Assembly: GCA_964497535.1 (NCBI GenBank) | Contig: CAZCCG010000001.1 | Location: 130,688 to 194,687 of the forward strand | DNA: 64,000 bases | Origin: an uncultured Gammaproteobacteria bacterium | Lineage (GTDB): Bacteria; Patescibacteriota; Microgenomatia; Levybacterales; UBA12049 | Direction of reading: 5' to 3' | Shown: piece by piece, positions 1-64,000 of the stretch | How the letters are laid out: the number at the start of each line of letters is the position of its first letter | Position numbering within the stretch: the first letter of the stretch is position 1 | Program-made: the position numbers and the translations under genes | Notes under the pieces: generated by a model | What the model was told of the DNA's origin: nothing | Database searches by the model: none | The model's input: only the letters and a program-made list of their open reading frames with translations

Positions 1-1044
1 CGGATTGAGTGGTCCATTCATCTCAAAGACCAGATTCTGTTCTTCAATATTTGAGAGGAAATCCAGAAGATATCTGGCATTAAATGCTATCTCATTCTCT
101 TCCCCTGATAATTTTGCTTCTACTTCTACGCTATTCTTTCCAACGCTGGGAGTATTTGCCGAAACGATTATCTTATCTTTAGCAATTGCTATTTTGACAA
201 TATTTGCAGAGTCCCTTGCAAAAATCGAACAGATCTTTATTGCTTTGAGAAGCTCTTCCCGATCATACGCTACTTGCGACGAGGATTCGCTTGGGATGAT
301 CTTTTCATAATTTGGGTATGGTGCTTCAATTAGACGACCAACTATGATCAGATCTCCCTGTTTAAAGATTACTTGTTGTTGCTTTTGAGAGAGAAAGACC
401 TCAGTTTCCCCTTTTTCCTCCTTTACAGAAATAGTTTCTCGTAAAATCCGGGCAGGGATTAATAACTGCTGTTCTTTTGAGTCTGCTGTCTTTTCTTCAG
501 TATGTTTTTTCAGTGATAATCGATACCCATCTGTTGCGACAAGCAAGAATCCTCCGTCACTATCTTGTTTGATAAGAACCCCGGATAGCGCCGGTCTCCC
601 AACATCCAGACTCGCCGAGAAAATAACTGATTGTAGGTCTTTTTTTAATGTTTTATTTGTAAATACCGCAATCTTTTGTCCCATCTCTTCAAAAAGTTTG
701 GGGAATTCATCTGCAGATACTGTCTGAAACGTACTCTGGGTATTCTTACTTCTGACTTTCAGATTATTTTCTTCAAGTTCTAACTCTATCTTTTCATTTG
801 GTAGTGAATTAATAAGTTCTGAGAATAATTTAGCAGATACTGTTGTTTCTCCTTCCTGTTCTATCTGTGCAGGAAGTGTTACTTGAATTCCAATCTCTAG
901 ATCTGTCGCAGAAAGTATGATTTCTGATTTTTCTGCTTTAATATGAATATTTTGAAGAATAGGGAGAGGATTTTTAGACGAGATTGCTTTTTGCACAATC
1001 TGTAACTTTTTCTGGAGATTTTCAGATGTTATAGTTATCTTCAT
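1..1044 (-). CDS. dnaN: DNA polymerase III beta sliding clamp; 3' end cut by the window edge
   Basis: Minus-strand translation from ATG at 1044 reads MKITITSENLQKKLQIVQKAISSKNPLPILQNIHIKAEK... and continues without a stop to position 1. Typical beta-clamp N-terminus, immediately downstream of dnaA. Absent from the ORF track because it runs off the window. Confidence 0.8.
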   Translation of the reverse strand, partial: MKITITSENLQKKLQIVQKAISSKNPLPILQNIHIKAEKSEIILSATDLEIGIQVTLPAQIEQEGETTVSAKLFSELINSLPNEKIELELEENNLKVRSKNTQSTFQTVSADEFPKLFEEMGQKIAVFTNKTLKKDLQSVIFSASLDVGRPALSGVLIKQDSDGGFLLVATDGYRLSLKKHTEEKTADSKEQQLLIPARILRETISVKEEKGETEVFLSQKQQQVIFKQGDLIIVGRLIEAPYPNYEKIIPSESSSQVAYDREELLKAIKICSIFARDSANIVKIAIAKDKIIVSANTPSVGKNSVEVEAKLSGEENEIAFNARYLLDFLSNIEEQNLVFEMNGPLNP

Positions 1045-1277
1045 ATATATACTTTTGTAGTTGTTGTAGTGTATCGGGAAATGTGGAAAAAATCAAGGAT
1101 ACAGAGCCGATAAAAAAAATCCTGCAGGGTTTAATATTGTGTTACCAATCTATTATCAATAGTGGCTAGAGCAAGATAGTTGTATAGTAGGATACATTAC
1201 TGACCGTAAGCCACTGTGGGAAATTTGTTTATAAAATTGTGTATAACCTGTTGATAACTATCAAACGGACATATAAA
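1045..1277. promoter_or_regulatory. AT-rich dnaA-dnaN intergenic region with degenerate DnaA-box-like 9-mers (oriC-like)
   Basis: 233-bp non-coding AT-rich region containing TGTTGATAA (1248-1256, 1 mismatch to TGTGGATAA), TGGTTATCCCCA and TTATCAATA-like motifs. Canonical position for oriC between dnaA and dnaN. Confidence 0.4.
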
Positions 1278-2633
1278 CTACTTATTCCCATTTAATACAC
1301 TGGTTATCCCCAGGATATCCTCAGTTACCCGAGCTTTACTGTCAAGTAATCTCTCCATCTTTTCCACACCATGCATAACAGTGGTATGATCTCGTCCCCC
1401 GAGTAAATTTCCTATTTCTACCAATGTTATGCCAAGCTCTGTTTTGAGTAAATACATGGTGACTTGGCGGGCTCGAACAATTGAGGCGTCGCGTTTGGGG
1501 CCTTTCAGTTGTGTTGGTTTTACACTATAGAAAGAACAGACTGCTTGGATAATATCTTCTGCATGCACTGTATGGGGTCGTTCCTCCTCTATTCCCCCCA
1601 GTGCTCGTTTTGCAAGTTCAATAGTAATATCAGATCCGGTTGTAGACGCCTGGGTAATTACTCGAAGAAGGAGTCCTTCAAGGCTCCGCGTATCCTGCGC
1701 CATTGTTGCAATTACTTTGGCAATCTCAATTGGCAGGTCAATATTGAATTTCTTTGCTTTAATGAGTAAAATGGCAGATTTCAATTCAAAATCGGGTCGT
1801 TCTATATCGACAGTAAGCCCGCCGGCAAAGCGGGAAGAAAGCCGTTTCTCCAGTTTTTTTATTTCATGAGGAGGACGGTCTGATGACAAACAAATCTGAG
1901 ATCCCTGGTCGATAAGAATATTAAATGTATGAAAGAGTTCTTCCTGAACGCGTTCTTTGCCTTCAATAAATTGTATGTCGTCAATGATCAGAAGAAATGC
2001 GGACCGAAATCTTCTTTTCATTCGCGCAGTATCGTTACTGCGAATTGCCTCTACAACTTCATTGGTAAATTCTTCAGACGTAATGTAGATAATTTTTTTA
2101 TCCGGTTGCCGTTGATATACATCATTGGCAATTGCATGCATCAAATGCGTTTTCCCAACTCCTACCGGGCCATAAATAAAGAGTGGATTGTAAGAAGTCC
2201 CGATATTTTTGGCAACGGTTTGACTGCTTACGTAAGCGAGTTGATTGCTTGAAGACACCGCAAAGTTTTGAAATGTAAAATCTGGACGTACTCGAGGGAG
2301 ATGTCCCACGCTTAATGGTTGAGGAGCGGGTGTGGTTTCAAATAAAGGACCTTTGTCTTCTTGTTGTAGCTGTTTGGTTGTGAGTCGGGGAACAAAAATA
2401 AGTAAGACTTCTGTATTGGTGAGTAATTTTAGTTGTCCCTTAATCAGTGCTGCAAACTTTGTCTGTAAGACATTGATAACCATTGAAGACGGTGCAGCAA
2501 TCGTTGCGGAATTGTTTTCAAACGCAAGAAGCTCAGTGTTTTTTAATAAGGTCACAAAATGGGCTCGTGAAACCTCTTTTTCAAGCTCTTTGAGTACTTG
2601 TGACCAAAGATTATGTAACTGTGTAGTATCCAT
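1278..2633 (-). CDS. dnaA: chromosomal replication initiator DnaA
   Basis: Walker A GPVGVGKTHL, Walker B LLIIDDIQF, and a C-terminal DnaA-box-binding helix-turn-helix (TMYLLKTELGITLVEIGNLLGGRDHTTVMHGVEKM). The longest ORF starts at 2708, but a perfect DnaA box lies 8 bp upstream of that codon. The internal ATG at 2633 gives the typical MDTTQLHNLWSQVLKEL N-terminus, so I prefer the 2633 start. Confidence 0.9.
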   Translation of the reverse strand: MDTTQLHNLWSQVLKELEKEVSRAHFVTLLKNTELLAFENNSATIAAPSSMVINVLQTKFAALIKGQLKLLTNTEVLLIFVPRLTTKQLQQEDKGPLFETTPAPQPLSVGHLPRVRPDFTFQNFAVSSSNQLAYVSSQTVAKNIGTSYNPLFIYGPVGVGKTHLMHAIANDVYQRQPDKKIIYITSEEFTNEVVEAIRSNDTARMKRRFRSAFLLIIDDIQFIEGKERVQEELFHTFNILIDQGSQICLSSDRPPHEIKKLEKRLSSRFAGGLTVDIERPDFELKSAILLIKAKKFNIDLPIEIAKVIATMAQDTRSLEGLLLRVITQASTTGSDITIELAKRALGGIEEERPHTVHAEDIIQAVCSFYSVKPTQLKGPKRDASIVRARQVTMYLLKTELGITLVEIGNLLGGRDHTTVMHGVEKMERLLDSKARVTEDILGITSVLNGNK

Positions 2634-2715
2634 AGTTGAAGCGGAGGATACTTCCCTACTCGTCTGGAGATACGTGGTTGGAAGGCAAACCTTGGCTCGG
2701 ATTTCCATTTAATAA

Positions 2716-2724
2716 TGTGGATAA
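2716..2724 (-). promoter_or_regulatory. perfect DnaA box (TTATCCACA on minus strand)
   Basis: Plus strand reads TGTGGATAA at 2716-2724, in the dnaA/rpmH divergent intergenic region. Confidence 0.6.
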
Positions 2725-2922
2725 CTTTTTGTCAAGGAGCAATATCCAGTTATCAGTTCTCTGTTGTCAGTTGTCGGATCTAAGTTGGTCTGTTTTCTGT
2801 TCATCAGTTTAAAACAGACAGACTGATAACCGAGAGACCCCCTATCTGAAAACCGACGACCGAGAACCGATAACCGAATTTCTCTCCTTCCCATTCGTGC
2901 CCACTTCTGGTATACTCTATCA

Positions 2923-3057
2923 ATGGAAAAGTTCCGAAAGATTAAAAAAGTAAAAAGAAAGAGAAAACACGGTTTTTTGACCCGAATGCAGTCCCATGGA
3001 GGGCAGAAAGTATTAAAACGCAGAAGAAGAAATGGACGAAAAAAGCTTACTGTTTAA
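2923..3057 (+). CDS. rpmH: 50S ribosomal protein L34
   Basis: 44-aa ORF MEKFRKIKKVKRKRKHGFLTRMQSHGGQKVLKRRRRNGRKKLTV, matching the L34 consensus (...KRxxxHGFRxRMxTxxGRxVLxxRRxKGRKxLTV). Too short for the ORF track. Canonical position upstream of rnpA. Confidence 0.85.
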   Translation: MEKFRKIKKVKRKRKHGFLTRMQSHGGQKVLKRRRRNGRKKLTV

Positions 3058-3066
3058 TAGCGCTTC

Positions 3067-3393
3067 ATGTTTGAAAGAAAATTGCGGCTTCCGGCAACAA
3101 CCAAATTTACCACAGCGGTAAGTATAAAAACTTCCTATTGTACCATCCTTTTTGCATCCAACAGCCGTTCTTATAACCGATATGGTTTTGTGACATCAAA
3201 AAAGGTGGATAAACGGGCGGTTGTCAGAAATCGGGCAAAACGTTTGGTGCGGACGAGTATGGAACTGCTTGCTCCCCGCTTGCGGCAGGGAATGGATTTT
3301 CTGTGTATCATCCACAAACAAGCCTATGATGCTTCTGTAGCGGATATCACTGCAAATTTAACCGTACAATTTCAAAACAAAGGTTTATTATGA
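3067..3393 (+). CDS. rnpA: ribonuclease P protein component
   Basis: RKLRLPATTKFTTAV...ILFASNSRSYNRYGFVTSKKVDKRAVVRNRAKRLVR...MDFLCIIHKQA aligns with E. coli RnpA (RELRLLTPSQFTFVF...[25 protein letters not shown]...MDFVVVAKKG). Confidence 0.85.
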   Translation: MFERKLRLPATTKFTTAVSIKTSYCTILFASNSRSYNRYGFVTSKKVDKRAVVRNRAKRLVRTSMELLAPRLRQGMDFLCIIHKQAYDASVADITANLTVQFQNKGLL

Positions 3394-3596
3394 AACATGG
3401 TATAATTACTGGTATTGTTTTGTATCAGAAGATCGTATCACCTCTTTTGAAGCAACTATTTGGAATCGGAGCTATGTGTCGTTTTTCCCCCAGCTGTTCG
3501 GCATATGCAAAAAGAGCCATTGAAAAAGAAGGAGTTATAAAAGGAAGCGTTCTGGCAGGAAAACGATTATTACGCTGTCAGCCGTTTTGGTCATAG
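3390..3596 (+). CDS. yidD: membrane protein insertion efficiency factor YidD
   Basis: 68 aa with the YidD/DUF37 signature CRFSPSCSAYAKRAIEKEGVIKGSVLAGKRLLRCQP. Overlaps the rnpA stop. Confidence 0.8.
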   Translation: MKHGIITGIVLYQKIVSPLLKQLFGIGAMCRFSPSCSAYAKRAIEKEGVIKGSVLAGKRLLRCQPFWS

Positions 3597-4441
3597 AATA
3601 TATGGGAAATCTTTTAGCACCTATTGGTCACATTTTTACGATAGCATTTGTAAATCCAGTCTTAACAGTATTGGTTGGGTTATATCAATTCCTTTACTTC
3701 CTCCATGTTCCGTTTGCTTTGGGGTTTGCAATCATCCTTTTGACTGCAATCATCCGTTTGGCACTCTTTCCTCTCATGGCAAGTCAAATGAAGACCTCCA
3801 AGAAAATGCAAGAGCTCTCCCCTCATCTTTCACGGCTCAAACAGCAACACAAGGGTGATTCTCTCAGGTTACAGCAGGAGACATCAAAACTTTATAAAGA
3901 GCATGGTATTAATCCTGCGGCAGGATGTTTGCCAATGCTGGTACAATTGCCTATTATTTATGCGCTCTATGGGGCGTTGCAAAGCACAGTTATGTTACAT
4001 GGTGCTGCAATTGTCACCCACATCAATAGCTCCATTTATATAAGTGCCTTTAAGTTACAGCAACCATGGGACACCCATTTCCTTGGGTTACCCCTGGGGC
4101 AAAGTCCCCATGTTTTGATGAATACTATTGGGTTTATCGTGCTGGTAATCCCTATCCTTACGGGACTTTTGCAATTCATCCAATCAAAAATGATGATTTC
4201 TACTCCTGCTGCATCTTCTCATCCGGTCAAAGCAGGTGAGAAAAAAGAAGAGGACTTCGCTCAGGCATTTCAGACTCAATCCATGTACATTTTTCCTCTC
4301 ATGATTGGATTCTTCTCATTCAACTTCCCCATCGGGTTATCCTTATACTGGAATACCTTCTCACTTTTTGGTATACTACAGCAGTATAAAATCTCCGGTT
4401 GGGGCGGTCTTACGACCCTTCTGCCTAAACGAAAGGAATAA
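3587..4441 (+). CDS. yidC: membrane protein insertase YidC (short form)
   Basis: 284-aa multi-TM protein with the conserved YidC C-terminal core (QSMYIFPLMIGFFSFNFPIGLSLYWNTFSLFGILQQY). Sits in the rpmH-rnpA-yidD-yidC-jag order. Confidence 0.8.
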   Translation: MVIEYMGNLLAPIGHIFTIAFVNPVLTVLVGLYQFLYFLHVPFALGFAIILLTAIIRLALFPLMASQMKTSKKMQELSPHLSRLKQQHKGDSLRLQQETSKLYKEHGINPAAGCLPMLVQLPIIYALYGALQSTVMLHGAAIVTHINSSIYISAFKLQQPWDTHFLGLPLGQSPHVLMNTIGFIVLVIPILTGLLQFIQSKMMISTPAASSHPVKAGEKKEEDFAQAFQTQSMYIFPLMIGFFSFNFPIGLSLYWNTFSLFGILQQYKISGWGGLTTLLPKRKE

Positions 4442-4444
4442 TAT

Positions 4445-4918
4445 ATGGCAAAAGCTACAAAAACAGTTTCAGAGCAAACACAAGTTGAAGATATTGTTCA
4501 GGATTTATTGGAGCGTCTTGAAGTTGAGGCGGAATTTGAGACAGAACTCAAAGATGATGTTGCAGAAATAAAGCTAGATACAGAAGACGGTGGAATGATT
4601 ATTGGATATCATGGAGAGGTTTTGGAATCGCTTCAGTTAATTCTGGCATTGATGGTTTCCAAAAGAATTGGCCGCTTCATCCGTATTTCTTTGGAAGTCG
4701 GAGATTACAAAAAAAACAGAGCTTCGTATTTGGAGCACATGGCACAGCAGACAAAAGAGCAGGCATTGGCGGAAAATCGAGAAATAATACTTCCCAACTT
4801 AAAATCATGGGAACGACGTATTATTCATGTGATTTTGCAAAATGATGAAGCAGTAGTATCAGAATCAAGCGGAGAAGGAAAAGATCGTGTATTAGTCATA
4901 AAACCTCGTGTTGCTTAA
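4445..4918 (+). CDS. jag: Jag/KhpB-like RNA-binding protein (KH + R3H domains)
   Basis: 157 aa. The R3H-like C-terminus RRIIHVILQNDEAVVSESSGEGKDRVLVIKPR and its position right after yidC are typical of Jag. Confidence 0.7.
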   Translation: MAKATKTVSEQTQVEDIVQDLLERLEVEAEFETELKDDVAEIKLDTEDGGMIIGYHGEVLESLQLILALMVSKRIGRFIRISLEVGDYKKNRASYLEHMAQQTKEQALAENREIILPNLKSWERRIIHVILQNDEAVVSESSGEGKDRVLVIKPRVA

Positions 4919-6215
4919 AACAATAGAACAAATAGTTTTTTACCTTCTTCTTTTTTTACTTCCTATTCAAATTGGCAAACACTTCTGGCCCTGGTTCACT
5001 CAAGTTTTAGGTATCCGGGTTGATTACCTCTCTCCTGTTTTATATGGAACAGATCTGCTGATTATTTTTCTTGCTGGTATCGTTCTCTTTACCAATCGAA
5101 GGCATATGCTTTCTTCTGGCAGAGCTGCCTTTTCTCATTTTTTTATACAAGGGCTTGGTATGCTGATCGTAAGCTGTAGTATTGGCGTTATTGTTTCCCC
5201 GATTCCTCCAGAAGGGCTCTATGGATTAATTAAGATAATTGAATGTGTTTTTTTCGGTTGGTATGTGGTTAGCGTAGTCAAGACAGAGACAGAGTTTCAA
5301 AGAATTGTTGGTATCCTCTTTTTGAGTGCATCCCTCCAGTCCCTTCTGGCTATTATGCAATTTCTTCATCAAGGTTCAATAGGAGGACTGTTGTACTGGA
5401 TTGGTGAACGCAGTTTTACTCTTCAAACGCCGGGAATTGCCCGAGCTACAATACAAGGGGCATTACTCCTTCGTCCATACGGGACATTCCCCCACCCAAA
5501 TGTTCTGGCAGGATTTTTGATAATCATCATGATATATGCTCTTTCTATGATAAATGCATTTAAAAACAAATGGTTGGTTATCGGTGGTCTTATTCTCTGT
5601 TCTTTTGCGCTTTTTCTTACTCTGAGTAGATTGCCCATACTTCTATGGGTTTGTATTATTGTCTTTTATGGAGGAGTTGGTCTTCGTCATCAGAAACGAT
5701 TTGAACAATGGATGATTATTCTAGGAGGAATCGTTCTTTTTAGCATCTTTTACATTTTGCCCACCGGTGAACGCTTGATTCGCTCATCCCTCTCTGAGGA
5801 ATCTGTGGTAGTTCGGGAACAACTTGCTCTTTCTAGCCTTGGCATGATTCGTGACCATCCGTTTTTTGGAGTGGGACTGCGCAATTTTCTCATTGCACTA
5901 CCAGGATATAATCCTCCTCATATGATTACTTTTTCATTGCAACCGGTACATTCCATATATCTGTATTGGTTTGCTGAAACCGGCATCTTTGGATTATTCT
6001 TTGGACTGATCTTTTTAATAAACACATTTTTCCATGGGGTGCAGTGGGCAAAATTTAAAGCATCATCCCAAAACGTATTCGTCGCATTTATTGTGGTATT
6101 GATTCTAGGATCTTTTGATCACTACTTTCTTACGCTTCAACAAGGGCAGCTCTTGTTCGCCTTAGTCATAGGGTTGGTATGGGCTGTTCCATTCTCACTG
6201 CCGAGGAGAACATGA
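4908..6215 (+). CDS. O-antigen ligase (Wzy_C)-like polytopic membrane protein
   Basis: 435 aa, about 10 TM segments. Conserved LTLSRLP...GG loop and C-terminal periplasmic-loop pattern typical of WaaL/Wzy_C family proteins. Confidence 0.45.
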   Translation: MLLKTIEQIVFYLLLFLLPIQIGKHFWPWFTQVLGIRVDYLSPVLYGTDLLIIFLAGIVLFTNRRHMLSSGRAAFSHFFIQGLGMLIVSCSIGVIVSPIPPEGLYGLIKIIECVFFGWYVVSVVKTETEFQRIVGILFLSASLQSLLAIMQFLHQGSIGGLLYWIGERSFTLQTPGIARATIQGALLLRPYGTFPHPNVLAGFLIIIMIYALSMINAFKNKWLVIGGLILCSFALFLTLSRLPILLWVCIIVFYGGVGLRHQKRFEQWMIILGGIVLFSIFYILPTGERLIRSSLSEESVVVREQLALSSLGMIRDHPFFGVGLRNFLIALPGYNPPHMITFSLQPVHSIYLYWFAETGIFGLFFGLIFLINTFFHGVQWAKFKASSQNVFVAFIVVLILGSFDHYFLTLQQGQLLFALVIGLVWAVPFSLPRRT

Positions 6216-6229
6216 TACAATAGCCTCAG

Positions 6230-7453
6230 ATGTTTTTATCAACTATTTTCAAAAACACGACGTTTCAGTTCGTTAGCCGGCTTATTACCTCTTCATCATC
6301 TTTTATTATTCTTCTTATGGTGGGTTCCTTATTTGGAACGTTAGGATATGGAAGCCTGACCAAAATTATTGCCATTGTTAGCCTTTTTTATCTGGTTGTG
6401 GATTTTGGTTTCAACCCGTTTTATCTGCAGGAAGAAAATACTTCCCTCCAGTTTCGTACCCTTCTCTACTCCCGGTTGCTTATTGCAGGCGTTATTACTT
6501 TTTCCCTGGTACTTTTTGCGCTTTTTGTTCCGGGGAATATCTTTTCTCTCCAGGAGAGAGGTGGAATAGTCCTTTTTTCGATGATGCTTTTTGCCAATGC
6601 CATTGCTTATAGCTCAACAGCATTGTTTCAAAAAAGACTGTCGTATCAGACGCTAACTATTGCTCAGCTTTCCGGTAGCAGTATTGCATTGGTAGTGGCA
6701 GCGGTGCTTTTCCTTGTAAGAGCTCCCCTTCTCTTTTTTCTGGGAGCAATAGTAGTGGGTGGATTGCTATCTGCTCTTCTGTCATTGGTGGCTACAAAAG
6801 AAAAAATTCGTCCTGTTCATATACAATTTGTATTTACCAAAACGCTTATCAGAAAAAGTCTCCCCTATTTTCTTATGCTATTTATTAATATGCTCTACTT
6901 TAGCATTGACACCATCTTGCTTTCTTTTTATACCTCGACTCAATCAGTGGGAATATATGGCCTTTCGTACCAGGTATTCGAATTTTTAATTGCGCTGCCC
7001 CTATTTTTATCCAATTCTATCTATCCTATCCTACTTTCCCTGCAGAAAAATAATAGAATGGCCAAGTCGTACATGCTTCGTTACGCCGGGATATATCTGG
7101 GTGCGGCAGTTGTAGTGATGATACTTGCGTGGATTTTGTCACCCTTGGTTGTATTGGTTCGGGCAGACTTTTCAGCCTCAATTCTTCCCCTTCGAATTTT
7201 GCTTGTGTCACTCCCCTTTTTCTTTTTGACCAGCTTTTTGCAATGGCTTCTTATTACAAAAAACCATCAAATGTTTTTATTGTGGGTATATTTCGGATCC
7301 TTGATCTTAAATATTGTATTAAACATTGTATTTATTCCTCAGTATTCATATGTAGCATCGGCGGTTATAACAGGCATTGGAGAAGTGCTCGTTTTCCTTG
7401 TATTGGCAGTAAAAATACTGCGTACGCCGAAATTTTTTGATAATGGCAACTGA
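6230..7453 (+). CDS. polysaccharide/oligosaccharide flippase-like membrane protein (MOP/Wzx-like)
   Basis: 407 aa, about 12 predicted TM helices. Adjacent to the O-antigen-ligase-like gene. Confidence 0.4.
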   Translation: MFLSTIFKNTTFQFVSRLITSSSSFIILLMVGSLFGTLGYGSLTKIIAIVSLFYLVVDFGFNPFYLQEENTSLQFRTLLYSRLLIAGVITFSLVLFALFVPGNIFSLQERGGIVLFSMMLFANAIAYSSTALFQKRLSYQTLTIAQLSGSSIALVVAAVLFLVRAPLLFFLGAIVVGGLLSALLSLVATKEKIRPVHIQFVFTKTLIRKSLPYFLMLFINMLYFSIDTILLSFYTSTQSVGIYGLSYQVFEFLIALPLFLSNSIYPILLSLQKNNRMAKSYMLRYAGIYLGAAVVVMILAWILSPLVVLVRADFSASILPLRILLVSLPFFFLTSFLQWLLITKNHQMFLLWVYFGSLILNIVLNIVFIPQYSYVASAVITGIGEVLVFLVLAVKILRTPKFFDNGN

Positions 7454-7871
7454 AAGAATACTCAATATCTATACTGATGGTGGTTCTCGGGGAAATCCCG
7501 GTCCTGCTGCATTGGGAGTCTATATCACGGATGAAAATAATGAGATTGTATATCGTCATGGAAAACGCTTGGGAGTAGCAACCAACAATGTTGCCGAATA
7601 TAGTGCTGTTGTTCATGCACTGGAATGGGTGAACAGTTATGTTCCCAAAGAGCCGATTGAAAGAATCCGTGTTTTTATGGATTCTCAACTAGTAGTATCA
7701 CAATTAAACGGGCTGTATAAAGTAAAACATCCGATGATGCGTACTCTTTTGTTTCAAGTTCGGGAACAAGAGGGGAGTTTGAAAATTCCAATTTCTTATA
7801 CCCATATCCCTCGTGAACAAAACAAGCAGGCAGATGCTATGGTAAATCAGGCATTGGATTATAAGATTTGA
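7437..7871 (+). CDS. rnhA: ribonuclease HI
   Basis: ILNIYTDGGSRGNPGPAALGVYI...EYSAVVHALEW...IRVFMDSQLVVSQLNG...HIPREQNKQADAMVNQALD gives the RNase H catalytic DEDD pattern. Confidence 0.8.
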   Translation: MIMATERILNIYTDGGSRGNPGPAALGVYITDENNEIVYRHGKRLGVATNNVAEYSAVVHALEWVNSYVPKEPIERIRVFMDSQLVVSQLNGLYKVKHPMMRTLLFQVREQEGSLKIPISYTHIPREQNKQADAMVNQALDYKI

Positions 7872-7925
7872 TATCTCGTCTTCGTATACAAAAACACTGT
7901 ATAATAATCGGTATAACACTGCCCT

Positions 7926-10631
7926 ATGACTCAGACGCAGCAACAAAAAACTCCGCCGATTCTTATTATTGACAGGCAAGGAATACTGGGTGCCAAGCTT
8001 GCACTTGTTCTGCAGGAGATTACTCCGATTGTTTTTATCTCAGATACGCGGGAATTATTTGAGCATAGAGAGTTTATCAAGCAAATTCATCAGAAAGAAT
8101 ACTGGGATAAAATTCCTCAAATCCCCAATCTCAAGTATTCACATATTTTTGTAGTATATACAAAAGGAGTAGGGGAATTTCTGACCCAATTTCTGAAAAA
8201 AGCAGAATCGGATGGATCACGTATTGTTTTGCTGTTTCCGTTGAGTACATACCGAAAAGAAACAGCGGAAAAGATTATGAATGCGTACCCCACGTGTTCC
8301 ATTATCATTTTCGGAGACCTATTCGCGGAGGAAAAATTAAACACAAATACCATTATCAATCGATATCTGCAAAGTGCTCAAAAACATCTTCGTATTAATG
8401 TCCCCAATGATGGTACTCACAGTACCTATCCTGTATTTTTACCAGATGCCATAGAAGGTATCCTGAAATGTGGTTTCTCACAGGGACAGCATCTGGTATT
8501 TTTGTTTCCCCAGCATCCACCCACGATGCTTTCTCTGGCGCATATGATTCATAAAGCAGAACCGGAGGTAACGATCGATTTTTATCAGGATAAAACACTT
8601 CCTATTCAAAAGCAGGTTGGGGATGAAGGGCGTTATGTTTTGGGTAGCGATTATCCACTTGCCAAACGGATACGGCACGTAGTTGAGGGTTTACATATCT
8701 CCCCTCAAAAAAAAACTATTCTCAAGCATTCTACCAAGAATAGTTCCCTACAGGATTCTCCAAAAGCAGGTCCTAAAAAATTGTTGCTCGTTCTGGGGAT
8801 ATTGTTCGTATTGGCATTGCCTATGTTGGCAACTCTAAGTGGGGTTCTGCTTAGCTTTTTGCTGCTATCATCAGCAAAGCAGGATATCGAGCGGGGAGAC
8901 TTCAAAAAGGCACAATCGGCTGTAAGTGTTGCCGCCCCGCTTCTTGCAGCATCCCAGAAGGCCTCAGCTGTTGTCGTTGCCCAGGCATCTTTAATTGGCC
9001 AAGGAAAGAAAGCCAGGATGTTGTCTCAAACCCTTGAGATAGCGGCAGATTTGGTAGATAGTGTACATTATTCATTGGAGGGAGTAGTGAGTCTCAAAAG
9101 CGTTTTTGCCCAAACAAGCAAAAACCCCAAGTCAGATTTTGTAAATGCGCTGAATTCATTTAAAAATACATTGGAGTTGATGCAGCGTCTCCAAACTCGT
9201 ACTCCGACCTCACCTTTGGATGGATCACTAATTCGTAGTGCTTCACTTTTCGGGCAGAGAATTATCCCCAGTCTGGAGCTGTTGTCTGGTATTTCTGAGG
9301 TATTGCCGCAATTGGTTGGATTCGATGGTCAGAGAAAATATCTACTGCTGTTCCAAAATAATATGGAGCTTCGTCCTGGTGGGGGATTTATTGGTTCCTA
9401 TGGTTTGGTAACACTGAAAAACGGTTTGTTGAAAGAGTTTAGAATTTATGATGTATACGATGCTGATGGACAATTAAAAGCTCATATTGAGCCGTCATTT
9501 CCGGTGAGGCGCTATTTGGGAAATGTACATCTGTATCTTCGTGACAGCAATTTCGATGTTGATTTTCAACAGAATGCCTCAAATGCGGCCAGATTGCTCT
9601 TTGAAGAAAAAGGAGATAAAGTCGATGGGGTAGTAGGAGTTGATGTTTTATTCGTCAAAGAATTACTCTCAGCAATTGGATCCGTATATGTCGCCGATTA
9701 TGATGAGACAATAACCTCGCAGAACCTTTTTCTAAAAGCCGAGACCCATGCAGAGAAGAATTTTTTTGAGGGATCGACCCAAAAGAAGGAGTTTCTGCGC
9801 TCGGTATTTAATGCAATGCGGTTGAAGCTTGAAACCGGCAAGAACCTGCCGTATTTGGCAATCGCAAAAGCAGTACGGAATGCAATTTTGCAAAAGCATA
9901 TCCTTTTTGCGTTTGCTAACCCTACCATACAAAGTCTATTTACCGTTCAGGGGATGTCAGGAGCGCTGTGGGATCAGCGGCCGGATGACCCGCAAGTAAT
10001 AAATGACTTTTTGGGTATTAATGAAGCAAATGTTGGAATAAATAAAGCTAATTATTTTCTCAGCCGTAGAATGAATCAGTCGGTAGGGATTGATACTGAC
10101 GGGAGTATAACGGAGCGAGTGACCGTATCCTATTCTAATGCCAGTAATGGATGGCCTGGCGGGGATTATACGGATTACTTCCGTTTGATTGTTCCGCAAG
10201 GCGCAATACTCGCAGATATTGCAATTGATGATGCTATTGTGACTACAACACCGGCTATTACGGATTTTCTCAGATATGAAGCCAAGAATTTCAAAAAACC
10301 TGACGATCTGGAAATTGAAACACAAAATGAAAATGGCAAAACGCTCTATGGATTTCTTATTACCGTTCCGGCAAAAGGAACGAAAAAAGTGACTGTTTCT
10401 TATACGCTTGCCAAAAAAATTGATCTTTCTCAACCGGTTTTCTCCTATGATCTGATGCTTTTTAAGCAACCGGGAACAGATCAGGATCCCTATACTTTTA
10501 GCCTTTCATATCCTGATGGATTTAAAATTCTACATTCGACTCCTGGGATAGAGAGTCGGATTGGCAATGTTGTTTATACCTCCCCACTGACGACAGATAA
10601 GAATCTTCGTGTCGACTTTACCAAAAAATAG
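7926..10631 (+). CDS. large membrane-anchored protein with a DUF4012-like extracytoplasmic domain
   Basis: 901 aa. An N-terminal cytoplasmic domain of about 285 aa, a single TM (LLLVLGILFVLALPMLATLSGVLLSFLLL), then a large domain containing YLLLFQNNMELRPGGGFIGSYGLVTLKNGLL, the motif I associate with DUF4012. Confidence 0.5.
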   Translation: MTQTQQQKTPPILIIDRQGILGAKLALVLQEITPIVFISDTRELFEHREFIKQIHQKEYWDKIPQIPNLKYSHIFVVYTKGVGEFLTQFLKKAESDGSRIVLLFPLSTYRKETAEKIMNAYPTCSIIIFGDLFAEEKLNTNTIINRYLQSAQKHLRINVPNDGTHSTYPVFLPDAIEGILKCGFSQGQHLVFLFPQHPPTMLSLAHMIHKAEPEVTIDFYQDKTLPIQKQVGDEGRYVLGSDYPLAKRIRHVVEGLHISPQKKTILKHSTKNSSLQDSPKAGPKKLLLVLGILFVLALPMLATLSGVLLSFLLLSSAKQDIERGDFKKAQSAVSVAAPLLAASQKASAVVVAQASLIGQGKKARMLSQTLEIAADLVDSVHYSLEGVVSLKSVFAQTSKNPKSDFVNALNSFKNTLELMQRLQTRTPTSPLDGSLIRSASLFGQRIIPSLELLSGISEVLPQLVGFDGQRKYLLLFQNNMELRPGGGFIGSYGLVTLKNGLLKEFRIYDVYDADGQLKAHIEPSFPVRRYLGNVHLYLRDSNFDVDFQQNASNAARLLFEEKGDKVDGVVGVDVLFVKELLSAIGSVYVADYDETITSQNLFLKAETHAEKNFFEGSTQKKEFLRSVFNAMRLKLETGKNLPYLAIAKAVRNAILQKHILFAFANPTIQSLFTVQGMSGALWDQRPDDPQVINDFLGINEANVGINKANYFLSRRMNQSVGIDTDGSITERVTVSYSNASNGWPGGDYTDYFRLIVPQGAILADIAIDDAIVTTTPAITDFLRYEAKNFKKPDDLEIETQNENGKTLYGFLITVPAKGTKKVTVSYTLAKKIDLSQPVFSYDLMLFKQPGTDQDPYTFSLSYPDGFKILHSTPGIESRIGNVVYTSPLTTDKNLRVDFTKK

Positions 10632-10677
10632 CTTCAAAACGTGCAATTTCGCTTCAGTTTTTATATAATCATCGTTT

Positions 10678-12783
10678 ATGGCCAGACATGAGTCAAATTT
10701 TGATATTCGGGCAACGCGGTTCGATCATTTAGCGCAGGATCTTTGCTATGGACTTCCCCAGAAACAAGTAGACGCTCTCGAAGAGGAAACATTACATATG
10801 ATGGGAGAGCGAAAGCCTGAGGTGGAAGCCGAGCCAACCTATTACCTCACTGGGGAGAATTCGCCCTTTTCTACAAAACCTGATATTTCACCAACAGAAC
10901 AAGTACGCAGATTGGCGAAGGGATTATTGGGGACAGAACAAACGCTGTATGAACCGGTAATCCGAGAACAAGAACAACCCGTTGTAGCGGAAACCATACC
11001 TGAGGAAAAGAAAAAAAATCCATGGGAAGAATACTTTGAAGGAAGAGAAAGAACAGATCCGGTCCATTTTCTTGCAGAATTTAAAGCACTGACAAATTTT
11101 TATGAATATCCTGAAACAGGACTGCAGGTATTAAGAGACGTAATTGGGTTTAAGAGATTTAGAAATGACGGGACGATTGAAGGATATGAGCAAAAATTGG
11201 AAGAAGAAGTAAAAAAAGGGCAAACAGAAGCTGCCTCATTTGGAATTGCAAAGATCGGGCACCAAAAGTTTGTATTTGCCGCAACACACTGGGGTTTTAT
11301 GAGAGGTTCTATGGGCAGTGCGGTGGGTGAAGAGCTTGTCATGGCAATGGAGCTTGCCCAGCGGGAAAAATTACCTCTTGTTGCTCTTCATTCATCAGCA
11401 GGGGTACGGCAACAGGAGAATACTGCCGGGTTAATGCAAATGCCAAAGCTAGCAGATGAACTTCAAGAGTTTGAGGAACAACTAGCGGAAAGAAATATTC
11501 CTTATATTTCTATTTTGTGTGAATGTTTTGGCGGATTATCAGCAAGTATAGCAACTGGGGATATAACAATCGGAGTAAAAGGTACCCGGTATGGGTTTGC
11601 GGGTCCTGAGCCAATCCAGGAATATCAAGGACCAACGAAGCCACCGGTTACATGGGCTGATCAAAGTGTTGAAAGACATCTCGCTGAAGGGAATATCGAT
11701 TTGTTAGTAGACAATCCTAAAGACCTTCAAGAGAGGTTGAGAGTATTATTTGCTTTGCTTCGAAATAAAAAACGAAATAATGAAAAAACTAAGACTACTA
11801 TACCACCAATAGCTGAGGGAAAGATTATCCGTCATATTCCGGAACCAGGATTTTATGCCCCCGATCAATTGGTCCGGCTAAATACCATAGAACCTATTGT
11901 TGATGAAGCACCGGTAAGAGAACGCACTCTTTTCCAAACGTCCGAGGCTTTAAATTTTGATCCCAATAGACCAGAATTTCAGGATATTTTACAGATGGGA
12001 GTACCAGATTTTTTTCCGCTGTATATGGGCTGGAAACTTCCCAATGAGGAGCATAATATGTTGCACTATCCGCCAATAGCAGCAGCAATCGGGAGGCTGG
12101 GGGATCAAACGGTCATGCTTATCGGGAACATGCCTCAGTATTATGAAGATGCAGGTAATGTAAGAAAGTTACCGTCAAGCCCAGATGTTAAAAATATACA
12201 ACGGATGAATCGGCTCTATAGACTAGCAGAAAAGCTGGGCTTAGATTGTGTTGTATTTTGTAATACTCCGGGAGCAAAACCAACATTAGCACAAGAATAT
12301 TTAGGCATGCCATTTGCTATTCAGGAAGCAATGAAAGCAGGGGGTCGATTCAAAAAAAGATTGATAACAGTAATCAATGGAAAATTAGGCAGTGGGGGAG
12401 GTTTGGTAACGGCCCCTCGTGGAGATAGAGTGCTCATTACTGAGGATTCATTTGCCGGAGCTGCAGATTTGCCTTATATGGTTCGTATCGTAAAGAAAAA
12501 TGCTACGCAAGAGGATAAGGAACTTATTGCCTCAAATATGAGAGGAACAGCACATGACCAGAAAGACCTTGAATTTGCCGATGAAGTTATCTATTTTCCC
12601 GCGGAAGGATCTTCCCGACGTCCTGTTGCAGCAGTTGGCGCAATTTGTACAGCAGTCGTAAACGCTTCAGTAACATTAAATGAAAGTTCTTTAGCTCATG
12701 TAAGAAGAGAAAGAAGAAAAAGAATAAGAAGACTCAGGGGGATGCCGTTACGTCATAGAACTACCAAGGAAGAGAAAAACTAG
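10678..12783 (+). CDS. fused acetyl-CoA carboxylase carboxyltransferase (AccD-like N-half plus AccA-like C-half)
   Basis: N-half FMRGSMGSAVGEE...LHSSAGVRQQENTAGLMQMPKL matches AccD (FMGGSMGSVVG...SGGARMQE...SLMQMAK). C-half NTPGAKPTLAQEYLG...INGKLGSGGGLV matches AccA (TPGAYPGVGAEE...IGEGGSGGALA). Also a roughly 130-aa N-terminal extension and a basic C-terminal tail. Confidence 0.65.
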   Translation: MARHESNFDIRATRFDHLAQDLCYGLPQKQVDALEEETLHMMGERKPEVEAEPTYYLTGENSPFSTKPDISPTEQVRRLAKGLLGTEQTLYEPVIREQEQPVVAETIPEEKKKNPWEEYFEGRERTDPVHFLAEFKALTNFYEYPETGLQVLRDVIGFKRFRNDGTIEGYEQKLEEEVKKGQTEAASFGIAKIGHQKFVFAATHWGFMRGSMGSAVGEELVMAMELAQREKLPLVALHSSAGVRQQENTAGLMQMPKLADELQEFEEQLAERNIPYISILCECFGGLSASIATGDITIGVKGTRYGFAGPEPIQEYQGPTKPPVTWADQSVERHLAEGNIDLLVDNPKDLQERLRVLFALLRNKKRNNEKTKTTIPPIAEGKIIRHIPEPGFYAPDQLVRLNTIEPIVDEAPVRERTLFQTSEALNFDPNRPEFQDILQMGVPDFFPLYMGWKLPNEEHNMLHYPPIAAAIGRLGDQTVMLIGNMPQYYEDAGNVRKLPSSPDVKNIQRMNRLYRLAEKLGLDCVVFCNTPGAKPTLAQEYLGMPFAIQEAMKAGGRFKKRLITVINGKLGSGGGLVTAPRGDRVLITEDSFAGAADLPYMVRIVKKNATQEDKELIASNMRGTAHDQKDLEFADEVIYFPAEGSSRRPVAAVGAICTAVVNASVTLNESSLAHVRRERRKRIRRLRGMPLRHRTTKEEKN

Positions 12784-12795
12784 TATAATAAAGAA

Positions 12796-13716
12796 ATGAA
12801 TATCTTTTCCGTCCTTCTTACCATTGCCGGACTGTGTTTGTTTGAGGTCATTTCAAGCATCGATAATGCCATTATCAATGCCGAAGTGCTCTCAACAATG
12901 AGCCAAAAAGCACGACGGTGGTTTGTTACCTACGGGCTCTTTTTTGCAGTTATTGTCTTGCGAGGATTATTACCCTGGGTTATCGTTTTTCTGGTAAACC
13001 CCTCGTTGGGACCTCTGGGTGCATTGACCGCAACATTTAGCAATGATCCCCGTGTGCACGAATCGGTTGAATCATCCGCACCACTACTATTTGTTGGTGG
13101 TGGAATCTTTTTGGTATTTCTTTTTTTCCATTGGCTTTTTTTGGAACCCAAACATTTTGGAATCAAAGGGGAGCGGTTTTTTGTAGAACAAGGAGTGTGG
13201 TTTTACGCAGTTATTTCAATCCTTCTGACAGGAGTTGTCTGGTTTGCGTTGCAGATAAATCCGCTTCTGGCATTCTCAGCAGTTATAGGTTCGACAGCTT
13301 TTTTTATCACGCATGGATTTCGACAAAATGCTGAAAAAAGTGAAGAAACCCTTTTGAAAGGAAAAAACGGACTGTCAGATATTAGTAAGATTTTATATCT
13401 TGAGGTCATTGATGCGAGTTTTTCAATTGATGGGGTATTGGGAGCGTTTGCTTTCACGCTTTCAGTTCCATTGATTCTGATTGGAAATGGTCTGGGAGCA
13501 TTTGTCTTACGTGAATTAACTATTCGTAATATAGAGAATATCAAAAAGTATCGATATCTGAAAAATGGGGCAATGTATTCAATCCTGGTACTGGGAATTA
13601 TCATGCTGATGAATGGGTTTGGAGCGCATATTCCGGAGGCATTATCTCCTGTGGTGACATTTGGAATTGTAGGATATTTCTTTATCAAATCCCACCAGGA
13701 ACTGAAGAGAAACTAA
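12796..13716 (+). CDS. TerC/DUF475-family integral membrane protein
   Basis: 306 aa multi-TM. Two TerC-type repeats with conserved S-x-D motifs (EVISSIDNAIINAEVL and LEVIDASFSIDGVLGAFAF). Confidence 0.5.
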   Translation: MNIFSVLLTIAGLCLFEVISSIDNAIINAEVLSTMSQKARRWFVTYGLFFAVIVLRGLLPWVIVFLVNPSLGPLGALTATFSNDPRVHESVESSAPLLFVGGGIFLVFLFFHWLFLEPKHFGIKGERFFVEQGVWFYAVISILLTGVVWFALQINPLLAFSAVIGSTAFFITHGFRQNAEKSEETLLKGKNGLSDISKILYLEVIDASFSIDGVLGAFAFTLSVPLILIGNGLGAFVLRELTIRNIENIKKYRYLKNGAMYSILVLGIIMLMNGFGAHIPEALSPVVTFGIVGYFFIKSHQELKRN

Positions 13717-13885
13717 TCTGGTATTTTGTATCTAGTATTTGGTATAGGGAGTTAGCAATGAGCAATTAACAGTAGGGAATGTGTTTATTGTTTCGTTTTT
13801 CAATCAACTACACGCTACCAGCCTCGCCAGACGCGAGTCTAGGCGGGAACGCTTCTAACTAAACGCTTCCAAGTTTGTAGATTAC

Positions 13886-14749
13886 TTAGGAGCGCTTGAC
13901 GTGAGCGAAGAGGGGACAGTTTTTATGCAGGGTGCAGGTTGGATATTTCCCTCGGGCAGTTGCACGTCCATGTTCAATCAGTAAATATGTTAGCTGGAAC
14001 CACTGGTCTTTAGGAAATAATTTCATCAAATCCTGCTCGATTTTATTTGGATCCGTATTTTTTGTAAGCCCCAAAAGCTGAGCCTGTTTGCGTACATGCG
14101 TATCTACCGCAATTCCTTCATATACATGGTAGGCATTTCCCAAAACTACATTTGCTGTTTTTCTGGCAGCGCCAGGAATTGTAATCATCCCGGCCATTGT
14201 TTTGGGAACTTCTCCATGGAATTTCTCCAAGATGACTTTTGCTGCTGCCTGCAGGCTTTTTGCTTTGGCACGGTAAAACCCTGTTGAATAAATATCCTTT
14301 TCAAGTTCATGAATATCTCCCTGTGCAAAGTTGACAAGCTCGATAAACTTGTTCTCATCGAGCTTGTCATCCTGAGCAAGCGAAGCGCGTCGAAGGATCT
14401 CTGCTTTTCTTTCAAGCATGGGATGAGATTCTTCGCTGGTGCTCAGAATGACATGACGGTAATTATCATAGTGCTTTTTGAGTTCAGGATTCGCTTTTCT
14501 ATATTTTGGAAATAATTTTTCCGTAACTTTATTTACGCCAATATCGGTAGATTGAGCAGAAAGAATAACGGCAACCAGAAGTTCCCAGTTATTGTCCCAA
14601 TTCAGGATCATTTTTGCATGAGGATAATGATCTTTCAATAATGTAAAAATCTCTTGGGCATATTGCTTGGTTGGCTGTGGCATGGACGAATTATAAAAGA
14701 AAAGGAGGAGGTTGTCTATGAATGAGAATTTTCTCCAGTAGGATCCCAT
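13886..14749 (-). CDS. nth: endonuclease III-like HhH-GPD DNA glycosylase (no complete Fe-S cysteine set)
   Basis: ELLVAVILSAQSTDIGVNKVTEKLF and GEVPKTMAGMITIPGAARKTANVVLGNAYHV...IAVDTHVRKQAQLLGL...LLIEHGRATA match the Nth HhH-GPD core. Has a ~40-aa insertion, and the C-terminus carries only 2 Cys (CTLHKNC) instead of the C-X6-C-X2-C-X5-C cluster. Confidence 0.65.
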   Translation of the reverse strand: MGSYWRKFSFIDNLLLFFYNSSMPQPTKQYAQEIFTLLKDHYPHAKMILNWDNNWELLVAVILSAQSTDIGVNKVTEKLFPKYRKANPELKKHYDNYRHVILSTSEESHPMLERKAEILRRASLAQDDKLDENKFIELVNFAQGDIHELEKDIYSTGFYRAKAKSLQAAAKVILEKFHGEVPKTMAGMITIPGAARKTANVVLGNAYHVYEGIAVDTHVRKQAQLLGLTKNTDPNKIEQDLMKLFPKDQWFQLTYLLIEHGRATARGKYPTCTLHKNCPLFAHVKRS

Positions 14750-15039
14750 TGGGCAGGAGTATAGCCTTTATCGGATGCCGGAATAGCTATTTGGGTGGTA
14801 GTAATTCCCTCATACTCGTCATGTATTCTTAATGTCCGCATTCTCGTGAATTCTCGGTGGGAAACTCCATCAGAGGACTCGGTGCCTGGTTGAGTCAACC
14901 CATATTGTTCTTCACCAAATAAAGTTAGATCCATATCTTCTGCACCGGGAGGAAGATCGTGATGCATACGAGAAACTGGAGGAAGGCCAGATGTTCGCTC
15001 GACTGGTGGTCCTCCCTCCAGTTGTTCAAACTTATTCAT
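14716..15039 (-). CDS. hypothetical small acidic, Pro/Gly-rich protein
   Basis: 107-aa ORF overlapping the nth start by 34 nt. No recognizable domain and a weak RBS. GC visibly higher than the flanking genes. Confidence 0.3.
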   Translation of the reverse strand: MNKFEQLEGGPPVERTSGLPPVSRMHHDLPPGAEDMDLTLFGEEQYGLTQPGTESSDGVSHREFTRMRTLRIHDEYEGITTTQIAIPASDKGYTPAQWDPTGENSHS

Positions 15040-15273
15040 ACAGGCATCTTACCCAAAATAAAAATGGCGTGCTTGACAAGTGAGGGACATAATTCTGACA
15101 AGAAATCCTGTTATCGGTTCTCAGTCTCCCGCCTGCAACGCTTTGCGTAGCATTGCGGGCAGGTCGGTTTTCAGATCTTAGTTGGTCTGTTTTCTGTTTT
15201 TCAGTTAAACCGATAGACTGAATACTGATAGACTTGGATCTGATAACAGAGAACAGAAAACTGGATTCTTGTT

Positions 15274-16341
15274 TTATATTACGAGATGGGATGCTCCCAG
15301 GATCGGGCTATTTTCAATTTCAACTAAATCAATCGTATGGTTTGTTAATTGTGGAAGGAGTGCATCAACCCGTTTTTTATATGACGTATCCCAGAAAAAA
15401 CTGCCGTCCATAACAAATATCATATCTTTTTGTCTAAACTCCGTTATTGCCGCCAGTTGGGCACAGATATAGCCTGCGGATCGATCGAGGAGTTCATTTG
15501 CAAGGTTGGATAGTTGCGGTATATGTTGTTGGGAAATATTTTTTAACTCAAGCGTTGAAGTAAGCGGTTGAAAAGAAACACCCTTTTTTTGAATAATGAG
15601 ATTAAAATGTCTATATAAATAGGCACCCGTTATTTCTTTCTCAAATAAAGCGGATTGAGGAAGTGTCGATTCCTGATCAATTTGTTTTCCTTCTTCACTT
15701 TGAGTGAATTTATCAAAGCTATTTGATTCGAGATTTACCAAATGGGTATCATCGATAAAAAACGCAGCATTCATACCGGTTCCCAAAATACCGCAGGCTA
15801 AGGTATCTTTTTTGTATTTTGTTAAGCCGGATAAGAGGAGGCATACGGTATCATTTGCGCAAGAAACAACTATTCTTTGACCACGTTTTTTTAAGAAATA
15901 TTCCGCAATTGTTTTTCCAACTTGTTTGCCCACCAAACCCTTGAATTCATGTTCCTTTGTTCCTCGTATCAATATGCCATCTAAGACATTATTGTCCAGG
16001 ACTGGAGTAAGGGGAACGGCGAAATCCAGCGCTACAACTTTGGTATCAATATGAAGTTTGGTATCCAGATAGTTAAGGAAGACATCAACAGTGTCAAATA
16101 TGGGTTGCATTTTCTCTTCATAACTGAGGGTCTCTATATGATTATTCACTTTTTTTACATGGGCTACTTTGCCCATGCTGCCGCCTACGACAATTACCTG
16201 AAACTCCTGTCCGTCGGTGATAAGCGGTACTGTAGGCAGAGGATTAATAATAAAAGGAAGACTGGTTTTTTTACCAGCTGCCGCATCTTTTAATTCCTGG
16301 ACAAAATTATCCCGGACTGTTTGTAGGATTGCTATATCCAT
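15274..16341 (-). CDS. hexokinase-family sugar kinase
   Basis: Motifs in hexokinase order: VIVVGGSMGKV (phosphate-1), ALDFAVPL (sugar site), ANDTVCLLLSG (NDTVGTL-like), GILGTGMNAAF (GxIxGTGxNxxY), VMDGSFFWDTSYKKRV and a C-terminal ENSPILGASHLV. Confidence 0.6.
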   Translation of the reverse strand: MDIAILQTVRDNFVQELKDAAAGKKTSLPFIINPLPTVPLITDGQEFQVIVVGGSMGKVAHVKKVNNHIETLSYEEKMQPIFDTVDVFLNYLDTKLHIDTKVVALDFAVPLTPVLDNNVLDGILIRGTKEHEFKGLVGKQVGKTIAEYFLKKRGQRIVVSCANDTVCLLLSGLTKYKKDTLACGILGTGMNAAFFIDDTHLVNLESNSFDKFTQSEEGKQIDQESTLPQSALFEKEITGAYLYRHFNLIIQKKGVSFQPLTSTLELKNISQQHIPQLSNLANELLDRSAGYICAQLAAITEFRQKDMIFVMDGSFFWDTSYKKRVDALLPQLTNHTIDLVEIENSPILGASHLVI

Positions 16342-16432
16342 CTATTTATAGTTGCGAACGGTGTAATATACACATATTTCAGGCATGATACCATATTTTC
16401 CAATTGTTGAGATAAGTATATCACGGAATTAT

Positions 16433-17263
16433 TCATATAGTTCTGATTGTTTGGAGTACTTCACCAATCGCGTCATGATACGAGCTATTGGCAACAAATC
16501 CACCATGATCCTGTACAAATTGTTTGTATTCGTCACTCGCGTTGCCAACTGCCGCAACCAGTCCTCCTCTTTCAAGAAGCTGGGATGCGGCATCGATATC
16601 TCGATTATGATCGGCAATAAAAACAGTGGGGGTTGTATGAGGATCGATGGTATGAAGAGAGAGAAGTGTTTGGATGCCTTCTCTTTTGGAAAGTCCCCGG
16701 GGATCTATGTCAATTGCTTTTCCTACATCGATTCTGAAACGATCAGTACAGGCAAGCTCCTCAAGCACCGGTGCCACTTGATGCATTGCGTACTCATGGA
16801 TGTCACACTCTTTTGGGGGTACAATAACAGTTTTTATATATCCCATTCCGGGAAGAAATTGAGCTTCATCTGGTGAAAAAGGAATTGAGGCAACAGCCCC
16901 CTGTTCTTGGAGAGCCTGCCGCAGACGAGGAACATCATGGGATGCATATGTTTTCCATTGTGGGAGAACCGCTTGGGTATTATGTCCTACATCATAGAGT
17001 GATCCTCCACCTTCAGTAATCCATAAACCGTTCTTTTCTCCCAAATAATAAGCAACCGGTTGCATCTCCGAAGGTGGTCTATTGGTAAGTACAGAAACGG
17101 CGCCGCCATTTCGCCGAAAATCCTGCAAGTGCTTGGCCATTTGGACATACGCATCAGGATTAAGGGTATGAAATTGCGGCCATCGTAACACAACTCCATC
17201 AAGATCCAGAATAAGGAATTGTCGTGGTTTTGCTTCTATTTCTGCTGAAGGTCGTTCATGCAT
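16433..17263 (-). CDS. HAD-superfamily (IIB-like) phosphatase
   Basis: Motif I LILDLDGVV near the N-terminus, 276 aa. In an operon with the hexokinase-family gene. Confidence 0.5.
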   Translation of the reverse strand: MHERPSAEIEAKPRQFLILDLDGVVLRWPQFHTLNPDAYVQMAKHLQDFRRNGGAVSVLTNRPPSEMQPVAYYLGEKNGLWITEGGGSLYDVGHNTQAVLPQWKTYASHDVPRLRQALQEQGAVASIPFSPDEAQFLPGMGYIKTVIVPPKECDIHEYAMHQVAPVLEELACTDRFRIDVGKAIDIDPRGLSKREGIQTLLSLHTIDPHTTPTVFIADHNRDIDAASQLLERGGLVAAVGNASDEYKQFVQDHGGFVANSSYHDAIGEVLQTIRTI

Positions 17264-18167
17264 ATAATGCGTATTGTTGGTCTTGAGTAAGAAGACGGGC
17301 GGCAGTGGTTATATCGTCCTGGTCAGGAAGAATACCACCGATCCCAATATGTGTCAAATGGTATATTTCATGAAAATCCTCATGAGAGAGTGATCCTTTG
17401 TGTTTTTCTTCTGCAGCGATGATCCGTAATAAGTCTACATCCTGGGGATTAGGAGCGGATAATAATCGTTCCCGTTGGTCGCCGGTAATATCAATGAGTC
17501 GAAAAGCCTCCATTCCCAAATGAATGCCAATTGCAAACTTAATCCGATCAAACAATATATCTCTTCCTTCAATAGCCCGCAGAAGTTGTGGATAGATAAC
17601 GCGGGCTTGCATCGGAGTGAAGTATCTCTGATCAATAAAATCACGTGACTGCTCCGGGGGAGTAGGCCATTCGCTAATGACGCTTCCGTCTTCTAATTTC
17701 TGGCGGGGAGGCATGGTATCAACATACCACATGGTGCCTGTAGCGTCTTTGCAAAAGTTAGCAGGCGGAGGATCCAGTGAGATAGGAAATCCGGCATCCC
17801 ACACGGTTCTGAAAAGATCCAGGTACTGACTGATATCAGTCAGTACTTCTTCGTTGGTTGTGTTGGGGTCACCAAATGACACCCGCAGATCCGCTCCTGC
17901 CGGAGATACTACTTCAACCAGATTTACCTTTCCGGGATGCCCATTTTTTTCTATGTAATGTCCTTTTGTTTGAGAAACAGGTACTCCTATCTCTGCGGCA
18001 ATTGCCGCAAAGCTTCTCATATGCATCGCAATATCCATTGCATGAGACTGCTCAAATCCATGAGCTTTTTGTCCATATTGCTTCATCAAAAGTTCTGTTC
18101 CTTGGGAGGACATGACAGAAGAGATAACCGAGTGAAATCCTGATACTGTCCTTTGCTCAATTGCCAT
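17256..18167 (-). CDS. hypothetical protein (first gene of the hypothetical/HAD/hexokinase operon)
   Basis: The long ORF extends to 18386 but overlaps the divergent regulator gene. The internal ATG at 18167 (MAIEQRTVSG...) leaves a sensible divergent promoter region. No domain recognized. Confidence 0.4.
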   Translation of the reverse strand: MAIEQRTVSGFHSVISSVMSSQGTELLMKQYGQKAHGFEQSHAMDIAMHMRSFAAIAAEIGVPVSQTKGHYIEKNGHPGKVNLVEVVSPAGADLRVSFGDPNTTNEEVLTDISQYLDLFRTVWDAGFPISLDPPPANFCKDATGTMWYVDTMPPRQKLEDGSVISEWPTPPEQSRDFIDQRYFTPMQARVIYPQLLRAIEGRDILFDRIKFAIGIHLGMEAFRLIDITGDQRERLLSAPNPQDVDLLRIIAAEEKHKGSLSHEDFHEIYHLTHIGIGGILPDQDDITTAARLLTQDQQYALYA

Positions 18168-18281
18168 AACAACTATTCTAAAAGACTTCGTATTGTTGTG
18201 CTTGACGCTTAGGAAACACGGTTCTGACAAAGGGCTGACAACAACCGCATATTGATAACGGGTGGGCAAAACCAGTACAAT

Positions 18282-19616
18282 ATGATGCACCATACTATGG
18301 AAACAGTTAATCTTGAAGCGGAATACCCAATAACATTCCACGAAAAAGAAGCCAGAGAGCTGGGACAGCATCTCAAAAGTCACCACTCAGTAGTTCTGAT
18401 TGGGATGAAGCGCGTAGGAATCAGTAACTTTCTGCGGTTTTTCCTCTATCATAAAGATATTGCCACAACCTACATCGGAGATGGTAAAAAACATCTTTTT
18501 ATTCATGTTGATCTTAATAATCTCGTAGAACGGGAGATACCGGCCTTCTGGACATTGACACTCAAACGGATTGTAGATTCGATTGAAAACACGGATATCC
18601 CGGGTAATATCAAAGATGACATTGAGTCGCTCTTTATGGATAGTATCCAGTCCCAGGATCTGTTTATCACTATTGATAGTGTACGTAAAAGCCTGATGAT
18701 GCTCGTTGAACAAAATATCGAGCCTACCCTCTTTTTTGTTCTTTTTGACCGTATGCAAGATGCTATTACGGTAGAGTTCTTCGCAAATTTACAAGGAATA
18801 CAAGATGCGGTTCATGATCGATTGTCGTATGTATTCACCAGTTTTCGAAGCCTGGATGTTGTTTCTCCGCAAGTATTTACTCGTCCTTCCTTGGTTGTAT
18901 TTTCGCATGATTCATATATCCGACCTGCCAAAAGGGCAGATGTTGAAATTGTTTTTGAAACGCTGCGGCAACAGTATGATTTGGCTGTTTCAGATGAATT
19001 GAGAGAATGGATTTTTGAGCTAGTGGATGGATACATGCGATATTTACATCTGGCGCTAATCCATCTGAATGAGAAAAAGCCGACAGATTTCAAGACAAAA
19101 GAAGAGTTATTCAAGAGCCTTTTGGAAGATGAACGGATTTATTTCCAGTCGGAAGAGCTGTGGGAGAGTTTGAGCCCACAAGAACAAGAAGTGCTGGTAC
19201 AGATTGAGAAAAAGCAGAAAGTTTCAGAAGAGAAAAAAAAGCAGGCAAAATATGTATGGGATACAGGATTTATCTTTGATGGGAAAGGAAAGTGGAATAT
19301 CTTTAGCCCTTTATTTGAGCATTATGTGTCAGAAAAGGTATCAGGACAAAAAAGTGAGGGTATAGTAGCAGGAACCGTTGAATTTACCAAGAAAGAGCAT
19401 TTACTCTTTGATTATCTCAAGAAAAATATCAATGACGTATGCGAGCGGGAGAAAATTATCGAAGCAGTCTGGCCGGAAGTTGAGGCATTGGGGGTTTCAG
19501 ATTGGGCAGTTGATCGACTCGTTGCGCGGGTGAGAAACAAGATGAAAGAGCAGCAAAGCAAGTACGAGATACAAACTATCAAAACCCGGGGGTACAAGCT
19601 CGTTTCTACCGAGTAA
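18282..19616 (+). CDS. transcriptional regulator: N-terminal degenerate P-loop NTPase-like domain plus C-terminal OmpR/PhoB-type winged-helix DNA-binding domain
   Basis: The C-terminal EREKIIEAVWPEVEALGVSDWAVDRLVARVRNKMKE...IQTIKTRGYKLVS is a classic trans_reg_C wHTH. The N-terminus has a Walker-A-like VVLIGMKRVGISNF (Lys replaced by Ile) and Walker-B-like hydrophobic-DE/DR stretches. The ORF-track start at 18252 is a TTG; the first ATG is at 18282. Confidence 0.55.
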   Translation: MMHHTMETVNLEAEYPITFHEKEARELGQHLKSHHSVVLIGMKRVGISNFLRFFLYHKDIATTYIGDGKKHLFIHVDLNNLVEREIPAFWTLTLKRIVDSIENTDIPGNIKDDIESLFMDSIQSQDLFITIDSVRKSLMMLVEQNIEPTLFFVLFDRMQDAITVEFFANLQGIQDAVHDRLSYVFTSFRSLDVVSPQVFTRPSLVVFSHDSYIRPAKRADVEIVFETLRQQYDLAVSDELREWIFELVDGYMRYLHLALIHLNEKKPTDFKTKEELFKSLLEDERIYFQSEELWESLSPQEQEVLVQIEKKQKVSEEKKKQAKYVWDTGFIFDGKGKWNIFSPLFEHYVSEKVSGQKSEGIVAGTVEFTKKEHLLFDYLKKNINDVCEREKIIEAVWPEVEALGVSDWAVDRLVARVRNKMKEQQSKYEIQTIKTRGYKLVSTE

Positions 19617-19659
19617 ATCCTCCACTAACTAGTCATTTTAGCCTCAAAACTCTAAAAAT

Positions 19660-19714
19660 TCGTGAATTATTCGGGAATTGCATTCGGAAATAATTCGGGA
19701 AATTCTCGGGAATT
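19660..19714 (+). promoter_or_regulatory. array of five direct repeats T(T)CG(G/T)GAA(A/T)T at 10-14 bp spacing (candidate operator)
   Basis: Copies begin at 19660 (TCGTGAATT), 19671 (TCGGGAATT), 19685 (TCGGAAATA), 19695 (TCGGGAAAT) and 19706 (TCGGGAATT), i.e. helical-turn periodicity, immediately upstream of promoter P1. Confidence 0.5.
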
Positions 19715-19739
19715 GTAGGCATGAACCTATCCTATAGTC

Positions 19740-19768
19740 TTGACTTGTGGCTACGTTTTTGCTATACT
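19740..19768 (+). promoter_or_regulatory. sigma70-type promoter P1 (TTGACT, 17 bp, TATACT)
   Basis: TTGACT at 19740-19745, a 17-nt spacer, TATACT at 19763-19768, embedded in the conserved context CCTATAGTCTTGACT...GCTATACTTT. Confidence 0.55.
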
Positions 19769-19918
19769 TTTCAGTAGTAAATTTCCCCCCATAAGCGCAT
19801 TTTTTGCTTCTGTGGGATAATTTATTTGGACTTTGAAATAATCAGAATCTTATGGATGCCTTTGTGGGTATATGGATACCTACGGAGGTGTTCATAAGTA
19901 ATAGGAGGGGAGAAGTGC

Positions 19919-20155
19919 ATGAGTCAGATGCAGATGGGATATGTCCCTCCGGATGAAGGTTCCTCGAAAGCCGTCTGCGGATCGTGTTGTACAATTCAGA
20001 ACACGTACTCCGACTACTGCGGAGTAAGCTGGATTAAACAGCATCGTTTGCAAGATGGTTCCTTCTGTCCCGGAGGCAGTAAGTTTCCTAATCTCAACGT
20101 AAGTCTTGTGGGTTTGCTCGTTTCCAAGAGGCTGGAAGGAGAGAGTCATGAGTAG
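19919..20155 (+). CDS. small Cys-rich protein (78 aa), first gene of GC-rich cassette 1
   Basis: Strong RBS AGGAGG 8 nt upstream of the ATG. Sequence MSQMQMGYVPPDEGSSKAVCGSCCTIQNTYSDYCGVSWIKQHRLQDGSFCPGG... has 5 Cys. Its stop overlaps the next ATG (ATGAGTAG), suggesting translational coupling. Confidence 0.4.
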   Translation: MSQMQMGYVPPDEGSSKAVCGSCCTIQNTYSDYCGVSWIKQHRLQDGSFCPGGSKFPNLNVSLVGLLVSKRLEGESHE

Positions 20156-20534
20156 GATACAGCCTGAGATGTCGCAACAGGAGATCGCAGAATTCTGCCG
20201 GGAATGGCAGGCTCACCTTGCTCTCCTGGAGGGCAAGGTCAACCCGGAGTATCTGCTCATCGCGCGTTGCGCGGTAACGCCGGAGAATTTCGGCCGCGAG
20301 CAGGGGCAGCTGAGCCCCATTCGGGAGAATTCTCCCTTCGATCTGTATTTTCTCCTCGTTCCGGCACCGGGGGTGCCGGATGCCTTGCTCATCTGCAGAT
20401 TGCAGGCCGAGCAGGTGCAGGAGGCTCTTGACCAGGAGGATCCTAGCCGCGTGGAGATCGATATCTCCACGGTCGAAGGACGCCTCTTCAAACTCCAGCT
20501 CGAGTTGCTGGAGTTGGGCTATCCGCCCAGGTAG
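20148..20534 (+). CDS. hypothetical acidic protein (129 aa) in very GC-rich DNA, second gene of cassette 1
   Basis: RBS AAGGAGAG 5 nt upstream of the ATG at 20148. MSRIQPEMSQQEIAEFCREWQAHLALLEGKVNPEYLLIARCAVTPENFGREQ... Codon usage (CTG/GCC/GGC/CGC) is unlike the neighbours. The GC-richness also produces long stop-free ORFs in other frames. Confidence 0.45.
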   Translation: MSRIQPEMSQQEIAEFCREWQAHLALLEGKVNPEYLLIARCAVTPENFGREQGQLSPIRENSPFDLYFLLVPAPGVPDALLICRLQAEQVQEALDQEDPSRVEIDISTVEGRLFKLQLELLELGYPPR

Positions 20535-20542
20535 TTTCTCAC

Positions 20543-20576
20543 GCCGCCTTTCCCATCTGGGGGAGGCGGCTTTTTA
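20543..20576 (+). terminator. rho-independent terminator of cassette 1
   Basis: GCCGCCTTTCCC-ATCT-GGGGGAGGCGGC stem-loop followed by TTTTTA. Confidence 0.55.
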
Positions 20577-20590
20577 TGGGAATGAGTCTT

Positions 20591-20621
20591 TCGGGAATAA
20601 ATCGGGAAATCCTCGGGAATT
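20591..20621 (+). promoter_or_regulatory. second array of three TCGGGAA(A/T)T direct repeats at 11-bp spacing (plus a degenerate fourth upstream)
   Basis: Copies begin at 20591, 20602 and 20613. Same motif and spacing as the 19660-19714 array, upstream of promoter P2. Confidence 0.5.
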
Positions 20622-20650
20622 ATATCGTCACAGCACTTTACCCTATAGTA

Positions 20651-20679
20651 TTGCACTTGAGGATAAGATCTGCTATACT
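20651..20679 (+). promoter_or_regulatory. sigma70-type promoter P2 (TTGCAC, 17 bp, TATACT)
   Basis: CCTATAGTATTGCAC...17 nt...GCTATACTTTC, paralogous to P1. Confidence 0.5.
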
Positions 20680-20720
20680 TTCTACGCTAGCCACATTCGC
20701 ATCAATGAAAGGACATATCT

Positions 20721-20891
20721 ATGTCTACATGTGGTACCCCGGCAGACCTGGGATATTATTCCGCCTTGATTAAGGACAAGCAGGAAAAATTGGCGATAAC
20801 AGCTTATCCGCAGGTCAAGCAATGTCTTGACTCTCAATGCCCGAGGTGTACGTGGCTCTTTACCCAGTTGCAGCAGCCAATTAGCTCGTAG
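20721..20891 (+). CDS. small Cys-containing peptide (56 aa), cassette 2
   Basis: MSTCGTPADLGYYSALIKDKQEKLAITAYPQVKQCLDSQCPRCTWLFTQLQQPISS with an AAAGGA RBS about 8 nt upstream. Not in the ORF track because it is under 60 aa. GC-elevated and followed by a hairpin. Confidence 0.3.
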   Translation: MSTCGTPADLGYYSALIKDKQEKLAITAYPQVKQCLDSQCPRCTWLFTQLQQPISS

Positions 20892-20896
20892 CATCC

Positions 20897-20940
20897 TAGC
20901 CGCTTATCCCTTTGGGATAGGCGGCTCATTTACTTTTATA
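20897..20940 (+). terminator. putative terminator hairpin of cassette 2
   Basis: TAGCCGCTTATCCC-TTTG-GGATAGGCGGCT stem-loop (similar in sequence to the cassette 1 terminator) followed by the T-rich stretch TTTACTTTTA. Confidence 0.4.
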
Positions 20941-20983
20941 GCCATCTCTTTATAGCAGCCTCACTTCATGTTACAATGACGCC

Positions 20984-23221
20984 ATGGAAAAAAGTTATAA
21001 TCCCAAAGAAGCAGAAGAAAAAATTTATAAGTTTTGGGAAGAAAAAGGCTACTTCAAATCCAATATTAATAAAAGTAAAAAGCCGTTTACTATTCTCCTT
21101 CCTCCTCCTAATGCAAGCGGTCGCATGCATACAGGGAACGTACTCATGATTGCTATTGAAGATTTGCTAATTCGATGGCATCGGATGAAGGGTGATCCTA
21201 CATTATGGATACCAGGCACTGATCATGCAGGGACTGAAACACAAATTACTTTTGAGCGAGAACTCAAGAAGCAAGGGAAATCACGATTCAATTTCAACCG
21301 GGAAGATTTATATAAGCAGATTTGGAATTTTGTACAAAACAATAGACATGTAATTGAAGACCAAATTAAAGAAATGGGAGCTTCAGTTGATTGGTCTCGT
21401 TATACTTTCACATTGGATGACAAAGTTATCAAGACAGTATATGCGACATTTAAGAAAATGACTGATGATGGGTTGGTATATCGTGGGGAGTACATGGTTA
21501 ATTATTGCCCGAAATGTGGCACAACGTATTCAGATGTTGAAATCTCACATATTGAACGAAAAGACCCGCTGTATTATATGAAATATGGACCGTTTGTCTT
21601 GGCAACCGTTCGACCGGAGACTAAATTTGGAGATACAGCAGTTGCAGTAAATCCGAAAGACAAGAGATACAAAGAATGGATTGGAAAAGAAATCGAAGTT
21701 GAGGGGTTAATTGGCAAAGTGACACTGAAAGTTATTGGGGATGATTATGTTGATCAGAAGTTTGGAACAGGAGTAGTAAAGGTGACTCCGGCTCATGACA
21801 AAAATGATTACGATGCCGGATTGCGACACCATCTTGAGATCCGTCCGGTGATTGATTTAAATGGAAAGCTCAATGAGCGAGCAGGAAAATATGCAGGGCT
21901 GAGTGTATTTGAAGCTCGCAAAAAGGTTGTTGAAGACCTGGAAGAAAAGGGACTTATCGAGAAAATGGATGAAAATTATCTCCATACGATTTCTGTATGC
22001 AAAGCAGGGCATGAAATCGAACCCATGGTTTTACCCAATTGGTTTATTCGAGTTGATGACAAAAAAAAGTCATTAAAGAAACCGGCATATGATGCCGTAA
22101 AGAGCGGACAAGTAAAGATTCTTCCTAAATGGCAGGAGAAACGGTACTTTTCATGGATTGAGGAAATGCGAGATTGGCCGATTTCTCGACAGAATACATG
22201 GGGGATTAGGATCCCTGTTTGGTATTCTTTAGAAAAAAACCCAACACTTCAAGTATCATATTTGAAAAATGATGGTCAGAGGGTCATTCGCAGTGGTGAA
22301 GGAATACTAGAAAAAAATGAATTTGAAGAAGCACAAAAAGGTCTTCAAAAAATCATCGCTCCAATCCAATGTACATCTGAGCTTGAGCCGTCATCTCCAA
22401 AAGAACATTATTTACAAGAAACAGACACTTTTGATACGTGGTTTTCCTCAGGTCAATGGCCCCTGGTGACTCTTGGTTATCCTGACTCTGAAGATTTCAA
22501 ATATTTTTATCCCACTTCGGTTATGGAGACTGGATGGGAAATTATGAGACTGTGGGTTTCTCGCATGATTATGTTCGGGATGTATATGACCGGTAAGCCG
22601 CCATTTGAATATGTATACCTTCATGGTCGTGTTATGGCTCCCGATGGTAGAAAGATGAGTAAGTCATTGGGAAATGTGATTAACCCCGAAGAATACCTCG
22701 ATCAATATGGGGCTGATGCTCTCCGGATGGGGCTTATTTCCGGAACCGCGACAGGACAGGATTTTTCCTTTCCGAAAGACAAAATTTTGGGCTACAAGCA
22801 TTTTGCCAATAAGATTTGGAATATGGCCCGGTTTATGCTCATGATGATAGACGAGTACGGTAAAGAGTTGTCCTTGGTTGAAGATCTTGCCAAAGACCAA
22901 CTTACCACAGAAGATAGGGTAATCCTTTCAGACCTGAATAAGCTGATCAAAGTGGTTGACGCATCTTTGGAGAAGTTCCGCTTTACCGATGCAGCAGAAG
23001 GTATTTATCAATTTATGTGGCATACTCTGGCAGATAAATATATAGAGGAAGTTAAAAAACGGGAAGATAAAGAAGTTGCTCTTTCAGTGTTAAGGCATGT
23101 ATATATGACAAGTTTGACGCTCCTTCATCCTTTTATGCCCTTTGTAACAGAAGCAATTTATCAGCAGATACCAGGGAGAAAAAGTGAATCGATTATGATA
23201 CAAAAATGGCCCTCGGAATAA
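20984..23221 (+). CDS. valS: valine--tRNA ligase (short form, no C-terminal coiled coil)
   Basis: PPPNASGRMHTGNV...LWIPGTDHAGTETQ, the editing-domain motifs (RPETKFGDTAVAVNP, GTGVVKVTPAHDKNDY) and KMSKSLGNVINP. Note that the HIGH signature reads HTGN. Confidence 0.85.
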   Translation: MEKSYNPKEAEEKIYKFWEEKGYFKSNINKSKKPFTILLPPPNASGRMHTGNVLMIAIEDLLIRWHRMKGDPTLWIPGTDHAGTETQITFERELKKQGKSRFNFNREDLYKQIWNFVQNNRHVIEDQIKEMGASVDWSRYTFTLDDKVIKTVYATFKKMTDDGLVYRGEYMVNYCPKCGTTYSDVEISHIERKDPLYYMKYGPFVLATVRPETKFGDTAVAVNPKDKRYKEWIGKEIEVEGLIGKVTLKVIGDDYVDQKFGTGVVKVTPAHDKNDYDAGLRHHLEIRPVIDLNGKLNERAGKYAGLSVFEARKKVVEDLEEKGLIEKMDENYLHTISVCKAGHEIEPMVLPNWFIRVDDKKKSLKKPAYDAVKSGQVKILPKWQEKRYFSWIEEMRDWPISRQNTWGIRIPVWYSLEKNPTLQVSYLKNDGQRVIRSGEGILEKNEFEEAQKGLQKIIAPIQCTSELEPSSPKEHYLQETDTFDTWFSSGQWPLVTLGYPDSEDFKYFYPTSVMETGWEIMRLWVSRMIMFGMYMTGKPPFEYVYLHGRVMAPDGRKMSKSLGNVINPEEYLDQYGADALRMGLISGTATGQDFSFPKDKILGYKHFANKIWNMARFMLMMIDEYGKELSLVEDLAKDQLTTEDRVILSDLNKLIKVVDASLEKFRFTDAAEGIYQFMWHTLADKYIEEVKKREDKEVALSVLRHVYMTSLTLLHPFMPFVTEAIYQQIPGRKSESIMIQKWPSE

Positions 23222-23234
23222 TATAAAATGAAAA

Positions 23235-23645
23235 ATGCATATGAAACAGATTGCTGCAGTTATTCTGGAGAATAAAAACAAAGAATTGTTGTTCTATCTA
23301 AGGGATAACAATCAACAAATTCCATTTCCTCATCATTGGGATTTGTTTGGTGGACATGTAGAAGAAGGAGAAACACCGGAAGTTGCGCTCAAACGGGAAG
23401 TCCAGGAAGAGTTGGGGATAGAGTTATTGGATCTTAAGTTCTTCAAAAAATATACGGTTTTGACAGGAGATGTCCATCAAAATATAAAATATATCTATAC
23501 TGCGCCAATTGATATCCCGGCTTCACTGTTAAAACTTCAAGAAGGAGAACGGCTTCAATATTTCTCACGAGAAGAAATTCCTCAGCTTAAATTTGCCAAT
23601 GTTTTGAGAGATATTGTGTTGGATTATCTTGAACGTACAAAATAA
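23235..23645 (+). CDS. NUDIX hydrolase
   Basis: Nudix box GGHVEEGETPEVALKREVQEELGIE. Confidence 0.75.
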   Translation: MHMKQIAAVILENKNKELLFYLRDNNQQIPFPHHWDLFGGHVEEGETPEVALKREVQEELGIELLDLKFFKKYTVLTGDVHQNIKYIYTAPIDIPASLLKLQEGERLQYFSREEIPQLKFANVLRDIVLDYLERTK

Positions 23646-23750
23646 TGTATAATTTGCCATCGCGAGTAAAGCGCGGCGATCTCAAACATTCATGACCTGC
23701 CTGTAGGGATTACTTCGTCACTTCGTTTCTCGCAATGACAGTAAGTAGAT

Positions 23751-24386
23751 ATGAAAAAGATGAGCTGGAAGCCGCCATTTTATAAACACAAGAAGAAGGT
23801 TTTTGAAAAAGTTCTCAGTGTGAGTAGCTTTATACATCAAATTGGTGAATCTGATAACCTGCGGAAACCTTCTGCTCAAGTTCCTCTGGCAACAATTACA
23901 AGTCAAGCATTTCAAAAGAAAGTTCAGTACTTAAAGTCATGTATGAGAAAGTATCGTAAGCTGACCGGGGCTGGAAGAGGAATAACAGCTGTTCAAATTG
24001 GCATACCTGAGTGTTTTTCCGTCATATACATGCCTCAATTGAAAGGTAACCTTCTTATTGTTATCAATCCGAAGATTACCAAAAAATCAAAAGAACTATT
24101 GAAGTATCCGGAAGTATGTATGAGCGCAAATCCGATTATTGCTTCAGTTACTCGTCCTGCATGGATAGAATTTGAATATTATGATGAAGCAGGAAAGAAG
24201 CAGCATTGGAATATCAAAGCAGATACAAAAGAAGGTACTTTGTACAATCGGGTTTTCCAGCATGAAATCGACCATATGCATGGTATTATTAATATAGATC
24301 TGGTTAATTCCAATACTCTTATTTTCGAATCAGATCCCACATTTTATGTCAAAGCGGCGTTCGAAAAAGTTAAAAGCACAAATTAG
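23751..24386 (+). CDS. def: peptide deformylase
   Basis: Motif 1 GAGRGITAVQIG, motif 2 EVCMSAN and motif 3 QHEIDHMHG (the HExxH metal site). Confidence 0.7.
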   Translation: MKKMSWKPPFYKHKKKVFEKVLSVSSFIHQIGESDNLRKPSAQVPLATITSQAFQKKVQYLKSCMRKYRKLTGAGRGITAVQIGIPECFSVIYMPQLKGNLLIVINPKITKKSKELLKYPEVCMSANPIIASVTRPAWIEFEYYDEAGKKQHWNIKADTKEGTLYNRVFQHEIDHMHGIINIDLVNSNTLIFESDPTFYVKAAFEKVKSTN

Positions 24387-24798
24387 AGCCCAAAAGGCTG
24401 CCAAAATAACTGCCGAAGTAGTCAAAGTTGAACCTCAAAAACGACCGCGAAAGAAATTTCTTCAAAAACTCTTCATGGACTGGTTTTTTATTGCCAGTCT
24501 TCTGATGCTTCTTCTTATTTTTGCGATAGGAATTATTGGGGTAGATGTGAAGCGAAATACACAGCGGCTGGAAGAAAAAATGACTGCCCAACATGGTGTG
24601 GAACAACAAAAAAAGAAATGGGAGGGAATTGTGAGCAAGTATCCCAATTATCGGGATGGATATTTCAAAGCAGCACAGTATGAATATCAACTGGGAGATA
24701 AGAAAAAAGCGTTGGCAAATGTACAACAGGCGCTTTTTATAGATCCAAATTTCGAAATCGGGAGAAAATTTGAGGCTTTTCTAAAATCCAAACAATAA
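24346..24798 (+). CDS. hypothetical single-TM protein with a TPR-like C-terminus
   Basis: Basic N-terminus, TM helix FFIASLLMLLLIFAIGIIGV, and a C-terminal helical repeat. Overlaps the def end by 41 nt; the real start may be the internal Met at about 24475 (MDWFF...). Confidence 0.3.
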   Translation: MSKRRSKKLKAQIRAQKAAKITAEVVKVEPQKRPRKKFLQKLFMDWFFIASLLMLLLIFAIGIIGVDVKRNTQRLEEKMTAQHGVEQQKKKWEGIVSKYPNYRDGYFKAAQYEYQLGDKKKALANVQQALFIDPNFEIGRKFEAFLKSKQ

Positions 24799-24803
24799 GC
24801 AGA

Positions 24804-25505
24804 TTATTCTGATTTTTCCACAGGTGCTGCGTCTTTTGCTTCGTCTTTTACTTCTTCTGCATTTTCAGCGGCCTGCGCTGCTCCTTCTTCTTTGGCTTCT
24901 TCTGCTGCGGCTGCTTCTGCTTGGGCTTCAACTTCTGCTTCTTTGCTGACTAATTCTGCAACTCGTACGATAACCTGGGTTGGATCAGTGAGTATGGTAA
25001 CATCTGCCGGAGCTTTCAAATCTGCGACAGTAAGCTGATCTCCAACTTGTGCAAGCTTTTCTACATTAATTTCCAGGTTTTCTGGAAGATTATCAGGAAG
25101 TGCTTCAACCTCAACTTCTGAAATCTGTTGCATTACGAGTCCTACTTTATCAGCTACTGCTTGTGCCTCACCAACTTGTTCGACTGGTACCATAGATTTG
25201 ATTTTTTCTTTGAGGTTGACCTGGAAGAAATCAACATGCAGGGTTTGGTCAGTGACCGGATTATCATGCGTATCGTGAATCAGGACAGGGAGTGTTTTTC
25301 CATCAAGTTCCAGATCAACCAATCCGGTATAACCGACTTGTTCAAAAACATCATCAAAATCTTTGTAGGGGAGTTGTACCGAAGTAGATGCGATGCCTTT
25401 TCCGTAGACATTTCCAGGCAATAGTCCTTCTTTTCGAAGTTTTTTTACCTTTTTGCCGGTAATTTCGCGTTTCGTAACGGTGAGTTTTGGATGCTTTGTC
25501 GCCAT
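24804..25505 (-). CDS. rplY: 50S ribosomal protein L25 / general stress protein Ctc form
   Basis: MATKHPKLTVTKREITGKKVKKLRKEGLLPGNVYGKG... L25/Ctc N-domain plus an acidic Ala/Glu-rich tail. Start ATG at 25505. Confidence 0.8.
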   Translation of the reverse strand: MATKHPKLTVTKREITGKKVKKLRKEGLLPGNVYGKGIASTSVQLPYKDFDDVFEQVGYTGLVDLELDGKTLPVLIHDTHDNPVTDQTLHVDFFQVNLKEKIKSMVPVEQVGEAQAVADKVGLVMQQISEVEVEALPDNLPENLEINVEKLAQVGDQLTVADLKAPADVTILTDPTQVIVRVAELVSKEAEVEAQAEAAAAEEAKEEGAAQAAENAEEVKDEAKDAAPVEKSE

Positions 25506-25616
25506 AATTAACTGTACTATATAGTATAGCATTTAAAAATGCAACTGTCAAACTATGGGCTTACACATCTGTATGTCATTCCCGCATAAGCGGGAATCCA
25601 GTGTTATAATCGTCTC

Positions 25617-26102
25617 ATGAGGATTTTGGGGATTGATCCGGGAATCGGACGGTTAGGGTGGGCAGTAATAGAATATCAAAAATCAAATATTAAAGATCAA
25701 ATATTTGGATGTATTGAAACATCGAAAAAAGATACATTAGAAAAGAGATTGTTGCAGATCCATTCTTTCCTCTCAGAGTTGCTCGACCGGGAGAATCCTG
25801 AAGTTATGGCGGTTGAGGAGTTGTTCTTTGGTACCAATGTCACAACGGCATTTGCCGTCGGGCAGGCACGAGGAGTTGTACTGCTGACTGCAGCCGAACA
25901 CAATATACCTGTGGTAACCTATTCTCCCAATGCGGTTAAGATTGGGGTAACAGGATATGGGAAAGCAGATAAAAATCAAGTTGGGCAAATGGTCAAACAG
26001 ATCCTCAAATTACCAGGCATTCCCAAGCCGGATGATACTACTGATGCTCTTGCAATAGCGATAACTCATGCGTATTCTGCAAAAAGCCCTAAATATCTTT
26101 AA
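25617..26102 (+). CDS. ruvC: Holliday junction resolvase RuvC
   Basis: MRILGIDPGIGRLGWAVIE...MAVEELFFG...DALAIAITHA gives the RuvC catalytic acidic residues and fold order. Confidence 0.85.
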   Translation: MRILGIDPGIGRLGWAVIEYQKSNIKDQIFGCIETSKKDTLEKRLLQIHSFLSELLDRENPEVMAVEELFFGTNVTTAFAVGQARGVVLLTAAEHNIPVVTYSPNAVKIGVTGYGKADKNQVGQMVKQILKLPGIPKPDDTTDALAIAITHAYSAKSPKYL

Positions 26103-26229
26103 TTCAAAAAGTAAAATTTAAAAGTTAAAAGTGTGGTTCCTTTTGAATTTTGCATTTTAACTTTTGACCTTTAACTTGGGGTATCTGATTTGAAATTCTT
26201 AAGGTATCTGAGTATAATCATCCTACTCT

Positions 26230-26805
26230 ATGATTGGGTTTTTGAATGGGACTGTTGAATTACAAGACAATGCAAGTGTGATCATAAATGTGGGTGGAGT
26301 AGGATACAAAGTATTGGTTCCTCCAAAACTTCTGACAGATGGATTTTTAGAAAACGAATCCCTCAAGCTCTATACGTATACCCATGTTCGTGAAGAAGCA
26401 CTCGAACTCTACGGTTTTTTGGATAGACGGGATCTGCGGCTGTTTGAACAACTCATCAGCGTTTCAGGAGTTGGTCCCAAGACTGCATTGGGAGTTTTTG
26501 CATTGGGTGGTGCGGATGAAATAGAAACGGCCATTGTGACCGGTAATGTAGATTTTTTCACGCCGGTTCCGCGTCTTGGCAAAAAGAATGCGCAAAAAAT
26601 CATCATAGAGCTGAAGAACAAATTGGGAAGCAAGATAGAACTGGATTTGTCTGAAAAAGATACCAAAGAAAATAAAGATGTGATAGATGCTTTGAAATCT
26701 TTTGGTTTCACAGCCAAAGAAGCAGCCGAAGTTATCAAACAATTACCAAAAGAACTAACAACAGAGGAGAAAGTGCGCAACGCACTGAAACTTTTAGCCA
26801 AGTGA
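26230..26805 (+). CDS. ruvA: Holliday junction DNA helicase RuvA
   Basis: MIGFLNGTVELQDNASVIINVGGVGYKVLVP...LYGFLDRRDLRLFEQLISVSGVGPKTALGV. Confidence 0.85.
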   Translation: MIGFLNGTVELQDNASVIINVGGVGYKVLVPPKLLTDGFLENESLKLYTYTHVREEALELYGFLDRRDLRLFEQLISVSGVGPKTALGVFALGGADEIETAIVTGNVDFFTPVPRLGKKNAQKIIIELKNKLGSKIELDLSEKDTKENKDVIDALKSFGFTAKEAAEVIKQLPKELTTEEKVRNALKLLAK

Positions 26806-26922
26806 ATGCAAAAGTCAAAAATCAAAAGGCAAAAGTACAGTTCAAAAGTAAAAAGTAGAAGACGTTCCCAGCTTTTGAATTTTAACTTGAACCTTTGAAT
26901 TTTAACTTTTAACTTTTGATTT

Positions 26923-27957
26923 ATGGTAGATATAAAAACAAAACAAGAAGAACAAACTCCACCCGAGGAAATAGTAATGCTCAACTCTCTTCGTGCCCGA
27001 GCGTGGCCTGAGTTTGTGGGACAGGAGCCAATCAAAGAGTCCCTCAAAATTGCCATTGAAGCGGCCAAAAATAGAGGTGAGGCAGTAGAGCATATGCTCT
27101 TTTATGGACCACCGGGGCTTGGAAAGACAACTTTGTCTCATTTGGTTGCAAAAGAACGGGGAGTGAATATCCGGGTTACGTCAGGTCCGGCTATTGAACG
27201 TACCGGGGATCTCGCTTCAATTCTCACCAATCTGGAAAAGGGAGATATACTATTTATAGATGAAATCCATCGGCTCAATAAAGCAGTAGAAGAGACTATG
27301 TATCCGGCTATGGAAGATTTTGCTCTGGATATTGTCCTGGGGAAAGGGCCTTCTGCCCGGACGATGCGGTTGGATTTGCCGCAGTTTACTATTATTGGTG
27401 CAACGACTCGAGTCGGGTTACTATCGGCACCGCTTCGGGACCGATTTGGAGTAGTACATCGTCTCAACTTCTATAATCCGCAGGAACTGGCCATTGTAAT
27501 TAGGAAAGCAGCAGACAAACTCAATGTCAAAATTGATGAGGGTAGTGTTGAGGAACTAGCCAAACGGGGACGGGGAACTCCCCGTATTGCGTTGAAGTTT
27601 CTCAAACGTGCACGCGACTACGCAGCAGTCAGAGGAAAAGGAGAAATTACAAAGGATCTGACTCATCAGGCATTGGCTCTGATTGAAGTCGACCAGATGG
27701 GGTTGGATTCCCTGGATCGCAAAGTTCTGGAATCAATTATTCACAAACATAGTGGTGGACCGGTTGGGATTGAGACTATTGCGGCAAGTATATCTGAAGA
27801 TATTGGAACACTTGAGGATATGGTCGAGCCGTATCTGATGCAAATCGGGTTTCTCAAAAGGACTCCTCGGGGACGAGTTGCCACCAAAGCTGCATATCTT
27901 CATTTAGGGTTAACCCCTCCTAAGGAGGACAATACCAATCAACAAAAACTCCTCTAA
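26923..27957 (+). CDS. ruvB: Holliday junction DNA helicase RuvB
   Basis: [15 protein letters not shown]...[11 protein letters not shown] (Walker A/B) and the RuvB C-terminal winged helix. Confidence 0.9.
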
Positions 27958-28040
27958 ATTTAATCCCCTCTGTCATTGCGAGGAATGAAATGACGAAGCA
28001 ATCTCACGTCATCCTGAGCTTGTCGAAAGATCTAATTTTC

Positions 28041-28076
28041 AAAGAAAAACCCCTCGCAGCCGAAGCCTTGAGGGGC
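28041..28076 (-). terminator. rho-independent terminator for the minus-strand gene 28086-28847
   Basis: On the minus strand: GCCCCTCAAGG-CTTCGG-CTGCGAGGGG followed by TTTTTCTTT. Confidence 0.5.
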
Positions 28077-28085
28077 GTATGTATA

Positions 28086-28847
28086 CTAGGAGTACTGTTT
28101 CGCCGTCTTGATTTCCTCTAGGCAGAAGGGGCACTCGAGAACATGTCGTCGTACCTCTTCGGAGGCTTTGTTCCAGAAAACCAACATAAGCAGTTCATCT
28201 CGTTCCGGACACAGTTGGTTCGTTTCCTGTAGATGGTTGAATCGGTGACTAGTCGCATGCCGGAACACACGTTCACACTCGACACATGCCAACAATTCTT
28301 CCAGCAAGAACTTGGTCTTGATCCTCTCAAGAGGAAAGATCGAGCCTCTTGAGGTCAACCGGATGAAGTCGAGTGGTACTTGGTAGGCTGCGCGTATTGC
28401 CAGCTTACTATGGGGACATGTCGACTCAATGGCCGGCAAGATCCTCTCATCGATTTCCTCAATCGTTTGAGGAGAGAGCGTTGGGGAGGGAGGTCGTCCC
28501 GGAATGATCAGACGAAGAGTGAACTGAGAGGCTCCTGCCACCCTTTTCCTGAATTGAGCTCTTCTGTGGCTGTGTCCAATGGCTTTCCTGCAGAAAGGAC
28601 TTTCTTCTCCCAGTCGGTAGAGCAGAATCTTTACCATTGTTCCTAAATGCCCAAAGGATGTCATCTCGACAGTGCTTACCGGATGGATCTCCACGTATGC
28701 CGAGAAGTAATTCTCAGTGCCACTGGATGCCAGGCGAGTCATTACAAATTCATTGCTGTCCTCGTATGTTTGGCCGACATCGTACGTCTTGCCTTCCAGT
28801 AGCGGTCGAGCAGCCTCGCAGACCTCGTTCCACGTAAGCGCGACCAT
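28086..28847 (-). CDS. hypothetical Cys/His-rich protein (C-terminal zinc-ribbon-like CxxC...CPFC) in GC-rich DNA
   Basis: 253 aa, visibly GC-rich relative to the neighbours. Upstream on the minus strand there is TTGACA-16nt-TATACT with the same GCTATACTT -10 context as cassettes 1 and 2. C-terminus reads LACVECERVFRHATSHRFNHLQETNQLCPERDELL...HVLECPFCLEE. Confidence 0.45.
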   Translation of the reverse strand: MVALTWNEVCEAARPLLEGKTYDVGQTYEDSNEFVMTRLASSGTENYFSAYVEIHPVSTVEMTSFGHLGTMVKILLYRLGEESPFCRKAIGHSHRRAQFRKRVAGASQFTLRLIIPGRPPSPTLSPQTIEEIDERILPAIESTCPHSKLAIRAAYQVPLDFIRLTSRGSIFPLERIKTKFLLEELLACVECERVFRHATSHRFNHLQETNQLCPERDELLMLVFWNKASEEVRRHVLECPFCLEEIKTAKQYS

Positions 28848-29033
28848 GGGTTGCTCCTTTCAATGTGCTAGGATTTGTCCTGACTGAGAAGTATAGCCTA
28901 TAATATTCATGTGTCAATAGTATTGCCATTAATATTATGATTAAATACCCCTAATAGCCTTAAAAATGGGTTTGTTGACAAAATAATAGGGAGCTATTAC
29001 AATATGAAGTGACGATAAATTCGTCATCAATTT

Positions 29034-29774
29034 ATGCCTGATTTTATTGCATCAGATGCCCTGCAAGCTCTTCATTTAACCCCACGAGAACAATCTATTT
29101 ATCTTTCAGCGTTAGAATTGGGGGAATCACTACAAGTACCTTTGGCACAAAAAGCCAAAGTCAAACGGACTACACTTCGGGAACTGATGCCGGATTTGTT
29201 AGCCCGAGGTATCCTCCAGCAAAAAGTAGTAGGGAAGCGTAAATTTGTCATAGCCCGCGATCCTCGCGAGTTGATTGCAGAGCTTGAAGAAAAGACCAAA
29301 CGGGCGCAAGAGGCTTTACCACAATTGTTGGCCTTGCAAAATAGTATGGCTAACAAACCTGAAGTACGATTTTATGAAGGTATTGAGGGGTTAAAGCAAA
29401 TCTATCAACTGACGCTGGATGTTGGTTTAACAATGTATTGTTTTGTAAATGCTGAATATATGTATCCGGAGTTTCGTAAATGGGTTGCCAACTACTATTT
29501 AAAAGAAAAGCTGAGGAGAAAGATTTGGATTTATAATATTATGACAGCAGGGGAGGAGACCAAGTCTTTGATGCCCGAGCATGGGTATCGGGAAAATAAA
29601 TATATATCAAAAGACCAATACCCATTCCAAATGGAGATTGTGACATTTGGTGATTATGTTACCTTTCATCATTTCCGTCAAAATGAACCACCGTCTGCGA
29701 TTCTGATCAAAAGTAAAGCAGCGGCCCAGACCATGCTCTCCATCCACAAACTCATCTGGAACTTTCTCAAGTGA
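29034..29774 (+). CDS. TrmB-like transcriptional regulator (N-terminal wHTH)
   Basis: N-terminal LSALELGESLQVPLAQKAKVKRTTLRELMPDLLARGIL...VVGKRKFVIARDP resembles the TrmB-family HTH. Lies upstream of the ABC transporter operon and is preceded by TTGACA-17-TACAAT and a TGACGA-N5-TCGTCA palindrome. Confidence 0.45.
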   Translation: MPDFIASDALQALHLTPREQSIYLSALELGESLQVPLAQKAKVKRTTLRELMPDLLARGILQQKVVGKRKFVIARDPRELIAELEEKTKRAQEALPQLLALQNSMANKPEVRFYEGIEGLKQIYQLTLDVGLTMYCFVNAEYMYPEFRKWVANYYLKEKLRRKIWIYNIMTAGEETKSLMPEHGYRENKYISKDQYPFQMEIVTFGDYVTFHHFRQNEPPSAILIKSKAAAQTMLSIHKLIWNFLK

Positions 29775-29867
29775 GCGTTTAGGGTTTAGTTAACTATACC
29801 CTTATTAATTTCCCTCTTGCAAAGAATTCATCTGTATGATATTGTTAGCGCGAATTCAAAAATATCA

Positions 29868-31040
29868 ATGAAAAATATCGCATTATTAGTCATTGCCCTC
29901 ATCATCCTGCTTGTCCTTCTCGTTGTCGCCGGTAACAAATTCGCTAAGAAGAATACATCGTCATCCACCCCAGCTCAATCCATGACAGAAGGTTCTACTA
30001 TTAAAATCGGTTTCCTCGGTCCGCTTTCCGGTGACGCAGCAGTATATGGAGAACCATACCGCAATATGACTGTGATGGCAGTTGATCAAATCAACGCAAA
30101 CGGTGGAGTAAACGGTAAAAAAATTGAAGTTGTATATGAAGATGGAAAGTGCAACGGAAAAGATGCTACCAATGCTATGCAAAAACTGGTCAATGTAGAA
30201 AAGGTACAAGTTGTTATTGGAGGATTCTGCAGCAGTGAATCTCTCGCAGCAGTAGCAGTAGCCCAGAAAGGAAAAGTTGCTCTGTTCTCTCCTGGGTCAA
30301 GCAGCCCCAGTCTGACAGGCAGAAGTCCTTATTTTTTCAGAAATTATCCTTCAGATGCTTCTCAAGGCAAAGTTCTTGCAGAGGTGGCATACAAGGATAA
30401 AAAATGGAAAAAAGTAGCATTTATCCAGGAACAATTGGATTACCCATTGGGTATTTATAAATCCTTCACTCAATCGTTTGAAACCATGGGTGGAAAGGTT
30501 ATCAAAGAAGAATTTGTTCCCCAGACTAGTGATTTTCGATCTCAATTGACCAAGCTTCAGAGTCAAAATCCCGATGCTATATTTATCGATGTCCAGACTC
30601 CTGCTGCAGCAGATCGAATTCTAAAGCAGCTTGATGAGTTGGGATGGAAGCCGGGTATCATGATTTCAGATATCGTTGCAGGAGATGCCAAAACCCTTGC
30701 TGATAATAAAACTACACTTGAAGGTGCATATGCGGCAGAGTTTGGTACCAATCCCAACAATCCAAAATTCAAAAAAATGATAGCAGACTACACCAAAAAA
30801 TATAAAAAAGCACCTGAATTTCAAAGCTATGCACAAACCGAATACGATGCGGTATTTATGCTCAAAGATGCGCTGACTATGGTTGGTAACAATGGACAAA
30901 AGATTGCAGCATGGTCACGAACAGTCAAAGATTGGAATGGTGCATCAGGGTCAATTACCATTGAAGAAACCGGAGATCGTTCCTCAGGACATGTGGCAAA
31001 AATCATCAAAAACGGACAAACAGAACCCTACACAGAATAA
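29868..31040 (+). CDS. ABC transporter substrate-binding protein (branched-chain amino acid / LivK-like, type I PBP), N-terminal TM anchor
   Basis: MKNIALLVIALIILLVLLVVAG anchor, then GFLGPLSGDAAVYGEP...VIGGFCSSESLA..., typical of the Leu/Ile/Val-binding protein family. The ORF track begins at 29817, but the ATG at 29868 precedes the TM segment. Confidence 0.7.
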   Translation: MKNIALLVIALIILLVLLVVAGNKFAKKNTSSSTPAQSMTEGSTIKIGFLGPLSGDAAVYGEPYRNMTVMAVDQINANGGVNGKKIEVVYEDGKCNGKDATNAMQKLVNVEKVQVVIGGFCSSESLAAVAVAQKGKVALFSPGSSSPSLTGRSPYFFRNYPSDASQGKVLAEVAYKDKKWKKVAFIQEQLDYPLGIYKSFTQSFETMGGKVIKEEFVPQTSDFRSQLTKLQSQNPDAIFIDVQTPAAADRILKQLDELGWKPGIMISDIVAGDAKTLADNKTTLEGAYAAEFGTNPNNPKFKKMIADYTKKYKKAPEFQSYAQTEYDAVFMLKDALTMVGNNGQKIAAWSRTVKDWNGASGSITIEETGDRSSGHVAKIIKNGQTEPYTE

Positions 31041-31081
31041 GTCCCTGGTATTGGTATCCTCAACTTAGGTATAATTCAGAC

Positions 31082-31945
31082 ATGAATATTCTACCGCAGC
31101 TTATTGCCAATAGTCTTATTGCGTCTTCATTTTATATCCTGGTTGCTCTTGGGTTTAACCTCATGTATGGATCAACGAAGTTTTTTAATTTGTCCTATGG
31201 CAGCGTTGCAATAGCTGGAGGATACGTAACACTTTTTTTTCTACAACTAGGGCTAAACGTTGGGTTTAGTATAGCTCTTGGAATTGTCGCGGCAGGCCTT
31301 ATGGGATTTATTTTTGAAAAAGGGATTTTTTTGCCGCTTCGTCAACGCCAGGCCACTCAGATGAATCTTCTTATCGCGTCTTTGGGCATATCAATTGCTC
31401 TTGAAGCACTATTAGCAATCCTATTTAGCCCTCAAATTCAGAGCATGTCTCATTATTTGGGACGCACAACTATAGTATCGATAGCCGGAGCATCCTTGAC
31501 TACGGTTCAGATCACAACGATTCTGGTTTCTATTGTAGTATTTGTTGTTGTAGCGGTATTTCTGAAAAAAACATCATTTGGAAAAGCAGTGCGGGCAATA
31601 TCGGACGATGAAGAAGTGGCAAAAATTATCGGTATTCATACCGCCAAAGTTATCGGTTTAGTTTTCCTGCTCGCATCTGCCATTTCTGCAATTGCAGGAG
31701 TTGCCCAGGGGTTTGATATCGGTCTTGAGCCAACCTTGGGGTTTTCTCTTCTTCTCAAGGGTATCATTGCCGCAATTGTTGGGGGACTGGGGAATATCTA
31801 TGGAGGATTATTAGGGGCATTGATTTTAGGATTTGCGGAAAACTTTGGTATTATCCAATTGTCAGGAGAATGGAAAGATGCTATCGCCTTTGGAGTATTG
31901 ATTATAGTACTTATTTTTAAGCCGAAAGGAATCCTATCAAAGTAA
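31082..31945 (+). CDS. branched-chain amino acid ABC transporter permease (LivH-like)
   Basis: 287-aa polytopic membrane protein with the conserved LivH-family EAA-like loop. Operon position after the SBP. Confidence 0.7.
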   Translation: MNILPQLIANSLIASSFYILVALGFNLMYGSTKFFNLSYGSVAIAGGYVTLFFLQLGLNVGFSIALGIVAAGLMGFIFEKGIFLPLRQRQATQMNLLIASLGISIALEALLAILFSPQIQSMSHYLGRTTIVSIAGASLTTVQITTILVSIVVFVVVAVFLKKTSFGKAVRAISDDEEVAKIIGIHTAKVIGLVFLLASAISAIAGVAQGFDIGLEPTLGFSLLLKGIIAAIVGGLGNIYGGLLGALILGFAENFGIIQLSGEWKDAIAFGVLIIVLIFKPKGILSK

Positions 31946-32021
31946 GTGTAAAGTTAAAAGCGTAAAGTGTAAAAGAAACAGTTACTTTGCATTTTTCACT
32001 TTTCGTTTTACGTTTAACTAT

Positions 32022-32885
32022 ATGGAATATATTATTCACATTGCCATTATGGTCTTGCTCTACGGGATGCTTGCGATGAGTCTGAATCTGATCGTTGGCT
32101 ACACGGGTCTCTTGTCATTGGCTCACGCGGCTTTTATGGGAATCGGTGCCTATGCGACAGCCATTTTAACAACTCAATATAATGTACCTTTTTTTCTTTC
32201 AATTCTGGTCGGCGTGGGGTTGACAATCATCGTGAGTTTTCTAATCGGACTTCTTTTGAGCCGGTTCCGTGATGATTTCTTTGCATTGGTATCTTTGGGT
32301 TTTATGGTTATTATTCATAGCTTCTTTCTCAATTGGCAGCCGCTTACTAATGGACCGCTTGGAATCACCAATATTATCCGCCCTCCATTTATCGATCTTA
32401 CTTCTTCAAATCTAACTTTTTTGGTATTTTTACTCATTCTTTTTGTTGTGGTATATGGAGTATGTACCTACATTGTCAGATCGCCGTTTGGGACAACACT
32501 TCGAGCTATTCGGGAAGACGAGCGGGCCATACAAGTGTTTGGGTACAATACCCTTCATTATAAATTACTTATTTTTATTATCGGAGCCGTGATTGCGTCA
32601 ATCGTTGGGGCTTTTTTTGCTTCTTATATTACCTATATTGATCCTACATCCTTTACGATTTCAGAGACCATATTTATTCTAGCGATTGTTATTCTAGGCG
32701 GCCTTGCTTCTTTGAAAGGATCTCTCGTAGGAGCTCTCATTTTAGTTGTGTTACCAGAAGCGTTGCGGTTTTTAGGATTCCCCAATGAAATAGCAGGGCA
32801 GATGCGTCAGCTGACCTATGGATTACTCCTGGTTATTCTTATGCTGTATAAACCCCAGGGATTATTGGGAGAATACAAGCTGTAG
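32022..32885 (+). CDS. branched-chain amino acid ABC transporter permease (LivM-like)
   Basis: 287 aa, second permease of the operon. Confidence 0.7.
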   Translation: MEYIIHIAIMVLLYGMLAMSLNLIVGYTGLLSLAHAAFMGIGAYATAILTTQYNVPFFLSILVGVGLTIIVSFLIGLLLSRFRDDFFALVSLGFMVIIHSFFLNWQPLTNGPLGITNIIRPPFIDLTSSNLTFLVFLLILFVVVYGVCTYIVRSPFGTTLRAIREDERAIQVFGYNTLHYKLLIFIIGAVIASIVGAFFASYITYIDPTSFTISETIFILAIVILGGLASLKGSLVGALILVVLPEALRFLGFPNEIAGQMRQLTYGLLLVILMLYKPQGLLGEYKL

Positions 32886-32887
32886 CT

Positions 32888-33619
32888 ATGAATGCTTTTG
32901 ATATAACAGACATACAAAAATATTTCGATGGAGTTGCCGCAATTGATGACCTTACATTATCATTTCCCAAAGGCAAAATCATTGGCATTATTGGACCCAA
33001 CGGTTCCGGTAAAACAACATTGATCAATACTATTACCGGTATGTTCCCATGGGATAGCGGCGTACTGCATATCGGAAAAAGAACACATGAGAAGATGATT
33101 GCCTACACAATCCGCTCCTATGGAATGACGCGGACGTTTCAAGAAGTACGGTTATTCAATCAAATGTCTGCATTGGATAACATTCTCGTAGTACTGTCCA
33201 AACCAAATATGTTTCAGTCCTTGATAGATGGGAGAAGAGATGACAGGCAACAAAAAGCCCAACAGGTTTTGGAACAGGTTGGGCTATGGGAATATCGCAA
33301 CAAAAACGCGATACATCTATCATATGGGCAGAAAAAACTTTTGGAAATTGCCCGCGCAATCAGTATCGGTGCAGATATTTATTTTTTTGATGAGCCGTTT
33401 GCCGGATTATTTCCGGAAATGATTAAGATTGTAGTAACCATTATAAAGCAATTGCGGGGTAGTGGTAAAACAATTATTTTGGTCGAGCACAATATGGAAT
33501 TGATGAAGGAGTTATCAGATGAAATGATTGTTTTGGATAGCGGGAAGCTTCTTGCTCTGGGTAAACCGCAGAATGTATTAAAAGATAAAAGAGTGATAGA
33601 AGCATACCTGGGTGAGTAA
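32888..33619 (+). CDS. ABC transporter ATP-binding protein (LivG-like)
   Basis: Walker A GPNGSGKTT, signature LSYGQKKLLEIARA, Walker B IYFFDEP. Confidence 0.8.
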   Translation: MNAFDITDIQKYFDGVAAIDDLTLSFPKGKIIGIIGPNGSGKTTLINTITGMFPWDSGVLHIGKRTHEKMIAYTIRSYGMTRTFQEVRLFNQMSALDNILVVLSKPNMFQSLIDGRRDDRQQKAQQVLEQVGLWEYRNKNAIHLSYGQKKLLEIARAISIGADIYFFDEPFAGLFPEMIKIVVTIIKQLRGSGKTIILVEHNMELMKELSDEMIVLDSGKLLALGKPQNVLKDKRVIEAYLGE

Positions 33620-33633
33620 ATGTAAAAGTCAAA

Positions 33634-34377
33634 ATGCAAAATTCAAAAGGTCAAGTTAAAAGTAAAAATAATTGCCTTCGATTAGAAAATATTTCAGTTT
33701 CGTATTACGAAGTGCCGGTGCTTACCGATGTGAATTTGGATATTGGTCAGGGGGAGTTTATCGCACTGATGGGTCCGAATGGTGCCGGGAAATCCACGAT
33801 TCTCAAAGCTATCTTTGGATTAGTCCCTCAATTTTCAGGTACAATTTTCTGGAATGGCCAAAAAGTTATTCCCATTCCCCATGAGATGGCCAAGTATGGG
33901 ATAGCATTGGTTCCGCAAGGACGAAGGGTTTTTCCCCATTTAACAATCCGCGAAAATCTTGATGTAGGAGGATTTAGTATTTCAGATACAAAAGCACGGA
34001 ACGGTGCAATAGAGCATGTTTTGGACATCTTTCCACAGCTGAAGGAGAAAGAAAAAAAACCAGCCGGAATTCTTTCAGGAGGGCAGCAGCAGATGCTGGC
34101 TATTGCCCGTGCGTTGGTAATCCAGCCGCAGCTTCTTCTATTGGATGAACCAACGCTTGGACTGGCTCCAAAAATTGTAAAAGAAGTATTTGAAAAAATG
34201 AAAGAAATAAATACTCGATACGACACAACCATTCTAGTAGTTGAGCACAATATTAAATCAATTCTTACCTTGACTCACCGCGCGTATATTTTGGATAAGG
34301 GACGAATTATTGAAGAGGGAACATCTCAACAATTGCTCAAAGGGAAAACGCTTCAACGAGTACTGCTGGGAAGTTAA
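33634..34377 (+). CDS. ABC transporter ATP-binding protein (LivF-like)
   Basis: Walker A GPNGAGKST, signature LSGGQQQMLAIARAL, Walker B LLLLDEP. Confidence 0.8.
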   Translation: MQNSKGQVKSKNNCLRLENISVSYYEVPVLTDVNLDIGQGEFIALMGPNGAGKSTILKAIFGLVPQFSGTIFWNGQKVIPIPHEMAKYGIALVPQGRRVFPHLTIRENLDVGGFSISDTKARNGAIEHVLDIFPQLKEKEKKPAGILSGGQQQMLAIARALVIQPQLLLLDEPTLGLAPKIVKEVFEKMKEINTRYDTTILVVEHNIKSILTLTHRAYILDKGRIIEEGTSQQLLKGKTLQRVLLGS

Positions 34378-35067
34378 TTAGCGTAGTTGCGGTAAAATCA
34401 TTACTTGTGATTTGGTAACACCTTGTTTGAATTTTGCTTCGGTAGCCGCTGCTTTGTCTCCCAGTAACCGTTTGTAATGCATCGGGATAGTCACTTGTGC
34501 TGCAATGGTATTTGCCGCCTCAATTGCTTCGTCAACATCCATGGTATAAGTTCCCCCAATAGGTAGCATTGCCACATCCAGATGCAAATTAGTGAGTGAT
34601 TTCATCTCAGGAATAAAATCAGTATCTCCCGCATGGTACATTTGTTTGCCATTGAGGTCAAAAATATATCCCACCCAATTATTTGCTTGTGGGTGAGCTT
34701 GCAGACGCTCTGGATTGATATTATAGGCAGGTACTGTCTGGAAAGAAAATTTTTCAATGATATAACTTTGAAGTGGAGTGACTTCTTGTTTTTGACCGGG
34801 ACTTAGAGAGAGACGATCCAGACAATCTTTGGGTGCTACCACAATCGAGGTATCTTTAAGAAGAATCTTAATATCAGGAAGTGATAGATGGTCAGGGTGT
34901 GCATGGGTGATAAAAAGAATATCTGCTTTTTCCAAATCCGTCTGGTGCAAATCAAACGGATCGACATAATAGATTCGTTGATTAGATTTTGTATCTATAA
35001 ACGAAAAACTTGCATGTCCCAACCAGGAAATATTTGGTAAAGAATCCATACTCCTATTATATACCAA
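34378..35067 (-). CDS. MBL-fold metallo-hydrolase
   Basis: HxHxDH motif ITHAHPDH plus downstream His/Asp ligands. Confidence 0.65.
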   Translation of the reverse strand: MVYNRSMDSLPNISWLGHASFSFIDTKSNQRIYYVDPFDLHQTDLEKADILFITHAHPDHLSLPDIKILLKDTSIVVAPKDCLDRLSLSPGQKQEVTPLQSYIIEKFSFQTVPAYNINPERLQAHPQANNWVGYIFDLNGKQMYHAGDTDFIPEMKSLTNLHLDVAMLPIGGTYTMDVDEAIEAANTIAAQVTIPMHYKRLLGDKAAATEAKFKQGVTKSQVMILPQLR

Positions 35068-35171
35068 GATAGTCTAATGTATGCGAATGAATAAATACAG
35101 AAAGCGAGGAGGATTCCGAAGGGAATAATTCGAATTAATTCGCAGTATTTAAATTAGTAGAAATTCGCATA

Positions 35172-37547
35172 TTAGAGGCCGAGGTGGAAGATTGTTTCAA
35201 AGAAGGGAATTACATTAATTGCTACTTGTGTCACAACTGCCGCCAGTACGCACAGCACTAGCATTTTATTAAAGCTAAAGATCATATTTCCGCGTACCAC
35301 AAATGCCACAAGCAGGCGCAGTCCTACCAGGAGATTAAAGATAAGCGTTCGGGAGGCCAAAGGGGTATGTACCTGTAATAATAATTGAAAAGTAACAAAA
35401 AGAGATCCTGCTAACAGTACTCCTAAAAATGTTATAAAAATGAGCCTTTCACGAGTGAGTATCGGTGAGTTTTGGGTTCTGGGTTGATGTCGCAACATGC
35501 TGGGGTCTTTTGTATCTGCTGCAAGTGCCAATGCAGGAAGGCCGTCTGCAATGAGATTGATCCAGAGGATATCAGTCGGCAGAAGTGGAGAAGGAAGACC
35601 AAACAGAGCAGTTGAAAAAATAAAAAGAATTTGTGCCAAATTACCCGAGAGCAGATAGGTAATTGATTTCAAAATATTGTTATAGATATTGCGTCCTTCT
35701 TCAATTGCTCCAACCAGGGTTGCGAAATTGTCATCCAAAAGGATTATATCTGCTGCCTCTTTGGCTACGTCAGTTCCTGATTGTCCCATGGCAATTCCCA
35801 CATCTGCGCGTTTGAGAGCCAGGCTGTCATTAACTCCGTCACCGGTTACTCCCACTACATATCCGTTTCTTTTGAATGCCTCAACCAGTCGTAATTTATC
35901 TTCAGGTTCTGATCTGGCAAAAATATTGATTTTTCCAATGATCTGGTCAAGCTGCGAATCGGTAAGTTTTTTCAGCTGATCACCGGTGAGGACATCTTCA
36001 TCTTTCTCAACCAATCCGACTTCTTTGGCAATGGTGAGTGCTGTTAGTTCATTATCTCCGGTTACCATTACGGTATGAATACCGGCTCGTCGTGCTTGCT
36101 CGACGGCTTGGTGTGCAGCTTCACGTGGAGGATCATAAATACCAACGATCCCGGTGAAGTGAAGGTGACTTTCAGCATGTTTGCGGTCGGGTATTCCATC
36201 ATGATCCTCAACTTTGTATCCAAATCCGATCACCCGCAAGCCTTCTTTTGCAAAAATATCAACCTGGGTAAGTATTTTTTCTTTCTCAGTTTCCGACTGT
36301 GTACTGCTTGCAAGAATTGCTTCCGGAGCTCCGCGAACAAATACATGAGTTTTTCCATCATGCTTCAAAACAGCTGAAATTGTTTGAGTTTGTGGATCAA
36401 ACGCATATTCTTCAAGCGGTTTTGACAATCCGTCCCATATCGTTGTACGTTTTCTTTGAGCTGTTGCCCACAAAAGCAGTGCTCCGTCTGTTTTATCACC
36501 CACCACATCCCATTCATCTTTGGGGGAATGTGATCCCTCCTTTTCTACAATCGTTGCGGTATTGGCAACCATACAGGCGGGGAGGATATATTTCATCTCT
36601 TCCGGCTTTTTTGTCCACCATTTTTTAACTTTCATATTATTTTGTGTTAATGTACCGGTTTTATCTACTAAAATGACCTGGACAGATCCTAATGTTTCAA
36701 TAGCAGGCATTTTACGAACAATTGCATTTCTTTTGGCCATGCGGTTGGTTCCAATTGCCAAAGCGATTGTGATAACTGCTGGCAACCCTTCAGGAATTGC
36801 GGCAATTGCGATGCTCACTGCCAGAAGGGTGAGGGGAAGTAATTGTTGTCCGTGCATAAGGCCAATGGGGATAATCAACAGCGCCCATCCGATTGCTGAG
36901 ATCGAAATGAATCTACTCAACGTATCAATCTTTTTCTGAAGCGGACTTTGATCCATCTCAAGAGTGGAAAGGGTATGTGCAATTGAACCAAGACGGGTTT
37001 GCATACCAATTTTCTCAACCAACATTTTCCCTTTGCCTTGCGTTACTAATGTCCCTTTCAGAACTGTATCATTGTGGTTTTTGGTGATGGGTAATGATTC
37101 TCCAGTCAAAAGCGATTCGTCAATCTCGATATGATGGTCTAAAATAAGCCTGCCATCAGCGGGAATACGATCCCCTTCTGATAACAGGACTACATCCTCT
37201 GGTACCAGTTCGTTGGTTGGGATCAGATGTTCTTTCCCGTCACGAAAGACTCGTGATATCGGTTTAACATATGATGATAATTTCTGTAGTGCCTTTTGCG
37301 CGCGGTATTCCTGAATAAATCCCAAAATTCCATTGAGAAGCAATATCAGCAGTATAAAAATGCCGTCAAAACGATCAGTAATAAAAAATGAAAGGAGACC
37401 TGCAGTAAAAAGGATAGCGTTAATTACGGTGGGAAATTGGGAAAGAAAGAGCAGTAGCGTTGTTTTTTGTTCAGAGGTGGTAATCTCATTTTTACCATAT
37501 TCCTCCCGACGTTTTGCAGCTTGTTGTGATGTTATTCCTTGCTCCAT
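35172..37547 (-). CDS. cation-transporting P-type ATPase (type II, Ca2+/Mg2+-like)
   Basis: Phosphorylation motif DKTGTLT, TGDN, hinge GDGVNDSLALKRADVGIAMG, 791 aa with about 10 TM segments. Confidence 0.85.
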   Translation of the reverse strand: MEQGITSQQAAKRREEYGKNEITTSEQKTTLLLFLSQFPTVINAILFTAGLLSFFITDRFDGIFILLILLLNGILGFIQEYRAQKALQKLSSYVKPISRVFRDGKEHLIPTNELVPEDVVLLSEGDRIPADGRLILDHHIEIDESLLTGESLPITKNHNDTVLKGTLVTQGKGKMLVEKIGMQTRLGSIAHTLSTLEMDQSPLQKKIDTLSRFISISAIGWALLIIPIGLMHGQQLLPLTLLAVSIAIAAIPEGLPAVITIALAIGTNRMAKRNAIVRKMPAIETLGSVQVILVDKTGTLTQNNMKVKKWWTKKPEEMKYILPACMVANTATIVEKEGSHSPKDEWDVVGDKTDGALLLWATAQRKRTTIWDGLSKPLEEYAFDPQTQTISAVLKHDGKTHVFVRGAPEAILASSTQSETEKEKILTQVDIFAKEGLRVIGFGYKVEDHDGIPDRKHAESHLHFTGIVGIYDPPREAAHQAVEQARRAGIHTVMVTGDNELTALTIAKEVGLVEKDEDVLTGDQLKKLTDSQLDQIIGKINIFARSEPEDKLRLVEAFKRNGYVVGVTGDGVNDSLALKRADVGIAMGQSGTDVAKEAADIILLDDNFATLVGAIEEGRNIYNNILKSITYLLSGNLAQILFIFSTALFGLPSPLLPTDILWINLIADGLPALALAADTKDPSMLRHQPRTQNSPILTRERLIFITFLGVLLAGSLFVTFQLLLQVHTPLASRTLIFNLLVGLRLLVAFVVRGNMIFSFNKMLVLCVLAAVVTQVAINVIPFFETIFHLGL

Positions 37548-37568
37548 AGATCTATTGTAGCAGGAAGT

Positions 37569-39299
37569 TTATTTGCAGGAGTTTTGATAGCGTTGGATAA
37601 ATACAGAAGCAGTAGGATTTTGTTGCTGTGACAAAATTCTTGCAAGTATATAAAGTGCATTACAGTTATTCGGCTCAATAGTGAGCAGATTTTGCAGAGA
37701 GGTTATAGCTTGATTTTGCCATCCCGCAGCTAAGAAAAAGTTAGTAAGTGGGAGCAGCGATTCCATGTTACGTAGGGTATTAGGAATTTTATAGGAATCT
37801 TGGGTGATGGTATAACGCTCTATGACTGATTTGTTCTGATCATTATCTTTGAGCAAAATCATCGTGGTATTGTCCAAATAGACCAATTTCCAGGCAGGAT
37901 TATTGACAATGGTATTGATAAATTTCGCTGCCCACGGAGTCTGATCGGTATGAGTAAAAAAGATCGTATTGAAATGATATTTTTTATCTGCTTTTGCAAA
38001 TTTTTTTGGATCCTCCTGTAAGGGGATATATGTGTTTTGGAAAAATGAAACCGGATATGCCTCAGGCCGTCCATCTACAAATACACGCTGCTTTGGATAG
38101 AGGCGATATTCTAGATAACTGCCAATGTCAAAGTTATTCAGGATTGGTCCTTTCAGTTTGTTATTAATAAAAAACTGTGCCGCAGGTGCTGATCCTGCTA
38201 TGACACCAAATCCCAAAGGGTATTTTTCGGCAATTTGTACCATTTGTACGATGAGAAGACAGAGTAGTGATATATAGAAAATTAACTTTACAATGGGGAT
38301 ACGAGCAGAAGTTTGTCTGATTTTTGCAAACATAGTTTGCAGCACAAAGTGAAGATAATAAACAGCCGGGATAAAGGTACCAAAGACAAAAAGCGGAAAA
38401 TTACGGATAGAAGTAATTGCAAGCGCAGTAAAAAAGAGTGCCAACAGCCAATCAATCGGGCGGGTACGTTTGATTTGCATGAGTAAACTTCCAAAAAGCA
38501 CCCCAACAGACACCCAAAAATAAATAATGGTTTGTTTGGAAAAGAGCCCCCATAAGAAAAAAATATTTTGATTTTCTTCAATAGCATAGCCATAATTTTC
38601 AAAGACATGAAATGGATATATAGCTCCCCGCAAGCCGTTGGGGTTGAGAAGCGTTACTGCAGTTACCCCAAGACACACGCACAGCAAAAATAAAATATGT
38701 TTTCCATAGGGATTTTTGCGGTGGGTCAACAGGGCATCGGCAAAAAAGAGCCAGATAATAGCCACACCGATAATAAAATAGACATGCATATTTACCCACA
38801 GAAGCTCAAGGGGAATCAGAAGAATAATCAATCTAGTAAAGCGGTTGCGATATGAATAAAGGAGCGTTACAAAACAGGAGAGAAACAAAAAACTGAAAAT
38901 TTCAGGCCGTACATCAGTCCGTTCAAACAACACTCTCAGATAGAGCAGCGAAACAATTGCAACAGCAGGGATTTTACTGCGTTTTGCGCTATACCAATAG
39001 GGGATCGCAAAGGCAAAACCGACGATAAAAATTGTTATAGCAAAAAGTCCCTCAAAAGAGTAGCGTTTGAAAATTGCGAAAAATAGTACTTCTGAAAACC
39101 AATGATGGTTGATAAAAGGGAAGGTAGGATAGGTATATGAGTATAAGTTTATTGTAGGAACAGTATGGGTTTTAAGAATTAATTCTCCCGTCAAAAGATG
39201 TCTGCCCAAATCCTGGCTCATGGCTGATATCGGATGATAAAACTCCAGGAATAAGAGAAAAAAGAGAAAGATAGTAAATACAAATGTTTGGAATTTCAT
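37569..39299 (-). CDS. polytopic membrane protein with a C-terminal TPR-like soluble domain (GT-C glycosyltransferase-like)
   Basis: 576 aa with more than 10 TM helices in the N-terminal two thirds, then a soluble tail ending in TPR-like helices (NALYILARILSQQQNP). No catalytic motif identified. Confidence 0.35.
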   Translation of the reverse strand: MKFQTFVFTIFLFFLLFLEFYHPISAMSQDLGRHLLTGELILKTHTVPTINLYSYTYPTFPFINHHWFSEVLFFAIFKRYSFEGLFAITIFIVGFAFAIPYWYSAKRSKIPAVAIVSLLYLRVLFERTDVRPEIFSFLFLSCFVTLLYSYRNRFTRLIILLIPLELLWVNMHVYFIIGVAIIWLFFADALLTHRKNPYGKHILFLLCVCLGVTAVTLLNPNGLRGAIYPFHVFENYGYAIEENQNIFFLWGLFSKQTIIYFWVSVGVLFGSLLMQIKRTRPIDWLLALFFTALAITSIRNFPLFVFGTFIPAVYYLHFVLQTMFAKIRQTSARIPIVKLIFYISLLCLLIVQMVQIAEKYPLGFGVIAGSAPAAQFFINNKLKGPILNNFDIGSYLEYRLYPKQRVFVDGRPEAYPVSFFQNTYIPLQEDPKKFAKADKKYHFNTIFFTHTDQTPWAAKFINTIVNNPAWKLVYLDNTTMILLKDNDQNKSVIERYTITQDSYKIPNTLRNMESLLPLTNFFLAAGWQNQAITSLQNLLTIEPNNCNALYILARILSQQQNPTASVFIQRYQNSCK

Positions 39300-39308
39300 G
39301 AGTGTTAT

Positions 39309-40838
39309 CTACAAGTTATCCACATAAGATCGATATTGTAATGCTTCAGCAATATGTACAGCCATAACCTCATCTCTCATATCCAAGTCAGCGATCGTCC
39401 GCGCGACCCGGACAGTTCTATTATACGCCCGCGCTGAAAGATTCATACGTGAAACTGCATTTTTCAAAAGTTCCAGGCAAGTATCAGAAAGAGATACATA
39501 TGTTTTCAGGTCTCGCGTGGTCATCTCGCTATTGGTGGTAAGATTTGTGCCTGAAAAGCGCTCGGTTTGGCGGTCCCGTGCTTTTTGCACACGGTGCTTG
39601 ATACTTTTTGAAGAGTCACCGCTCCTATCTTTGCTTGATTTAACAAGCTTTTCTACTTTTACGGCAGGAAGGGTAAGATGAAGATCAATGCGGTCGAGCA
39701 GTGGCCCTGATATCCGTTTTTTGTATTGCATAATGCGAGTATGAGTGCATGAGCATTGATGAGAGTTATCCCCAAGATATCCACATGGGCATGGATTTTG
39801 TGCGGCAACGAGCATAAAATGGGTAGGAAAAGTCAGTCGGCCATGGGCACGGGAAATTGTAACAACGCGGTCTTCAAGCGGTTGGCGCAGTGTTTCCAAG
39901 ACCTGACGGGGAAACTCGGGAAGCTCATCCATAAAAAGTACTCCCCGGTGAGCCAGTGATATTTCTCCCGGTTTGGGGTAGGCGCCACCGCCGATCAGAC
40001 CCACATAGGAGGTCGTGTGATGAGGACTACGAAACGGCCGTTTCAAAATGAGACCATCATCAGAAAGCATTCCTGCGATACTATACATCTTGGTTACTTC
40101 AATTGCTTCTTGTAAGGTGAGTTTTGGTAGAATTGTTGGCAGTGTTCTGGCAAGCATTGTTTTTCCCGCACCCGGAGGGCCTTTCATCAATATATTATGA
40201 GCGCCGGCTGCGGCAATTTCTAATGCCCGTTTTGCTTTTTCCTGGCCACGGATGTCGTTCATATCGCAGTCAAACTCTTCATCCAAATCACCGGTATATA
40301 CATCTGCCGGTTGAGGATCAATGCGTGAAATCCCTGATAAATGATGAAAGAGTTTTAGTAGCGTTTGTGTTGGGTATACCGTAACACCGGTAATAATAGA
40401 TGCTTCTTTTGCATTTTCATTCGGAACAAACATTCGTTTGATACCGATTGTGGGGGCCAAAATTGCCTGGGATAATACTCCAGCAACCCTGCGCAATTTT
40501 CCGTCCAGTGATAATTCTCCTAAGAAAAGCGCATCTGAGAAATCTCCTTGTAATTGTCCTGATGCGATCAGGATTCCTATAGCAATGGGGAGATCATACG
40601 AAGGGCCGGCTTTGGGTAAATCAGCCGGGGCTAGATTGACTGTAATTCTTTTGGCTGGAAAATCAGCGCCTGAATTCTTCAATGCACTGCGTACTCGTTC
40701 CCGGGCTTCTTCAACTGCTTTATCAGGCAAACCGACAATGGTGAAAGAGGGGAGACCTTGGCTGGCGATATCCACTTCAACTTCAATTGGCACAGCGTCC
40801 AGTCCGACTATCGCAGATGAGTTAATTTGGGCAAGCAT
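39309..40838 (-). CDS. comM: YifB/ComM-family Mg-chelatase-like AAA+ ATPase
   Basis: N-terminal Lon-like MLAQINSSAIVGLDAVPIEVEVDI, Walker A MKGPPGAGKTMLAR, a CPCG zinc motif, 509 aa. Confidence 0.8.
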   Translation of the reverse strand: MLAQINSSAIVGLDAVPIEVEVDIASQGLPSFTIVGLPDKAVEEARERVRSALKNSGADFPAKRITVNLAPADLPKAGPSYDLPIAIGILIASGQLQGDFSDALFLGELSLDGKLRRVAGVLSQAILAPTIGIKRMFVPNENAKEASIITGVTVYPTQTLLKLFHHLSGISRIDPQPADVYTGDLDEEFDCDMNDIRGQEKAKRALEIAAAGAHNILMKGPPGAGKTMLARTLPTILPKLTLQEAIEVTKMYSIAGMLSDDGLILKRPFRSPHHTTSYVGLIGGGAYPKPGEISLAHRGVLFMDELPEFPRQVLETLRQPLEDRVVTISRAHGRLTFPTHFMLVAAQNPCPCGYLGDNSHQCSCTHTRIMQYKKRISGPLLDRIDLHLTLPAVKVEKLVKSSKDRSGDSSKSIKHRVQKARDRQTERFSGTNLTTNSEMTTRDLKTYVSLSDTCLELLKNAVSRMNLSARAYNRTVRVARTIADLDMRDEVMAVHIAEALQYRSYVDNL

Positions 40839-41028
40839 ACACTCTTAGGGCTATAGAGTAACTGGTATTAACTATAAGAGTATCAGAGTAAGAAAGCAAG
40901 AGATCTTTTAGACTAAATTCTGCGTAGTTTAGCGTCCGCCATCTGGCGGATGTTCCGCGTGGTTCAGCCTAGCGCAAAACCGTCTGTACTCTCTTGACAA
41001 TTTCTTTATTTATAGTATAAGGTAAAGT

Positions 41029-42165
41029 ATGGATACCCATTCTTTTCCGCTCGCACTTACCTTTGATGATGTATTGCTGGTTCCAGGCTATACCGATTTC
41101 TCGCGTTCTGCGATTAAACTCTCCACACAATTAACCAAAGAGATTACTCTTCAAATTCCATTGGTATCTTCTCCTATGGATACCGTGACAGAAAGTCGAT
41201 TGGCTATAGAGCTGGGAAAGCTGGGGGGAATTGGTATGATTCATCGTAATCTTTCAGCCTCAGACCAGGCAACAGAAGTTCAAATTGCAAAACAAGCGGG
41301 TGTCGTGGTTGGAGCAGCAGTAGGATCATCTACCGGGTACGAAGAACGCGTTGAGGCACTGATGAAAGCCGGCGTAGATGTGTTGTTGGTTGATACTGCG
41401 CACGGTTTTACCAAAACAACGCTTGAGATTATTACAACTCTTAAAAATAAGTATAAGGTCCAGATCATTGCCGGAAATATTTCTACCGCAGATGCTGCAG
41501 CAGGCCTCATTAAATCCGGTGCTGATGGATTGCGGGTTGGTATGGGGCCGGGGGCAATTTGTACAACTCGCGTAATCTCCGGAATGGGAGTGCCTCAAAT
41601 AACAGCACTGTTGGAGACAGTAAAAGTGGCCAAAAAACATGGTGTTCCAGTTATTGCAGATGGGGGTATTAAATATTCCGGTGATATGGTCAAAGCATTG
41701 GCAACCGGAGCGACCGCGTGCATGATGGGAAGCTATTTTGCATCTGCTGAGGAAGCACCGGGGGAAGTGATGGTTTTGGATCGGGCTCATGTACCATCAC
41801 GATTTAAAAGTATCCTTAAAGATGACCAAAAAGAGTACAAATTCAAAGAATACCGTGGTATGGGTTCAATAGGAGCGATGCAAAAAGGCGCAAAAATAAA
41901 ATCTGAAGATGAATATCATGGGAAAGATTACAAAGACCGTGTTTTGGTAGCAGAAGGAGTCGAAGGCCTTGTTCCAATCAAAGGAACGCTCAAACAAATT
42001 GTTGACCAGGCGTTGGGCGGAATCAAATCCGGTATGTATTATGTAGGCGCAAAAACAATTGGGGAGCTGCATGAAAAAGCGCGATTTATGCAAATTACCC
42101 AGGCTTCATTGACCGAAAGCCATCCCCACGATGTCCTCATCACCAACCCGGGTAAGAATTACTAA
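41029..42165 (+). CDS. guaB: IMP dehydrogenase family protein (short form without a CBS subdomain)
   Basis: FDDVLLVPGYTDF...PLVSSPMDTVTE...GMGPGAICTTRVISGMGVPQITAL (catalytic Cys loop)...YFASAEEAPGE, 378 aa. A GMP reductase cannot be excluded. Confidence 0.75.
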   Translation: MDTHSFPLALTFDDVLLVPGYTDFSRSAIKLSTQLTKEITLQIPLVSSPMDTVTESRLAIELGKLGGIGMIHRNLSASDQATEVQIAKQAGVVVGAAVGSSTGYEERVEALMKAGVDVLLVDTAHGFTKTTLEIITTLKNKYKVQIIAGNISTADAAAGLIKSGADGLRVGMGPGAICTTRVISGMGVPQITALLETVKVAKKHGVPVIADGGIKYSGDMVKALATGATACMMGSYFASAEEAPGEVMVLDRAHVPSRFKSILKDDQKEYKFKEYRGMGSIGAMQKGAKIKSEDEYHGKDYKDRVLVAEGVEGLVPIKGTLKQIVDQALGGIKSGMYYVGAKTIGELHEKARFMQITQASLTESHPHDVLITNPGKNY

Positions 42166-42335
42166 ACTTTTGCACACTACATAGTGTTTTCCATAGAGAT
42201 TGTCATCCCGCACTTGATGCGGGATCCAGAGAATGAAAACTTATTATAACTGGATTCCTGGTCAAGTCCTTCAATAAGCTCAGGACAAATTTTACAGTGA
42301 GCGCAGCCGAACTGCAAGGAATGACAATTGTAAGG

Positions 42336-43349
42336 TTATAAATATGCTTCGAGGCCTTTTCCGGGGATGAAGGTGCTTGCAAAGGCAATTTTATTGCATT
42401 GTTCAATTTCCTCATCACTCAAGATCTTTTCATCTCTCAGTAGTTCTAATTGCTTCCATAAATGGGCGTTTTCAATAATCTCAGGCCAATCGGTGTTGAT
42501 ACAAAACTTCACGTTGTTTTCAACAAGAGTTCGAATAATAAATTTCATCTCATCCAAGTTTTCAACTGCTTGAAGTGCTAAGTTTGATAAAGGACAGACT
42601 TCAAGTACTATGTTTTGTTCAACCAATTTCTTCATGAGTGACTTGTCGTATGCTGCTCGGATGCCATGACCAATTCGCTCGGGACGAATAAATTCAATCG
42701 CATCCCACATATCATCGGCATCTTTTACTTCACCTGAGTGGGTTGTTACATGCAGACCTTGTTTTCTGGTGTGTTCGACCAGATCTTTGTATTCTTTTAA
42801 ATGGAAGTTAGGATTACCAGGGCCTGCAAAATCGATACCAACAACACCGCGTCTATGGTAGCGAATTGCTTTTTCTACAATAATTTTATTCTTCTCATAG
42901 GAAAAGTCGCGGTCCAGACAAAAAATGATACCTGCAGTTAGGGTTGGGTATTCCAGAAGTGCCCGCTCCATTCCGCGCAAACTTGCCATAATAATGTGAT
43001 CCAAATCCAGTTCTGCGTTGAGGTTATGTTTCATGGGGTTATAGCGAAGCTCAATAAGAGTAATGTTATTTGCTCGGTAGGCGCCGCTTATAATTTCATA
43101 GGTTGCCCGTTCAACAGCATGAGTGCCGGAACTAAGCTTATTGAGAATTGGATGGTAAATATCTTTGAGATATTGGTTGAGCGTTGTCTTCTTCTGCGGC
43201 GAAAGCATCAGGTACTCAATAAACGTATGATAATCTTTCTGCGGCAAGCGAAATCCCAAATCATGGGCAATTTGCCAATAAATAGACGGGTTGATAGAAG
43301 AGGAGAGATGAGCATGCAGTTCTGCCAGGGGAGGATGGGATTGTTTCAT
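42336..43349 (-). CDS. add: adenosine deaminase family protein
   Basis: HAHLSSS (HxH metal ligands), TTHSGEV, RIGHGIRA, LEVCPLSN and INTDWP (SLNTDDP-like). Start taken at the ATG at 43349 (MKQSHPPLAELHAHL). Confidence 0.75.
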   Translation of the reverse strand: MKQSHPPLAELHAHLSSSINPSIYWQIAHDLGFRLPQKDYHTFIEYLMLSPQKKTTLNQYLKDIYHPILNKLSSGTHAVERATYEIISGAYRANNITLIELRYNPMKHNLNAELDLDHIIMASLRGMERALLEYPTLTAGIIFCLDRDFSYEKNKIIVEKAIRYHRRGVVGIDFAGPGNPNFHLKEYKDLVEHTRKQGLHVTTHSGEVKDADDMWDAIEFIRPERIGHGIRAAYDKSLMKKLVEQNIVLEVCPLSNLALQAVENLDEMKFIIRTLVENNVKFCINTDWPEIIENAHLWKQLELLRDEKILSDEEIEQCNKIAFASTFIPGKGLEAYL

Positions 43350-43494
43350 TATCGCTAGTCTAGCAGTGAGGTATGTTAGTGTCAAGAAAACAAGAGTAAA
43401 AATCAAATAGGAAATATGAAATATATTTACTTTTTAATGTTTAATATTTGATAAGCTAGGTTAATTGAGAACATATCTAGATCAATAATAAGAA

Positions 43495-45039
43495 GTGGGT
43501 TATAATGAAACTATGATAGTAGTGATTGATTTTGGTTCCCAAACAACGCATCTGATTACCCGTAGATTAAAAGAACTAGGATGTCCTTCACAACTGGTTG
43601 CACCACAAGAAGCCCTGGAAACAATTGCAGCTATCAAACCCCAGGGAATTATATTATCAGGAGGTCCGGCATCAGTATACGAAAAAGATGCTCCTCGTAT
43701 TGATCCTGCTGTGTTTAACGGCGGAGTTCCCATTCTGGGTATTTGTTATGGTTTGCAATTGACAGCATTTTTACTTGATGGTGATGTGGTTGCGGGTAAA
43801 AAAGAATACGGACCGGCACAACTTACCATCGAACTTCATAATTCACCAATGACAGAAGGATTACGGGATAGTTTTACTGTCTGGATGAGTCACGGAGATG
43901 AAGTAACCAAAATTCCTTCAGGATTTGAAACACTTGGTTCTACCGAACATGTTCCGTACGCGTTTGTCGCAAATGAAACACAAAAAATATACGGTGTGCA
44001 ATTTCATCCCGAGGTAGAGCATACCGAAATGGGCACCCAGATTCTAACTAATTTTATAACAATTTGCGGCGTTACCCAAAGTCATACATCAATTGATATT
44101 GAGGCTATAAAGCAAAAAATTCGAGATAGAGTAGGGGAGGGATATGTTATCGGGGCAGTTTCCGGAGGCGTTGATTCGACAGTAGCCGGCGTTTTAGCTG
44201 CTGATGCAATTGGGAAACAATTTATTCCAATTTATGTAGATAACGGATTGATGAGAGCGGGGACAGGGGATATCGTAAAAAGGATTTTTGAAAAACACAA
44301 TGTTGAGCCGACCATTTTGTCTGTTGAAGATCAAATGCTTGAGCGGCTCACCGGCGTTGATGATCCGGAAGAGAAGCGTAAAATTATTGGGAACTATTAT
44401 ATAGAATTATTTGAAGAACAAATGGATCAGCTAATCGCACAAGGGAAAAATGTCAAATTCCTGCTTCAAGGCACGATCTATTCCGATGTTATTGAAAGCC
44501 AGGGAACCCGCCACGCGGCAAAAATTAAATCTCATCACAATGTGGGAGGATTACCTCAGCATATGAAGCTGGAGCTTCTGGAACCGCTTCGGGAAATGTA
44601 TAAAGACGAAGTACGTAGTTTGGGAGAAGAGTTGGGAATACCGCATGAATTTGTATCCAAACAAACATTCCCCGGTCCCGGGTATGGGATTCGGATCAGG
44701 GGCGAAGTGACCAAGCAACGGCTTGATCAAGAGAGACAAGCTGATACGATTGTTTTGGAAGAGATTGAAAAAGCAGGGTGGCTGGGAAAAGTATTTCTCT
44801 CATTTGCTATTATGAGTGGGGCGTCCTCAACTGCGGTAAAAGGGGATGGAAGATTTTTTGGTGAAGTAGTTGCGCTTCGAGTAGTTGAATCGAAAGATGT
44901 CATGACCTCAACTTGGGCACGGTTACCCTATGACTTGTTACAAAGAATATCCTCAAGAATTGTCAATGAAGTACCGGGAATTTCTCGTGTTGTCTATGAT
45001 ATCTCCACCAAACCTCCGGCCACCATGGAATGGGAATAA
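43495..45039 (+). CDS. guaA: GMP synthase (glutamine-hydrolysing)
   Basis: Class-I GATase (GICYGLQL...HPEV) followed by the ATP-PPase SGGVDS P-loop and C-terminal dimerization domain. An alternative start at 43513 (MIVVIDFG) is possible. Confidence 0.9.
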   Translation: MGYNETMIVVIDFGSQTTHLITRRLKELGCPSQLVAPQEALETIAAIKPQGIILSGGPASVYEKDAPRIDPAVFNGGVPILGICYGLQLTAFLLDGDVVAGKKEYGPAQLTIELHNSPMTEGLRDSFTVWMSHGDEVTKIPSGFETLGSTEHVPYAFVANETQKIYGVQFHPEVEHTEMGTQILTNFITICGVTQSHTSIDIEAIKQKIRDRVGEGYVIGAVSGGVDSTVAGVLAADAIGKQFIPIYVDNGLMRAGTGDIVKRIFEKHNVEPTILSVEDQMLERLTGVDDPEEKRKIIGNYYIELFEEQMDQLIAQGKNVKFLLQGTIYSDVIESQGTRHAAKIKSHHNVGGLPQHMKLELLEPLREMYKDEVRSLGEELGIPHEFVSKQTFPGPGYGIRIRGEVTKQRLDQERQADTIVLEEIEKAGWLGKVFLSFAIMSGASSTAVKGDGRFFGEVVALRVVESKDVMTSTWARLPYDLLQRISSRIVNEVPGISRVVYDISTKPPATMEWE

Positions 45040-45117
45040 GTGTAATAAACCAATAATCAAATCAACAAATAATCCAATAAACAAATAAACAAGAAGAGTG
45101 AATAAACCTTGTTTCTG

Positions 45118-45762
45118 TTAGAGGTTTTTTATTTCATCTACAGAGATTTGTGTAAAGGAATCAATTATTTTTGTTGCCATCTTTAGATCGGCTTTTGTAT
45201 GAGTAGTTGTAATACCAATTGATTTCATTCCGGCACGATTTGCAGCTTCTATTCCAGCCGGTGCATCCTCAACAACAACGCATGTATCGGGAGTAACATT
45301 CAGTTTATGCGCCGCAAGTAAAAAAAGATCCGGATGTGGTTTGCCCAACGCAACATCATAGGAAGATGCTATAACAGAAAAGTACTTCCTCAGATCTAAT
45401 TTGTTCAGGACATATTCCACAAATTGCGTTCGTGATGCTGAGCCTACCGCAAGGAGTAATCCCTGTGCAGAAAGAGAAGCGATAAAGGGTTTGACATAAT
45501 CAATTGCTCTTATTTTGTCTTCATGCATATACATTCTTTGCCATTTTTCTTCCAATAGTTTTTGAGCAGACTCATGACTTTTATGTTGGGCAAGTATTTT
45601 TATGAACAGTTCCACATCTTTTGTACCTGAAAAGTGTTCGGTAATATATGTAGGGGAGAGAGTAATGCCAAATTTTTTCAGTACTTGGCTCTCAACTTGG
45701 GCATGGAGAGATTGAGTATCTGAGATGACGCCATCCATATCAAAGATAACTGCGTGTGTCAT
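45118..45762 (-). CDS. HAD-IA family hydrolase (beta-phosphoglucomutase-like phosphatase)
   Basis: Motif I VIFDMDGVISDT, motif IV VVVEDAPAGIEAANRAGM. Confidence 0.65.
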   Translation of the reverse strand: MTHAVIFDMDGVISDTQSLHAQVESQVLKKFGITLSPTYITEHFSGTKDVELFIKILAQHKSHESAQKLLEEKWQRMYMHEDKIRAIDYVKPFIASLSAQGLLLAVGSASRTQFVEYVLNKLDLRKYFSVIASSYDVALGKPHPDLFLLAAHKLNVTPDTCVVVEDAPAGIEAANRAGMKSIGITTTHTKADLKMATKIIDSFTQISVDEIKNL

Positions 45763-46019
45763 AGCTACATTATAAAATATATTTGAAGAGTTTGATTGAC
45801 AAAAACGAGCCTAATTGCTGACAAAATAAAGACGGGAAGAGGTGGGGAAGAGAGGAGCCGAAAAAAACACGAAAAAGAAAAATGATACAGTTAATATTAG
45901 TGATGTAGTATGATATAGTTATTGTCTTATAGTGTAAAGTTGTCGTAGACAGACGATGACTGCTAATCCTTTTCACGATATCCTATAATTTTCACAGGAT
46001 GCATACAATTGCATGGGGA

Positions 46020-46028
46020 TGTGGATAA
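46020..46028 (-). promoter_or_regulatory. isolated perfect DnaA-box 9-mer (TGTGGATAA on plus strand)
   Basis: Lies within the 580-bp non-coding region 45763-46343. May be coincidental. Confidence 0.25.
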
Positions 46029-46343
46029 GTGATAGAGCGCGTTGGGTGTGGCACGTAGCATGTAGAGAACAAAATAAAGTATTATATTTGATATTAACTA
46101 CACGCTATACGCTACTAACTACACGCTGCTACGGATGCTCTTCTCTATTACTGGATTGGAGAAGTACCCCGCTCTTTCATATGTCTACGTCGCACAATAA
46201 ATGTTGGCAGATTGTCATAAGAAATTGTGGACAATCCGCCGATTCTATAATCATTATAATTTTTATAAAAGTTATAAGAATTATAGTGAGAAAATTCGAA
46301 GAGATTTTTGCGGATTAGAGAGAGTCTTCTCTCCTCCATTCAC

Positions 46344-47462
46344 TCAGGAGTATTGGTTTATAAAGAATTCTACGTTTTGGCGTGCCTGGGAATCGGTAAA
46401 TTGCTTGGGAGGAGACTTCATAAAGTAAGAAGATGGTTCTTCTAAAGGTCCCCCAATCTTGTGATCCAATGCAATTTTACAGCAGCGAATAGCATCAATT
46501 ACAACGCCTGCGGAGTTGGGTGAATCTTCTACGGATAGTCGTACTTCAATATCCATGGGTATATCTCCAAAATGCCTGCCTTCAATTCTAATAAATGCGA
46601 GTTTGTTGTCTTTGAGCCATGGTACATAATCACTGGGTCCGATATGCACATCATCTGAATCGATATCCAGATCGTGCAATTTGATTTGTGAGGTAACCGA
46701 TCTGGTTTTTGAGATTTTCTTGGACGTAAGACGTTTTCTCTCAAGCATATTTTGGAAATCAGTATTGCCCCCAACGTTTAGTTGATATGTCCGGTCAATC
46801 GGCATCCCTCGATCCAGGAATAAATTAACCAAGGTTCTGTGTACTATCGTTGCCCCAACTTGTGATTTGATATCATCTCCGATAATTGGAACTTTTGCAT
46901 CTATAAATTTCTTTGCCCATGCTGGATCTGACGCTATAAAAACAGGTATACAATTAATCATTGCAACTTTGGCTTTGAGACAGACCTGTGCCCAATATTC
47001 TGTTGCTTTCTGACTGCCAACGGGTAAATAATTAACCAGAATTTGTGCACCGCTATTTTTGAGTATTTCGACAGGGTCTGTGATTTTTTCTTGACTGAGG
47101 GTAATAAGATCTTTTACATACTCTCCTACCCCATCCATTGCCCTGGCATTATGAACCTTTATACCGGTCCGTTTTACTTTGGCAAAAATAACCGTATTAT
47201 TCGGATATGCATACATTGCATCAGCAAGGTCTTTGCCTACTTTTGTTTTGTTGATGTCAAATGCAGCGACTATTTCAATATCTGAAATGGTATATCCTCC
47301 CAGTACCGTATGCATCAGCCCTACCACACGTTTTTCATCTTTCACATTTTTGTAATAGGTTAATCCCTGAACCAATGATGATGCACAGTTCCCTACTCCC
47401 AGTAATGCTACTTTAATAGGTGAATTTTCTATTTTCTTTTTTCGAGTTGTAATGCGTGCCAT
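46344..47462 (-). CDS. myo-inositol-1-phosphate synthase
   Basis: VALLGVGNCASSLVQGL Rossmann motif, NVGGNTDFQNMLERKRLTSKKISK (MIPS NxGGNxDF motif), 372 aa from the ATG at 47462. Confidence 0.75.
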   Translation of the reverse strand: MARITTRKKKIENSPIKVALLGVGNCASSLVQGLTYYKNVKDEKRVVGLMHTVLGGYTISDIEIVAAFDINKTKVGKDLADAMYAYPNNTVIFAKVKRTGIKVHNARAMDGVGEYVKDLITLSQEKITDPVEILKNSGAQILVNYLPVGSQKATEYWAQVCLKAKVAMINCIPVFIASDPAWAKKFIDAKVPIIGDDIKSQVGATIVHRTLVNLFLDRGMPIDRTYQLNVGGNTDFQNMLERKRLTSKKISKTRSVTSQIKLHDLDIDSDDVHIGPSDYVPWLKDNKLAFIRIEGRHFGDIPMDIEVRLSVEDSPNSAGVVIDAIRCCKIALDHKIGGPLEEPSSYFMKSPPKQFTDSQARQNVEFFINQYS

Positions 47463-47532
47463 ATATGAGTATAATAACAAACAATAGTTAGCAAGTAAAA
47501 TTAATGTATTTTATTATCCATAAATAATAATT

Positions 47533-48369
47533 ATGAATATTGAGTTGGAACGATTTATTACACTTGTCCAAATAGGTTCTTTTACCAAAGCTTCAGAAAA
47601 ACTATTTATTACCCAACCTGCTCTCTCTCTTTCCATCCAGAGGCTTGAAAAAGAATTGGGAGTGCGTTTATTTCGTTCCGTTGCTAAACATATCCATCTG
47701 ACATCCGAGGGAGAATTGATATATGAGATTGCTTTGGGAATGCAGCGGCTCTGGCATAGTGCCAAAGATATAAAAACAACATACCGTGCATTATCAAAAT
47801 ATAGATTTGGATTATATGATAATGCTGCATTAAAACTATCAAAATATTTTCAAAAAAAGCTTGAAAAAGATCGGTTTGAAATTGGGATAGATCGGTCTCT
47901 GTCTCTATTAAAAAGCCTCAATAGTGGTATTTTTGATGTAGTAATTTGTGTTGTTCCCGAAGATTTAAAGTTTTTCCCAAATGTTATTTTAGTTCATTCA
48001 TTTTCGGAATTGTTGGTACCAGTATCAGAAAAAAAATGGAGAGAAGAAGTTTCACAAATCCCATTTATACTCTACAACAAGGGGTCGGAGACGCAGCGAT
48101 ACATTGATATGGTATTTTTAGAACATGGGATAAAACCGAAGGTTATTGTGGAATCAACAGATCCATCATTTATGCGGCAATTAGCGCTTGGAAATTGTGG
48201 CGTAGCGATTTTGCCCAGAAATATTGTCGAACAAGAATTAAAACGAAAAAAACTATTTATCCAAAGACTTCCTTTTCAATTCCGCAGAAATGTTGGAGTA
48301 TTTATTGGAAAAAATAGCACAATCAAAGAGGATAAAAAAGTTCTTACTGAGATAGTGAAGTATCTATAG
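47533..48369 (+). CDS. LysR-family transcriptional regulator
   Basis: N-terminal HTH LERFITLVQIGSFTKASEKLFITQPALSLSIQRLEKELGVRLF plus a substrate-binding domain. Divergent from the inositol-phosphate synthase gene. Confidence 0.7.
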   Translation: MNIELERFITLVQIGSFTKASEKLFITQPALSLSIQRLEKELGVRLFRSVAKHIHLTSEGELIYEIALGMQRLWHSAKDIKTTYRALSKYRFGLYDNAALKLSKYFQKKLEKDRFEIGIDRSLSLLKSLNSGIFDVVICVVPEDLKFFPNVILVHSFSELLVPVSEKKWREEVSQIPFILYNKGSETQRYIDMVFLEHGIKPKVIVESTDPSFMRQLALGNCGVAILPRNIVEQELKRKKLFIQRLPFQFRRNVGVFIGKNSTIKEDKKVLTEIVKYL

Positions 48370-48376
48370 AAATAGT

Positions 48377-49483
48377 TTATCTTAAGTCAAGAGTAGCACC
48401 TTTATATACTATATTTTTTGGTTTAATAATGACTTGTTTTTCACCTTTTTCTATATATCCCGCATCCAGTCCCTTGAATTTATTTTTCTTTACAATCTGC
48501 AACGCTTTTTTCATATGTTTTTGGGGAATAAAGATAGCGTAATCCTGCCCCATATTATATGTTTGGTAGATTTCATAATCATCTGTATTGGCATGCTTTT
48601 GAATGAATAAAAATATTTCTTGCGGATCAAATATTTTTTCAATTATGTAGGTAAATTTCCCCCGTGCTCGCATAATTTTTCGCATCCCATGTCCGGTGAT
48701 ATTTGATATGTAGTGGATATCTATATCAGCCTTTAGTAAATCCTGGATAAGCTTTGCATAAATATTTGATTTGGTTAACAGTGCTTCTCCATAATAGGTT
48801 CCATTTTTTAATTTTGTTGCATAACCTTTGGGCAATCTCTTTGCAAGTGCGCGAGTCAGAGAAATACCATTTGCATTTACACCATTACTTTTAATAAGTA
48901 ATATCCTATCACCTGATTTTAATTTGTTATCGGTTACCAACCTTTTCTTATCTGTAATAATTCCAATGGCAGATCCTGCAAACTCCGCTACGTCTTTTTT
49001 TACGATTTGTTTCATGGTTGCTGTTTCTCCTCCGCCCCATGTGGCACCGGCTATATCACATGCATTTTTCCATCCAATAATTAAATCAGTCATCCGTTTT
49101 TTATCAGCAAGCCATGTGTTATCTTCAATTGCCCAATAAGCATGAATCACAAGTGGTTTTGCTCCTACACAGATAAGATCATTAATGATGGTAGCGATAG
49201 TATCATGAGCGACAATGTCATAATACGTTTTGCCGGTAGTTTTTCTCATGCCATCTGCGATTAAATTTTTGGTTCCCAAACCTTCTATAACTGATGCCAT
49301 GAAATAGTTTCCTTGTTTCCAGACAAATGCGGATTCCCCTCTCGTCTCTGAAACTTCAGGAAACCCCGATTTTTTTAAATGTATAGAAGTTTTTTTTGCT
49401 GCAGTTTGGAACAATTTTTTAATGGGGTCTTTTGTTTCATAGTTATCCCCTACTTGAGAGTATGTAATTTTTTGTTTTTTCAT
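48377..49483 (-). CDS. purM: phosphoribosylformylglycinamidine cyclo-ligase (AIR synthetase), divergent
   Basis: EGLGTKNLIA (DGVGTK), AHDTIATIINDLICVGAKPL, GGGETATM, KSNGVNANGISL and NITGHG, in PurM order. Last gene of the pur operon. Confidence 0.7.
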   Translation of the reverse strand: MKKQKITYSQVGDNYETKDPIKKLFQTAAKKTSIHLKKSGFPEVSETRGESAFVWKQGNYFMASVIEGLGTKNLIADGMRKTTGKTYYDIVAHDTIATIINDLICVGAKPLVIHAYWAIEDNTWLADKKRMTDLIIGWKNACDIAGATWGGGETATMKQIVKKDVAEFAGSAIGIITDKKRLVTDNKLKSGDRILLIKSNGVNANGISLTRALAKRLPKGYATKLKNGTYYGEALLTKSNIYAKLIQDLLKADIDIHYISNITGHGMRKIMRARGKFTYIIEKIFDPQEIFLFIQKHANTDDYEIYQTYNMGQDYAIFIPQKHMKKALQIVKKNKFKGLDAGYIEKGEKQVIIKPKNIVYKGATLDLR

Positions 49484-50133
49484 AAGCTATATAATAACTG
49501 TCTATTGATGTGTTGTAAACTCTCAACTATCGCATGAGCTTTTGAAAAATCATGATCTCGTGTATATAACGTGGGTACGGCAATTATCTTCATGCCGGCG
49601 GTATACGCAGATAACACTCCAATTTCAGAATCTTCTATAGCGATGCATTTGGATGGTTTTAGTCGTAATTTTTTTGCCGCAGCAAGATAAATATCAGGAG
49701 CAGGTTTATGTTTTAGATGAAGACTGGGACCGCTGATTACTTCAAAGAAATGGGTAATTCCAAGGTTCTCTAATGCAAGATGTATATGGGCGAAATTTCT
49801 ACTTGATGCAAGAGCAATTCTTATTTTCTCGTTTTGCAGAAGACGAATGGCTTTTTTAAAACCGGGCATCGGAGAAAGTTTTTTTTGTAAGAGGCGTTCA
49901 TAGATATCTCTTCTTTTCCTTTTGAAGTTTTCCAAGCTGTCATTTATACTATGTTTCTTCATGATGATTTTGTAACTATCATCCCCTGCTGCACCAACTA
50001 TTTGGATAAGGCCATTTTTATGACGAATGGGCACTTGTCCATATTCTTTCAAAAGTACTTCAAGGGATAGTGATTGAAGTGGTTCGCTATCAACGATGAC
50101 ACCGTCCATGTCAAAAATTACTGCTTTGATCAT
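49480..50133 (-). CDS. HAD-IA family phosphatase embedded in the pur operon
   Basis: MIKAVIFDMDGVIVDSEP motif I. The ATG at 50133 abuts the purQ stop; the longer ORF to 50232 would overlap purQ by 100 nt. Confidence 0.6.
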   Translation of the reverse strand: MIKAVIFDMDGVIVDSEPLQSLSLEVLLKEYGQVPIRHKNGLIQIVGAAGDDSYKIIMKKHSINDSLENFKRKRRDIYERLLQKKLSPMPGFKKAIRLLQNEKIRIALASSRNFAHIHLALENLGITHFFEVISGPSLHLKHKPAPDIYLAAAKKLRLKPSKCIAIEDSEIGVLSAYTAGMKIIAVPTLYTRDHDFSKAHAIVESLQHINRQLLYSL

Positions 50134-50930
50134 TTGAAATATGTTACTGAGTTTTTGAAGATTTGCAATCCTGGTCCATGTTTGGGTATATCTTTTCCGT
50201 CTCTTTGTAATTGTTCTTTGAGAAAGGTCCAATTGGGTAAATGGGTAAAAGCAATTGCGCGTTCGGGGTGAGGCATCAATCCAAAGATTCTACCTGTCTC
50301 ATCAGTGAGTCCAGCAATATTATCCACCGATCCATTGGGATTTGGTTGCAAGCCTTGGTAATTGCAGATTACACCGTCATAGTAGCGAAGCGCAATAAGA
50401 TTTTTTTTATGGAGAGCATCAAGTATTTTCGGTTCTACAAATACTTTTCCCTCGCCATGCGCAATTGGTACGGAAAAACTCTCGATGCCTACAAGCCATG
50501 GTGTTTTATTTTCTACTTTTACATCCACCCAGCGCACTGTATAACGTGCATTATCATTATGAAGCAGCGCGACTTCTTGCTTGCCATAATTCTTGCCCAG
50601 TGCCGGTACCAATCCCAAGTTAGTTAAAATTTGAAAGCCATTGCAGATGCCAATCACGAGATGATCTTTTTCTACAAAACGTTTTATCTGTTCCCAGAGC
50701 CGATTTTTAATCCGTTGTGCATATGCGTTCCCTGATCCGGTGTGGTCTCCATACGAGAATCCACCGGGGAGTGCTAGAATTTGAAACTGTTGCAGATTTT
50801 TGTCGCCCGCTACCAAATCGTTGATATGCACGATTTCTCCTTTGGCACCGGCCAGTTCAAATGCGTACTTGGTTTCTTCTTCACAATTAAGTCCAAATCC
50901 TGAAAAAATTAAAACTTTTGGTTTTGCCAT
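50130..50930 (-). CDS. purQ: phosphoribosylformylglycinamidine synthase subunit PurQ (glutaminase)
   Basis: MAKPKVLIFSGFGLNCEEE..., the catalytic ICNGFQIL and GLMPHPER. Confidence 0.85.
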   Translation of the reverse strand: MAKPKVLIFSGFGLNCEEETKYAFELAGAKGEIVHINDLVAGDKNLQQFQILALPGGFSYGDHTGSGNAYAQRIKNRLWEQIKRFVEKDHLVIGICNGFQILTNLGLVPALGKNYGKQEVALLHNDNARYTVRWVDVKVENKTPWLVGIESFSVPIAHGEGKVFVEPKILDALHKKNLIALRYYDGVICNYQGLQPNPNGSVDNIAGLTDETGRIFGLMPHPERAIAFTHLPNWTFLKEQLQRDGKDIPKHGPGLQIFKNSVTYFK

Positions 50931-50931
50931 A

Positions 50932-53900
50932 TTAATATCCTTTAAATGGTGATCGATAATGATCCAAACATGTTTGTATATCCGCTTTGACAATTACATT
51001 TTTTCCTTTGTCAGTAATAGTAATAGCATCAGTATTTGTCACCATGCCAATCAGTGAATGAGGAATGCGGGCAAAGAGTTTTTCAAATGAGTTTTTATTT
51101 TTAGGATTTATCGTTACCAGTATCCGCCCTTGGGATTCTGAAAAAAGTGTGAAGTCATCACGAGTCGTTTTGCCTACTACTTTGTTTAGATTAATCTCCA
51201 ATCCTAATTCTCCTCCCATTGCGGTTTTCGCAAGTGCTAATCCTAGCCCTCCAAGTCCCACACTGATTGCCGAAGTGATTATATTTTTTTGAACTGCTTT
51301 AAAATATGTTTGGTACATTATTTTATTCTTCTTTGCGTTTACTTTGGGAAGTATTCCCGCAACTGCTGCGTCTTTCTTATTTTTCTCGTTCAGATACCAG
51401 AAATATTCTGATGCTCCCATCTCATCAAAAGTTTCACCCAACATATATACTAAGTCACCGGCAAATTTAGCATCCAAGGATACTACTTTTGCCGCATCGG
51501 GAATAACACCAATGGAAGAAATCAAAAGTGTTGGGGGAATAGATACCTTAATAGGATTATTGTGTTTGTCAAATCCTTTAAAGTCATTAAACATACTGTC
51601 TTTTCCTGAAATAAAAGGGGTTTGGTATGCAACAGCATAGTCATAACAGGCTTTTACCGCAAGTTTGAGTTGATACAAACGCTCCGGTTCATTGGAAGAA
51701 CACCAGCAAAAGTTATCCAATAGTGCCATATAATCGATATTTCCTCCGACTGTGACTGCATTGCGTACTGCCGTATCAATTGCACAGGCAGCCATAGTAT
51801 AGGTATCAATATCCGAATAATGAGGGTTAATACCTTGTGATAATACAACTGCTTTTTGAGAATTGAGAACCGGTCGTATTACTGTTGCGTCCGCATTTAT
51901 TCGTCCTCTTCCCTGGATAGGTTTGAGGACTAATCCTGCTTGGACTTCATGGTCGTACTGATTTGATATAAATTCAAAACTTGCCGTATTGAGCCGTGAA
52001 AGCATGCCATAAAATAATGGGGTACTATCTTTTAACTTTGGTAAGATGGGCTTTTTCACTGTGGGTTTCAATAGCTTTGTCTTCATGGGGCGCGGTGGTA
52101 ATCCATCATGTAGAAAATCCATAGCGACATCCATAATAATTTTCCCATGGAAGGATACTTGGCATTTGCCCGTATCCGTGAATTTACCGATAATGGTTGC
52201 TTCTACTCCGCGGCTTTCCATAAGTTTTTGGAATCGATCCCATTTATGGGGAGGTACTGCCAATGTCATTCTCTCTTGCGATTCTGATATCCATATTTCC
52301 CATGGTTGTAGTCCGGGATATTTCAAAGGTACTTTCTCAAGCCATACATCACAACCGCCTGATTCTTGAGCCATCTCCGCAACTGAACAGGATAATCCTC
52401 CCGCGCCATTATCAGTAATACTGTTATAGAGTCCGCAATCTCGTGCCTCGTTGACCAAAACTTCGGAAAGGAGTCTTTGGGTATCTGCAATACCATCGAT
52501 TACGCCGTCATGACGGGCTTCTTTTACTATCGCGTCTGACAACTTCTTCTGGGTGATAGGATCTCCAATTTGAACTGCAGTGGCAGGACTGCCCGAATCC
52601 AGCGCTACAGATGAAAATGTTGCACCATGAATACCATCAAGTCCGACTTTTCCTCCTACCATTACGATGTAATCACCGGGTTTCGCCTGTTTCTCATAAG
52701 AAGGTTTTCCTCCTATTTTTTCAGGAATAAGACCTACCGTACCTACAAATACCATGGGCTTTCCTTTAAATCTTTTATCAAAAAAAAGAAATCCTTGGGG
52801 TGTTGGAATACCGGAACAATTTCCTCCATTATTAACGCCTTCTATAACCCCTTTCATGATGCGTCGAGGAGAAAGCATTTTTTGTCGAAAGTTTGAAACT
52901 CGATACAGGGGTTCGCTATCGTTGGGGTCTGCAAAACAAAAACCATAGGTGTTGATGATTGGCTTTGCCCCCAATCCAAATCCAAGCGCATCCCGATTAA
53001 CTCCGACGATGCCGGTGACCGCTCCGCCAAATGGATCAAGTGCGGAAGGAGAATTATGAGTTTCTGCCTTATGAGTTATCAAATATGTATCATCAAATCT
53101 GATCGCGCCTGAATTATCGGTAAAAACAGATACACAAAAATCTTTCTTCCCTTTTAATTTTCTGATTTTTTCCGTTGCTCCTTTAATGTATGTTTTGAAT
53201 AATCCTTTGGTAATATCATCAATTGCATCGGCAAAAATAGTATGTTTACAATGTTCAGACCACGTTTGGGCAAGGGATTCCAGTTCAATATCTGTCGGGG
53301 TACGATCATGCAGGGAAAAATAAGTCTTGATTGCTTGCATGTAGGTCAGATCCAATGCCAATGGTCCCCCTCGTTCGCCTTCACCATTTACAATACCCAG
53401 CTTTCCAATATTAATGAGTTCTTCATCTGAAACATTAAGATCAACAAATCCCACACTGGATGCCTGGACCAATTTAACGCGGGGAATAACAAAATCCATC
53501 CCATTATCCTGCTGAAATTCTTTGAAGCTTTTAATACTAATTCTTTGAATAAGCGGATTTGCCAAATTCTCAGCGATAATAATCGCATCTTGCCGGGATA
53601 AATTCCCAAGGATAAACGTCATCTGAGTAGTATAAACACCTTCTCCCGGTTGGAACGTAATTTTTAGTAGATCTTCAATGGCTTCTTTTGCAGTTGCTGC
53701 CAAGTTATCGGTTACGCCGGGGAGTAATCCTACTTCAATTGCCCAAGAAAAAGTTTTCGGAGCATTAAATTTTCGTGATTTACCATTTTTTTTGTAGGAA
53801 TATTCTTGTCCTTCCTGAGAAATAGGATTTGAAAGCATGGAGGTTACTTGTTTCAGTTGTTTGGGAGTAAGGTCTTTCTCAATGGTATAAACGTCAACCA

Positions 53901-54009
53901 GATCAATATTTCTAATACGTTTGGCAATCCCAATACTTTTGAGCCATTTCCGTCTCACATCAGCTCGTGTATCAAAAACCTTTGCCGCTATTTCAATTCT
54001 ATGAATCAT
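50932..54009 (-). CDS. purL: phosphoribosylformylglycinamidine synthase PurL with an N-terminal extension (possible PurS-like fusion)
   Basis: About 1025 aa. PurL/AIRS-like duplicated domains and conserved motifs throughout. The ORF-track start at 54054 is a TTG; the ATG at 54009 (MIHRIEIAAKVF...) is preferred. Confidence 0.85.
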   Translation of the reverse strand: MIHRIEIAAKVFDTRADVRRKWLKSIGIAKRIRNIDLVDVYTIEKDLTPKQLKQVTSMLSNPISQEGQEYSYKKNGKSRKFNAPKTFSWAIEVGLLPGVTDNLAATAKEAIEDLLKITFQPGEGVYTTQMTFILGNLSRQDAIIIAENLANPLIQRISIKSFKEFQQDNGMDFVIPRVKLVQASSVGFVDLNVSDEELINIGKLGIVNGEGERGGPLALDLTYMQAIKTYFSLHDRTPTDIELESLAQTWSEHCKHTIFADAIDDITKGLFKTYIKGATEKIRKLKGKKDFCVSVFTDNSGAIRFDDTYLITHKAETHNSPSALDPFGGAVTGIVGVNRDALGFGLGAKPIINTYGFCFADPNDSEPLYRVSNFRQKMLSPRRIMKGVIEGVNNGGNCSGIPTPQGFLFFDKRFKGKPMVFVGTVGLIPEKIGGKPSYEKQAKPGDYIVMVGGKVGLDGIHGATFSSVALDSGSPATAVQIGDPITQKKLSDAIVKEARHDGVIDGIADTQRLLSEVLVNEARDCGLYNSITDNGAGGLSCSVAEMAQESGGCDVWLEKVPLKYPGLQPWEIWISESQERMTLAVPPHKWDRFQKLMESRGVEATIIGKFTDTGKCQVSFHGKIIMDVAMDFLHDGLPPRPMKTKLLKPTVKKPILPKLKDSTPLFYGMLSRLNTASFEFISNQYDHEVQAGLVLKPIQGRGRINADATVIRPVLNSQKAVVLSQGINPHYSDIDTYTMAACAIDTAVRNAVTVGGNIDYMALLDNFCWCSSNEPERLYQLKLAVKACYDYAVAYQTPFISGKDSMFNDFKGFDKHNNPIKVSIPPTLLISSIGVIPDAAKVVSLDAKFAGDLVYMLGETFDEMGASEYFWYLNEKNKKDAAVAGILPKVNAKKNKIMYQTYFKAVQKNIITSAISVGLGGLGLALAKTAMGGELGLEINLNKVVGKTTRDDFTLFSESQGRILVTINPKNKNSFEKLFARIPHSLIGMVTNTDAITITDKGKNVIVKADIQTCLDHYRSPFKGY

Positions 54010-54092
54010 ATAAATGCTAATGCATGCGAATGATAATACTTCTAATTCATCCAAATTACAACACTACAAAAACTCATTGTAGATGTATGAAC

Positions 54093-55544
54093 TCATTCGG
54101 AGATATTCGCACTATTTTTATTTGAATACATTCGAATTACATCTCTCCAGCCAATGTCTGTTCTGTAGTGAAGATTATTGCCTTCAATGGTGATTATTGC
54201 CAATGCTCCATACGCTCTGACCCGTGCTTGTATAACCGTTTCTCCCTCTGCCACGACATGAAATACCCTACCGCCATTTGCCAACAATTTTTTCCCTGTG
54301 CTTTTTATTCCTGCGCCAAAAATAGTAATACCGGGTAGTTTTGATGCTTGTATGAGTCCAAAAATCTCTTTATCTTTTGCTTGGGAATAATCATCAGGAT
54401 ATCCCATTGAGCATCCTGCAATACTGATGCGGACTTTTTTATCAAATGTAATTTTTATTTTCTTTAAGTTGTCGGACAAAACTGCATCAACAAGGTCCAT
54501 ATAGTCGGTTTGGATAGATGGGATAATAACTTCTGCTTCCGGATCTCCCCAGCGGGCATTAAATTCTATAATTTTTACCATAGGTTTTATTGTTCGAGCC
54601 TTGCGAGAACTTCTCACTTTGTTCGAAGAATAATTTTGTCGTGTTATAATCATTCCTCCTAAATATAAAATTCCCCTATAAGGGCGGCCTTCCTTTTGCA
54701 TCCCGTTCATAAAGGGTTTAAGAATCTTTTTCTCAACTTCCGCAAGAATTTTTTTAGTTACAATACGGGGAGGTGCTACACATCCCATCCCACCGGTGTT
54801 GGGTCCGTGGTCTTTGTTATATACAGTCTTATGGTCTTGTGCAGCTTTGGCAATGACATAATCGGTACCATCACAGATGGCAAAGAGGGAAAATTCTTCA
54901 CCGATCATACCTTCTTCTATCAGAAAGGTTTCCCCCGCTTTCCCAAATTGTTTCATTGATTTGATGGCGGTAATTGCCTGGTCTGTTGTTTGTGCGCGTA
55001 TTGCGCCCTTTCCTCCGGCAAGCCCCGCTGCTTTAATGTACAGCAAAATATTGTCATTCCCGTGAACACGGGAAGCCAGAGAAATCCTGGATCCTTGATC
55101 AGGTCCAGGATGACGATAAAGTTTCTTAATATATTCAATGGCTTTTTTTTCATCAGTAAATGATTCGTAATGAGGGATTGGAAGATTATATTTCTTCATG
55201 AAATCCCGTGCCCAATCTTTATTCCATTCAATCTCAGCTGCTTTTTGTGTCGGACCAAATGCGGATATCCCTACTTTTTGAAATTTGTCTACATATCCTT
55301 GGAAAATACAATCGTCTTGGGAAACGTCAACGAAATTTATTTTTTCAATTTTACAAATTGGAAGAATTGCATCAAAATCAAATGGATTTATATCAGGATA
55401 ATTTTTTATTTTATTGCTTCCTAGTTTTGTTAATCCATTTCCTGGAATCATGATAACTTTTTTTACCTTATCACTTTTTGCGTATGCAGTTGCCAATGCA
55501 TGTTCCCGGCCATTGGCTGTTATGATCAAAACGTTTTTTTTCAT
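54093..55544 (-). CDS. purD: phosphoribosylamine--glycine ligase
   Basis: MKKNVLIITANGREHALATAYAKS... and the ATP-grasp EFNARWGDPEAEV motif. 483 aa with an insertion. Confidence 0.85.
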   Translation of the reverse strand: MKKNVLIITANGREHALATAYAKSDKVKKVIMIPGNGLTKLGSNKIKNYPDINPFDFDAILPICKIEKINFVDVSQDDCIFQGYVDKFQKVGISAFGPTQKAAEIEWNKDWARDFMKKYNLPIPHYESFTDEKKAIEYIKKLYRHPGPDQGSRISLASRVHGNDNILLYIKAAGLAGGKGAIRAQTTDQAITAIKSMKQFGKAGETFLIEEGMIGEEFSLFAICDGTDYVIAKAAQDHKTVYNKDHGPNTGGMGCVAPPRIVTKKILAEVEKKILKPFMNGMQKEGRPYRGILYLGGMIITRQNYSSNKVRSSRKARTIKPMVKIIEFNARWGDPEAEVIIPSIQTDYMDLVDAVLSDNLKKIKITFDKKVRISIAGCSMGYPDDYSQAKDKEIFGLIQASKLPGITIFGAGIKSTGKKLLANGGRVFHVVAEGETVIQARVRAYGALAIITIEGNNLHYRTDIGWRDVIRMYSNKNSANISE

Positions 55545-56338
55545 AAGTTATAATTTGGAAAGAGCGTTATCGCTAATTTTTTTGCATCGTTTAAAATTGC
55601 AATATTTGCCTTTGGTATGAGTGGTTTTTTTCTTTTGTACTCTGTTACTGTTCCCTGCGAAAAAAGCTGCAATGTTTTGATAACATTATGATGCTCAACA
55701 GGATAGAAAGCTTTTTGTACCTGGTGGGTTGTTTGAATTAAATCTTCAGGGTTTTTCCGCAGTAAAGAAATTGGTATCAGTTCTTTTTTTGTTGGTATTT
55801 CCATTTTTTCTGTTCGTATGATACCCCCTTTGTCAAATTCTTCCGTGACAAAATGAGTATCGCTTTCTGTCCAGGGATCTTCTCCTGTTGCCCATACATA
55901 TGCAAGTCTGGCACTATTTGTTCGGTAGGGGGTTGACATACCCGCTCCCCCGAAATCCGGCCTGCCCGGATCCATGGGTCCGGGATGCTGATTGATAATT
56001 CTGCCGTTATATTTTCGGACAATTTTTGCCGGGATAAGCAGAAGCCATCCTTGGAGAGAAATAATATCAATTTGTAAATCGTTGAGCAAGTAGAATAATT
56101 TCTCATTAAATTTTTCTCTCGTTGAGAAATTTTGTGTGTCAAGAATATGAAGTTCAACTCCCAGTTTTTTAACTCGTTCGTTTCCTTTGGCCTCACTACT
56201 ACTGGAAATAACAATAGGGTTAATTCCTGACAAATGTTTTTTTTGACACGCTTTTATAACTGCCTCGGCTGTAGTACCACCGCCGGAGATAAGGATAGCG
56301 GTTCGTAAGTTCTGAGTAATTCCTGCCAATCGTTTCAT
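55541..56338 (-). CDS. purN: phosphoribosylglycinamide formyltransferase (divergent)
   Basis: N-terminal AILISGGGTTAEAVIKA and an IINQHPGP formyltransferase-like core, in the pur operon. Motifs diverge from the canonical NIHPSLLP. Confidence 0.6.
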   Translation of the reverse strand: MKRLAGITQNLRTAILISGGGTTAEAVIKACQKKHLSGINPIVISSSSEAKGNERVKKLGVELHILDTQNFSTREKFNEKLFYLLNDLQIDIISLQGWLLLIPAKIVRKYNGRIINQHPGPMDPGRPDFGGAGMSTPYRTNSARLAYVWATGEDPWTESDTHFVTEEFDKGGIIRTEKMEIPTKKELIPISLLRKNPEDLIQTTHQVQKAFYPVEHHNVIKTLQLFSQGTVTEYKRKKPLIPKANIAILNDAKKLAITLFPNYNL

Positions 56339-57810
56339 TCTGTTTCGACAAGTTCTGATGGATACAGAGGATTTTCCAATTGGAATTTTCCTCGTTGTCC
56401 TCGCAGTGGAATTTTATATTTCCCTGTCATACAAGCAGTGCAAAACGATGTTTTTTGTGGATCAAAACTTTTCTTTGTTGTTCCTTGTTCACCCGCAGCT
56501 TTGAGTAGATTAGCAAGGGAAAGAAACTCAAGGGAATCAGCTCCAATTATTGTGCGAATTTGTTCAACATCGACACTTCCATCTTTTTTTGGTTTGCCTG
56601 CAATCAATTCTTTTTTTGTCGGTGTATCAACTCCATAAAAACACGGATCGGTGATGGGTGGACAGGCAATGCGCAAGTGTACTTCACGGGCTCCATAGGT
56701 GCGAAGAAGCGTTATAAATTCTCGCATAGTAGTACCTCGAACAATTGAGTCATCAACGACAATAACCCGTTGATTTTTCAGATTTGCGGTCATGGGACCG
56801 AATTTTATTTTAATCCCCAGTTCTCGCAGTCTCTGATCAGGTTGAATAAATGTTCTGCCGATATATCTGTTTTTAATAACGCCTTCACTGAGAGGTATTT
56901 TAGATGCTTTGGCATAGGCAATTGCTGCAGTATTGCCTGAGTCAGGAACTGACATAACCATATCTGCTTTGACCGGTGCTTGAGATGCCAGTAATTCTCC
57001 ACAGCGCTCCCGTACTTTTCCAACGCTTTGCGCGTTGAGTGTGGAATCAGGACGAGCAATGTAGACATATTCAAAAATACAAAAAGCCCGGCGTTTGATT
57101 TTTTGTCGATAAAATGATTTTGGTCCGTCTTTATCAATAATAACTGCTTCTCCTGGTTCTACTTCACGAACAAATTTTGCTCCGATACCGGGGAATACAC
57201 AATCTTCAGATGAAAATACCCATCCATCATTTACTTTTCCCAAAAGAAGCGGGCGTACGCCGAATGGATCGCGAATCCCAAAGAGCAAATCACGGGTTGC
57301 AATAACAAAACTATATGCGCCTTGTACTTTGGGAAGTATGTCATCAAACCGCTCTTCCCACGTCTGTTTTTTACTTTCCAGAAGAAGCGCTGCGACGATT
57401 TCGCTATCTGTCGTAGAGCCCAGTTTGGTGTGCTTAACTTTTTTACGCAGCTCGGCGCTATTAATTAAATTCCCGTTATGGGCAATAACGATTGATCTTC
57501 CTTCTTCTTCCAAAAGAAATGGTTGAGCATTGCAAATGTGGGAAGACCCAGTGGTAGAATATCGATTGTGTCCTACTGCAATTATTCCTTTCCCCAAACG
57601 ATTAATGTCTTTGTCAGTTTTGAATACATCACGGACCAGCCCCATACCGCGCCGCAACTTAAATCTCTTTCCGTTGCTTACTGCAATTCCGGAACTTTCT
57701 TGTCCGCGATGTTGGAGTCCATATAACGCAAAATAACTGATTCTGGCAACATCCAGATTGGGATCAAAAATTCCAAATATTCCACACTGATCATGCATCT
57801 TATCTTCCAT
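56335..57810 (-). CDS. purF: amidophosphoribosyltransferase
   Basis: N-terminal nucleophile CGIFGIF (possibly preceded by a short propeptide MEDKMHDQ), the Ntn-GATase domain, then a PRTase domain (VIVVDDSIVRGTT). Confidence 0.9.
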   Translation of the reverse strand: MEDKMHDQCGIFGIFDPNLDVARISYFALYGLQHRGQESSGIAVSNGKRFKLRRGMGLVRDVFKTDKDINRLGKGIIAVGHNRYSTTGSSHICNAQPFLLEEEGRSIVIAHNGNLINSAELRKKVKHTKLGSTTDSEIVAALLLESKKQTWEERFDDILPKVQGAYSFVIATRDLLFGIRDPFGVRPLLLGKVNDGWVFSSEDCVFPGIGAKFVREVEPGEAVIIDKDGPKSFYRQKIKRRAFCIFEYVYIARPDSTLNAQSVGKVRERCGELLASQAPVKADMVMSVPDSGNTAAIAYAKASKIPLSEGVIKNRYIGRTFIQPDQRLRELGIKIKFGPMTANLKNQRVIVVDDSIVRGTTMREFITLLRTYGAREVHLRIACPPITDPCFYGVDTPTKKELIAGKPKKDGSVDVEQIRTIIGADSLEFLSLANLLKAAGEQGTTKKSFDPQKTSFCTACMTGKYKIPLRGQRGKFQLENPLYPSELVETE

Positions 57811-57886
57811 ATATGTATCTAATTTTAAGTTTTAATTTTTCAATTTTAAATGAAATCTTAATTTGAAATATTTAAACATTTACCAT

Positions 57887-58834
57887 TCAATGAAAATTTC
57901 TAATTTCAAATTGAAAATTCCTTATATTATCGTTAATTCTTTTTTCAATATCTCCTGTATATTTTTTCAGTTTTTTTTCAGTGAGTTTTTCATAGATATC
58001 TACGTATCGTTTGCTGACGTTCTGGACAAAAGTAGCAGGCATTCTTGGGGCAATACCATCTCCGGTATATCCCCTAGCGGCAAACCAAAGCCGCAAGAAT
58101 TCTTTATCAAAGTTCTCTGGTTCTTTATTGTTCTCAAAACGGTTTTTATATGTTTTTTTGATCCAGAATCGTGAAGAATCAGGAGTATGGATTTCATCAA
58201 TCAGCATGAGCTTGCCGTTATATAACCCAAATTCATACTTGGTATCCACCAGAATAATTCCCTGCTCTTCACATAGTTTCGTACCGTATTCAAAAAGAGC
58301 CAGGGCTGCTTGTTCCATTTGTTCATAAATTTCTTTAGCAATGATGCGGGTTTTTATGATTTCATTTCTTGTTAATCGTTGGTCATGACCAATAACTGCC
58401 TTGGTTGTAGGAGTGATAACAGGGGATGGCAGCTTTTGGTTTTTTTGTAATCCTTGCGGGAATTTAAGTCCATAGATCAACCGTTGTCCTTTTTCATAGC
58501 TGCCCCAAATAGAAGTACCGGTAACGCCGGTGATATACCCGCGAACGACCATCTCAATTGGGATGAGTTCACAATTTTTAACAACTAATACATTGGGGTC
58601 AGGTACTGCAATAACATGATTTTGGATAATATCGTGGGTTTTTTCAAACCAAAATGCAGTAAGCTCGTTGAGTACGTGTCCTTTATACGGAATATATCCC
58701 AGATTCTGGTCAAATGCTGAAATGCGATCTGTTGAGATAATAATGCGTTTATTGTCTTTCACATAAAAATCCCGCGTTTTACCGGAATATTTTTTACCGA
58801 GATTTTTGAGATTAACAGTTTTAAGTACGTTCAT
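57887..58834 (-). CDS. purC: phosphoribosylaminoimidazole-succinocarboxamide synthase
   Basis: [31 protein letters not shown] and downstream SAICAR synthetase motifs. Confidence 0.85.
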
Positions 58835-59360
58835 CTAAGTATTTTTTAAACTTTACTGTTTCAAGTTTTTGTGCTTTTTGGGAAACTTCCTGTTCCAGGC
58901 TCTTTTTGTAATCAGCAATTTTTTTTTGTATTGTTGTGTCAAAAGTGCCAAGAATACTTGCTGCTAGAATTCCCGCATTTTTTGCGCCGTTTACCGCAAC
59001 TGTTGCAACTGGAATTCCCGGCGGCATTTGCGCTATTGAAAGCAGGGAATCAAGTCCATTCATTGATTTTGTTGTGATGGGAACTCCGATAACCGGTAAT
59101 GGAGTGAGTGCCGCAACCATACCGGGTAAATGTGCAGAACCTCCTGCTCCGGCAATAATTACTTTTAGATTTTTTTGCACTGCAGTTGTTGCATATTCAT
59201 ACAATTTCTTAGGAGTTCGATGTGCTGACACAATAGTTAACTCATACGAAATTCCAAAACCATCCAAAATCTTAGCAGCATCCTGCATGACAGGAAGATC
59301 AGAATCCGAACCCATGATGATACCTACCAAACATTTCATGTTTGAATTTTTAATTTTCAT
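58821..59360 (-). CDS. purE: N5-carboxyaminoimidazole ribonucleotide mutase
   Basis: [14 protein letters not shown]...VSAHRTP...[16 protein letters not shown]. Confidence 0.85.
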
Positions 59361-59442
59361 TTTTCAATTTTCAGTCAAATCAAAATAATTTAAATTTTAA
59401 TTTTAAAGCATTCATTTCAAATTTTAAATTTCAAATTGAAAA

Positions 59443-60591
59443 TTATATTGTTAGTGCTTTTCTTGCCTTATTTGCTTTTTTCAAACACTCTTCAATGGTA
59501 TTTCCTACCACCGTTATGTGTCCCATTTTTCTGCCCGGTCGTGACTGCTTTTTTCCATACATATGTATCGAGACGTTTGGGATTTTCAGTGCTTTTTCAA
59601 GCCCTTTGGGAAATCCATTCCCCTGCTTTTCTCCCAAAATATTTTTCATCACGACTGCTTTACAAAGCAACGTCGTTTTACCCAGTGGCAGTCCCATAAT
59701 TGCCCGAATGTGTTGCTCAAACTGTGATGTAACAGCGGATTCTATTGTATAATGTCCGGAATTATGAACGCGAGGGGCAATTTCATTCACTAATATCTTA
59801 GCTTGCCCTAAGCTTGTCGTTGGGGTAAGGAACATTTCAATACCGAATACTCCGGCGCCGTGCAATTTTTGTACTGTTTTTATTGCCAATTTTTGTGCTT
59901 TCTCTTGAACCGTCTTAGATGTTAGTGAGGGAACAATGACAGTATCACAAATGTTATCTTTATGAATAGTTTGTGTTACAGGGTATGTTTTTATTTCGCC
60001 TTTTGTATTGCGAGCAACCATAATTGCAAGTTCTTTTGTGAAGGGAACAAATTTTTCAACATACAGTATTCGTCCTTCTAACTTTTTCATCCCTTTCTCA
60101 ATATCGGATTTATTTTTGACCAGATAGTTTCCTTTTCCATCATATGCGTCTGTCCTGGCTTTCAAAAGCAACGGATACCCGAATTTTTCTCCCGCTTTTT
60201 CAATATCTTGTTGGGTAACAACAGAAATAAATTCTGCTGTGGGAATACCATTTTTTTTGAGGAATTCTTTTTGGTGTAATTTATCTTTGATAATCTGAAT
60301 TGTTTGGGGAGAGGGATGTACTGGTATACCCTCTTTTACCAGCTGGGCTAATACCTCATCATTTACAAATTCTGCGTCAATGGTAATAACATCGACCTTT
60401 TTAGCAAGGTTGCGTGTGGTTGTTTCATCTTTATACCCGCCGGTAATTTCCTCATCAGCGACTTGTCCTGCGGGGCTGTGAGGAGTTGGGTCTGTAACGA
60501 TAACCGTAAATCCCATTTTTTTTGCCGCAAGAGTAAGCATTCTGCCTAATTGTCCTCCTCCGACAATACCGACTCTAGTTTGATAACTCAT
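59443..60591 (-). CDS. purK: N5-carboxyaminoimidazole ribonucleotide synthase (ATP-grasp); PurT not excluded
   Basis: VGIVGGGQLGRMLTLAAKKMGF N-terminus, ATP-grasp body, 382 aa, directly upstream of purE. Confidence 0.65.
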   Translation of the reverse strand: MSYQTRVGIVGGGQLGRMLTLAAKKMGFTVIVTDPTPHSPAGQVADEEITGGYKDETTTRNLAKKVDVITIDAEFVNDEVLAQLVKEGIPVHPSPQTIQIIKDKLHQKEFLKKNGIPTAEFISVVTQQDIEKAGEKFGYPLLLKARTDAYDGKGNYLVKNKSDIEKGMKKLEGRILYVEKFVPFTKELAIMVARNTKGEIKTYPVTQTIHKDNICDTVIVPSLTSKTVQEKAQKLAIKTVQKLHGAGVFGIEMFLTPTTSLGQAKILVNEIAPRVHNSGHYTIESAVTSQFEQHIRAIMGLPLGKTTLLCKAVVMKNILGEKQGNGFPKGLEKALKIPNVSIHMYGKKQSRPGRKMGHITVVGNTIEECLKKANKARKALTI

Positions 60592-61981
60592 GCTTTAATT
60601 GTTTGAGAAATGTGGTACATGCTTGTGGTGCATTGCCGATATGAGTTGTTGGATCTAAGAGTTTTCCTAAATCCTTTTTTGGTATATAGCGTGTAATATA
60701 AGAATCATTCTCCATAAGTTGGGGAAGTGGATTTTTTCCTGTTTTCTGTATGGCATCATATGCTTTCAGTGCATGGGTTCTGAGTATCTCATGTAATTTT
60801 TGTCTATCTGCTCCTTGTTTGACTGCCTCCATTAAAATACTTTCGGTTGCGCAGAACATACCATACCTAGTAAGATTTTTTTTGATTGCATGATCATGAA
60901 TAACCACGTCACTCATAATAGTATTCGCGCTTGAAAGAATTTCATCGGTTGCCAAAAAAAGTTCCGGTATAAAAACACGCCGATTTGCTGAATCATCCAA
61001 TGTTCGTTCAAGCAACATATGGGCTGCATTATCTGCCGGGAGATTTGAAAGATGAATAATATATCGTGCAAGTGAACAAATTTGTTCAGACTTCCAGGGA
61101 TTTCTTTTAAATGGCATTGCTGATGAACCAACTTGTTTTTTGCCAAACGGTTCAGATAATTCTCCAAATGCGGGTGATTGCAAAATACGAATATCAAAAG
61201 CCAGTTTATACAAAGATGCTGCAATTGAGGAAAGTACAGAAATAATAAGTTGTTCTTGTTTCCGGGGTGCCGTTTGGCTCGTAATGGTAAATGCATCCAT
61301 GCCAAGTTTTTTCATAACTTCTTGTTCAACTTCCGATGCATTTTCCATAAGTTGTGTATAACTTGCTGATGTACCGACAGCTCCTTTAAGGCCTTTTCCT
61401 TTTTGCGAGTGCTTAGCAAAACGAAGAAGTTTTAAATCCATCAGTAAATCCTGTGTGTAAAAGGCGAATCGATAGCCAATTGTTGTTGGTTCTGCGGGTT
61501 GTAAATGGGTGTATCCCATACAGGGAACATCTTTATACTGATTAATTTTTTCAGAAAATGTTTGTAAGAGGTTTTTTAATTTAATTTCAAGAAGGTCTAA
61601 TGATTCTTTTTCCCGCAGTGCATCTGCGTTGTCTTCAATATCCATTGAGGTTGCTCCTAAATGTAATTTCCCACCTCCTGTGGGTGATTGTTCTGCATAG
61701 GTTTTTATTTCTGCCATCAGATCATGGTGGATTTCTCGTTCAATTTCATGGGCACGTTCTATATCAACTGTTGTTTGATGTTTTATTAAATCGTCTAATT
61801 CTTTTTTTGTGAGGAGTCCTTTTTTGTGTTGTGCGGTTGCCAGTTCCACCCAAATTTTTCTCCAGAGTTTTCTTTTATTTTCTTCCGACCAAATAGAACG
61901 CATTTGGGGAGATCCGTAGCGCCAGGTGAAGGGGGAAAGGTAGGTCGAGAAATCAAATGTCGTTTTTGGCATTGATATCAT
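60575..61981 (-). CDS. purB: adenylosuccinate lyase
   Basis: Fumarate-lyase signature GSSAMPFKRNP. The N-terminal MISMPKTTFDFSTYLSPFTWRYGSPQMRSIWSE matches PurB. The long ORF to 62065 is probably over-extended; start taken at 61981 or 61972. Confidence 0.85.
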   Translation of the reverse strand: MISMPKTTFDFSTYLSPFTWRYGSPQMRSIWSEENKRKLWRKIWVELATAQHKKGLLTKKELDDLIKHQTTVDIERAHEIEREIHHDLMAEIKTYAEQSPTGGGKLHLGATSMDIEDNADALREKESLDLLEIKLKNLLQTFSEKINQYKDVPCMGYTHLQPAEPTTIGYRFAFYTQDLLMDLKLLRFAKHSQKGKGLKGAVGTSASYTQLMENASEVEQEVMKKLGMDAFTITSQTAPRKQEQLIISVLSSIAASLYKLAFDIRILQSPAFGELSEPFGKKQVGSSAMPFKRNPWKSEQICSLARYIIHLSNLPADNAAHMLLERTLDDSANRRVFIPELFLATDEILSSANTIMSDVVIHDHAIKKNLTRYGMFCATESILMEAVKQGADRQKLHEILRTHALKAYDAIQKTGKNPLPQLMENDSYITRYIPKKDLGKLLDPTTHIGNAPQACTTFLKQLKHELSN

Positions 61982-62063
61982 TCTTATAACCAATACTGGG
62001 GAAAAATGCAAGGAGAAAAACGATAATTGCACCTCTAATCTGGTACTGCGTGGTACAATAGGC

Positions 62064-63839
62064 ATGCCTATGGATCAGACAGCACAGATACGTCAAAAAA
62101 CAGATATTGTACAACTCATTTCCGAGTTTATAACACTGAAAAAAACCGGACATAATTTCCATGCATTATGTCCATTCCATGGAGAAAAAACTCCTTCTTT
62201 TGTGGTATCACCCGAACGACAGATCTGGCATTGTTTTGGGTGTGGTATGGGGGGAGATGCTTATACATTTCTCATGCAATATGAAAACCTGGAATTTCCC
62301 GAAGCATTGCGTATGTTGGCAAAACGAGCGGGAATAGAACTGCAGGAATCATTCAGAAATAAAGCAATCAGTTCCCAAAAAGAGCGGCTCTATAGTCTCA
62401 ATATGCTTGCTGCGGAGTTTTATCATTATTTATTAACCCGCCATCCAATTGGCAAAACTGCGCTGCGGTATTTGATAGAAGAACGGCATATTAAGCCCCA
62501 AGTAGTAGATACCTTCATGATTGGGTTTGCTCCCCGCAACGGAAATACATTGTCACAATATCTCACGCAAAAAAAGAATTATCCCCCCCAAGATTTAATT
62601 GACGCAGGGTTATCAATTCCACGGGGTCGGGATTTGATTGATTTCTTCCAGGGTCGGTTGATGTTTCCTTTGTTTGATCATCGAGATAATGTTGTAGGAT
62701 TTTCCGGCCGAGCGCTTGAGGGTTCAACGATGAGCGGGAAATATATTAATACGAGAGAAACAGTTCTATATAAAAAAGGCAATCACTTCTTTGGACTCAA
62801 TCGCGCTAAAGAGTCAATCAAAAAAGAACAGGCAGCACTGGTTATGGAAGGAGAATTTGACGTGATCTCTGCATTCCAGGAAGGTATTACCAATGCGGTT
62901 GCGGTAAAAGGGTCGGCATTGACAGAAGAACAGGTACAGCTTCTTATGCGTTTTGCCCCCAAGGTTGTATTATGTTTTGACACTGACAAAGCAGGAATTG
63001 AAGCAATTAAAAGAAGTGTACCAACTCTGGAAAGAAGAGGTGCGGCAATAACAGTCGTGGTGATTCCCGGCGGAAAAGATCCGGACGAATCGATAAAAAC
63101 AGATCCTTATGCTTTCAAACTAGCCATAAAACACGATGTGAATGTCTATGATTTTCTTATTACAAATGCGATTGCAGCGACTGCTCCAACAACTATTGAA
63201 GCAAAAAAGAAAATAACCGACGAAATACTTCCCTATCTGGCAGCGATTGAAAATGAAATCGTGAAAGAACATTTCCTCAAAAAATTAAGCAACGAACTTG
63301 ATGTGTCATTTGAAAGTTTGGTCAAGCAAACGGATAAATTAAAAGCAAAAAATACCAAGCCGGAAACAATTATCCCCATATCCAAAGGCAAACGACCTCG
63401 TGAAGAAGTATTGGAAGAATATTTGTTGGCTCTTATTGTCCAGAGTAAAGATCCGTTTTTGTCTGCTGAACATGCGATGGAGATTATTGCTTCATTGGAT
63501 TTTAGTATTCCTGCATACCAAAGATTATTGGAGCATGTAGTCACTTTTGGAAAGGGGCATCATTTTGAAGGGAAGAAATTTTCAGATGAATTACCGGCAG
63601 AATTGCAGCATGCCTATGACACCTGTTATTTATTACCATTGCCTGACTTCAAAAATGACGGCATGGCGCTTGAAGAGCTTGAAAAAGTGGCACAGGACAT
63701 TAAAAAGATGAAGCTGAAGGAGAAAATAAAGGTTTTGAGTGATCAAATCAAAAAAGCAGAATCGGACAATAATCAGGAGCAACTGGCAGTTTTGCAGCAA
63801 TCTTTTCAGCAAACCCTATCCTCTATGAAGTCGGAGTAA
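62064..63839 (+). CDS. dnaG: DNA primase
   Basis: CHC2 zinc finger CPFHGEKTPSF...HCFGCGMGGD, a TOPRIM domain (EGEFDVIS...DTDKAG). Confidence 0.9.
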   Translation: MPMDQTAQIRQKTDIVQLISEFITLKKTGHNFHALCPFHGEKTPSFVVSPERQIWHCFGCGMGGDAYTFLMQYENLEFPEALRMLAKRAGIELQESFRNKAISSQKERLYSLNMLAAEFYHYLLTRHPIGKTALRYLIEERHIKPQVVDTFMIGFAPRNGNTLSQYLTQKKNYPPQDLIDAGLSIPRGRDLIDFFQGRLMFPLFDHRDNVVGFSGRALEGSTMSGKYINTRETVLYKKGNHFFGLNRAKESIKKEQAALVMEGEFDVISAFQEGITNAVAVKGSALTEEQVQLLMRFAPKVVLCFDTDKAGIEAIKRSVPTLERRGAAITVVVIPGGKDPDESIKTDPYAFKLAIKHDVNVYDFLITNAIAATAPTTIEAKKKITDEILPYLAAIENEIVKEHFLKKLSNELDVSFESLVKQTDKLKAKNTKPETIIPISKGKRPREEVLEEYLLALIVQSKDPFLSAEHAMEIIASLDFSIPAYQRLLEHVVTFGKGHHFEGKKFSDELPAELQHAYDTCYLLPLPDFKNDGMALEELEKVAQDIKKMKLKEKIKVLSDQIKKAESDNNQEQLAVLQQSFQQTLSSMKSE

Positions 63840-63886
63840 TACTGATTGTAGTTTCATTGAGGCTGGTTTTGTGGTAAAATAGACCT

Positions 63887-64000
63887 ATGAACAAAAAAAT
63901 TATCCCGGTAGTCTCAGAGATTGTTACTCAGGCAAAAAAAAGAGGCTATATCACCCAGGAGGAAATCCTCAACTTTTTCCCCAAACCCGAACAATATTTG
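63887..64000 (+). CDS. rpoD: RNA polymerase sigma factor RpoD, N-terminal fragment (continues beyond the window)
   Basis: An ATG at 63887 opens MNKKIIPVVSEIVTQAKKRGYITQEEILNFFPKPEQY with no stop before the window end. Canonical dnaG-rpoD order. Confidence 0.5.
   Translation, partial: MNKKIIPVVSEIVTQAKKRGYITQEEILNFFPKPEQYL

What the first reader, a model, noticed from the sequence alone, without database searches (positions are those of the whole stretch)
18282..19616. Unusual regulator architecture: degenerate P-loop NTPase-like domain fused to a C-terminal OmpR/PhoB winged helix
trans_reg_C domains normally follow a receiver domain (response regulators) or sit N-terminal (ToxR/CadC, SARP regulators). 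Here the winged helix follows a roughly 330-aa domain with a Walker-A-like GMKRVGIS (the Lys is replaced by Ile, so it is probably ATP-binding-defective) and Walker-B-like segments, reminiscent of STAND/Orc-Cdc6-like ATPases. The gene sits immediately upstream of the phased TTCGGGAAT arrays.
Basis: partly seen in the sequence, partly recalled or inferred. Interest (0 to 1): 0.6.

Follow-up and report, generated by a model that had tools for sequence, protein, structure and literature searches.

The report
Dead-ATPase STAND regulator with OmpR tail
This gene encodes a DNA-binding regulator, conserved across one lineage of ultra-small (CPR) bacteria, that pairs an ORC/STAND-type ATPase module whose ATP-site residues are all replaced with an OmpR-type DNA-binding domain, and it most likely binds conserved triple TCGGGAA repeats around the valyl-tRNA synthetase gene.

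Summary
In front of it is a roughly 350-aa P-loop, lid and winged-helix module. The closest solved folds are an archaeal Walker-type ATPase (2qen) and Orc1/Cdc6/ORC subunits.

The Walker A lysine is Ile in 120/120 close homologues. The Walker B Glu is Arg in 120/120, and the STAND GxP motif is also lost. More distant Chloroflexi relatives have the same architecture with intact GKS, DE/DD and GHPG, and they hit Pfam nSTAND1/AAA_35. The architecture is therefore uncharacterised but not unique, and this Levybacteria/Microgenomates clade is its degenerate branch.

The repeats are real and conserved. Triple TCGGGAA boxes at exactly 11-bp phase occur 40 times in 80 related loci and never in simulations. 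They lie at two places:
- Upstream of valS, usually 31 nt before an extended -10.
- Inside the 5' coding region of a downstream membrane-protein gene, where fixed rare codons show selection on the DNA.

Best reading: a probably nucleotide-independent STAND scaffold that positions OmpR-type domains on these operators. The binding itself and the sign of regulation are inferred. Verdict: new variant of a known kind, interest about 0.6.

The parts
18252..18281 (+). Predicted promoter of the regulator gene (TTGATA-18-TACAAT). It leaves only a very short leader before ATG 18297.
   Evidence: Consensus scan, 10/12 matches. This is a prediction only.
18297..19616 (+). Regulator CDS, 439 aa: NBD-lid-WHD (STAND/ORC-like NOD), a linker, then an OmpR-type wHTH.
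   Evidence: ORF. There are 1,655 homologues, mostly 430-440 aa. AF2 model pLDDT 88.4. Foldseek hits.
18402..18425 (+). Degenerate Walker A / P-loop, G36-M-K-R-V-G-I42-S43, with Ile in place of the canonical Lys.
   Evidence: Aligns to GIRRVGKS of 2qen. GI[SN] in 120/120 close homologues, against GKS in 115/117 Chloroflexi relatives.
18732..18752 (+). Degenerate Walker B strand, FFVLFDR (aa 146-152), with D151-R152 instead of D-E/D-D.
   Evidence: DR in 120/120 close homologues. Relatives mostly have DE or DD.
19029..19040 (+). Degenerate STAND GxP motif: G245-Y-M-R here (GY[VI]Q in the clade) against GHPG in intact relatives.
   Evidence: hmmalign census and alignment A3.
19098..19355 (+). 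Helical plus small winged-helix domain of the NOD (aa 268-353), followed by a low-confidence linker (aa 353-362).
   Evidence: AF2 secondary structure and pLDDT. A weak AAA_35 C-terminal hit covers this part (E 0.013, below the cut-off).
19374..19607 (+). OmpR/PhoB-type winged helix (Trans_reg_C): alpha1-beta-alpha2-loop-alpha3-beta hairpin. It lacks the usual N-terminal four-stranded sheet.
   Evidence: Pfam 53.4 bits. PDB profile hits to ArlR, CovR, PhoB and ToxR DNA-binding domains. AF2 secondary structure. Chloroflexi relatives carry about 25 extra residues here.
19659..19714 (+). Array 1: five TTCGGGAAT-like boxes (spacings 11, 13, 11, 11 bp). The core triple box is at 19683-19714 (PWM 44.8 bits).
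19740..19768 (+). Predicted promoter P1 (TTGACT-17-TGcTATACT), downstream of array 1.
   Evidence: It shares sequence with P2.
19919..20534 (+). Cassette of two overlapping orphan ORFs (78 aa Cys-rich; 128 aa) behind array 1/P1. GC is 49-60% against about 40% elsewhere. A terminator-like hairpin follows at 20543-20570.
   Evidence: orf128 has no homologue other than itself.
20590..20621 (+). Array 2: triple box TTCGGGAATAAATCGGGAAATCCTCGGGAATT, 11-bp phase (PWM 50.8 bits).
20651..20679 (+). Predicted promoter P2 (TTGCAC-17-TGcTATACT). It is followed by a 56-aa ORF (20721-20891) and a terminator-like hairpin (20898-20926).
   Evidence: Read from the sequence. Alignment with P1. Hairpin. The hexamer pair is below the scan's threshold, so this is the weakest promoter call.
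20949..20977 (+). valS proximal promoter with extended -10 TGTTACAAT, 6 nt before the valS ATG (leaderless-like).
   Evidence: The same TGnTAnAAT element lies 6-10 nt before the valS ATG in related loci.
20984..23221 (+). valS (valyl-tRNA synthetase), the conserved gene downstream of the arrays.
   Evidence: Synteny in 50/80 loci. Pfam tRNA-synt_1 on the L205 orthologue.
24346..24798 (+). Small single-pass membrane protein with a TPR-like C-terminus ('TM150'). In most related genomes its 5' coding region carries the second array. The window's copy does not.

Best explanation
The gene encodes a sequence-specific transcription factor built from two parts. The first is a STAND/ORC-Cdc6-type nucleotide-binding oligomerisation module (P-loop domain, lid, winged helix). 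The second is a C-terminal OmpR/PhoB-type winged helix.

In this Levybacteria/Microgenomates (CPR) clade the nucleotide site is dismantled: Walker A Lys to Ile, Walker B Glu to Arg, and GxP lost. The module therefore most likely no longer works as an NTP-driven switch. It probably serves as a fixed scaffold or oligomerisation platform (inferred).

The OmpR-type domains most likely bind head-to-tail to three TCGGGAA boxes spaced 11 bp apart, the same 7 + 4 bp design as a PhoB pho box (inferred from conserved linkage, not shown). One operator sits upstream of the valS promoter. Its last box typically ends 31 nt before an extended -10, so by my estimate from that spacing the boxes centre near -49, -60 and -71. 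A second operator is embedded in the 5' coding region of the membrane-protein gene downstream of valS.

The regulator thus most likely controls the valS-TM150 unit. In this window it would also control strain-specific cassettes that have landed behind duplicated copies of the operator. The upstream position fits activation. The intragenic site fits a roadblock or loop. The sign of regulation cannot be decided from sequence.
For: Architecture (shown):
- Pfam Trans_reg_C at 53 bits.
- AF2 model with pLDDT 88.
- Foldseek top hits are 2qen, archaeal ORC2/Orc1/Cdc6, ORC4/5, SSO1545, Avs3 and CED-4.
- The P-loop aligns with 2qen.

Degeneracy (shown):
- GI[SN], DR and GY[VI]Q in 120/120 close homologues.
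- GKS in 115/117, DE/DD and GHPG in 93/117 Chloroflexi relatives of the same architecture.
- Those relatives hit nSTAND1/AAA_35 above the Pfam cut-offs.

Operator (shown to be conserved DNA; binding inferred):
- 40 strict triple-box arrays in 80 loci (908 kb), against 0 in 20 simulated sets.
- Positions outside the 7-mer used for selection are also conserved.
- An unbiased metagenome scan returns high-scoring arrays at the valS/TM150 locus and, with one exception (L197), nowhere else.
- Array classes: 72 at the TM150 5' end, 42 upstream of valS.
- Box 3 to TGnTAnAAT spacing is 28-32 nt in 14 of 20 cases, mode 31.
- At the intragenic site Pro is CCG 36/36 (background 24%), Arg is CGA 32/35 (13%) and Phe is TTC 24/24 (20%), while the encoded amino acids vary.
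- The window has no other site in 64 kb.
- The recognition helix (SDWAIDRLVARVR) and the box sequence are both near-invariant across the clade.
Against: - There are no binding data. The regulator-array link rests on adjacency in 50/80 loci and on the fit between an OmpR-type domain and 11-bp direct repeats.
- In 30/80 loci the regulator is not next to valS and has no array within 6 kb. Some valS/TM150 arrays have no regulator within about 11 kb. Adjacency is therefore not obligatory, and co-occurrence per genome was not tested.
- About a quarter of the arrays upstream of valS are inverted, with variable spacing.
- In this window the arrays lie 47-51 nt from the predicted -10, not 31 nt.
- Loss of nucleotide binding is inferred from motifs only. 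K38/R39 remain in the loop. A subgroup of relatives with intact GKS also has D-R at Walker B.
- Oligomerisation was not modelled.
Confidence: 0.6

Rival explanations
1. The N-terminal module is still a working nucleotide switch. It would bind ATP/ADP or another ligand through non-canonical residues (for example K38/R39 in the loop) and gate DNA binding, as MalT and other STAND regulators do.
For: The fold, the glycine framework of the P-loop (G36, G41), the Walker B Asp (D151) and a Ser/Thr after the Ile are all conserved. The whole module is under strong purifying selection, at 55-63% identity across the clade. Some relatives with intact GKS also carry D-R at Walker B.
Against: Three separate nucleotide-contacting motifs changed together and stayed fixed in every member: Lys to Ile, Glu to Arg, and GHPG to GY[VI]Q. 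The 2qen P-loop likewise carries two Arg at the positions of K38/R39 (GIRRVGKS), so these basic residues look ancestral rather than compensatory. From general knowledge of P-loop NTPases, replacing the Walker A Lys usually abolishes nucleotide binding.
Confidence: 0.2
2. The triple-box arrays are operators of a different, unidentified factor. The regulator is merely syntenic with valS and acts on other targets.
For: The arrays track valS/TM150 rather than the regulator when insertions separate them (L015, L027, L178). 30/80 regulator loci have no array nearby. The regulator's own promoter region has no array.
Against: The box design (7-bp core, A/T-rich 4-bp spacer, 11-bp phase) is the classic target type of OmpR/PhoB domains. 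That statement rests on my knowledge of PhoB pho boxes, not on a test here. The arrays found in the collections searched come from genomes of the type that encodes this family. Both the recognition helix and the box are invariant across the clade. No other DNA-binding gene is conserved in the locus.
Confidence: 0.15
3. It is an ORC/Cdc6- or DnaA-like chromosome-handling protein (replication origin, partition or nucleoid organisation), and the arrays are its loading sites.
For: The domain order AAA+-like, lid, winged helix with a C-terminal DNA-binding domain and phased repeats recalls initiators. The best fold matches include Orc1/Cdc6 bound to origin DNA.
Against: Each array has only three boxes. 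The arrays sit at a promoter with fixed spacing to a -10 element. The cumulative GC skew of the window turns at about 46-48 kb, not at the arrays. The ATP site that initiators need is destroyed.
Confidence: 0.03
4. It is a component of a STAND-based conflict or defence system, like its Chloroflexi relatives.
For: Two intact relatives lie beside genes with TCAD9/APH, caspase/EAD7 and GAF-histidine-kinase domains. nSTAND1 was defined in such systems (PMC8195603).
Against: In the CPR clade the neighbours are housekeeping genes (valS, pdf, L25, ruvC) in conserved order. No effector or sensor domains are attached or adjacent. The protein matched no family other than Trans_reg_C above threshold.
Confidence: 0.03

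Closest known systems
nSTAND1 / AAA_35 STAND NTPases fused to Trans_reg_C (uncharacterised 'winged helix-turn-helix transcriptional regulators' of Anaerolineae/Chloroflexi)
   Same: Same domain order and length (about 445-455 aa). Homologous over the whole N-terminal module (profile E 1e-19 to 1e-25). Same C-terminal OmpR-type domain.
   Different: The relatives keep Walker A GKS, Walker B DE/DD, a sensor-1 TR and GHPG, and the full OmpR domain with its N-terminal sheet. In the two loci examined they lie in conflict-system-like neighbourhoods. The window's clade has lost all of these motifs and about 25 residues of the wHTH, and it sits next to valS.
Archaeal Walker-type ATPases (2qen PABY2304, 2fna SSO1545; Pfam ATPase_2) and Orc1/Cdc6
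   Same: Best structural matches, with P-loop, lid and winged-helix domains in the same order. The P-loop context G-x-[KR]-R-V-G-x-S is shared with 2qen.
   Different: These proteins have a functional GK[ST] loop and no OmpR-type domain. Orc1/Cdc6 binds origins through its own winged helix and an initiator-specific motif.
STAND-type transcription regulators: MalT/LAL family, and large SARPs such as AfsR
   Same: A NOD-type NTPase coupled to a DNA-binding output. Large SARPs even use an OmpR-type DNA-binding domain (PMC7040171).
   Different: MalT/LAL regulators end in a LuxR-type HTH and carry sensor repeats. Large SARPs have the OmpR-like domain plus BTAD at the N-terminus, followed by the NTPase and TPRs. 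Those that have been characterised depend on ATP (from memory). Here the order is reversed, there is no BTAD or sensor repeat, and the ATP site is degenerate.
PhoB/OmpR response regulators and their direct-repeat operators
   Same: The winged helix is of this family. The operator design is a 7-bp core with a 4-bp A/T-rich spacer and 11-bp phase, placed upstream of or abutting the -35 region. This resembles pho boxes and OmpR sites (my knowledge of those systems).
   Different: There is no receiver domain and no phospho-acceptor Asp. There are three boxes rather than two or multiples of two. One operator lies inside a coding region.

Membership tests
OmpR/PhoB-type winged helix (Pfam Trans_reg_C, PF00486) | Significant match to the family profile. 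| tested here: met
   E 2.7e-14, 53.4 bits against a cut-off of 26.2, covering profile positions 3-77 of 77. Profile hits to solved ArlR, CovR, PhoB and ToxR domains.
OmpR/PhoB-type winged helix (Pfam Trans_reg_C, PF00486) | Fold alpha1-beta-alpha2-alpha3(recognition)-beta hairpin, preceded by a four-stranded N-terminal sheet. | tested here: inconclusive
   The AF2 model shows H365-376, E381-383, H384-391, H402-418 and the hairpin E423-437. No N-terminal sheet is present. Chloroflexi relatives have the extra segment.
Two-component response regulator (OmpR subfamily) | N-terminal receiver (CheY-like) domain with a phospho-acceptor Asp. | tested here: not met
   No Response_reg hit. NCBIfam response-regulator models match only the C-terminal 80 residues and stay far below their cut-offs. 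The N-terminal fold is P-loop/ORC-like.
STAND NTPases (nSTAND1 PF20703 / AAA_35 PF14516) | NBD, helical lid and winged-helix (NOD) fold. | tested here: met
   AF2 domain layout. Foldseek hits to 2qen, Orc/Cdc6, Avs3 and CED-4 with probability 1.0, E 4e-6 to 3e-4.
STAND NTPases (nSTAND1 PF20703 / AAA_35 PF14516) | Direct profile match of this protein above the curated cut-off. | tested here: not met
   Only AAA_35 at E 0.013, 14.8 bits against 27. Membership is transitive: homologous relatives reach nSTAND1 at 39.7 against 27.1 and AAA_35 at 35 against 27.
STAND NTPases (nSTAND1 PF20703 / AAA_35 PF14516) | Walker A GxxxxGK[ST]. | tested here: not met
   GMKRVGIS. Ile in 120/120 close homologues.
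STAND NTPases (nSTAND1 PF20703 / AAA_35 PF14516) | Walker B hhhhD[DE], and the GxP motif of the helical domain. | tested here: not met
   FDR (D-R) in 120/120. GY[VI]Q replaces GHPG.
STAND NTPases (nSTAND1 PF20703 / AAA_35 PF14516) | C-terminal sensor repeats (TPR, WD40, LRR and similar). | tested here: not met
   Nothing but the wHTH follows the NOD.
STAND NTPases (nSTAND1 PF20703 / AAA_35 PF14516) | Nucleotide-dependent oligomerisation. | not testable with these tools
   This needs biochemistry or multimer modelling.
Orc1/Cdc6 initiators | Functional ATP site and association with a replication origin. | tested here: not met
   The ATP motifs are degenerate. The arrays sit at promoters with fixed -10 spacing. 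The skew turn in the window is at about 46-48 kb.
Large SARP (AfsR-type) regulators | N-terminal OmpR-like DNA-binding domain plus BTAD, then NTPase and TPR. | tested here: not met
   No BTAD or TPR hit. The DNA-binding domain is C-terminal. Family description taken from PMC7040171.

The most novel reading that the evidence does not exclude
A former conflict-system STAND NTPase has been domesticated in CPR bacteria as a nucleotide-free 'pseudo-ATPase' scaffold. It would assemble a fixed number of OmpR-type heads, three per operator and possibly six per complex. The complex would bridge two triple-box operators, one at the leaderless valS promoter and one written into the coding sequence of the downstream gene. 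If so, it is a dedicated protein regulator of an aminoacyl-tRNA synthetase operon, working by DNA looping or roadblock in organisms with very few transcription factors.
Probability: 0.25. Interest if true: 0.75.

Novelty: new variant of a known kind. Interest (0 to 1): 0.6.

Why it matters
STAND and AAA+ regulators are understood as nucleotide-driven switches. Here a whole clade has fixed Ile at the Walker A lysine, Arg at the Walker B glutamate and a lost GxP motif, while the fold stays under strong selection. That makes it a natural test of what such a module does without its nucleotide.

The family also comes with a very clean, conserved candidate operator and a small, defined target set (valS and a membrane protein). 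That is rare for uncultivated CPR bacteria, whose gene regulation is almost unknown.

The operator embedded in a coding sequence shows DNA-level selection overriding codon preference. Protein-mediated control of valS would differ from the T-box and attenuation mechanisms known for aminoacyl-tRNA synthetase genes elsewhere.

Practically, the protein and its 31-bp site are small enough for immediate in vitro testing.

Tried and rejected
- **No RNA family.** Rfam on 19500-21100 found no T-box, riboswitch or other family. An RNA-level explanation of the leader and arrays was dropped. The arrays also occur in both orientations, and upstream of the TSS.
- **No antisense promoter.** I looked for a conserved -10 at the valS-type spacing on the minus strand downstream of the TM150 arrays. 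None was consistent, so an antisense-promoter reading was rejected.
- **TM150 start codon.** The idea that the TM150 start is mis-called and the array is intergenic was rejected. The frame is open from an upstream ATG through the array in all 22 loci inspected, and always in the same frame.
- **Other family members.** I searched for arrays near more distant K-to-I family members (L203, L204) and near Chloroflexi relatives (L201, L202). Nothing convincing turned up.
- **Two arrays per locus.** A strict 'two arrays per locus' rule failed. Among complete loci, 25 have one upstream plus one TM150 array, but 22 have only the TM150 array at PWM >= 25.
- **Cassette ORFs.** orf78, orf128 and orf56 gave no Pfam hit, and orf128 has no homologue.
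- **Literature.** Searches for nSTAND1, TCAD9, STAND + Trans_reg_C, and CPR + OmpR + regulon found no description of this family.
Full report
**The gene**

The ORF runs to 19616 on the plus strand. Three in-frame starts are possible: TTG 18252, ATG 18282 and ATG 18297. Homologues begin at the residues encoded from 18297 (METVN...), and the identical database protein is 439 aa. A TTGATA-18-TACAAT promoter-like site ends at 18281. I therefore take 18297-19616 as the gene. All residue numbers below use that start.

**C-terminal domain**

- Pfam Trans_reg_C matches at E 2.7e-14 (53.4 bits, cut-off 26.2) over essentially the whole profile.
- NCBIfam response-regulator models match only this last 80-residue stretch, far below their cut-offs.
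- A family profile finds the solved DNA-binding domains of ArlR, CovR, CpxR, WalR, ToxR and PhoB.
- In the AlphaFold2 model (28-sequence alignment, mean pLDDT 88.4, pTM 0.78) this part folds as alpha1-beta-alpha2-loop-alpha3-beta hairpin. It lacks the N-terminal four-stranded sheet. More distant relatives keep about 25 extra residues there.

**N-terminal module**

The model shows an alpha/beta P-loop-type domain (aa 1-210), a helical lid (213-260) and a helical plus small winged-helix domain (268-353). A low-confidence linker follows.

Foldseek against the PDB returns these matches, all with probability 1.0 and E 4e-6 to 3e-4:
- the Pyrococcus Walker-type ATPase 2qen (top hit);
- Aeropyrum ORC2 and Orc1, Sulfolobus Orc1/Cdc6, and Pyrobaculum Cdc6;
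- eukaryotic ORC4/5 and the archaeal AAA+ protein SSO1545;
- further down, Avs3, CED-4 and RFC.

By sequence, LIGMKRVGISNFLRFFL aligns with LLGIRRVGKSSLLRAFL of 2qen. This places Ile42 exactly at the Walker A lysine.

**Is the degeneracy real and conserved?**

| Motif | 120 closest homologues (55-100% identical) | 117 homologues of a distant relative (P0256) |
|---|---|---|
| Walker A | G-I-[SN], 120/120 | GKS, 115/117 |
| Walker B | D-R, 120/120 | mostly DE or DD |
| Sensor-1-like | TS[FYV]R | ATR |
| GxP | GY[VI]Q | GHPG, 93/117 |

Cluster representatives of the wider CPR clade show the same pattern as the close homologues.

The P0256 homologues are annotated as winged helix-turn-helix regulators of Anaerolineae/Chloroflexi. 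They have the same length and the same C-terminal Trans_reg_C. The intact relatives hit Pfam nSTAND1 and AAA_35 above the curated cut-offs. The window protein itself only grazes AAA_35 (E 0.013).

The architecture STAND-NOD + C-terminal OmpR wHTH is therefore a broad, uncharacterised family: 864 clusters at 50% identity match the N-terminal-module profile (E <= 0.001), though not all of them carry the wHTH. The Levybacteria/Microgenomates proteins are a branch in which three nucleotide-contacting motifs were replaced and then frozen. K38 and R39 in the loop have basic counterparts in 2qen (R, R), so they are not obviously compensatory. Loss of nucleotide binding is an inference from the motifs.

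**The repeats**

Array 1 has five boxes at 19659-19714. Array 2 has three at 20590-20621. No other two- or three-box site exists in the 64-kb window.

- In 80 related loci from GTDB genomes, triple TCGGGAA boxes (at most 1 mismatch each, at most 2 in total) at exactly 11 + 11 bp occur 40 times in 908 kb. They occur 0 times in 20 Markov simulations.
- The consensus is tTCGGKAATAnnTCGGGAAATnyTCGGGAATT. Information is also present at flanking positions that were not used for selection. There is no conserved fourth box.
- A metagenome-wide scan for the pattern returned 120 loci. About 45 of them are low-GC and high-scoring. All of those are the valS/TM150 locus. The rest are chance or tandem-repeat matches, plus one oddity, L197.

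**Where the arrays sit**

The conserved gene order is regulator, valS, (pdf), a 150-aa membrane/TPR-like protein ('TM150'), then L25 on the other strand, then ruvC. With a PWM threshold of 25 bits:
- 42 arrays lie upstream of valS, 33 in the same orientation as valS and 9 inverted;
- 72 lie in the 5' part of TM150, all but two in the inverted orientation.

For same-orientation arrays upstream of valS, the last box ends 28-32 nt (mode 31) before an extended -10, TGnTAnAAT, in 14 of the 20 cases with a recognisable -10. The valS ATG follows 6-10 nt later, so the mRNA is leaderless or nearly so. By my estimate from that spacing, the three boxes centre near -49, -60 and -71.

The TM150 array is always in the same reading frame. 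The three boxes are read in three different frames as F/S-P-x-I-x-R-x-I-T/P-E. The codons are fixed against the local preference, while the amino acids vary:

| Residue | Codon at the array | Background use of that codon |
|---|---|---|
| Pro | CCG, 36/36 | 24% |
| Arg | CGA, 32/35 | 13% |
| Phe | TTC, 24/24 | 20% |
| Thr | ACC, 25/25 | 18% |

This is selection on the DNA, so the array is an operator written into a coding sequence. In several genomes the TM150 ATG follows valS within a few nucleotides. The gene is therefore probably co-transcribed with valS.

**This window in particular**

TM150 (24346-24798) has no array here. Instead two arrays lie between the regulator and valS, each followed by a similar predicted promoter (CCTATAGT...TTGnnn-17-TGCTATACT) and a small cassette.

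- Array 1 precedes a GC-rich pair of orphan ORFs (19919-20534), followed by a terminator-like hairpin.
- Array 2 precedes a 56-aa ORF, also followed by a terminator-like hairpin.
- valS has its own TGTTACAAT element 6 nt before the ATG.

The closest relative (79% identical regulator, L205) also has two upstream arrays and none in TM150. Its first array is followed at exactly 31 nt by TGTTATAAT and a different 77-aa ORF. Other genomes carry a toxin-antitoxin-like pair or other small genes in the same spacer. The regulator-valS spacer is an insertion hotspot, and inserted genes end up behind the operator.

**Mechanism**

Shown:
- the fold and domain order;
- the conserved loss of the ATP-site motifs;
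- the existence, phasing, conservation and positions of the operators, including DNA-level selection inside a gene.

Inferred:
- that this protein binds the boxes (supported by the target type typical of OmpR/PhoB domains, conserved adjacency, an invariant recognition helix and an invariant box);
- that the NOD acts as a nucleotide-independent scaffold or oligomerisation device;
- that three heads bind head-to-tail.

The upstream position is typical of activation. The intragenic site suggests a roadblock or loop formation with the upstream site. I cannot decide the sign of regulation.

Against a simple picture:
- 30/80 regulator loci are not next to valS and show no array within 6 kb;
- 22 of 57 complete loci have only the TM150 site at the threshold used;
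- inverted upstream arrays have variable spacing;
- in this window the arrays are 47-51 nt from the predicted -10.

**Comparison with known systems**

It works like a STAND-type transcription factor (MalT/LAL, AfsR-type large SARPs) with a PhoB-like DNA-reading head. It is a member of none of them:
- it has no LuxR HTH and no BTAD or TPR;
- its DNA-binding domain is at the other end from that of SARPs (PMC7040171);
- it has no receiver domain.

It is homologous to nSTAND1/AAA_35-type NTPases, a clade defined in bacterial conflict systems (PMC8195603). Two intact Chloroflexi relatives indeed lie beside TCAD9/APH, caspase/EAD7 and GAF-kinase genes. The CPR clade fails the defining nucleotide-motif tests and sits among housekeeping genes. 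No paper describing the family or its operator was found.

**Verdict**

The finding extends to a conserved candidate operator and target set. It is a new variant of a known kind, of moderate-to-high interest (0.6). The main open points are binding, nucleotide independence, stoichiometry and the sign of regulation. All are directly testable with a small protein and a 31-bp site.

Noticed in passing
window 19919-20534: Two overlapping orphan ORFs (78 aa, Cys-rich; 128 aa) have 49-60% GC in a genome of about 40% GC. They sit between the two arrays and are followed by a strong terminator-like hairpin (20543-20570). They have no Pfam hit, and orf128 has no homologue except itself. This looks like a recently acquired cassette captured behind the regulated promoter.
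   Followed up: partly
L004:7394-7970, L027:7325-7585, L018:7413-7979, L205:7437-7670: The spacer between the regulator and valS holds different small genes in different genomes. L004 has an RHH-antitoxin/MazF-like pair. L205 has an unrelated 77-aa ORF placed exactly 31 nt + TGTTATAAT after the array. The spacer appears to be an insertion hotspot.
   Followed up: partly
window 20949-20986; L001, L002, L015, L026, L027, L115, L152, L178: The valS ATG lies only 6-10 nt after an extended -10 (TGnTAnAAT) with no Shine-Dalgarno sequence. This implies leaderless or near-leaderless valS mRNAs in this clade. The regulator gene itself also has a very short predicted leader.
   Followed up: partly
L197:2096-2127 and L197:14-1138: A Bacteroidetes-like metagenome contig carries three TTCCCGAA boxes at 11-bp phase (PWM 42.6 bits). 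They lie about 1 kb from an ORF that looks like an archaeal-type Walker ATPase (GKT loop, DEF Walker B) without an OmpR domain. This is a single case and may be coincidence.
   Followed up: no
L201:3221-4897, L202:6384-9125 and neighbours: Intact Chloroflexi relatives of the regulator lie next to proteins with Response_reg + TCAD9 + APH domains, a caspase (Peptidase_C14) + EAD7 protein, and large GAF histidine kinases. These are neighbourhoods typical of STAND-based conflict systems.
   Followed up: partly
L004, L005, L008, L009 and many other loci: Many GTDB records that carry this Levybacteria-type locus (regulator-valS-TM150-L25-ruvC) are titled 'uncultured Gammaproteobacteria bacterium'. 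That title does not fit the gene content and is probably a placeholder label in those assemblies.
   Followed up: no
window ~46000-48000: The cumulative GC skew rises steadily to about 46-48 kb and then falls, and GC content dips to 35-37% there. This may be a replication origin or terminus. It is unrelated to the arrays at 19.6-20.6 kb.
   Followed up: no
window 17256-18386 (minus strand): The divergently oriented upstream ORF (up to 376 aa) has no Pfam match. It has tblastn matches in only 2 of the 80 related loci.
   Followed up: no

Follow-up and report, generated by a model that had tools for sequence, protein, structure and literature searches.

Phased TCGGGAA arrays as a candidate operator beside valS, and the small-protein cassettes behind them, in Candidatus Levybacteria

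To our knowledge, transcriptional regulation is almost uncharted in bacteria of the candidate phyla radiation (CPR), which have very few transcription factors and cannot grow alone. In a Levybacterial contig, of which a stretch of 64,000 nucleotides was analysed (the window), a pair of repeat arrays lies between a gene for a STAND-NTPase protein with an OmpR-type winged helix (wHTH) and valS. The arrays are two series of TCGGGAA(T) boxes with 11-bp phasing, each followed by a promoter and short genes. Which protein reads these arrays, and do they serve the short genes or valS? The initial annotation took the regulator, the arrays and the short genes for a self-contained module.

Arrays, promoters and short genes in the window

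The region comprises the following features.

18297–19616, + strand: regulator gene, likely start ATG 18297, 439 aa as called in public data
19660–19712, + strand: array 1, a series of five boxes of the TCGGGAA type with homology to array 1 in the relative L084
19731–19770, + strand: promoter P1, with CCTATAGT at 19731–19738, -35 TTGACT at 19740–19745 and extended -10 TGCTATACT at 19760–19768
19775–19918, + strand: leader of cassette 1, ~143 nt, predicted structured RNA
19919–20155, + strand: p78, 78 aa, 5 Cys, Shine-Dalgarno (SD) sequence AGGAGG
20148–20534, + strand: p128, 128 aa, acidic, pI 4.5
20543–20576, + strand: terminator T1, hairpin 20543–20570 with a 12-bp GC-rich stem, then TTTTTA
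20591–20619, + strand: array 2, three perfect TCGGGAA boxes with 11-bp phasing (21/21)
20642–20681, + strand: promoter P2, with CCTATAGT at 20642–20649, -35 TTGCAC at 20651–20656 and extended -10 TGCTATACT at 20671–20679
20721–20891, + strand: p56, putative 56-aa ORF, SD-like AAGGA 7 nt upstream
20898–20938, + strand: terminator T2, hairpin 20898–20926 with a 13-bp stem and a weak T tract CATTTACTTTT
20969–20986, + strand: valS promoter and start, extended -10 TGTTACAAT at 20969–20977, ATG 20984

The phased arrays, promoters, small ORFs and related terminators described in the initial annotation were all recovered at the positions it had given. The 78-aa Cys peptide coupled to an acidic protein and the 56-aa CxxxxCxxC product stood as called, but the acidic protein has 128 and not 129 aa, and the likely start of the regulator gene is the publicly called ATG instead of position 18282.

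Array 1 consists of TCGTGAA (19660), TCGGGAA (19671), TCGGAAA (19684) and two more TCGGGAA boxes (19695 and 19706), spaced by 11, 13, 11 and 11 bp; its last three boxes form the canonical triple box. The boxes of array 2 start at 20591, 20602 and 20613 (spacings 11 + 11 bp), and this array is 97% identical to array 2 of L084, the closest relative. TCGGGAA occurs 20 times in the window compared to 8.4 ± 2.7 times in shuffles, with six of the 20 copies located in the two arrays. A scan for three units in 11-bp phase (threshold 16 of 21 matches) returned only arrays 1 and 2 and a weak 16/21 match at 27413 from the 64 kb, and 0–1 matches from the shuffled window. The segments 19683–19770 and 20590–20681, each an array with its promoter, are 77% identical over 93 nt. 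The cassettes, previously regarded as paralogous, are so in these regulatory parts, while their coding parts are mutually unrelated.

A 40-nt block, CCTATAGTnTTG-N18-GCTATACTTT, is present in exactly two copies (19731–19770 and 20642–20681; 0.01 expected) that coincide with P1 and P2. P1 reads TTGACT-17-TATACT with a TG extension and matches the consensus at 10 of 12 positions; transcription is predicted to start near 19775. The CCTATAGT-TTGAC...TGCTATACT promoter type also drives rplY in the window and in relatives, and is a general strong Levybacterial promoter type. CCTATAGT was considered as a cassette-specific or regulator-related element and rejected, as it also precedes the -35 of rplY and that of a p128 homologue in another organism.

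The leader of cassette 1 contains a 23-bp hairpin at 19849–19898, and its 5' CCCCCC tract was predicted by RNAfold to pair with the SD of p78 (GGAGGGG). Its folding energy was -52.8 kcal/mol (z = -5.2), and none of 200 shuffles was equally stable. The leader had no match in Rfam and no counterpart in L084. Over the whole window nothing reached the Rfam gathering score, and between 19600 and 21000 nothing came near the cutoffs at E up to 10; no covariance model of a T-box or another known cis-regulatory RNA of aminoacyl-tRNA synthetase genes matched the region. The hairpins of T1 and T2 are 75% alike, and T2 is 80% identical to the terminator 3' of the small ORF in L084. Read-through from T2 into valS is plausible. 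The valS mRNA itself is predicted to be leaderless because the -10 ends 6 nt before the ATG, and unlike in most relatives no array lies directly upstream of valS in the window.

Arrays and insertions around valS in related genomes

The regulator is conserved across Candidatus Levybacteria. Its gene is followed by valS in 51 of 80 related genomes, always with valS in the same orientation (51/51). A triple-box array is present between the regulator and the leaderless valS in 30 of the 51 syntenic loci and absent at the threshold used in 20. Directly 3' of valS, inside the coding sequence of the next gene, a second and inverted array was found in 39 of 43 loci. The regulator, arrays and short genes are hence not a self-contained module. 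In 1.0 Mb of the relatives' loci 77 arrays were counted compared to none in shuffles, all but a few of them in the regulator–valS gap or directly 3' of valS. This conservation beside the regulator gene is in line with the suggestion in the initial annotation that the arrays are operators of a wHTH protein. The possibility it had raised that the repeats are common elsewhere did not hold, with two arrays in 64 kb and the relatives' arrays nearly all at the valS locus. Among 29 loci without valS synteny, no array was adjacent to the regulator, save for a weak match within the regulator gene itself in L056.

The consensus derived from 76 arrays, TCGG(G/T)AAT-aan-TCGG(g/t)AAAT-nc-TCGGGAAT, does not differ between proximal and distal copies. 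Of 80 matches in a pattern scan across metagenomes, about 50 were at regulator, valS or p150 loci. Almost all of the ~30 matches away from valS were rejected as regulon members, being perfect 11-mer tandem repeats from unrelated organisms, often on higher-GC contigs. One off-valS match (L142) lies near the end of a Levybacteria-like contig. The distal array is constrained at the DNA level, since 36 of 37 loci use CCG for the Pro codon that it contains, compared to 22% CCG among the Pro codons of valS in the same loci.

The valS promoters have an extended -10 (TGnTAnAAT) and no clear -35, and in 36 of 52 loci the -10 ends 6–8 nt before the ATG. The distance from the array end to this -10 is mostly 31–35 nt; at P1 and P2 it is 50–54 nt. 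In L006 only 4 nt separate the array from the ATG of valS, too few for a promoter, and a role as roadblock or repressor is easier to reconcile with this than activation. The orientation of the proximal array is flipped in about 10 loci with synteny unchanged. RNA-RNA pairing of proximal (+) and distal (-) arrays in a read-through transcript is unlikely because the two have the same orientation in about 10 loci and the valS promoter starts its transcript only downstream of the proximal array. Nothing relevant was found in the literature on a Levybacterial or CPR regulator of valS or on the TCGGGAA array motif.

The regulator–valS gap is, by its gene content in relatives, a hot spot for gene insertion. 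It carries MazEF in L007, BrnA/CopG antitoxin genes in L011, L019 and L030, VapBC-like genes in L019 and unidentified ORFs in L022, L035, L036 and L039. In L011, in L084 and in the window, the cargo lies between direct copies of a duplicated array. Neither an integrase nor an att-like site was seen, and no recombinase or transposase was linked to the loci examined. The cassettes of the window are lineage-specific cargo of this gap; in the comparison with relatives that the initial annotation had proposed, the regulator was conserved and the cassettes were lineage-specific insertions. Chromosomal hot spots holding toxin-antitoxin genes are similar in that the same slot bears MazEF, BrnA-type, VapBC-like or orphan genes in relatives, and in that p128 has a foreign base composition and elsewhere belongs to accessory contexts. 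They differ in that the slot here lies between a conserved putative operator and an essential gene, so that cargo can inherit the operator.

The regulator and its candidate operator

The N-terminal 350 aa of the regulator have a STAND/AAA+-like fold of the STAND/'archaeal ATPase' NTPase type with a degenerate Walker A (GMKRVGIS), and the P-loop NTPase core, helical domain and winged helix of NOD proteins are all recognisable. The Walker A is invariant in the family (G41-M-K-R-V-G46-I47-S48), with Ile in place of Lys, and F-D156-R157 occupies the Walker B position; neither follows the canonical GxxxxGK[ST] and hhhhD[DE]. Due to the missing Walker A lysine, nucleotide binding or hydrolysis and a nucleotide-driven switch are uncertain. 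Residues of about 365–440 form an OmpR/PhoB-type winged helix that passes the gathering score of Pfam PF00486 (Trans_reg_C), as the initial annotation had claimed for this domain, and the recognition region is nearly invariant in the family. Pfam detected no Response_reg domain, and matches to NCBIfam response-regulator models were confined to the C-terminal 80 residues and scored far under the cutoffs, so the protein does not classify as a two-component response regulator. Nor does it classify as a SARP, with no BTAD (PF03704) at E up to 0.1 and a C-terminal wHTH.

PhoB, OmpR and SARP proteins bind phased repeats, one per helical turn on one DNA face. The pho box and the OmpR sites F1-F3/C1-C3 of E. 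coli are tandem direct repeats with a period of 10–11 bp (7+4 bases), placed just upstream of promoters with a poor or absent -35. The Levybacterial system resembles these in its Trans_reg_C-type DNA-binding domain and in the period of its tandem direct repeats and their place close to a downstream promoter whose -35 is poor or lacking. It differs by having a STAND-type NTPase fold instead of a receiver domain and partner kinase, three half-site-like units instead of paired boxes, and a regulon that appears confined to one locus. MalT, a STAND transcription activator of E. coli, has a LuxR-type HTH, a large sensor arm, an intact P-loop and a multi-operon regulon, unlike the regulator described here.

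The arrays share the operator architecture of SARP and PhoB-type proteins, with ~7 conserved and ~4 variable bases, an 11-bp period and a position near the core promoter. The main operator of PimR (SARP-LAL, S. natalensis) is built from exactly three heptamers, separated by 4 nt each, and stays clear of the -35 (PMC5930380). AfsR of Streptomyces coelicolor combines a SARP wHTH with NOD and TPR domains, and SARP repeats are 11 or 22 bp apart (PMC10936776). Common to these systems and the one described here are an OmpR-type winged helix and a STAND/NOD-type NTPase in one protein as well as direct heptamer repeats with 4-nt spacers and an 11-bp period. However, the domain order is inverted here, with the NTPase at the N-terminus and the wHTH at the C-terminus; a BTAD was not detected, a TPR sensor is absent, the lysine of Walker A is substituted and the heptamer is TCGGGAA. 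In addition, the conserved target is a housekeeping aminoacyl-tRNA synthetase gene in a CPR phylum and not an antibiotic cluster, and a second, putative operator is embedded in coding sequence.

Judged from sequence, the adjacent STAND-NTPase/OmpR-wHTH protein most likely has its operator in the TCGGGAA(T) arrays, and we infer that this protein binds the boxes. Three boxes of 7–8 conserved and 3–4 variable bases would each accommodate one winged helix per helical turn on one DNA face. In Levybacteria generally, the putative operator is located 31–35 nt upstream of an extended -10 that lacks a clear -35 and drives leaderless valS, and a second, inverted copy is found directly 3' of valS. With putative operators at and after valS, the regulator seems to be devoted to local control of the valS region. 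As regulator and arrays are both syntenic with valS, their co-location by itself cannot separate binding from a shared neighbourhood. In the lineage of the window, the operator would have been duplicated, each copy lying 50–54 nt upstream of the -10 of a CCTATAGT-TTGAC-N17-TGCTATACT promoter, and these strong housekeeping-type promoters would transcribe acquired cargo. This whole reading, in which the regulator controls valS locally through an operator that was copied in front of cargo promoters, is moderately probable in our estimate. Concerning the sign of regulation, we favour activation where the valS promoter is canonical and a modulating effect on the cassettes.

The cassette promoters may nevertheless not need the regulator or respond to it, having a good -35 and -10 and arrays ~20 bp further upstream. 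In the strictest form of this argument, P1 and P2 are constitutive and the arrays of the window are relics that only travelled with the control region of valS as this was duplicated or interrupted by insertions. The near-consensus -35 elements, 17-nt spacers and extended -10 elements shared with rplY are consistent with it, as is the array-to--10 distance beyond the canonical range. We consider it unlikely, for array 2 is perfect and array 1 is extended to five boxes, and both are better kept than many valS-proximal arrays. Moreover, the extra distance corresponds to about two helical turns, which keeps the helical face, and PimR activates from a three-heptamer operator that is likewise located upstream of the -35 (PMC5930380).

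The arrays could also be bound by another factor, or be target sites for recombination or insertion that bracket valS, with the regulator merely syntenic. This would account for the hot spot and for the duplicated arrays that flank cargo as direct copies, and it agrees with the inverted arrays on either side of valS in most genomes and with contigs in which a distal array has no adjacent regulator (L137 and L147). On the other hand, no recombinase or transposase accompanies the loci examined, the orientation of valS is constant in 51 of 51 loci, and the proximal array flips while synteny is maintained. Phased direct repeats of 7+4 bp are furthermore typical of OmpR-type wHTH proteins, and one is encoded next door. 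This explanation is accordingly given a small probability.

The cargo genes and the meaning of the locus

Each of p78, p128 and p56 has an SD-like sequence 6–9 nt upstream of its start, and none of them matched Pfam, NCBIfam, PHROGs or PADLOC. The searches proposed in the initial annotation thus revealed no known families, yielding homologues of p128, a single homologue of p78 and p56 as an orphan. The conserved pattern of p78 is PPxEG..CGxCxTxQ..(27 residues)..CPGxG, and the protein is significantly similar to the product of an ORF that occupies the corresponding position in L084 (Smith-Waterman score 50 vs 22.8 ± 4.2 for shuffled sequences, 0/2000 as high). Beyond this ORF no homologues were found, and a profile of both proteins retrieved only its own members in a word-indexed search. 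The L084 homologue keeps the canonical 34-nt array geometry and lacks a p128 partner.

The ATG of p128 overlaps the stop of p78 in ATGAGTAG, which implies translational coupling. Its GC content is about 60%, compared to about 40% for the genome. A word-indexed search retrieved only p128 itself; an exhaustive HMMER search gave homologues with E values down to 2e-32. In L085 and L086 these are solitary, with their own promoter and no p78-like partner; in L086 the neighbouring genes resemble a BrnT/BrnA pair (judged by reading the sequences), and a weak homologue in L087 adjoins an integrase. p128 appears to belong to a rare, GC-rich and mobile family of accessory contexts and to have been acquired horizontally. 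Its sequence is clearly that of a protein-coding gene, and the GC-rich block was rejected as a structured RNA on this ground and on the empty Rfam result. p56 has C4 and a CxxxxCxxC motif (C35-x4-C40-x2-C43). By tblastn it retrieves only itself, it has no similarity to p78 or the L084 ORF, and its coding status is putative for lack of a homologue. Neither p78 nor p56 matched PDB sequences; metal binding by both is possible.

Part of the cassettes might instead be non-coding, with p56 and possibly the leader of cassette 1 acting as a small RNA or cis-regulatory leader and the ORFs being incidental. The orphan status of p56, the unusual structure of the leader that sequesters an SD, and the GC-rich segments that keep several frames open would suit such a role. 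It is improbable, though, given the lack of an Rfam family even at a permissive E value, the coding character of p128, the positional protein homologue of p78 and the SD-like sequence ahead of p56.

The least probable proposal, made in the initial annotation, takes the cassettes for a peptide toxin or bacteriocin together with its immunity partner, or for a RiPP-like precursor. The small size and Cys content of the products, the coupling of p78 and p128 and the toxin-antitoxin modules borne by relatives in this slot speak for it. Yet no family matched, no signal peptide or leader motif was noticed by eye, and the genes examined in 16433–24798 comprise no tailoring enzyme, protease or exporter (the neighbouring genes are those of a HAD hydrolase, a NUDIX and a TPR protein, a 376-aa ORF, the regulator gene, valS and def). 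In L085 and L086 a p128 homologue is found alone, with a promoter of its own, unlike a toxin that needs a partner, and the p78 homologue of L084 lacks p128. The products thus classify neither as RiPPs or bacteriocins nor, with no Pfam or PADLOC match and a pair that is not conserved, as a type II toxin-antitoxin system.

Under the preferred reading of a duplicated regulator operator, cassette 1 would express the small Cys/His protein p78, which evolves fast and may bind zinc, and with it the coupled, horizontally acquired p128. Cassette 2 would express the Cys4 orphan p56, and its weak terminator may permit read-through into valS. Any function of the cargo is read from such features, and the three small proteins are of modest interest by themselves until a function is found. 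A wider generalisation, which we regard as doubtful, is a phylum-wide unit in which a pseudo-ATPase-wHTH protein binds triple TCGGGAAT operators bracketing the essential valS, one of them dual-coded within the reading frame of the next gene, and the proximal one captures and expresses horizontally acquired cassettes such as toxin-antitoxin modules and the small proteins of the window. If true, cassettes would integrate via recombination at the operator or its duplication and then share the signal that controls valS.

A conserved orphan regulator can now be assigned a clearly delimited and easily synthesised putative operator of three TCGGGAAT boxes in 11-bp phasing, and valS was identified as its conserved putative target, so that the system lends itself directly to tests in vitro. 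It would be unusual for an aminoacyl-tRNA synthetase gene to have its own protein regulator, and equally so for an operator to be conserved at the DNA level within coding sequence. The locus also illustrates how small genomes place newly acquired genes behind an existing control element.

The regulator and the block upstream of valS

Within the window, the gene upstream of valS (valyl-tRNA synthetase) encodes the regulator, whose residues 365-440 match Trans_reg_C in Pfam (E 2.7e-14); its N-terminal part gave a weak AAA_35 signal and nothing more. The AF2 model with 20 homologues as input was confident (pLDDT 86.8). Together, the Pfam match and the model make the protein a fusion of a STAND/NOD-type fold with an OmpR wHTH at the C-terminus, without a receiver domain. 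The P-loop is degenerate (GMKRVGIS, residues 41-48, numbered from 18282) with Ile at the Walker A Lys position, and the Walker B position reads F-D-R (within residues 151-157, same numbering). Both degenerate motifs are invariant across 20 diverse homologues, which suggests that the protein is a pseudo-ATPase or that its nucleotide site is non-canonical. More than 1655 homologues were found, the best at 55-63% identity; where these best ones bear a name, it is Candidatus Levybacteria or Patescibacteria. The source of the window is a Levybacterium and thus belongs to the candidate phyla radiation (CPR).

A 376-aa ORF on the minus strand (17256-18386) is divergent from the regulator, and its 5' end, as listed, overlaps the regulator start region. 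It had no Pfam or NCBIfam match. Relatives of this ORF occur in two of the compared loci, L023 and L052, directly upstream of the regulator only in L023 (38% identity). Tandem repeats of ~30 nt (…aaccttggcttcgctaagaacctgcttcgcag…) were seen directly 3' of two valS-unlinked regulator homologues (L067:7287-7480 and L076:7284-7480).

The 1.37-kb stretch between regulator and valS contains every element that the initial annotation had listed there.

Features of the regulator-valS block and of the region downstream
18297-19616 (+): regulator
19660, 19671, 19684, 19695, 19706 (+): starts of the five TCGGGAA-type boxes of array 1
19919-20155: p78, ORF preceded by a Shine-Dalgarno sequence
20148-20534: p128, ORF preceded by a Shine-Dalgarno sequence, overlap with p78 ATGAGTAG
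20591, 20602, 20613 (+): starts of the three perfect boxes of array 2
20721-20891: p56, ORF preceded by a Shine-Dalgarno sequence
20969-20986: valS promoter and start, -10 ending 6 nt before the ATG
24346-24798: homologue of the gene that follows valS in relatives (TM+TPR gene)
about 25560-25520 (minus): rplY promoter, CCATAGTTTGACA...TGCTATACT

The boxes of both arrays are phased at 11 bp with a single 13-bp step. A scan for triple boxes in an 11-bp register found these two arrays only in the 64-kb window, and 0-1 weak ones in shuffled sequences. Downstream of each array lies the block CCTATAGTnTTG-N18-GCTATACTTT (two occurrences versus 0.01 expected), in which 17 nt separate a -35 from an extended -10. 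The array and promoter segments of cassette 1 (p78 and p128) and cassette 2 (p56) are 77% identical across 93 nt, and the two GC-rich hairpin terminators, T1 and T2, are likewise related to each other. GC content reaches 57-61% in the p128 segment, compared with ~40% for the genome.

The cassette-1 leader (19775-19925) has an unusual degree of structure (-52.8 kcal/mol, z = -5.2): positions 19849-19898 form a 23-bp hairpin, and a UUUCCCCCC tract at the 5' side pairs with the p78 Shine-Dalgarno sequence. The leader could serve in translational control; it matched no Rfam family and was not found in L084, the closest relative of the window.

Box arrays on both sides of valS

Eighty loci from GTDB species genomes were collected via regulator alignment. 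In 51 of them valS is the next gene, mostly after a gap of just ~50-130 bp. This gap usually carries TCGGGAA boxes in either orientation, two or three of them, at intervals of 11 or 22 bp. Scanned for three boxes with at least 18/21 matches, the relatives' loci yielded 77 arrays in 1.0 Mb and shuffled sequence none. With few exceptions, the arrays fall at two sites, namely, the regulator-valS gap (proximal array, 30/51 syntenic loci) and the position immediately after valS (distal array, 39/43 loci reaching that far, nearly always inverted). Proximal and distal arrays have the same consensus, TCGG(G/T)AAT-aan-TCGG(g/t)AAAT-nc-TCGGGAAT. Among the 29 loci with the regulator away from valS, no array was found beside the regulator, the exception being one weak match within the regulator gene itself in L056. 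When metagenomes were scanned throughout with a degenerate triple-box pattern, 80 loci matched. About 50 of these belong to the regulator, valS or the downstream gene, and almost all others proved to be tandem repeats of a perfect 11-mer in unrelated organisms. As far as could be checked, the boxes are thus not common repeats unrelated to the regulator, and the earlier idea of an operator is supported by their conservation and specific position beside it across relatives.

Perfect tandem copies of one 11-mer, TCGGGAATATG (L123, two copies in L125, L139, L140, L143 and L165), were rejected as an unrelated element with a chance box match. They share flanks (...ctactatcgaatttgaattgtcgggaatg...) between contigs, of which several come from a single metagenome (Ga0099364). 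A few relatives have extra triple-box arrays within the valS coding sequence (L080 at about 8656, L107:2907-2935 and L147:4866-4894).

An extended -10 (TGnTAnAAT) ends 6-8 nt 5' of the valS ATG in 36/52 loci including the window, from which valS is predicted to be leaderless. The last box lies typically 31-35 nt from this -10 and ends just upstream of the would-be -35 site. This layout is that of PhoB-, OmpR- and SARP-dependent promoters. SARP operator repeats are spaced by 11 or 22 bp (PMC10936776), and the main operator of PimR consists of exactly three heptamers with 4-nt spacers and without -35 overlap (PMC5930380). In L006, the array ends only 4 nt from the valS ATG, an arrangement more in keeping with a roadblock than with activation.

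The distal array is an in-frame part of the next gene's 5' coding region (L004-L082, e.g. L005:9731-9759 and L024:9580-9608). This gene encodes a ~140-aa protein with a lysine-rich N-terminus, a hydrophobic and probably membrane-spanning segment and a TPR repeat. The translation of the array is (F/S)PxIxRxI(T/P)(E/D). The Pro codon is CCG in 36/37 arrays, compared with 22% of the valS Pro codons of the same loci, and therefore conservation acts at the DNA level; by its sequence, the distal array reads as a dual-coded operator embedded in coding sequence. It was not found in the window or in L084; in both, other genes, NUDIX and def among them, are inserted between valS and the TM+TPR gene.

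Cargo of the regulator-valS gap

Insertions recur in the regulator-valS gap, which is a hot spot for them, and the cargo of long gaps differs from relative to relative. L007 has RHH and PemK/MazF (E 2e-29); L011, L019 and L030 have a reverse-strand BrnA/CopG antitoxin, to which L019 adds a VapBC-like pair. NUDIX is found in L062, glycosyltransferase-like genes are found in L018, and L022, L035, L036 and L039 carry unassigned ORFs. In L007, L035 and L022 the cargo is placed 3' of the array, that is, between operator and valS. Direct array copies stand on both sides of it in L011 (6486-7152), L084 (11370-11840) and the window (19660-20619); the two L084 copies differ at one or two positions over 33 nt. 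Such flanking copies hint at insertion by recombination at the operator or at operator duplication.

The regulators of L084 and the window are 79% identical. The DNA common to both consists of four segments only: the regulator 3' end with array 1, array 2 (97% identical), a T2-type terminator (80% identical) and the valS promoter. In L084, array 1 is followed after 34 nt by TGTTATAAT and a 65-aa ORF, which aligned to p78 with a Smith-Waterman score of 50 (22.8 ± 4.2 when shuffled, 0/2000 shuffles as high) and has the identical CGxC-27 residues-CPG spacing. p78 is therefore a real, fast-evolving gene in a conserved position, with a possible Cys2-His-Cys metal site; further homologues were not found in the searched collection.

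Among 1.8 billion representatives, p128 had one weak homologue and four clear ones (44-55% identity, E 1e-19 to 2e-32), on short contigs of other organisms and without arrays or a p78-like partner (e.g. L085). The homologue in L086 is a gene of ~52% GC on a 36% GC contig and adjoins what looks, as read from the sequences, like a BrnT/BrnA pair; the weak one (L087) adjoins an integrase. The N-terminal 80 residues of p128 gave a confident structure model, but searches for a matching fold or family found none. The description that suits p128 best is that of a rare mobile accessory gene, recently acquired here. p56, a putative protein-coding ORF, had no homologue whatever in the searches made. The self-contained toxin, RiPP or metal-peptide module suggested in the initial annotation is unsupported.

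CC(T)ATAGT-TTGACA-N17-TGnTAnACT is also present upstream of rplY (L25) in six relatives and in the window, 5' of the p128 homologue (L086:1608-1645), and 5' of a gene in L085 (657-694). Loci in which this promoter type recurs include L023, L029, L048, L068, L079, L108 and L119; in at least L023 and L108, the gene that it drives begins as L25 does (MKHPQL). A cassette-specific promoter block is ruled out by the occurrences at rplY, L086 and L085. The promoter appears to be a strong housekeeping type of these bacteria, and its ATAGT 5' of the -35 may be a lineage-specific element. The distance from array to downstream -10 is 50 and 54 nt in the two cassettes of the window, approx. two helical turns beyond the canonical geometry. 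With a housekeeping promoter shared with rplY and this larger distance, the regulator may modulate the cassettes without their depending on it, which is the main rival to their control through duplicated operators.

A proposed regulatory unit at valS

A regulator-operator-valS unit, with duplicated operators controlling acquired cargo, has in our estimate slightly better than an even chance of being correct. The narrower reading of the arrays as operator of the adjacent regulator is somewhat more probable, and any one sign of regulation is much less so. The STAND-wHTH protein would bind the three boxes on one DNA face, probably as an oligomer with one wHTH per box. At canonical promoters, it would activate or otherwise gate leaderless valS, and the second operator after valS might add repression, roadblock or looping. 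In the lineage of the window, duplicated operators would have put acquired small-protein genes under the same control, and valS may still be coupled to array 2 through a weak T2.

SARP-type regulators with NOD modules (AfsR, PimR) are closest by function and architecture, followed by PhoB/OmpR and MalT. Unlike the SARPs, the regulator has no BTAD and a reversed domain order; it lacks the receiver domain of PhoB/OmpR and the LuxR-type HTH of MalT. A defining feature of each system is missing, and therefore the regulator is not a member of a described family. No description of the regulator, the motif or the valS linkage was found in the searchable literature. The cassettes themselves are ordinary accessory cargo with no function assigned, and the regulator-operator-valS unit, including an operator within coding sequence, offers a clean and testable entry to gene regulation in the CPR.

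Follow-up and report, generated by a model that had tools for sequence, protein, structure and literature searches.

Pho-box-like elements consist of 7-bp direct repeats with 4-bp spacers, i.e. they have an 11-bp periodicity, and SARP/AfsR-type regulators, which combine an OmpR-type DNA-binding domain with an NTPase, bind heptamer direct repeats at the same 11-bp spacing. Acquired genes tend to be richer in AT than the genome they enter, and in type I toxin mRNAs and similar transcripts the ribosome-binding sites are sequestered. The locus described here lies between a regulator gene and valS in a Levybacteria (candidate phyla radiation, CPR) genome, within a 64-kb stretch of DNA that was analysed as a whole (hereafter the window). 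It recalls each of these systems in part, and in addition integron gene-cassette arrays and the acquired islets or ORFans of atypical composition. We favour, with moderate confidence, the reading that it is a genuine lineage-specific accessory operon, in which one small gene, ORF B, was gained laterally and the high GC content of this gene is a trait of its family. The features of the locus, numbered from the first letter of the window, are the following:

18297-19616, plus strand: regulator gene, 439 aa, ATG start, conserved across Levybacteria/Microgenomates
19660-19712, plus strand: putative operator 1 with five TCGGGAA-like heptamers (first letters at 19660, 19671, 19684, 19695 and 19706)
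19740-19768, plus strand: cassette-1 promoter, TTGACT, 17-nt spacer, TGcTATACT (consensus scan, 10/12 matches, TG extension)
19775-19918, plus strand: predicted 5' leader of ~145 nt, transcription start inferred from the -10 box
19919-20155, plus strand: ORF A, 78 aa, Cys-rich, with an AGGAGG ribosome-binding site at 19903-19912 (read from sequence)
20148-20534, plus strand: ORF B, 128 aa, core of the GC island, overlapping ORF A by 8 nt (ATGAGTAG)
20543-20570, plus strand: intrinsic terminator T1 of cassette 1, stem of 12 bp (9 of them G-C) closed by a 4-nt loop and followed by TTTTT
20591-20619, plus strand: putative operator 2, the heptamer TCGGGAA three times without mismatch, every 11 bp
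20651-20679, plus strand: cassette-2 promoter, TTGCAC, 17-nt spacer, TGcTATACT (found by paralogy to the cassette-1 promoter)
20721-20891, plus strand: ORF C, 56 aa, 4 Cys, coding status uncertain (from the ORF list)
20898-20926, plus strand: hairpin/terminator T2, 13-bp stem with 8 G-C pairs, interrupted T tail
20949-20977, plus strand: promoter-like site of valS
20984-23221, plus strand: valS, valyl-tRNA synthetase (Pfam tRNA-synt_1, E=5e-122)

Two paralogous cassettes make up the 1.37 kb between the regulator gene and valS in the window; both consist of an operator and a sigma-70-type promoter, followed by one small ORF or two and by a terminator. The heptamers of operator 1 follow each other at 11 bp, except for one 13-bp step from 19671 to 19684, and operator 2 is 89% identical to operator 1 over 35 nt. 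When the window was searched with the heptamer pattern, five of the six matches fell inside the two operators, with 0.46 matches expected by chance, and across four cassettes of two genomes the heptamer core hardly varies. The promoters are paralogous as well: CCTATAGT.TTG and TGCTATACTTT are common to both in the same register, 911 nt apart. The cassette-2 promoter was not reported by the consensus scan, its -35 box having only 3/6 matches. T2 is related by alignment to the terminator that follows the cassette ORF of the closest relative, L003. Tandem units with unrelated small cargo ORFs and atypical composition beside a fixed platform are a feature shared with integron gene-cassette arrays; here, however, each unit has its own operator, promoter and intrinsic terminator, there are two units only, neither an attC-like site nor an adjacent integrase was found, and the neighbors are the regulator gene and valS. 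The window holds no tRNA gene, and no integrase or tRNA gene adjoins the island within it. Inverted repeats flanking the ORF B gene were found neither here nor in the homologous loci L008 and L009, and altogether none of the usual marks of a mobile islet was found at the island, neither an integrase or transposase nor a tRNA target nor direct or inverted repeats on its flanks.

The regulator ends in a winged-helix domain (Pfam Trans_reg_C, PF00486, E=2.9e-14, residues 375-450 of the 454-aa ORF starting with TTG at 18252) and also matches the NCBIfam PhoB/RppA-type and the PDB ArlR/CovR/WalR DNA-binding domains. Its 439-aa form, starting with ATG at 18297, is 100% identical to P0002, and more than 1650 homologs exist, mostly 55-63% identical and several of them from named Levybacteria. 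The N-terminal part gives a weak match to AAA_35 (E = 0.013) and weakly resembles an AAA/STAND-type ATPase; a match to Response_reg, which would indicate a phospho-accepting receiver domain, was not obtained. With this domain content the protein is by prediction a one-component regulator of the OmpR family and not a response regulator. The locus has the winged-helix domain and the direct repeats of ~11 bp upstream of putative target promoters that characterize PhoB/OmpR-type regulons, the repeats being three to five putative operator heptamers at 11-bp spacing. It differs from these regulons in that the regulator has no receiver domain, its N-terminal 350 aa being weakly AAA/STAND-like, and in that 34-54 bp separate the end of the repeats from the -10 box downstream, the -35 box not being replaced by repeats. 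The combination of an OmpR-type winged helix with an ATPase-like module, and heptamer direct repeats as putative targets, is reminiscent of the SARP/AfsR type, but the order of the domains is the opposite one, the winged helix being C-terminal here, the regulator has no sequence match to SARP models and the taxon belongs to the CPR, not to the Actinobacteria. The cassette-1 promoter is already near consensus, and both activation and repression are possible.

In eight relatives (L004, L006, L011, L014, L015, L019, L020 and L026) the gap between regulator gene and valS measures 52-230 bp; L149 and L150 have ~100 bp and 85 bp, respectively. Three others (L013, L016, L073) have unrelated genes inserted here. 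TCGGGAA-like repeats precede valS in L006, L011, L073, L149 and L150; in the relatives there are often 3-6 of them at 11-bp spacing ahead of the valS promoter. Among at least 120 metagenome stretches matching the operator pattern, one was a true regulator locus (L073). The closest relative, L003, with a regulator 79% identical to that of the window, carries a cassette with operator, promoter, ORF A homolog and terminator, without ORF B. ORF B gave no tblastn match in any related locus and is absent from the regulator-valS junction of every relative examined, as is typical of an islet missing from the orthologous position in close relatives, which argues that it is not an ancient resident of this position. 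With one close relative compared, ORF B may have been lost in the L003 lineage instead of having been gained in that of the window. The cassette-1 signals correspond to the operator-promoter module found ahead of valS in the relatives, of which they are a duplicate. A conserved regulatory link between regulator and valS is predicted for Levybacteria, in which the regulator probably controls valS. This link is open to test, and little has so far been characterized of transcriptional regulation in CPR bacteria.

The top GC-rich segment of the window in a maximal-scoring-segment scan is 19904-20570 (667 nt, 56.5% against 40.6% GC), with a score of 34.0 compared with a maximum of 13.9 among 200 shuffles. 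It starts at the ribosome-binding site of ORF A and ends at the terminator after ORF B. Calculated over 200 nt at a time, the GC content is 0.565-0.615 at 20100-20600 and ~0.40 elsewhere. ORF B itself has 59.4% GC with GC1/2/3 of 0.67/0.36/0.74, whereas the window's 51 ORFs with 120 codons or more have a mean GC content of 40.9% (sd 3.9) and a mean GC3 of 0.36 (sd 0.08). For the same amino-acid sequence under host synonymous usage a GC3 of 0.368±0.041 is expected (z = 9.2), and the maximum of 10,000 simulations with host codon usage was 0.516. The per-codon host-usage score of ORF B is 6.7 sd under that of host genes, CTG/CTC, GAG, CAG and CCG codons being favored, and about 13 of its ~19 extra points of GC are due to synonymous codon choice. 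ORF A (GC 48.9%, GC3 0.53, z = 3.2) and ORF C (GC 49.1%, GC3 0.57, z = 3.3 against host usage) are milder outliers. Composition and codon usage of the island thus differ from those of host genes in the way expected of a horizontally acquired islet.

An earlier note on this DNA had described a sharp GC island at 19919-20534 and a codon usage of the cassette-1 ORFs foreign to the host, and both descriptions hold in the scan and the codon statistics, the top segment of the scan coinciding almost exactly with the coordinates of the note. The long stop-free ORFs in other frames that it mentioned are also present, at 20204-20431 and 20380-20769 on the plus strand and at 20213-20491 on the minus strand. 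We rejected an overlapping or antisense second gene as the cause of the GC content: the relative frame of the alternative-frame ORFs varies from homolog to homolog, and by eye their products are unrelated, so that they are mere by-products of the high GC. We likewise rejected a synthetic construct and an enrichment of restriction sites or palindromes, the ten 6-bp palindromes in ORF B giving p = 0.46 against synonymous shuffles. As to the host-type signals said to lie immediately upstream, promoter and ribosome-binding site do exist, but the promoter is ~150 nt away from ORF A, and the protein given as 129 aa counts 128 aa plus the stop. Foreign cargo under native-type signals is a supported description of cassette 1.

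In an exhaustive HMMER search of 1.84 billion cluster representatives, ORF B was found to have five true distant homologs (E=2e-32 to 2e-4). The family has the conserved motifs CREWQxHLxxLEGKV and PENFGxEQGQxxP, differences between homologs are most frequent at codon position 3 (0.63-0.78 of sites), followed by 1 and then 2, and synonymous sites are saturated. In the AF2 model built from 6 sequences the block-mean pLDDT is 84-95 at residues 11-70, with 75 and 70 in the flanking blocks. ORF B is by all these signs protein-coding, because it has homologs, conserved motifs, a coding-type substitution pattern and a confidently modeled core. The protein is acidic (pI 4.5), comes from a very rare family without a name and might, at low confidence, be a small cytoplasmic binding or modulator protein. 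No significant match of the family was obtained in PHROGs, and PDB sequences and Foldseek searches of PDB and BFVD gave none at E<=0.001. In PADLOC, NCBIfam and Pfam none of the three ORFs A, B and C has a match, be it to a toxin-antitoxin or defense model or to another. A tyrosine integrase adjoins the L009 homolog, the only homolog locus with one. A conserved partner gene was looked for and discarded, as the homolog loci have only ORF B in common. Since the homologs occur without an ORF A-like partner, ORF B could act independently of ORF A.

DNA was compared for three of the five homologs (L008, L009 and L010). Two of them lie on contigs of 36% and 35% GC, with GC3 values of 0.54 and 0.57 against 0.20-0.45 for the neighboring genes, and both are the top GC segment of their own contig. 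The third, L010, is on a short contig of ~49% GC and adjoins another GC-rich gene (GC3 0.55). Because both homologs on AT-rich contigs are top GC islands despite the saturation of synonymous sites, we infer that the GC-richness of ORF B is mainly a property of the gene family and not the unameliorated signature of a GC-rich donor. The island shares with acquired islets and ORFans its sharply atypical GC content and codon usage, the absence of ORF B at the syntenic site in relatives, the small number of homologs and the variable junction. It differs from them in being GC-rich within an AT-rich genome, in having no mobility genes or flanking repeats, and in that both homologs on AT-rich contigs are GC islands too, so that the composition points to no donor.

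The predicted 5' leader contains a 23-bp hairpin (~19849-19897), and a CCCCCC stretch is predicted to pair with the Shine-Dalgarno sequence of ORF A; the leader folds with -52.8 kcal/mol compared with -34.7±3.5 for shuffles (z = -5.2), the whole cassette-1 transcript with z = -8.0. Against synonymous-codon permutations, the mRNA of ORF B has z = -4.3 to -4.9, that of L008 -3.1 and that of L010 -2.8, while the L009 homolog has no excess structure (z about -1). Three of the four family members are hence far more structured than such permutations; 27 host gene segments in the same test gave a mean of -0.10 (sd 0.95, minimum -2.63). When three sequences were aligned by codon, the structure conservation index (SCI) was 0.31, with z = -3.6 relative to shuffled codon columns. 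Some of the conserved hairpins are forced by the amino-acid sequence, e.g. TGCC...GGCA from Cys...Trp-Gln, and the evidence from positional conservation is therefore weak. Rfam gave no match, either at gathering score over the full window or with a cutoff of E<=1 over 19600-21000. Some of the GC excess seems to be linked with selection for hairpins in RNA or in single-stranded DNA. In its strong folding, the pairing of the leader with the Shine-Dalgarno sequence and the small proteins encoded, the transcript is similar to dual-function or structured mRNAs (RNAIII/hld, SgrS/SgrT, type I toxin mRNAs). It differs in that the cassette matches no Rfam family and shows no sign of a regulatory RNA role or of an antisense partner, and the proteins are not hydrophobic as in the type I toxin-like case (GRAVY -0.33 and -0.24).

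A recent transfer from a GC-rich donor, for example a host bacterium or its phage, in which GC content and codon bias are the unameliorated signature of the donor, is an unlikely explanation, albeit one to be taken seriously. It would account for the GC3 of ORF B (0.74 against 0.36 for the host) with its preference for CTG/CTC, GAG, CAG and CCG, and for the absence of ORF B from relatives at the locus. It also agrees with the integrase beside the L009 homolog and with the L010 homolog on a ~49% GC contig next to a gene with GC3 0.55, a contig that could represent a moderately GC-rich reservoir. Yet the comparison with GC-rich taxa and phages suggested in the earlier note did not yield a source: no ORF B homolog was found in GC-rich genomes, phages or plasmids (1.84 billion representatives, 5.8 billion clusters, GTDB genomes, viral contigs), although GC-rich taxa are far better sampled than CPR, and no donor lineage of matching composition was identified. 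We also discarded a phage or plasmid origin, as tblastn/blastn gave no match in phage and plasmid collections, and ORF A, the ORF B family and P0127 had none in IMG/VR. On contigs of 35-36% GC, two homologs of deep divergence form GC islands, so that a donor would require repeated, independent and recent acquisitions from an unseen pool, and donor composition leaves the excess of structure over synonymous permutations unexplained. An old residence of ORF B at the junction, with loss in the sampled relatives and a composition kept by selection, we regard as improbable. ORF A is common to the window and the closest relative, so that cassette 1 predates their split, and the family stays GC-rich despite deep divergence. 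On the other hand, at least ten relatives have a regulator-valS gap of 52-230 bp without a cassette and three others have unrelated genes there, and the other family members sit in unrelated contexts with no flanking genes in common. GC-rich genes at the same position in all relatives, which the note itself had named as speaking against a recent acquisition, were not found, ORF B being absent from their junction.

The strong folding of transcript (z = -8.0), leader (z = -5.2) and ORF B (z = -4.3 to -6.7), together with partial positional conservation, could also mean that the island is mainly a structured non-coding or dual-function RNA in which the ORF is secondary or spurious. That seems very improbable to us in view of protein homology down to E = 2e-32, the conserved motifs, the substitution pattern 3 > 1 > 2, the periodicity of GC1/2/3 in ORF B (0.67/0.36/0.74), the confident AF2 core and the lack of any Rfam match up to E = 1. 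A purely non-coding RNA is ruled out by protein homology, codon-position pattern and AF2 model; a dual function may still apply. Hardly credible is a chimeric assembly, or a contaminant fused to Levybacteria sequence, which the earlier note had raised as a possibility. The composition does change sharply, and a per-run contig (L147) terminates inside ORF B at position 20330. However, the three independent per-run assemblies SRR9179560, SRR9179562 and SRR9179563 are 100% identical to the window at 15297-20330, 18018-20851 and 19802-20819, and two of the three contigs (18018-20851 and 19802-20819) cross both edges of the island, the third the left junction. Moreover, the island opens at a ribosome-binding site and closes at a proper terminator, ORF B overlaps ORF A, which has a homolog in the relative's cassette, and the same operator is copied on both flanks.

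Our preferred reading, the accessory operon with a laterally gained ORF B, can be put into a sequence of steps. Comparison shows as the ancestral state a conserved winged-helix regulator directly upstream of valS, with heptamers before the valS promoter in several lineages. In the window lineage the 1.37 kb have accumulated between them as two paralogous cassettes, the first carrying ORF A, common with the closest relative, and ORF B, seen at the junction only here. ORF B would have come in by lateral transfer, and a duplicated native operator-promoter module would have connected it to the resident regulon. The regulator would bind the heptamer repeats head-to-tail and control a highly structured bicistronic mRNA, in which the ribosome-binding site of ORF A would be sequestered in part, while translation of ORF B would be coupled to that of ORF A. 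Seen this way, the locus would be a clean, sharply bounded case of a foreign gene gained by a minimal CPR genome and wired into an existing regulon by a copied native operator-promoter and not by signals of its own. It would also illustrate that atypical composition need not indicate a donor, and that such genes would mislead genome-island predictors and amelioration-clock arguments. More speculatively, and rather doubtful in our view, ORF B could belong to a small mobile gene family whose GC content is actively kept, in the AT-rich genomes that harbor it, by selection for densely hairpinned RNA or single-stranded DNA and which was captured in this lineage by a regulator-linked expression-cassette platform. 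If this were true, the gene could serve both as a structured RNA and as a protein gene, or its mRNA could be one of extreme stability, and an operator-promoter-cargo-terminator platform would duplicate and swap small foreign cargo beside valS.

For ORF C we found no homolog or family, and it resembles neither ORF A nor the ORF of L003. ORF A, which has no family match in Pfam, NCBIfam or PADLOC, possibly forms a zinc knuckle of the type C-x2-C...H-x7-C. Its local alignment with the 65-aa cassette ORF of L003 (7473-7670) has a score of z = 6.5, reached by 0/500 shuffles, and the two ORFs share the pattern PPxEG..CGxC..(about 26 residues)..CPG.

The GC-rich island between the regulator gene and valS is the strongest compositional outlier of the window. 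A maximal-scoring-segment scan of the 64 kb ranked 19904-20570 first (667 nt, 56.5% GC, score 34.0; largest score in 200 shuffles 13.9), followed by 28050-28857 (51.9% GC, score 14.7); 200-nt windows reach 0.565-0.615 GC at 20100-20600, and the window mean is 40.6%. The edges of the top segment are the ribosome-binding site of ORF A and the terminator 3' of ORF B, and the island coordinates of the earlier note (19919-20534) are thus essentially exact. Sliding-window GC, the segment scan and the codon-usage comparison all confirm the sharp island described there, and the long ORFs in other frames are present as well. ORF B has 59.4% GC (GC1/2/3 0.67/0.36/0.74), compared with means of 40.9% GC (sd 3.9) and GC3 0.36 (sd 0.08) over the 51 long ORFs in the window; its preferred codons are GAG, CAG, CTC/CTG and CCG, those of the host GAA, CAA, CTT/TTG and GCA/GGA. 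Redrawing the ORF B protein with host synonymous codon frequencies in 10,000 simulations gave an expected GC3 of 0.368±0.041 (maximum 0.516) against the observed 0.742 (z = 9.2). Because the expected total GC under host usage is 46.5%, about 6 of the ~19 extra GC points are attributable to amino-acid composition and ~13 to synonymous choice. ORFs A and C deviate less strongly in GC3 (z = 3.2 and 3.3).

The junction comprises the following features:
18297-19616, plus strand, regulator gene
19660-19712, plus strand, operator 1, five TCGGGAA-like heptamers in 11-bp steps, one step of 13 bp
19740-19768, plus strand, cassette-1 promoter, TTGACT-17-TGcTATACT, 10/12 to consensus
19775-19918, plus strand, predicted leader, ~145 nt
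19919-20155, plus strand, ORF A, 78 aa, 5 Cys
20148-20534, plus strand, ORF B, 128 aa
20543-20570, plus strand, terminator T1, 12-bp stem and T run
20591-20619, plus strand, operator 2, three exact TCGGGAA heptamers
20651-20679, plus strand, cassette-2 promoter, TTGCAC-17-TGcTATACT
20721-20891, plus strand, ORF C, 56 aa
20898-20926, plus strand, hairpin T2
20949-20977, plus strand, promoter-like site
20984-23221, plus strand, valS

ORF A and ORF B form a bicistronic unit between ribosome-binding site and terminator. The operator, CCTATAGT.TTG and TGCTATACTTT each occur twice, 907-911 nt apart and in matching register, and the two predicted operator-promoter modules are paralogous. Five of the six window matches to the triple-heptamer pattern lie inside operators 1 and 2 (chance expectation 0.46), to which we regard the pattern as confined in the window. 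Both cassette promoters share CCTATAGT(C/A)TTG (19726-19745 and 20640-20656), which overlaps the -35 box and includes the palindrome CTATAG; the cassette in L003, the closest relative, lacks it. The element could represent an additional regulatory site peculiar to the window, or a mere relic of duplication.

At its C-terminus the regulator has a winged helix of the OmpR/PhoB type (Pfam Trans_reg_C, E = 2.9e-14), besides a weak AAA_35-like region; domain searches (Pfam and others) gave no receiver domain. Over 1650 homologs were found, as a rule with 55-63% identity, and where named they belong to Candidatus Levybacteria or Patescibacteria. In relatives valS lies directly 3' of the regulator gene, with a gap of 52-230 bp in eight loci (L004, L006, L011, L014, L015, L019, L020 and L026, leaving out L005 and L007 as second copies of L004 and L006), ~100 bp in L149 and 85 bp in L150. 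Just 5' of the valS promoter, three to six TCGG(G/T)(A/T)A heptamers with 11-bp spacing are present in L006 (7313-7341), L011 (~1690-1720), L073 (3172-3200), L149 (3333-3402) and L150 (~5317-5345). OmpR/PhoB-family proteins use direct repeats of this geometry. Judged from these sequence patterns, valS would be the ancestral target of the regulator, the window cassettes would carry duplicated copies of the valS operator-promoter module, and a regulator-valS link conserved in Levybacteria is predicted; the regulator would bind the heptamers and control both cassettes and, ancestrally, valS. Duplicated copies of an operator-promoter module of the kind found before valS in relatives flank the island. 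Since unrelated inserts occupy the regulator-valS junction in three other lineages, it is a recurrent insertion site: L013 and L073 contain a glycosyltransferase and a phosphatase-like gene, to which L013 adds two small ORFs on the minus strand that, by eye only, could be of toxin-antitoxin type; L016 has a hydrophobic-looking 398-aa ORF there.

In L003, whose regulator is 79% identical to that of the window, the regulator-valS gap measures 909 bp and holds two operator copies, the first of which is predicted to drive a 65-aa Cys-containing ORF (7473-7670). This ORF, which ranks first among the GC segments of its contig (54.8% vs 39.3%), aligns locally with ORF A at z = 6.5, a score reached by none of 500 shuffles, and shares with it PPxEG..CGxC and, after a stretch of about 26 residues, CPG. 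Because of this significant similarity ORF A predates the split from L003, whereas L003 lacks ORF B, which at this position is confined to the lineage of the window. In L003 the second operator copy (7808-7842) has no obvious promoter after it and no obvious ORF on the plus strand; the stretch from there to valS holds, on the minus strand (7839-8123), an ORF of 94 aa that by eye looks hydrophobic. An insertion may have separated the original valS operator from valS there.

The protein encoded by ORF B is conserved, yet its family is very rare. A word-indexed search of 5.8 billion clusters returned only ORF B itself, and an exhaustive HMMER search of 1.84 billion cluster representatives (50% identity) yielded five true homologs: P0122 (E = 2e-32, 55% identity), P0123 (E = 1e-26), P0124 (E = 5e-21), P0125 (E = 8e-19) and P0127 (E = 2e-4, 35% identity); one more match, a repeat protein, was discarded as spurious. 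The family alignment retains CREWQxHLxxLEGKV, PxNFG.EQGQxxP and DALLICRL. Between homologs, the share of differing sites is highest at codon position 3 (0.63-0.78), lower at position 1 (0.46-0.53) and lowest at position 2 (0.30-0.46), hence a coding signature with saturated synonymous sites. The ORF B product is acidic (pI 4.5), without hydrophobic character. When modelled by AlphaFold2 from the six aligned sequences, it had block-mean pLDDT values of 84-95 at residues 11-70, 75 and 70 in the two flanking blocks and low confidence in the C-terminal third; a single-sequence model was poor. No match at E<=0.001 was obtained in Pfam, PHROGs, PADLOC, NCBIfam or a PDB sequence profile search, nor for the model by Foldseek in PDB or BFVD.

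The earlier note had allowed for an assembly chimera. Looking up public assemblies by the exact sequence of ORF B and of the regulator, we found per-run contigs from SRR9179560, SRR9179562 and SRR9179563 that are 100% identical to window positions 15297-20330, 18018-20851, 19802-20819 and 18028-19703, two of them crossing both island edges; a chimera is therefore rejected, and the island is real and not an artefact. It is also functionally integrated, with the ATG of ORF B inside the end of ORF A (8-nt overlap, ATGAGTAG), the terminator 3' of ORF B and copies of the same operator on either side. The island is a laterally acquired ORFan islet, a kind already known: ORF B would have been gained laterally and its translation would be coupled to that of ORF A. 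Foreign cargo under native regulatory signals, as first proposed, is supported in refined form, ORF B being absent from the orthologous junction in the relatives examined and the modules apparently duplicated from the valS type. A GC-rich source taxon, in turn, gains no support, as no ORF B homolog was found in GTDB representative genomes, IMG/VR, GenBank phages or PLSDB plasmids; JGI metagenome contigs gave none by the patterns used.

DNA contexts cover three homologs. In L008 (contig 36.0% GC) the homolog has 53% GC and a GC3 of 0.54 vs 0.22-0.28 in neighbours, and in L009 (35.1% GC) 52% and 0.57 vs 0.20-0.45, each of the two coinciding with the highest-ranking GC segment on its contig; in L010, a 1.5-kb contig of 49% GC, GC3 is 0.65 and that of the neighbour 0.55. 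The family is thus GC-rich on both clearly AT-rich contigs despite divergence to synonymous saturation. ORF B also folds unusually stably, with z = -5.1 against dinucleotide shuffles and -4.3 to -4.9 against synonymous-codon permutations, which preserve protein and codon usage. The corresponding values are -4.05 and -3.07 for L008, -3.28 and -2.80 for L010 and ~-1 in both tests for L009; 27 host gene segments of 387 nt average -0.10 (sd 0.95, minimum -2.63), and GC-rich control genes (28086-28847, L010 neighbour) lie at -0.4 to -1.0. In the codon-threaded window/L008/L010 alignment (structure conservation index 0.31 at 47% nucleotide identity) the consensus folding energy is 3.6 sd below codon-column shuffles. 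In the per-sequence folds, one stem at the PENFG motif has changed synonymously on both sides, from G-C to A-T; conservation of this stem is suggestive only, because several stems are dictated by the amino-acid sequence. Palindromic hexamers in ORF B are not enriched beyond expectation. We infer that the GC-richness of ORF B belongs to the family and is not a donor fingerprint, with selection on nucleic-acid structure maintaining at least part of it. That this family stays GC-rich and dense in hairpins in AT-rich genomes is unusual, as is the regulator-linked cassette architecture beside valS, and both merit follow-up if further members turn up.

No flanking genes are common to the homolog loci, and no flanking inverted repeats were found at them. 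A tyrosine integrase gene (10824-11780, minus strand) adjoins the homolog in L009 and, by eye, a BrnT/BrnA-like toxin-antitoxin pair (2245-2839) that in L008, which suggests accessory or mobile neighbourhoods.

For the predicted transcript of cassette 1 (19775-20575) the folding energy is -360.8 kcal/mol, that of its dinucleotide shuffles -287.6±9.1 (z = -8.0); z is -5.2 for the leader by itself. The leader contains a near-perfect 23-bp hairpin (~19849-19897) made of the repeat TATGGATGCCT/TATGGATACCT, and a CCCCCC stretch (~19785-19790) for which pairing with the Shine-Dalgarno sequence of ORF A is predicted. Rfam gave no match to this leader, which may be a translational control element.

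Two further ORFs are locally GC-rich, and neither product matched Pfam, NCBIfam or PADLOC. The second-strongest island contains a 253-aa ORF directly downstream of ruvB (28086-28847, minus strand, GC3 0.57); its codon usage is more atypical than that of any other presumed host gene, and its mRNA is not folded beyond expectation. Divergent from the regulator lies a 376-aa ORF (17256-18386, minus strand; 53% GC at 17642-17905), whose true start is probably further inside because its long N-terminal extension overlaps the regulator upstream region; L003 has an unannotated 440-aa gene at the equivalent position.

Short valine-rich ORFs were noted just 5' of valS in L019 (6330-6368, MIKQVVVVVVAS), L020 (6329-6370, MLQKRVVVVVVSQ) and L016 (2080-2121, MIKKLVVVVVALS); in L019 and L020 a GC hairpin and then a T run come next. 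The arrangement resembles classical leader-peptide attenuation, which would act on valS in some lineages, while others have the TCGGGAA operator instead.
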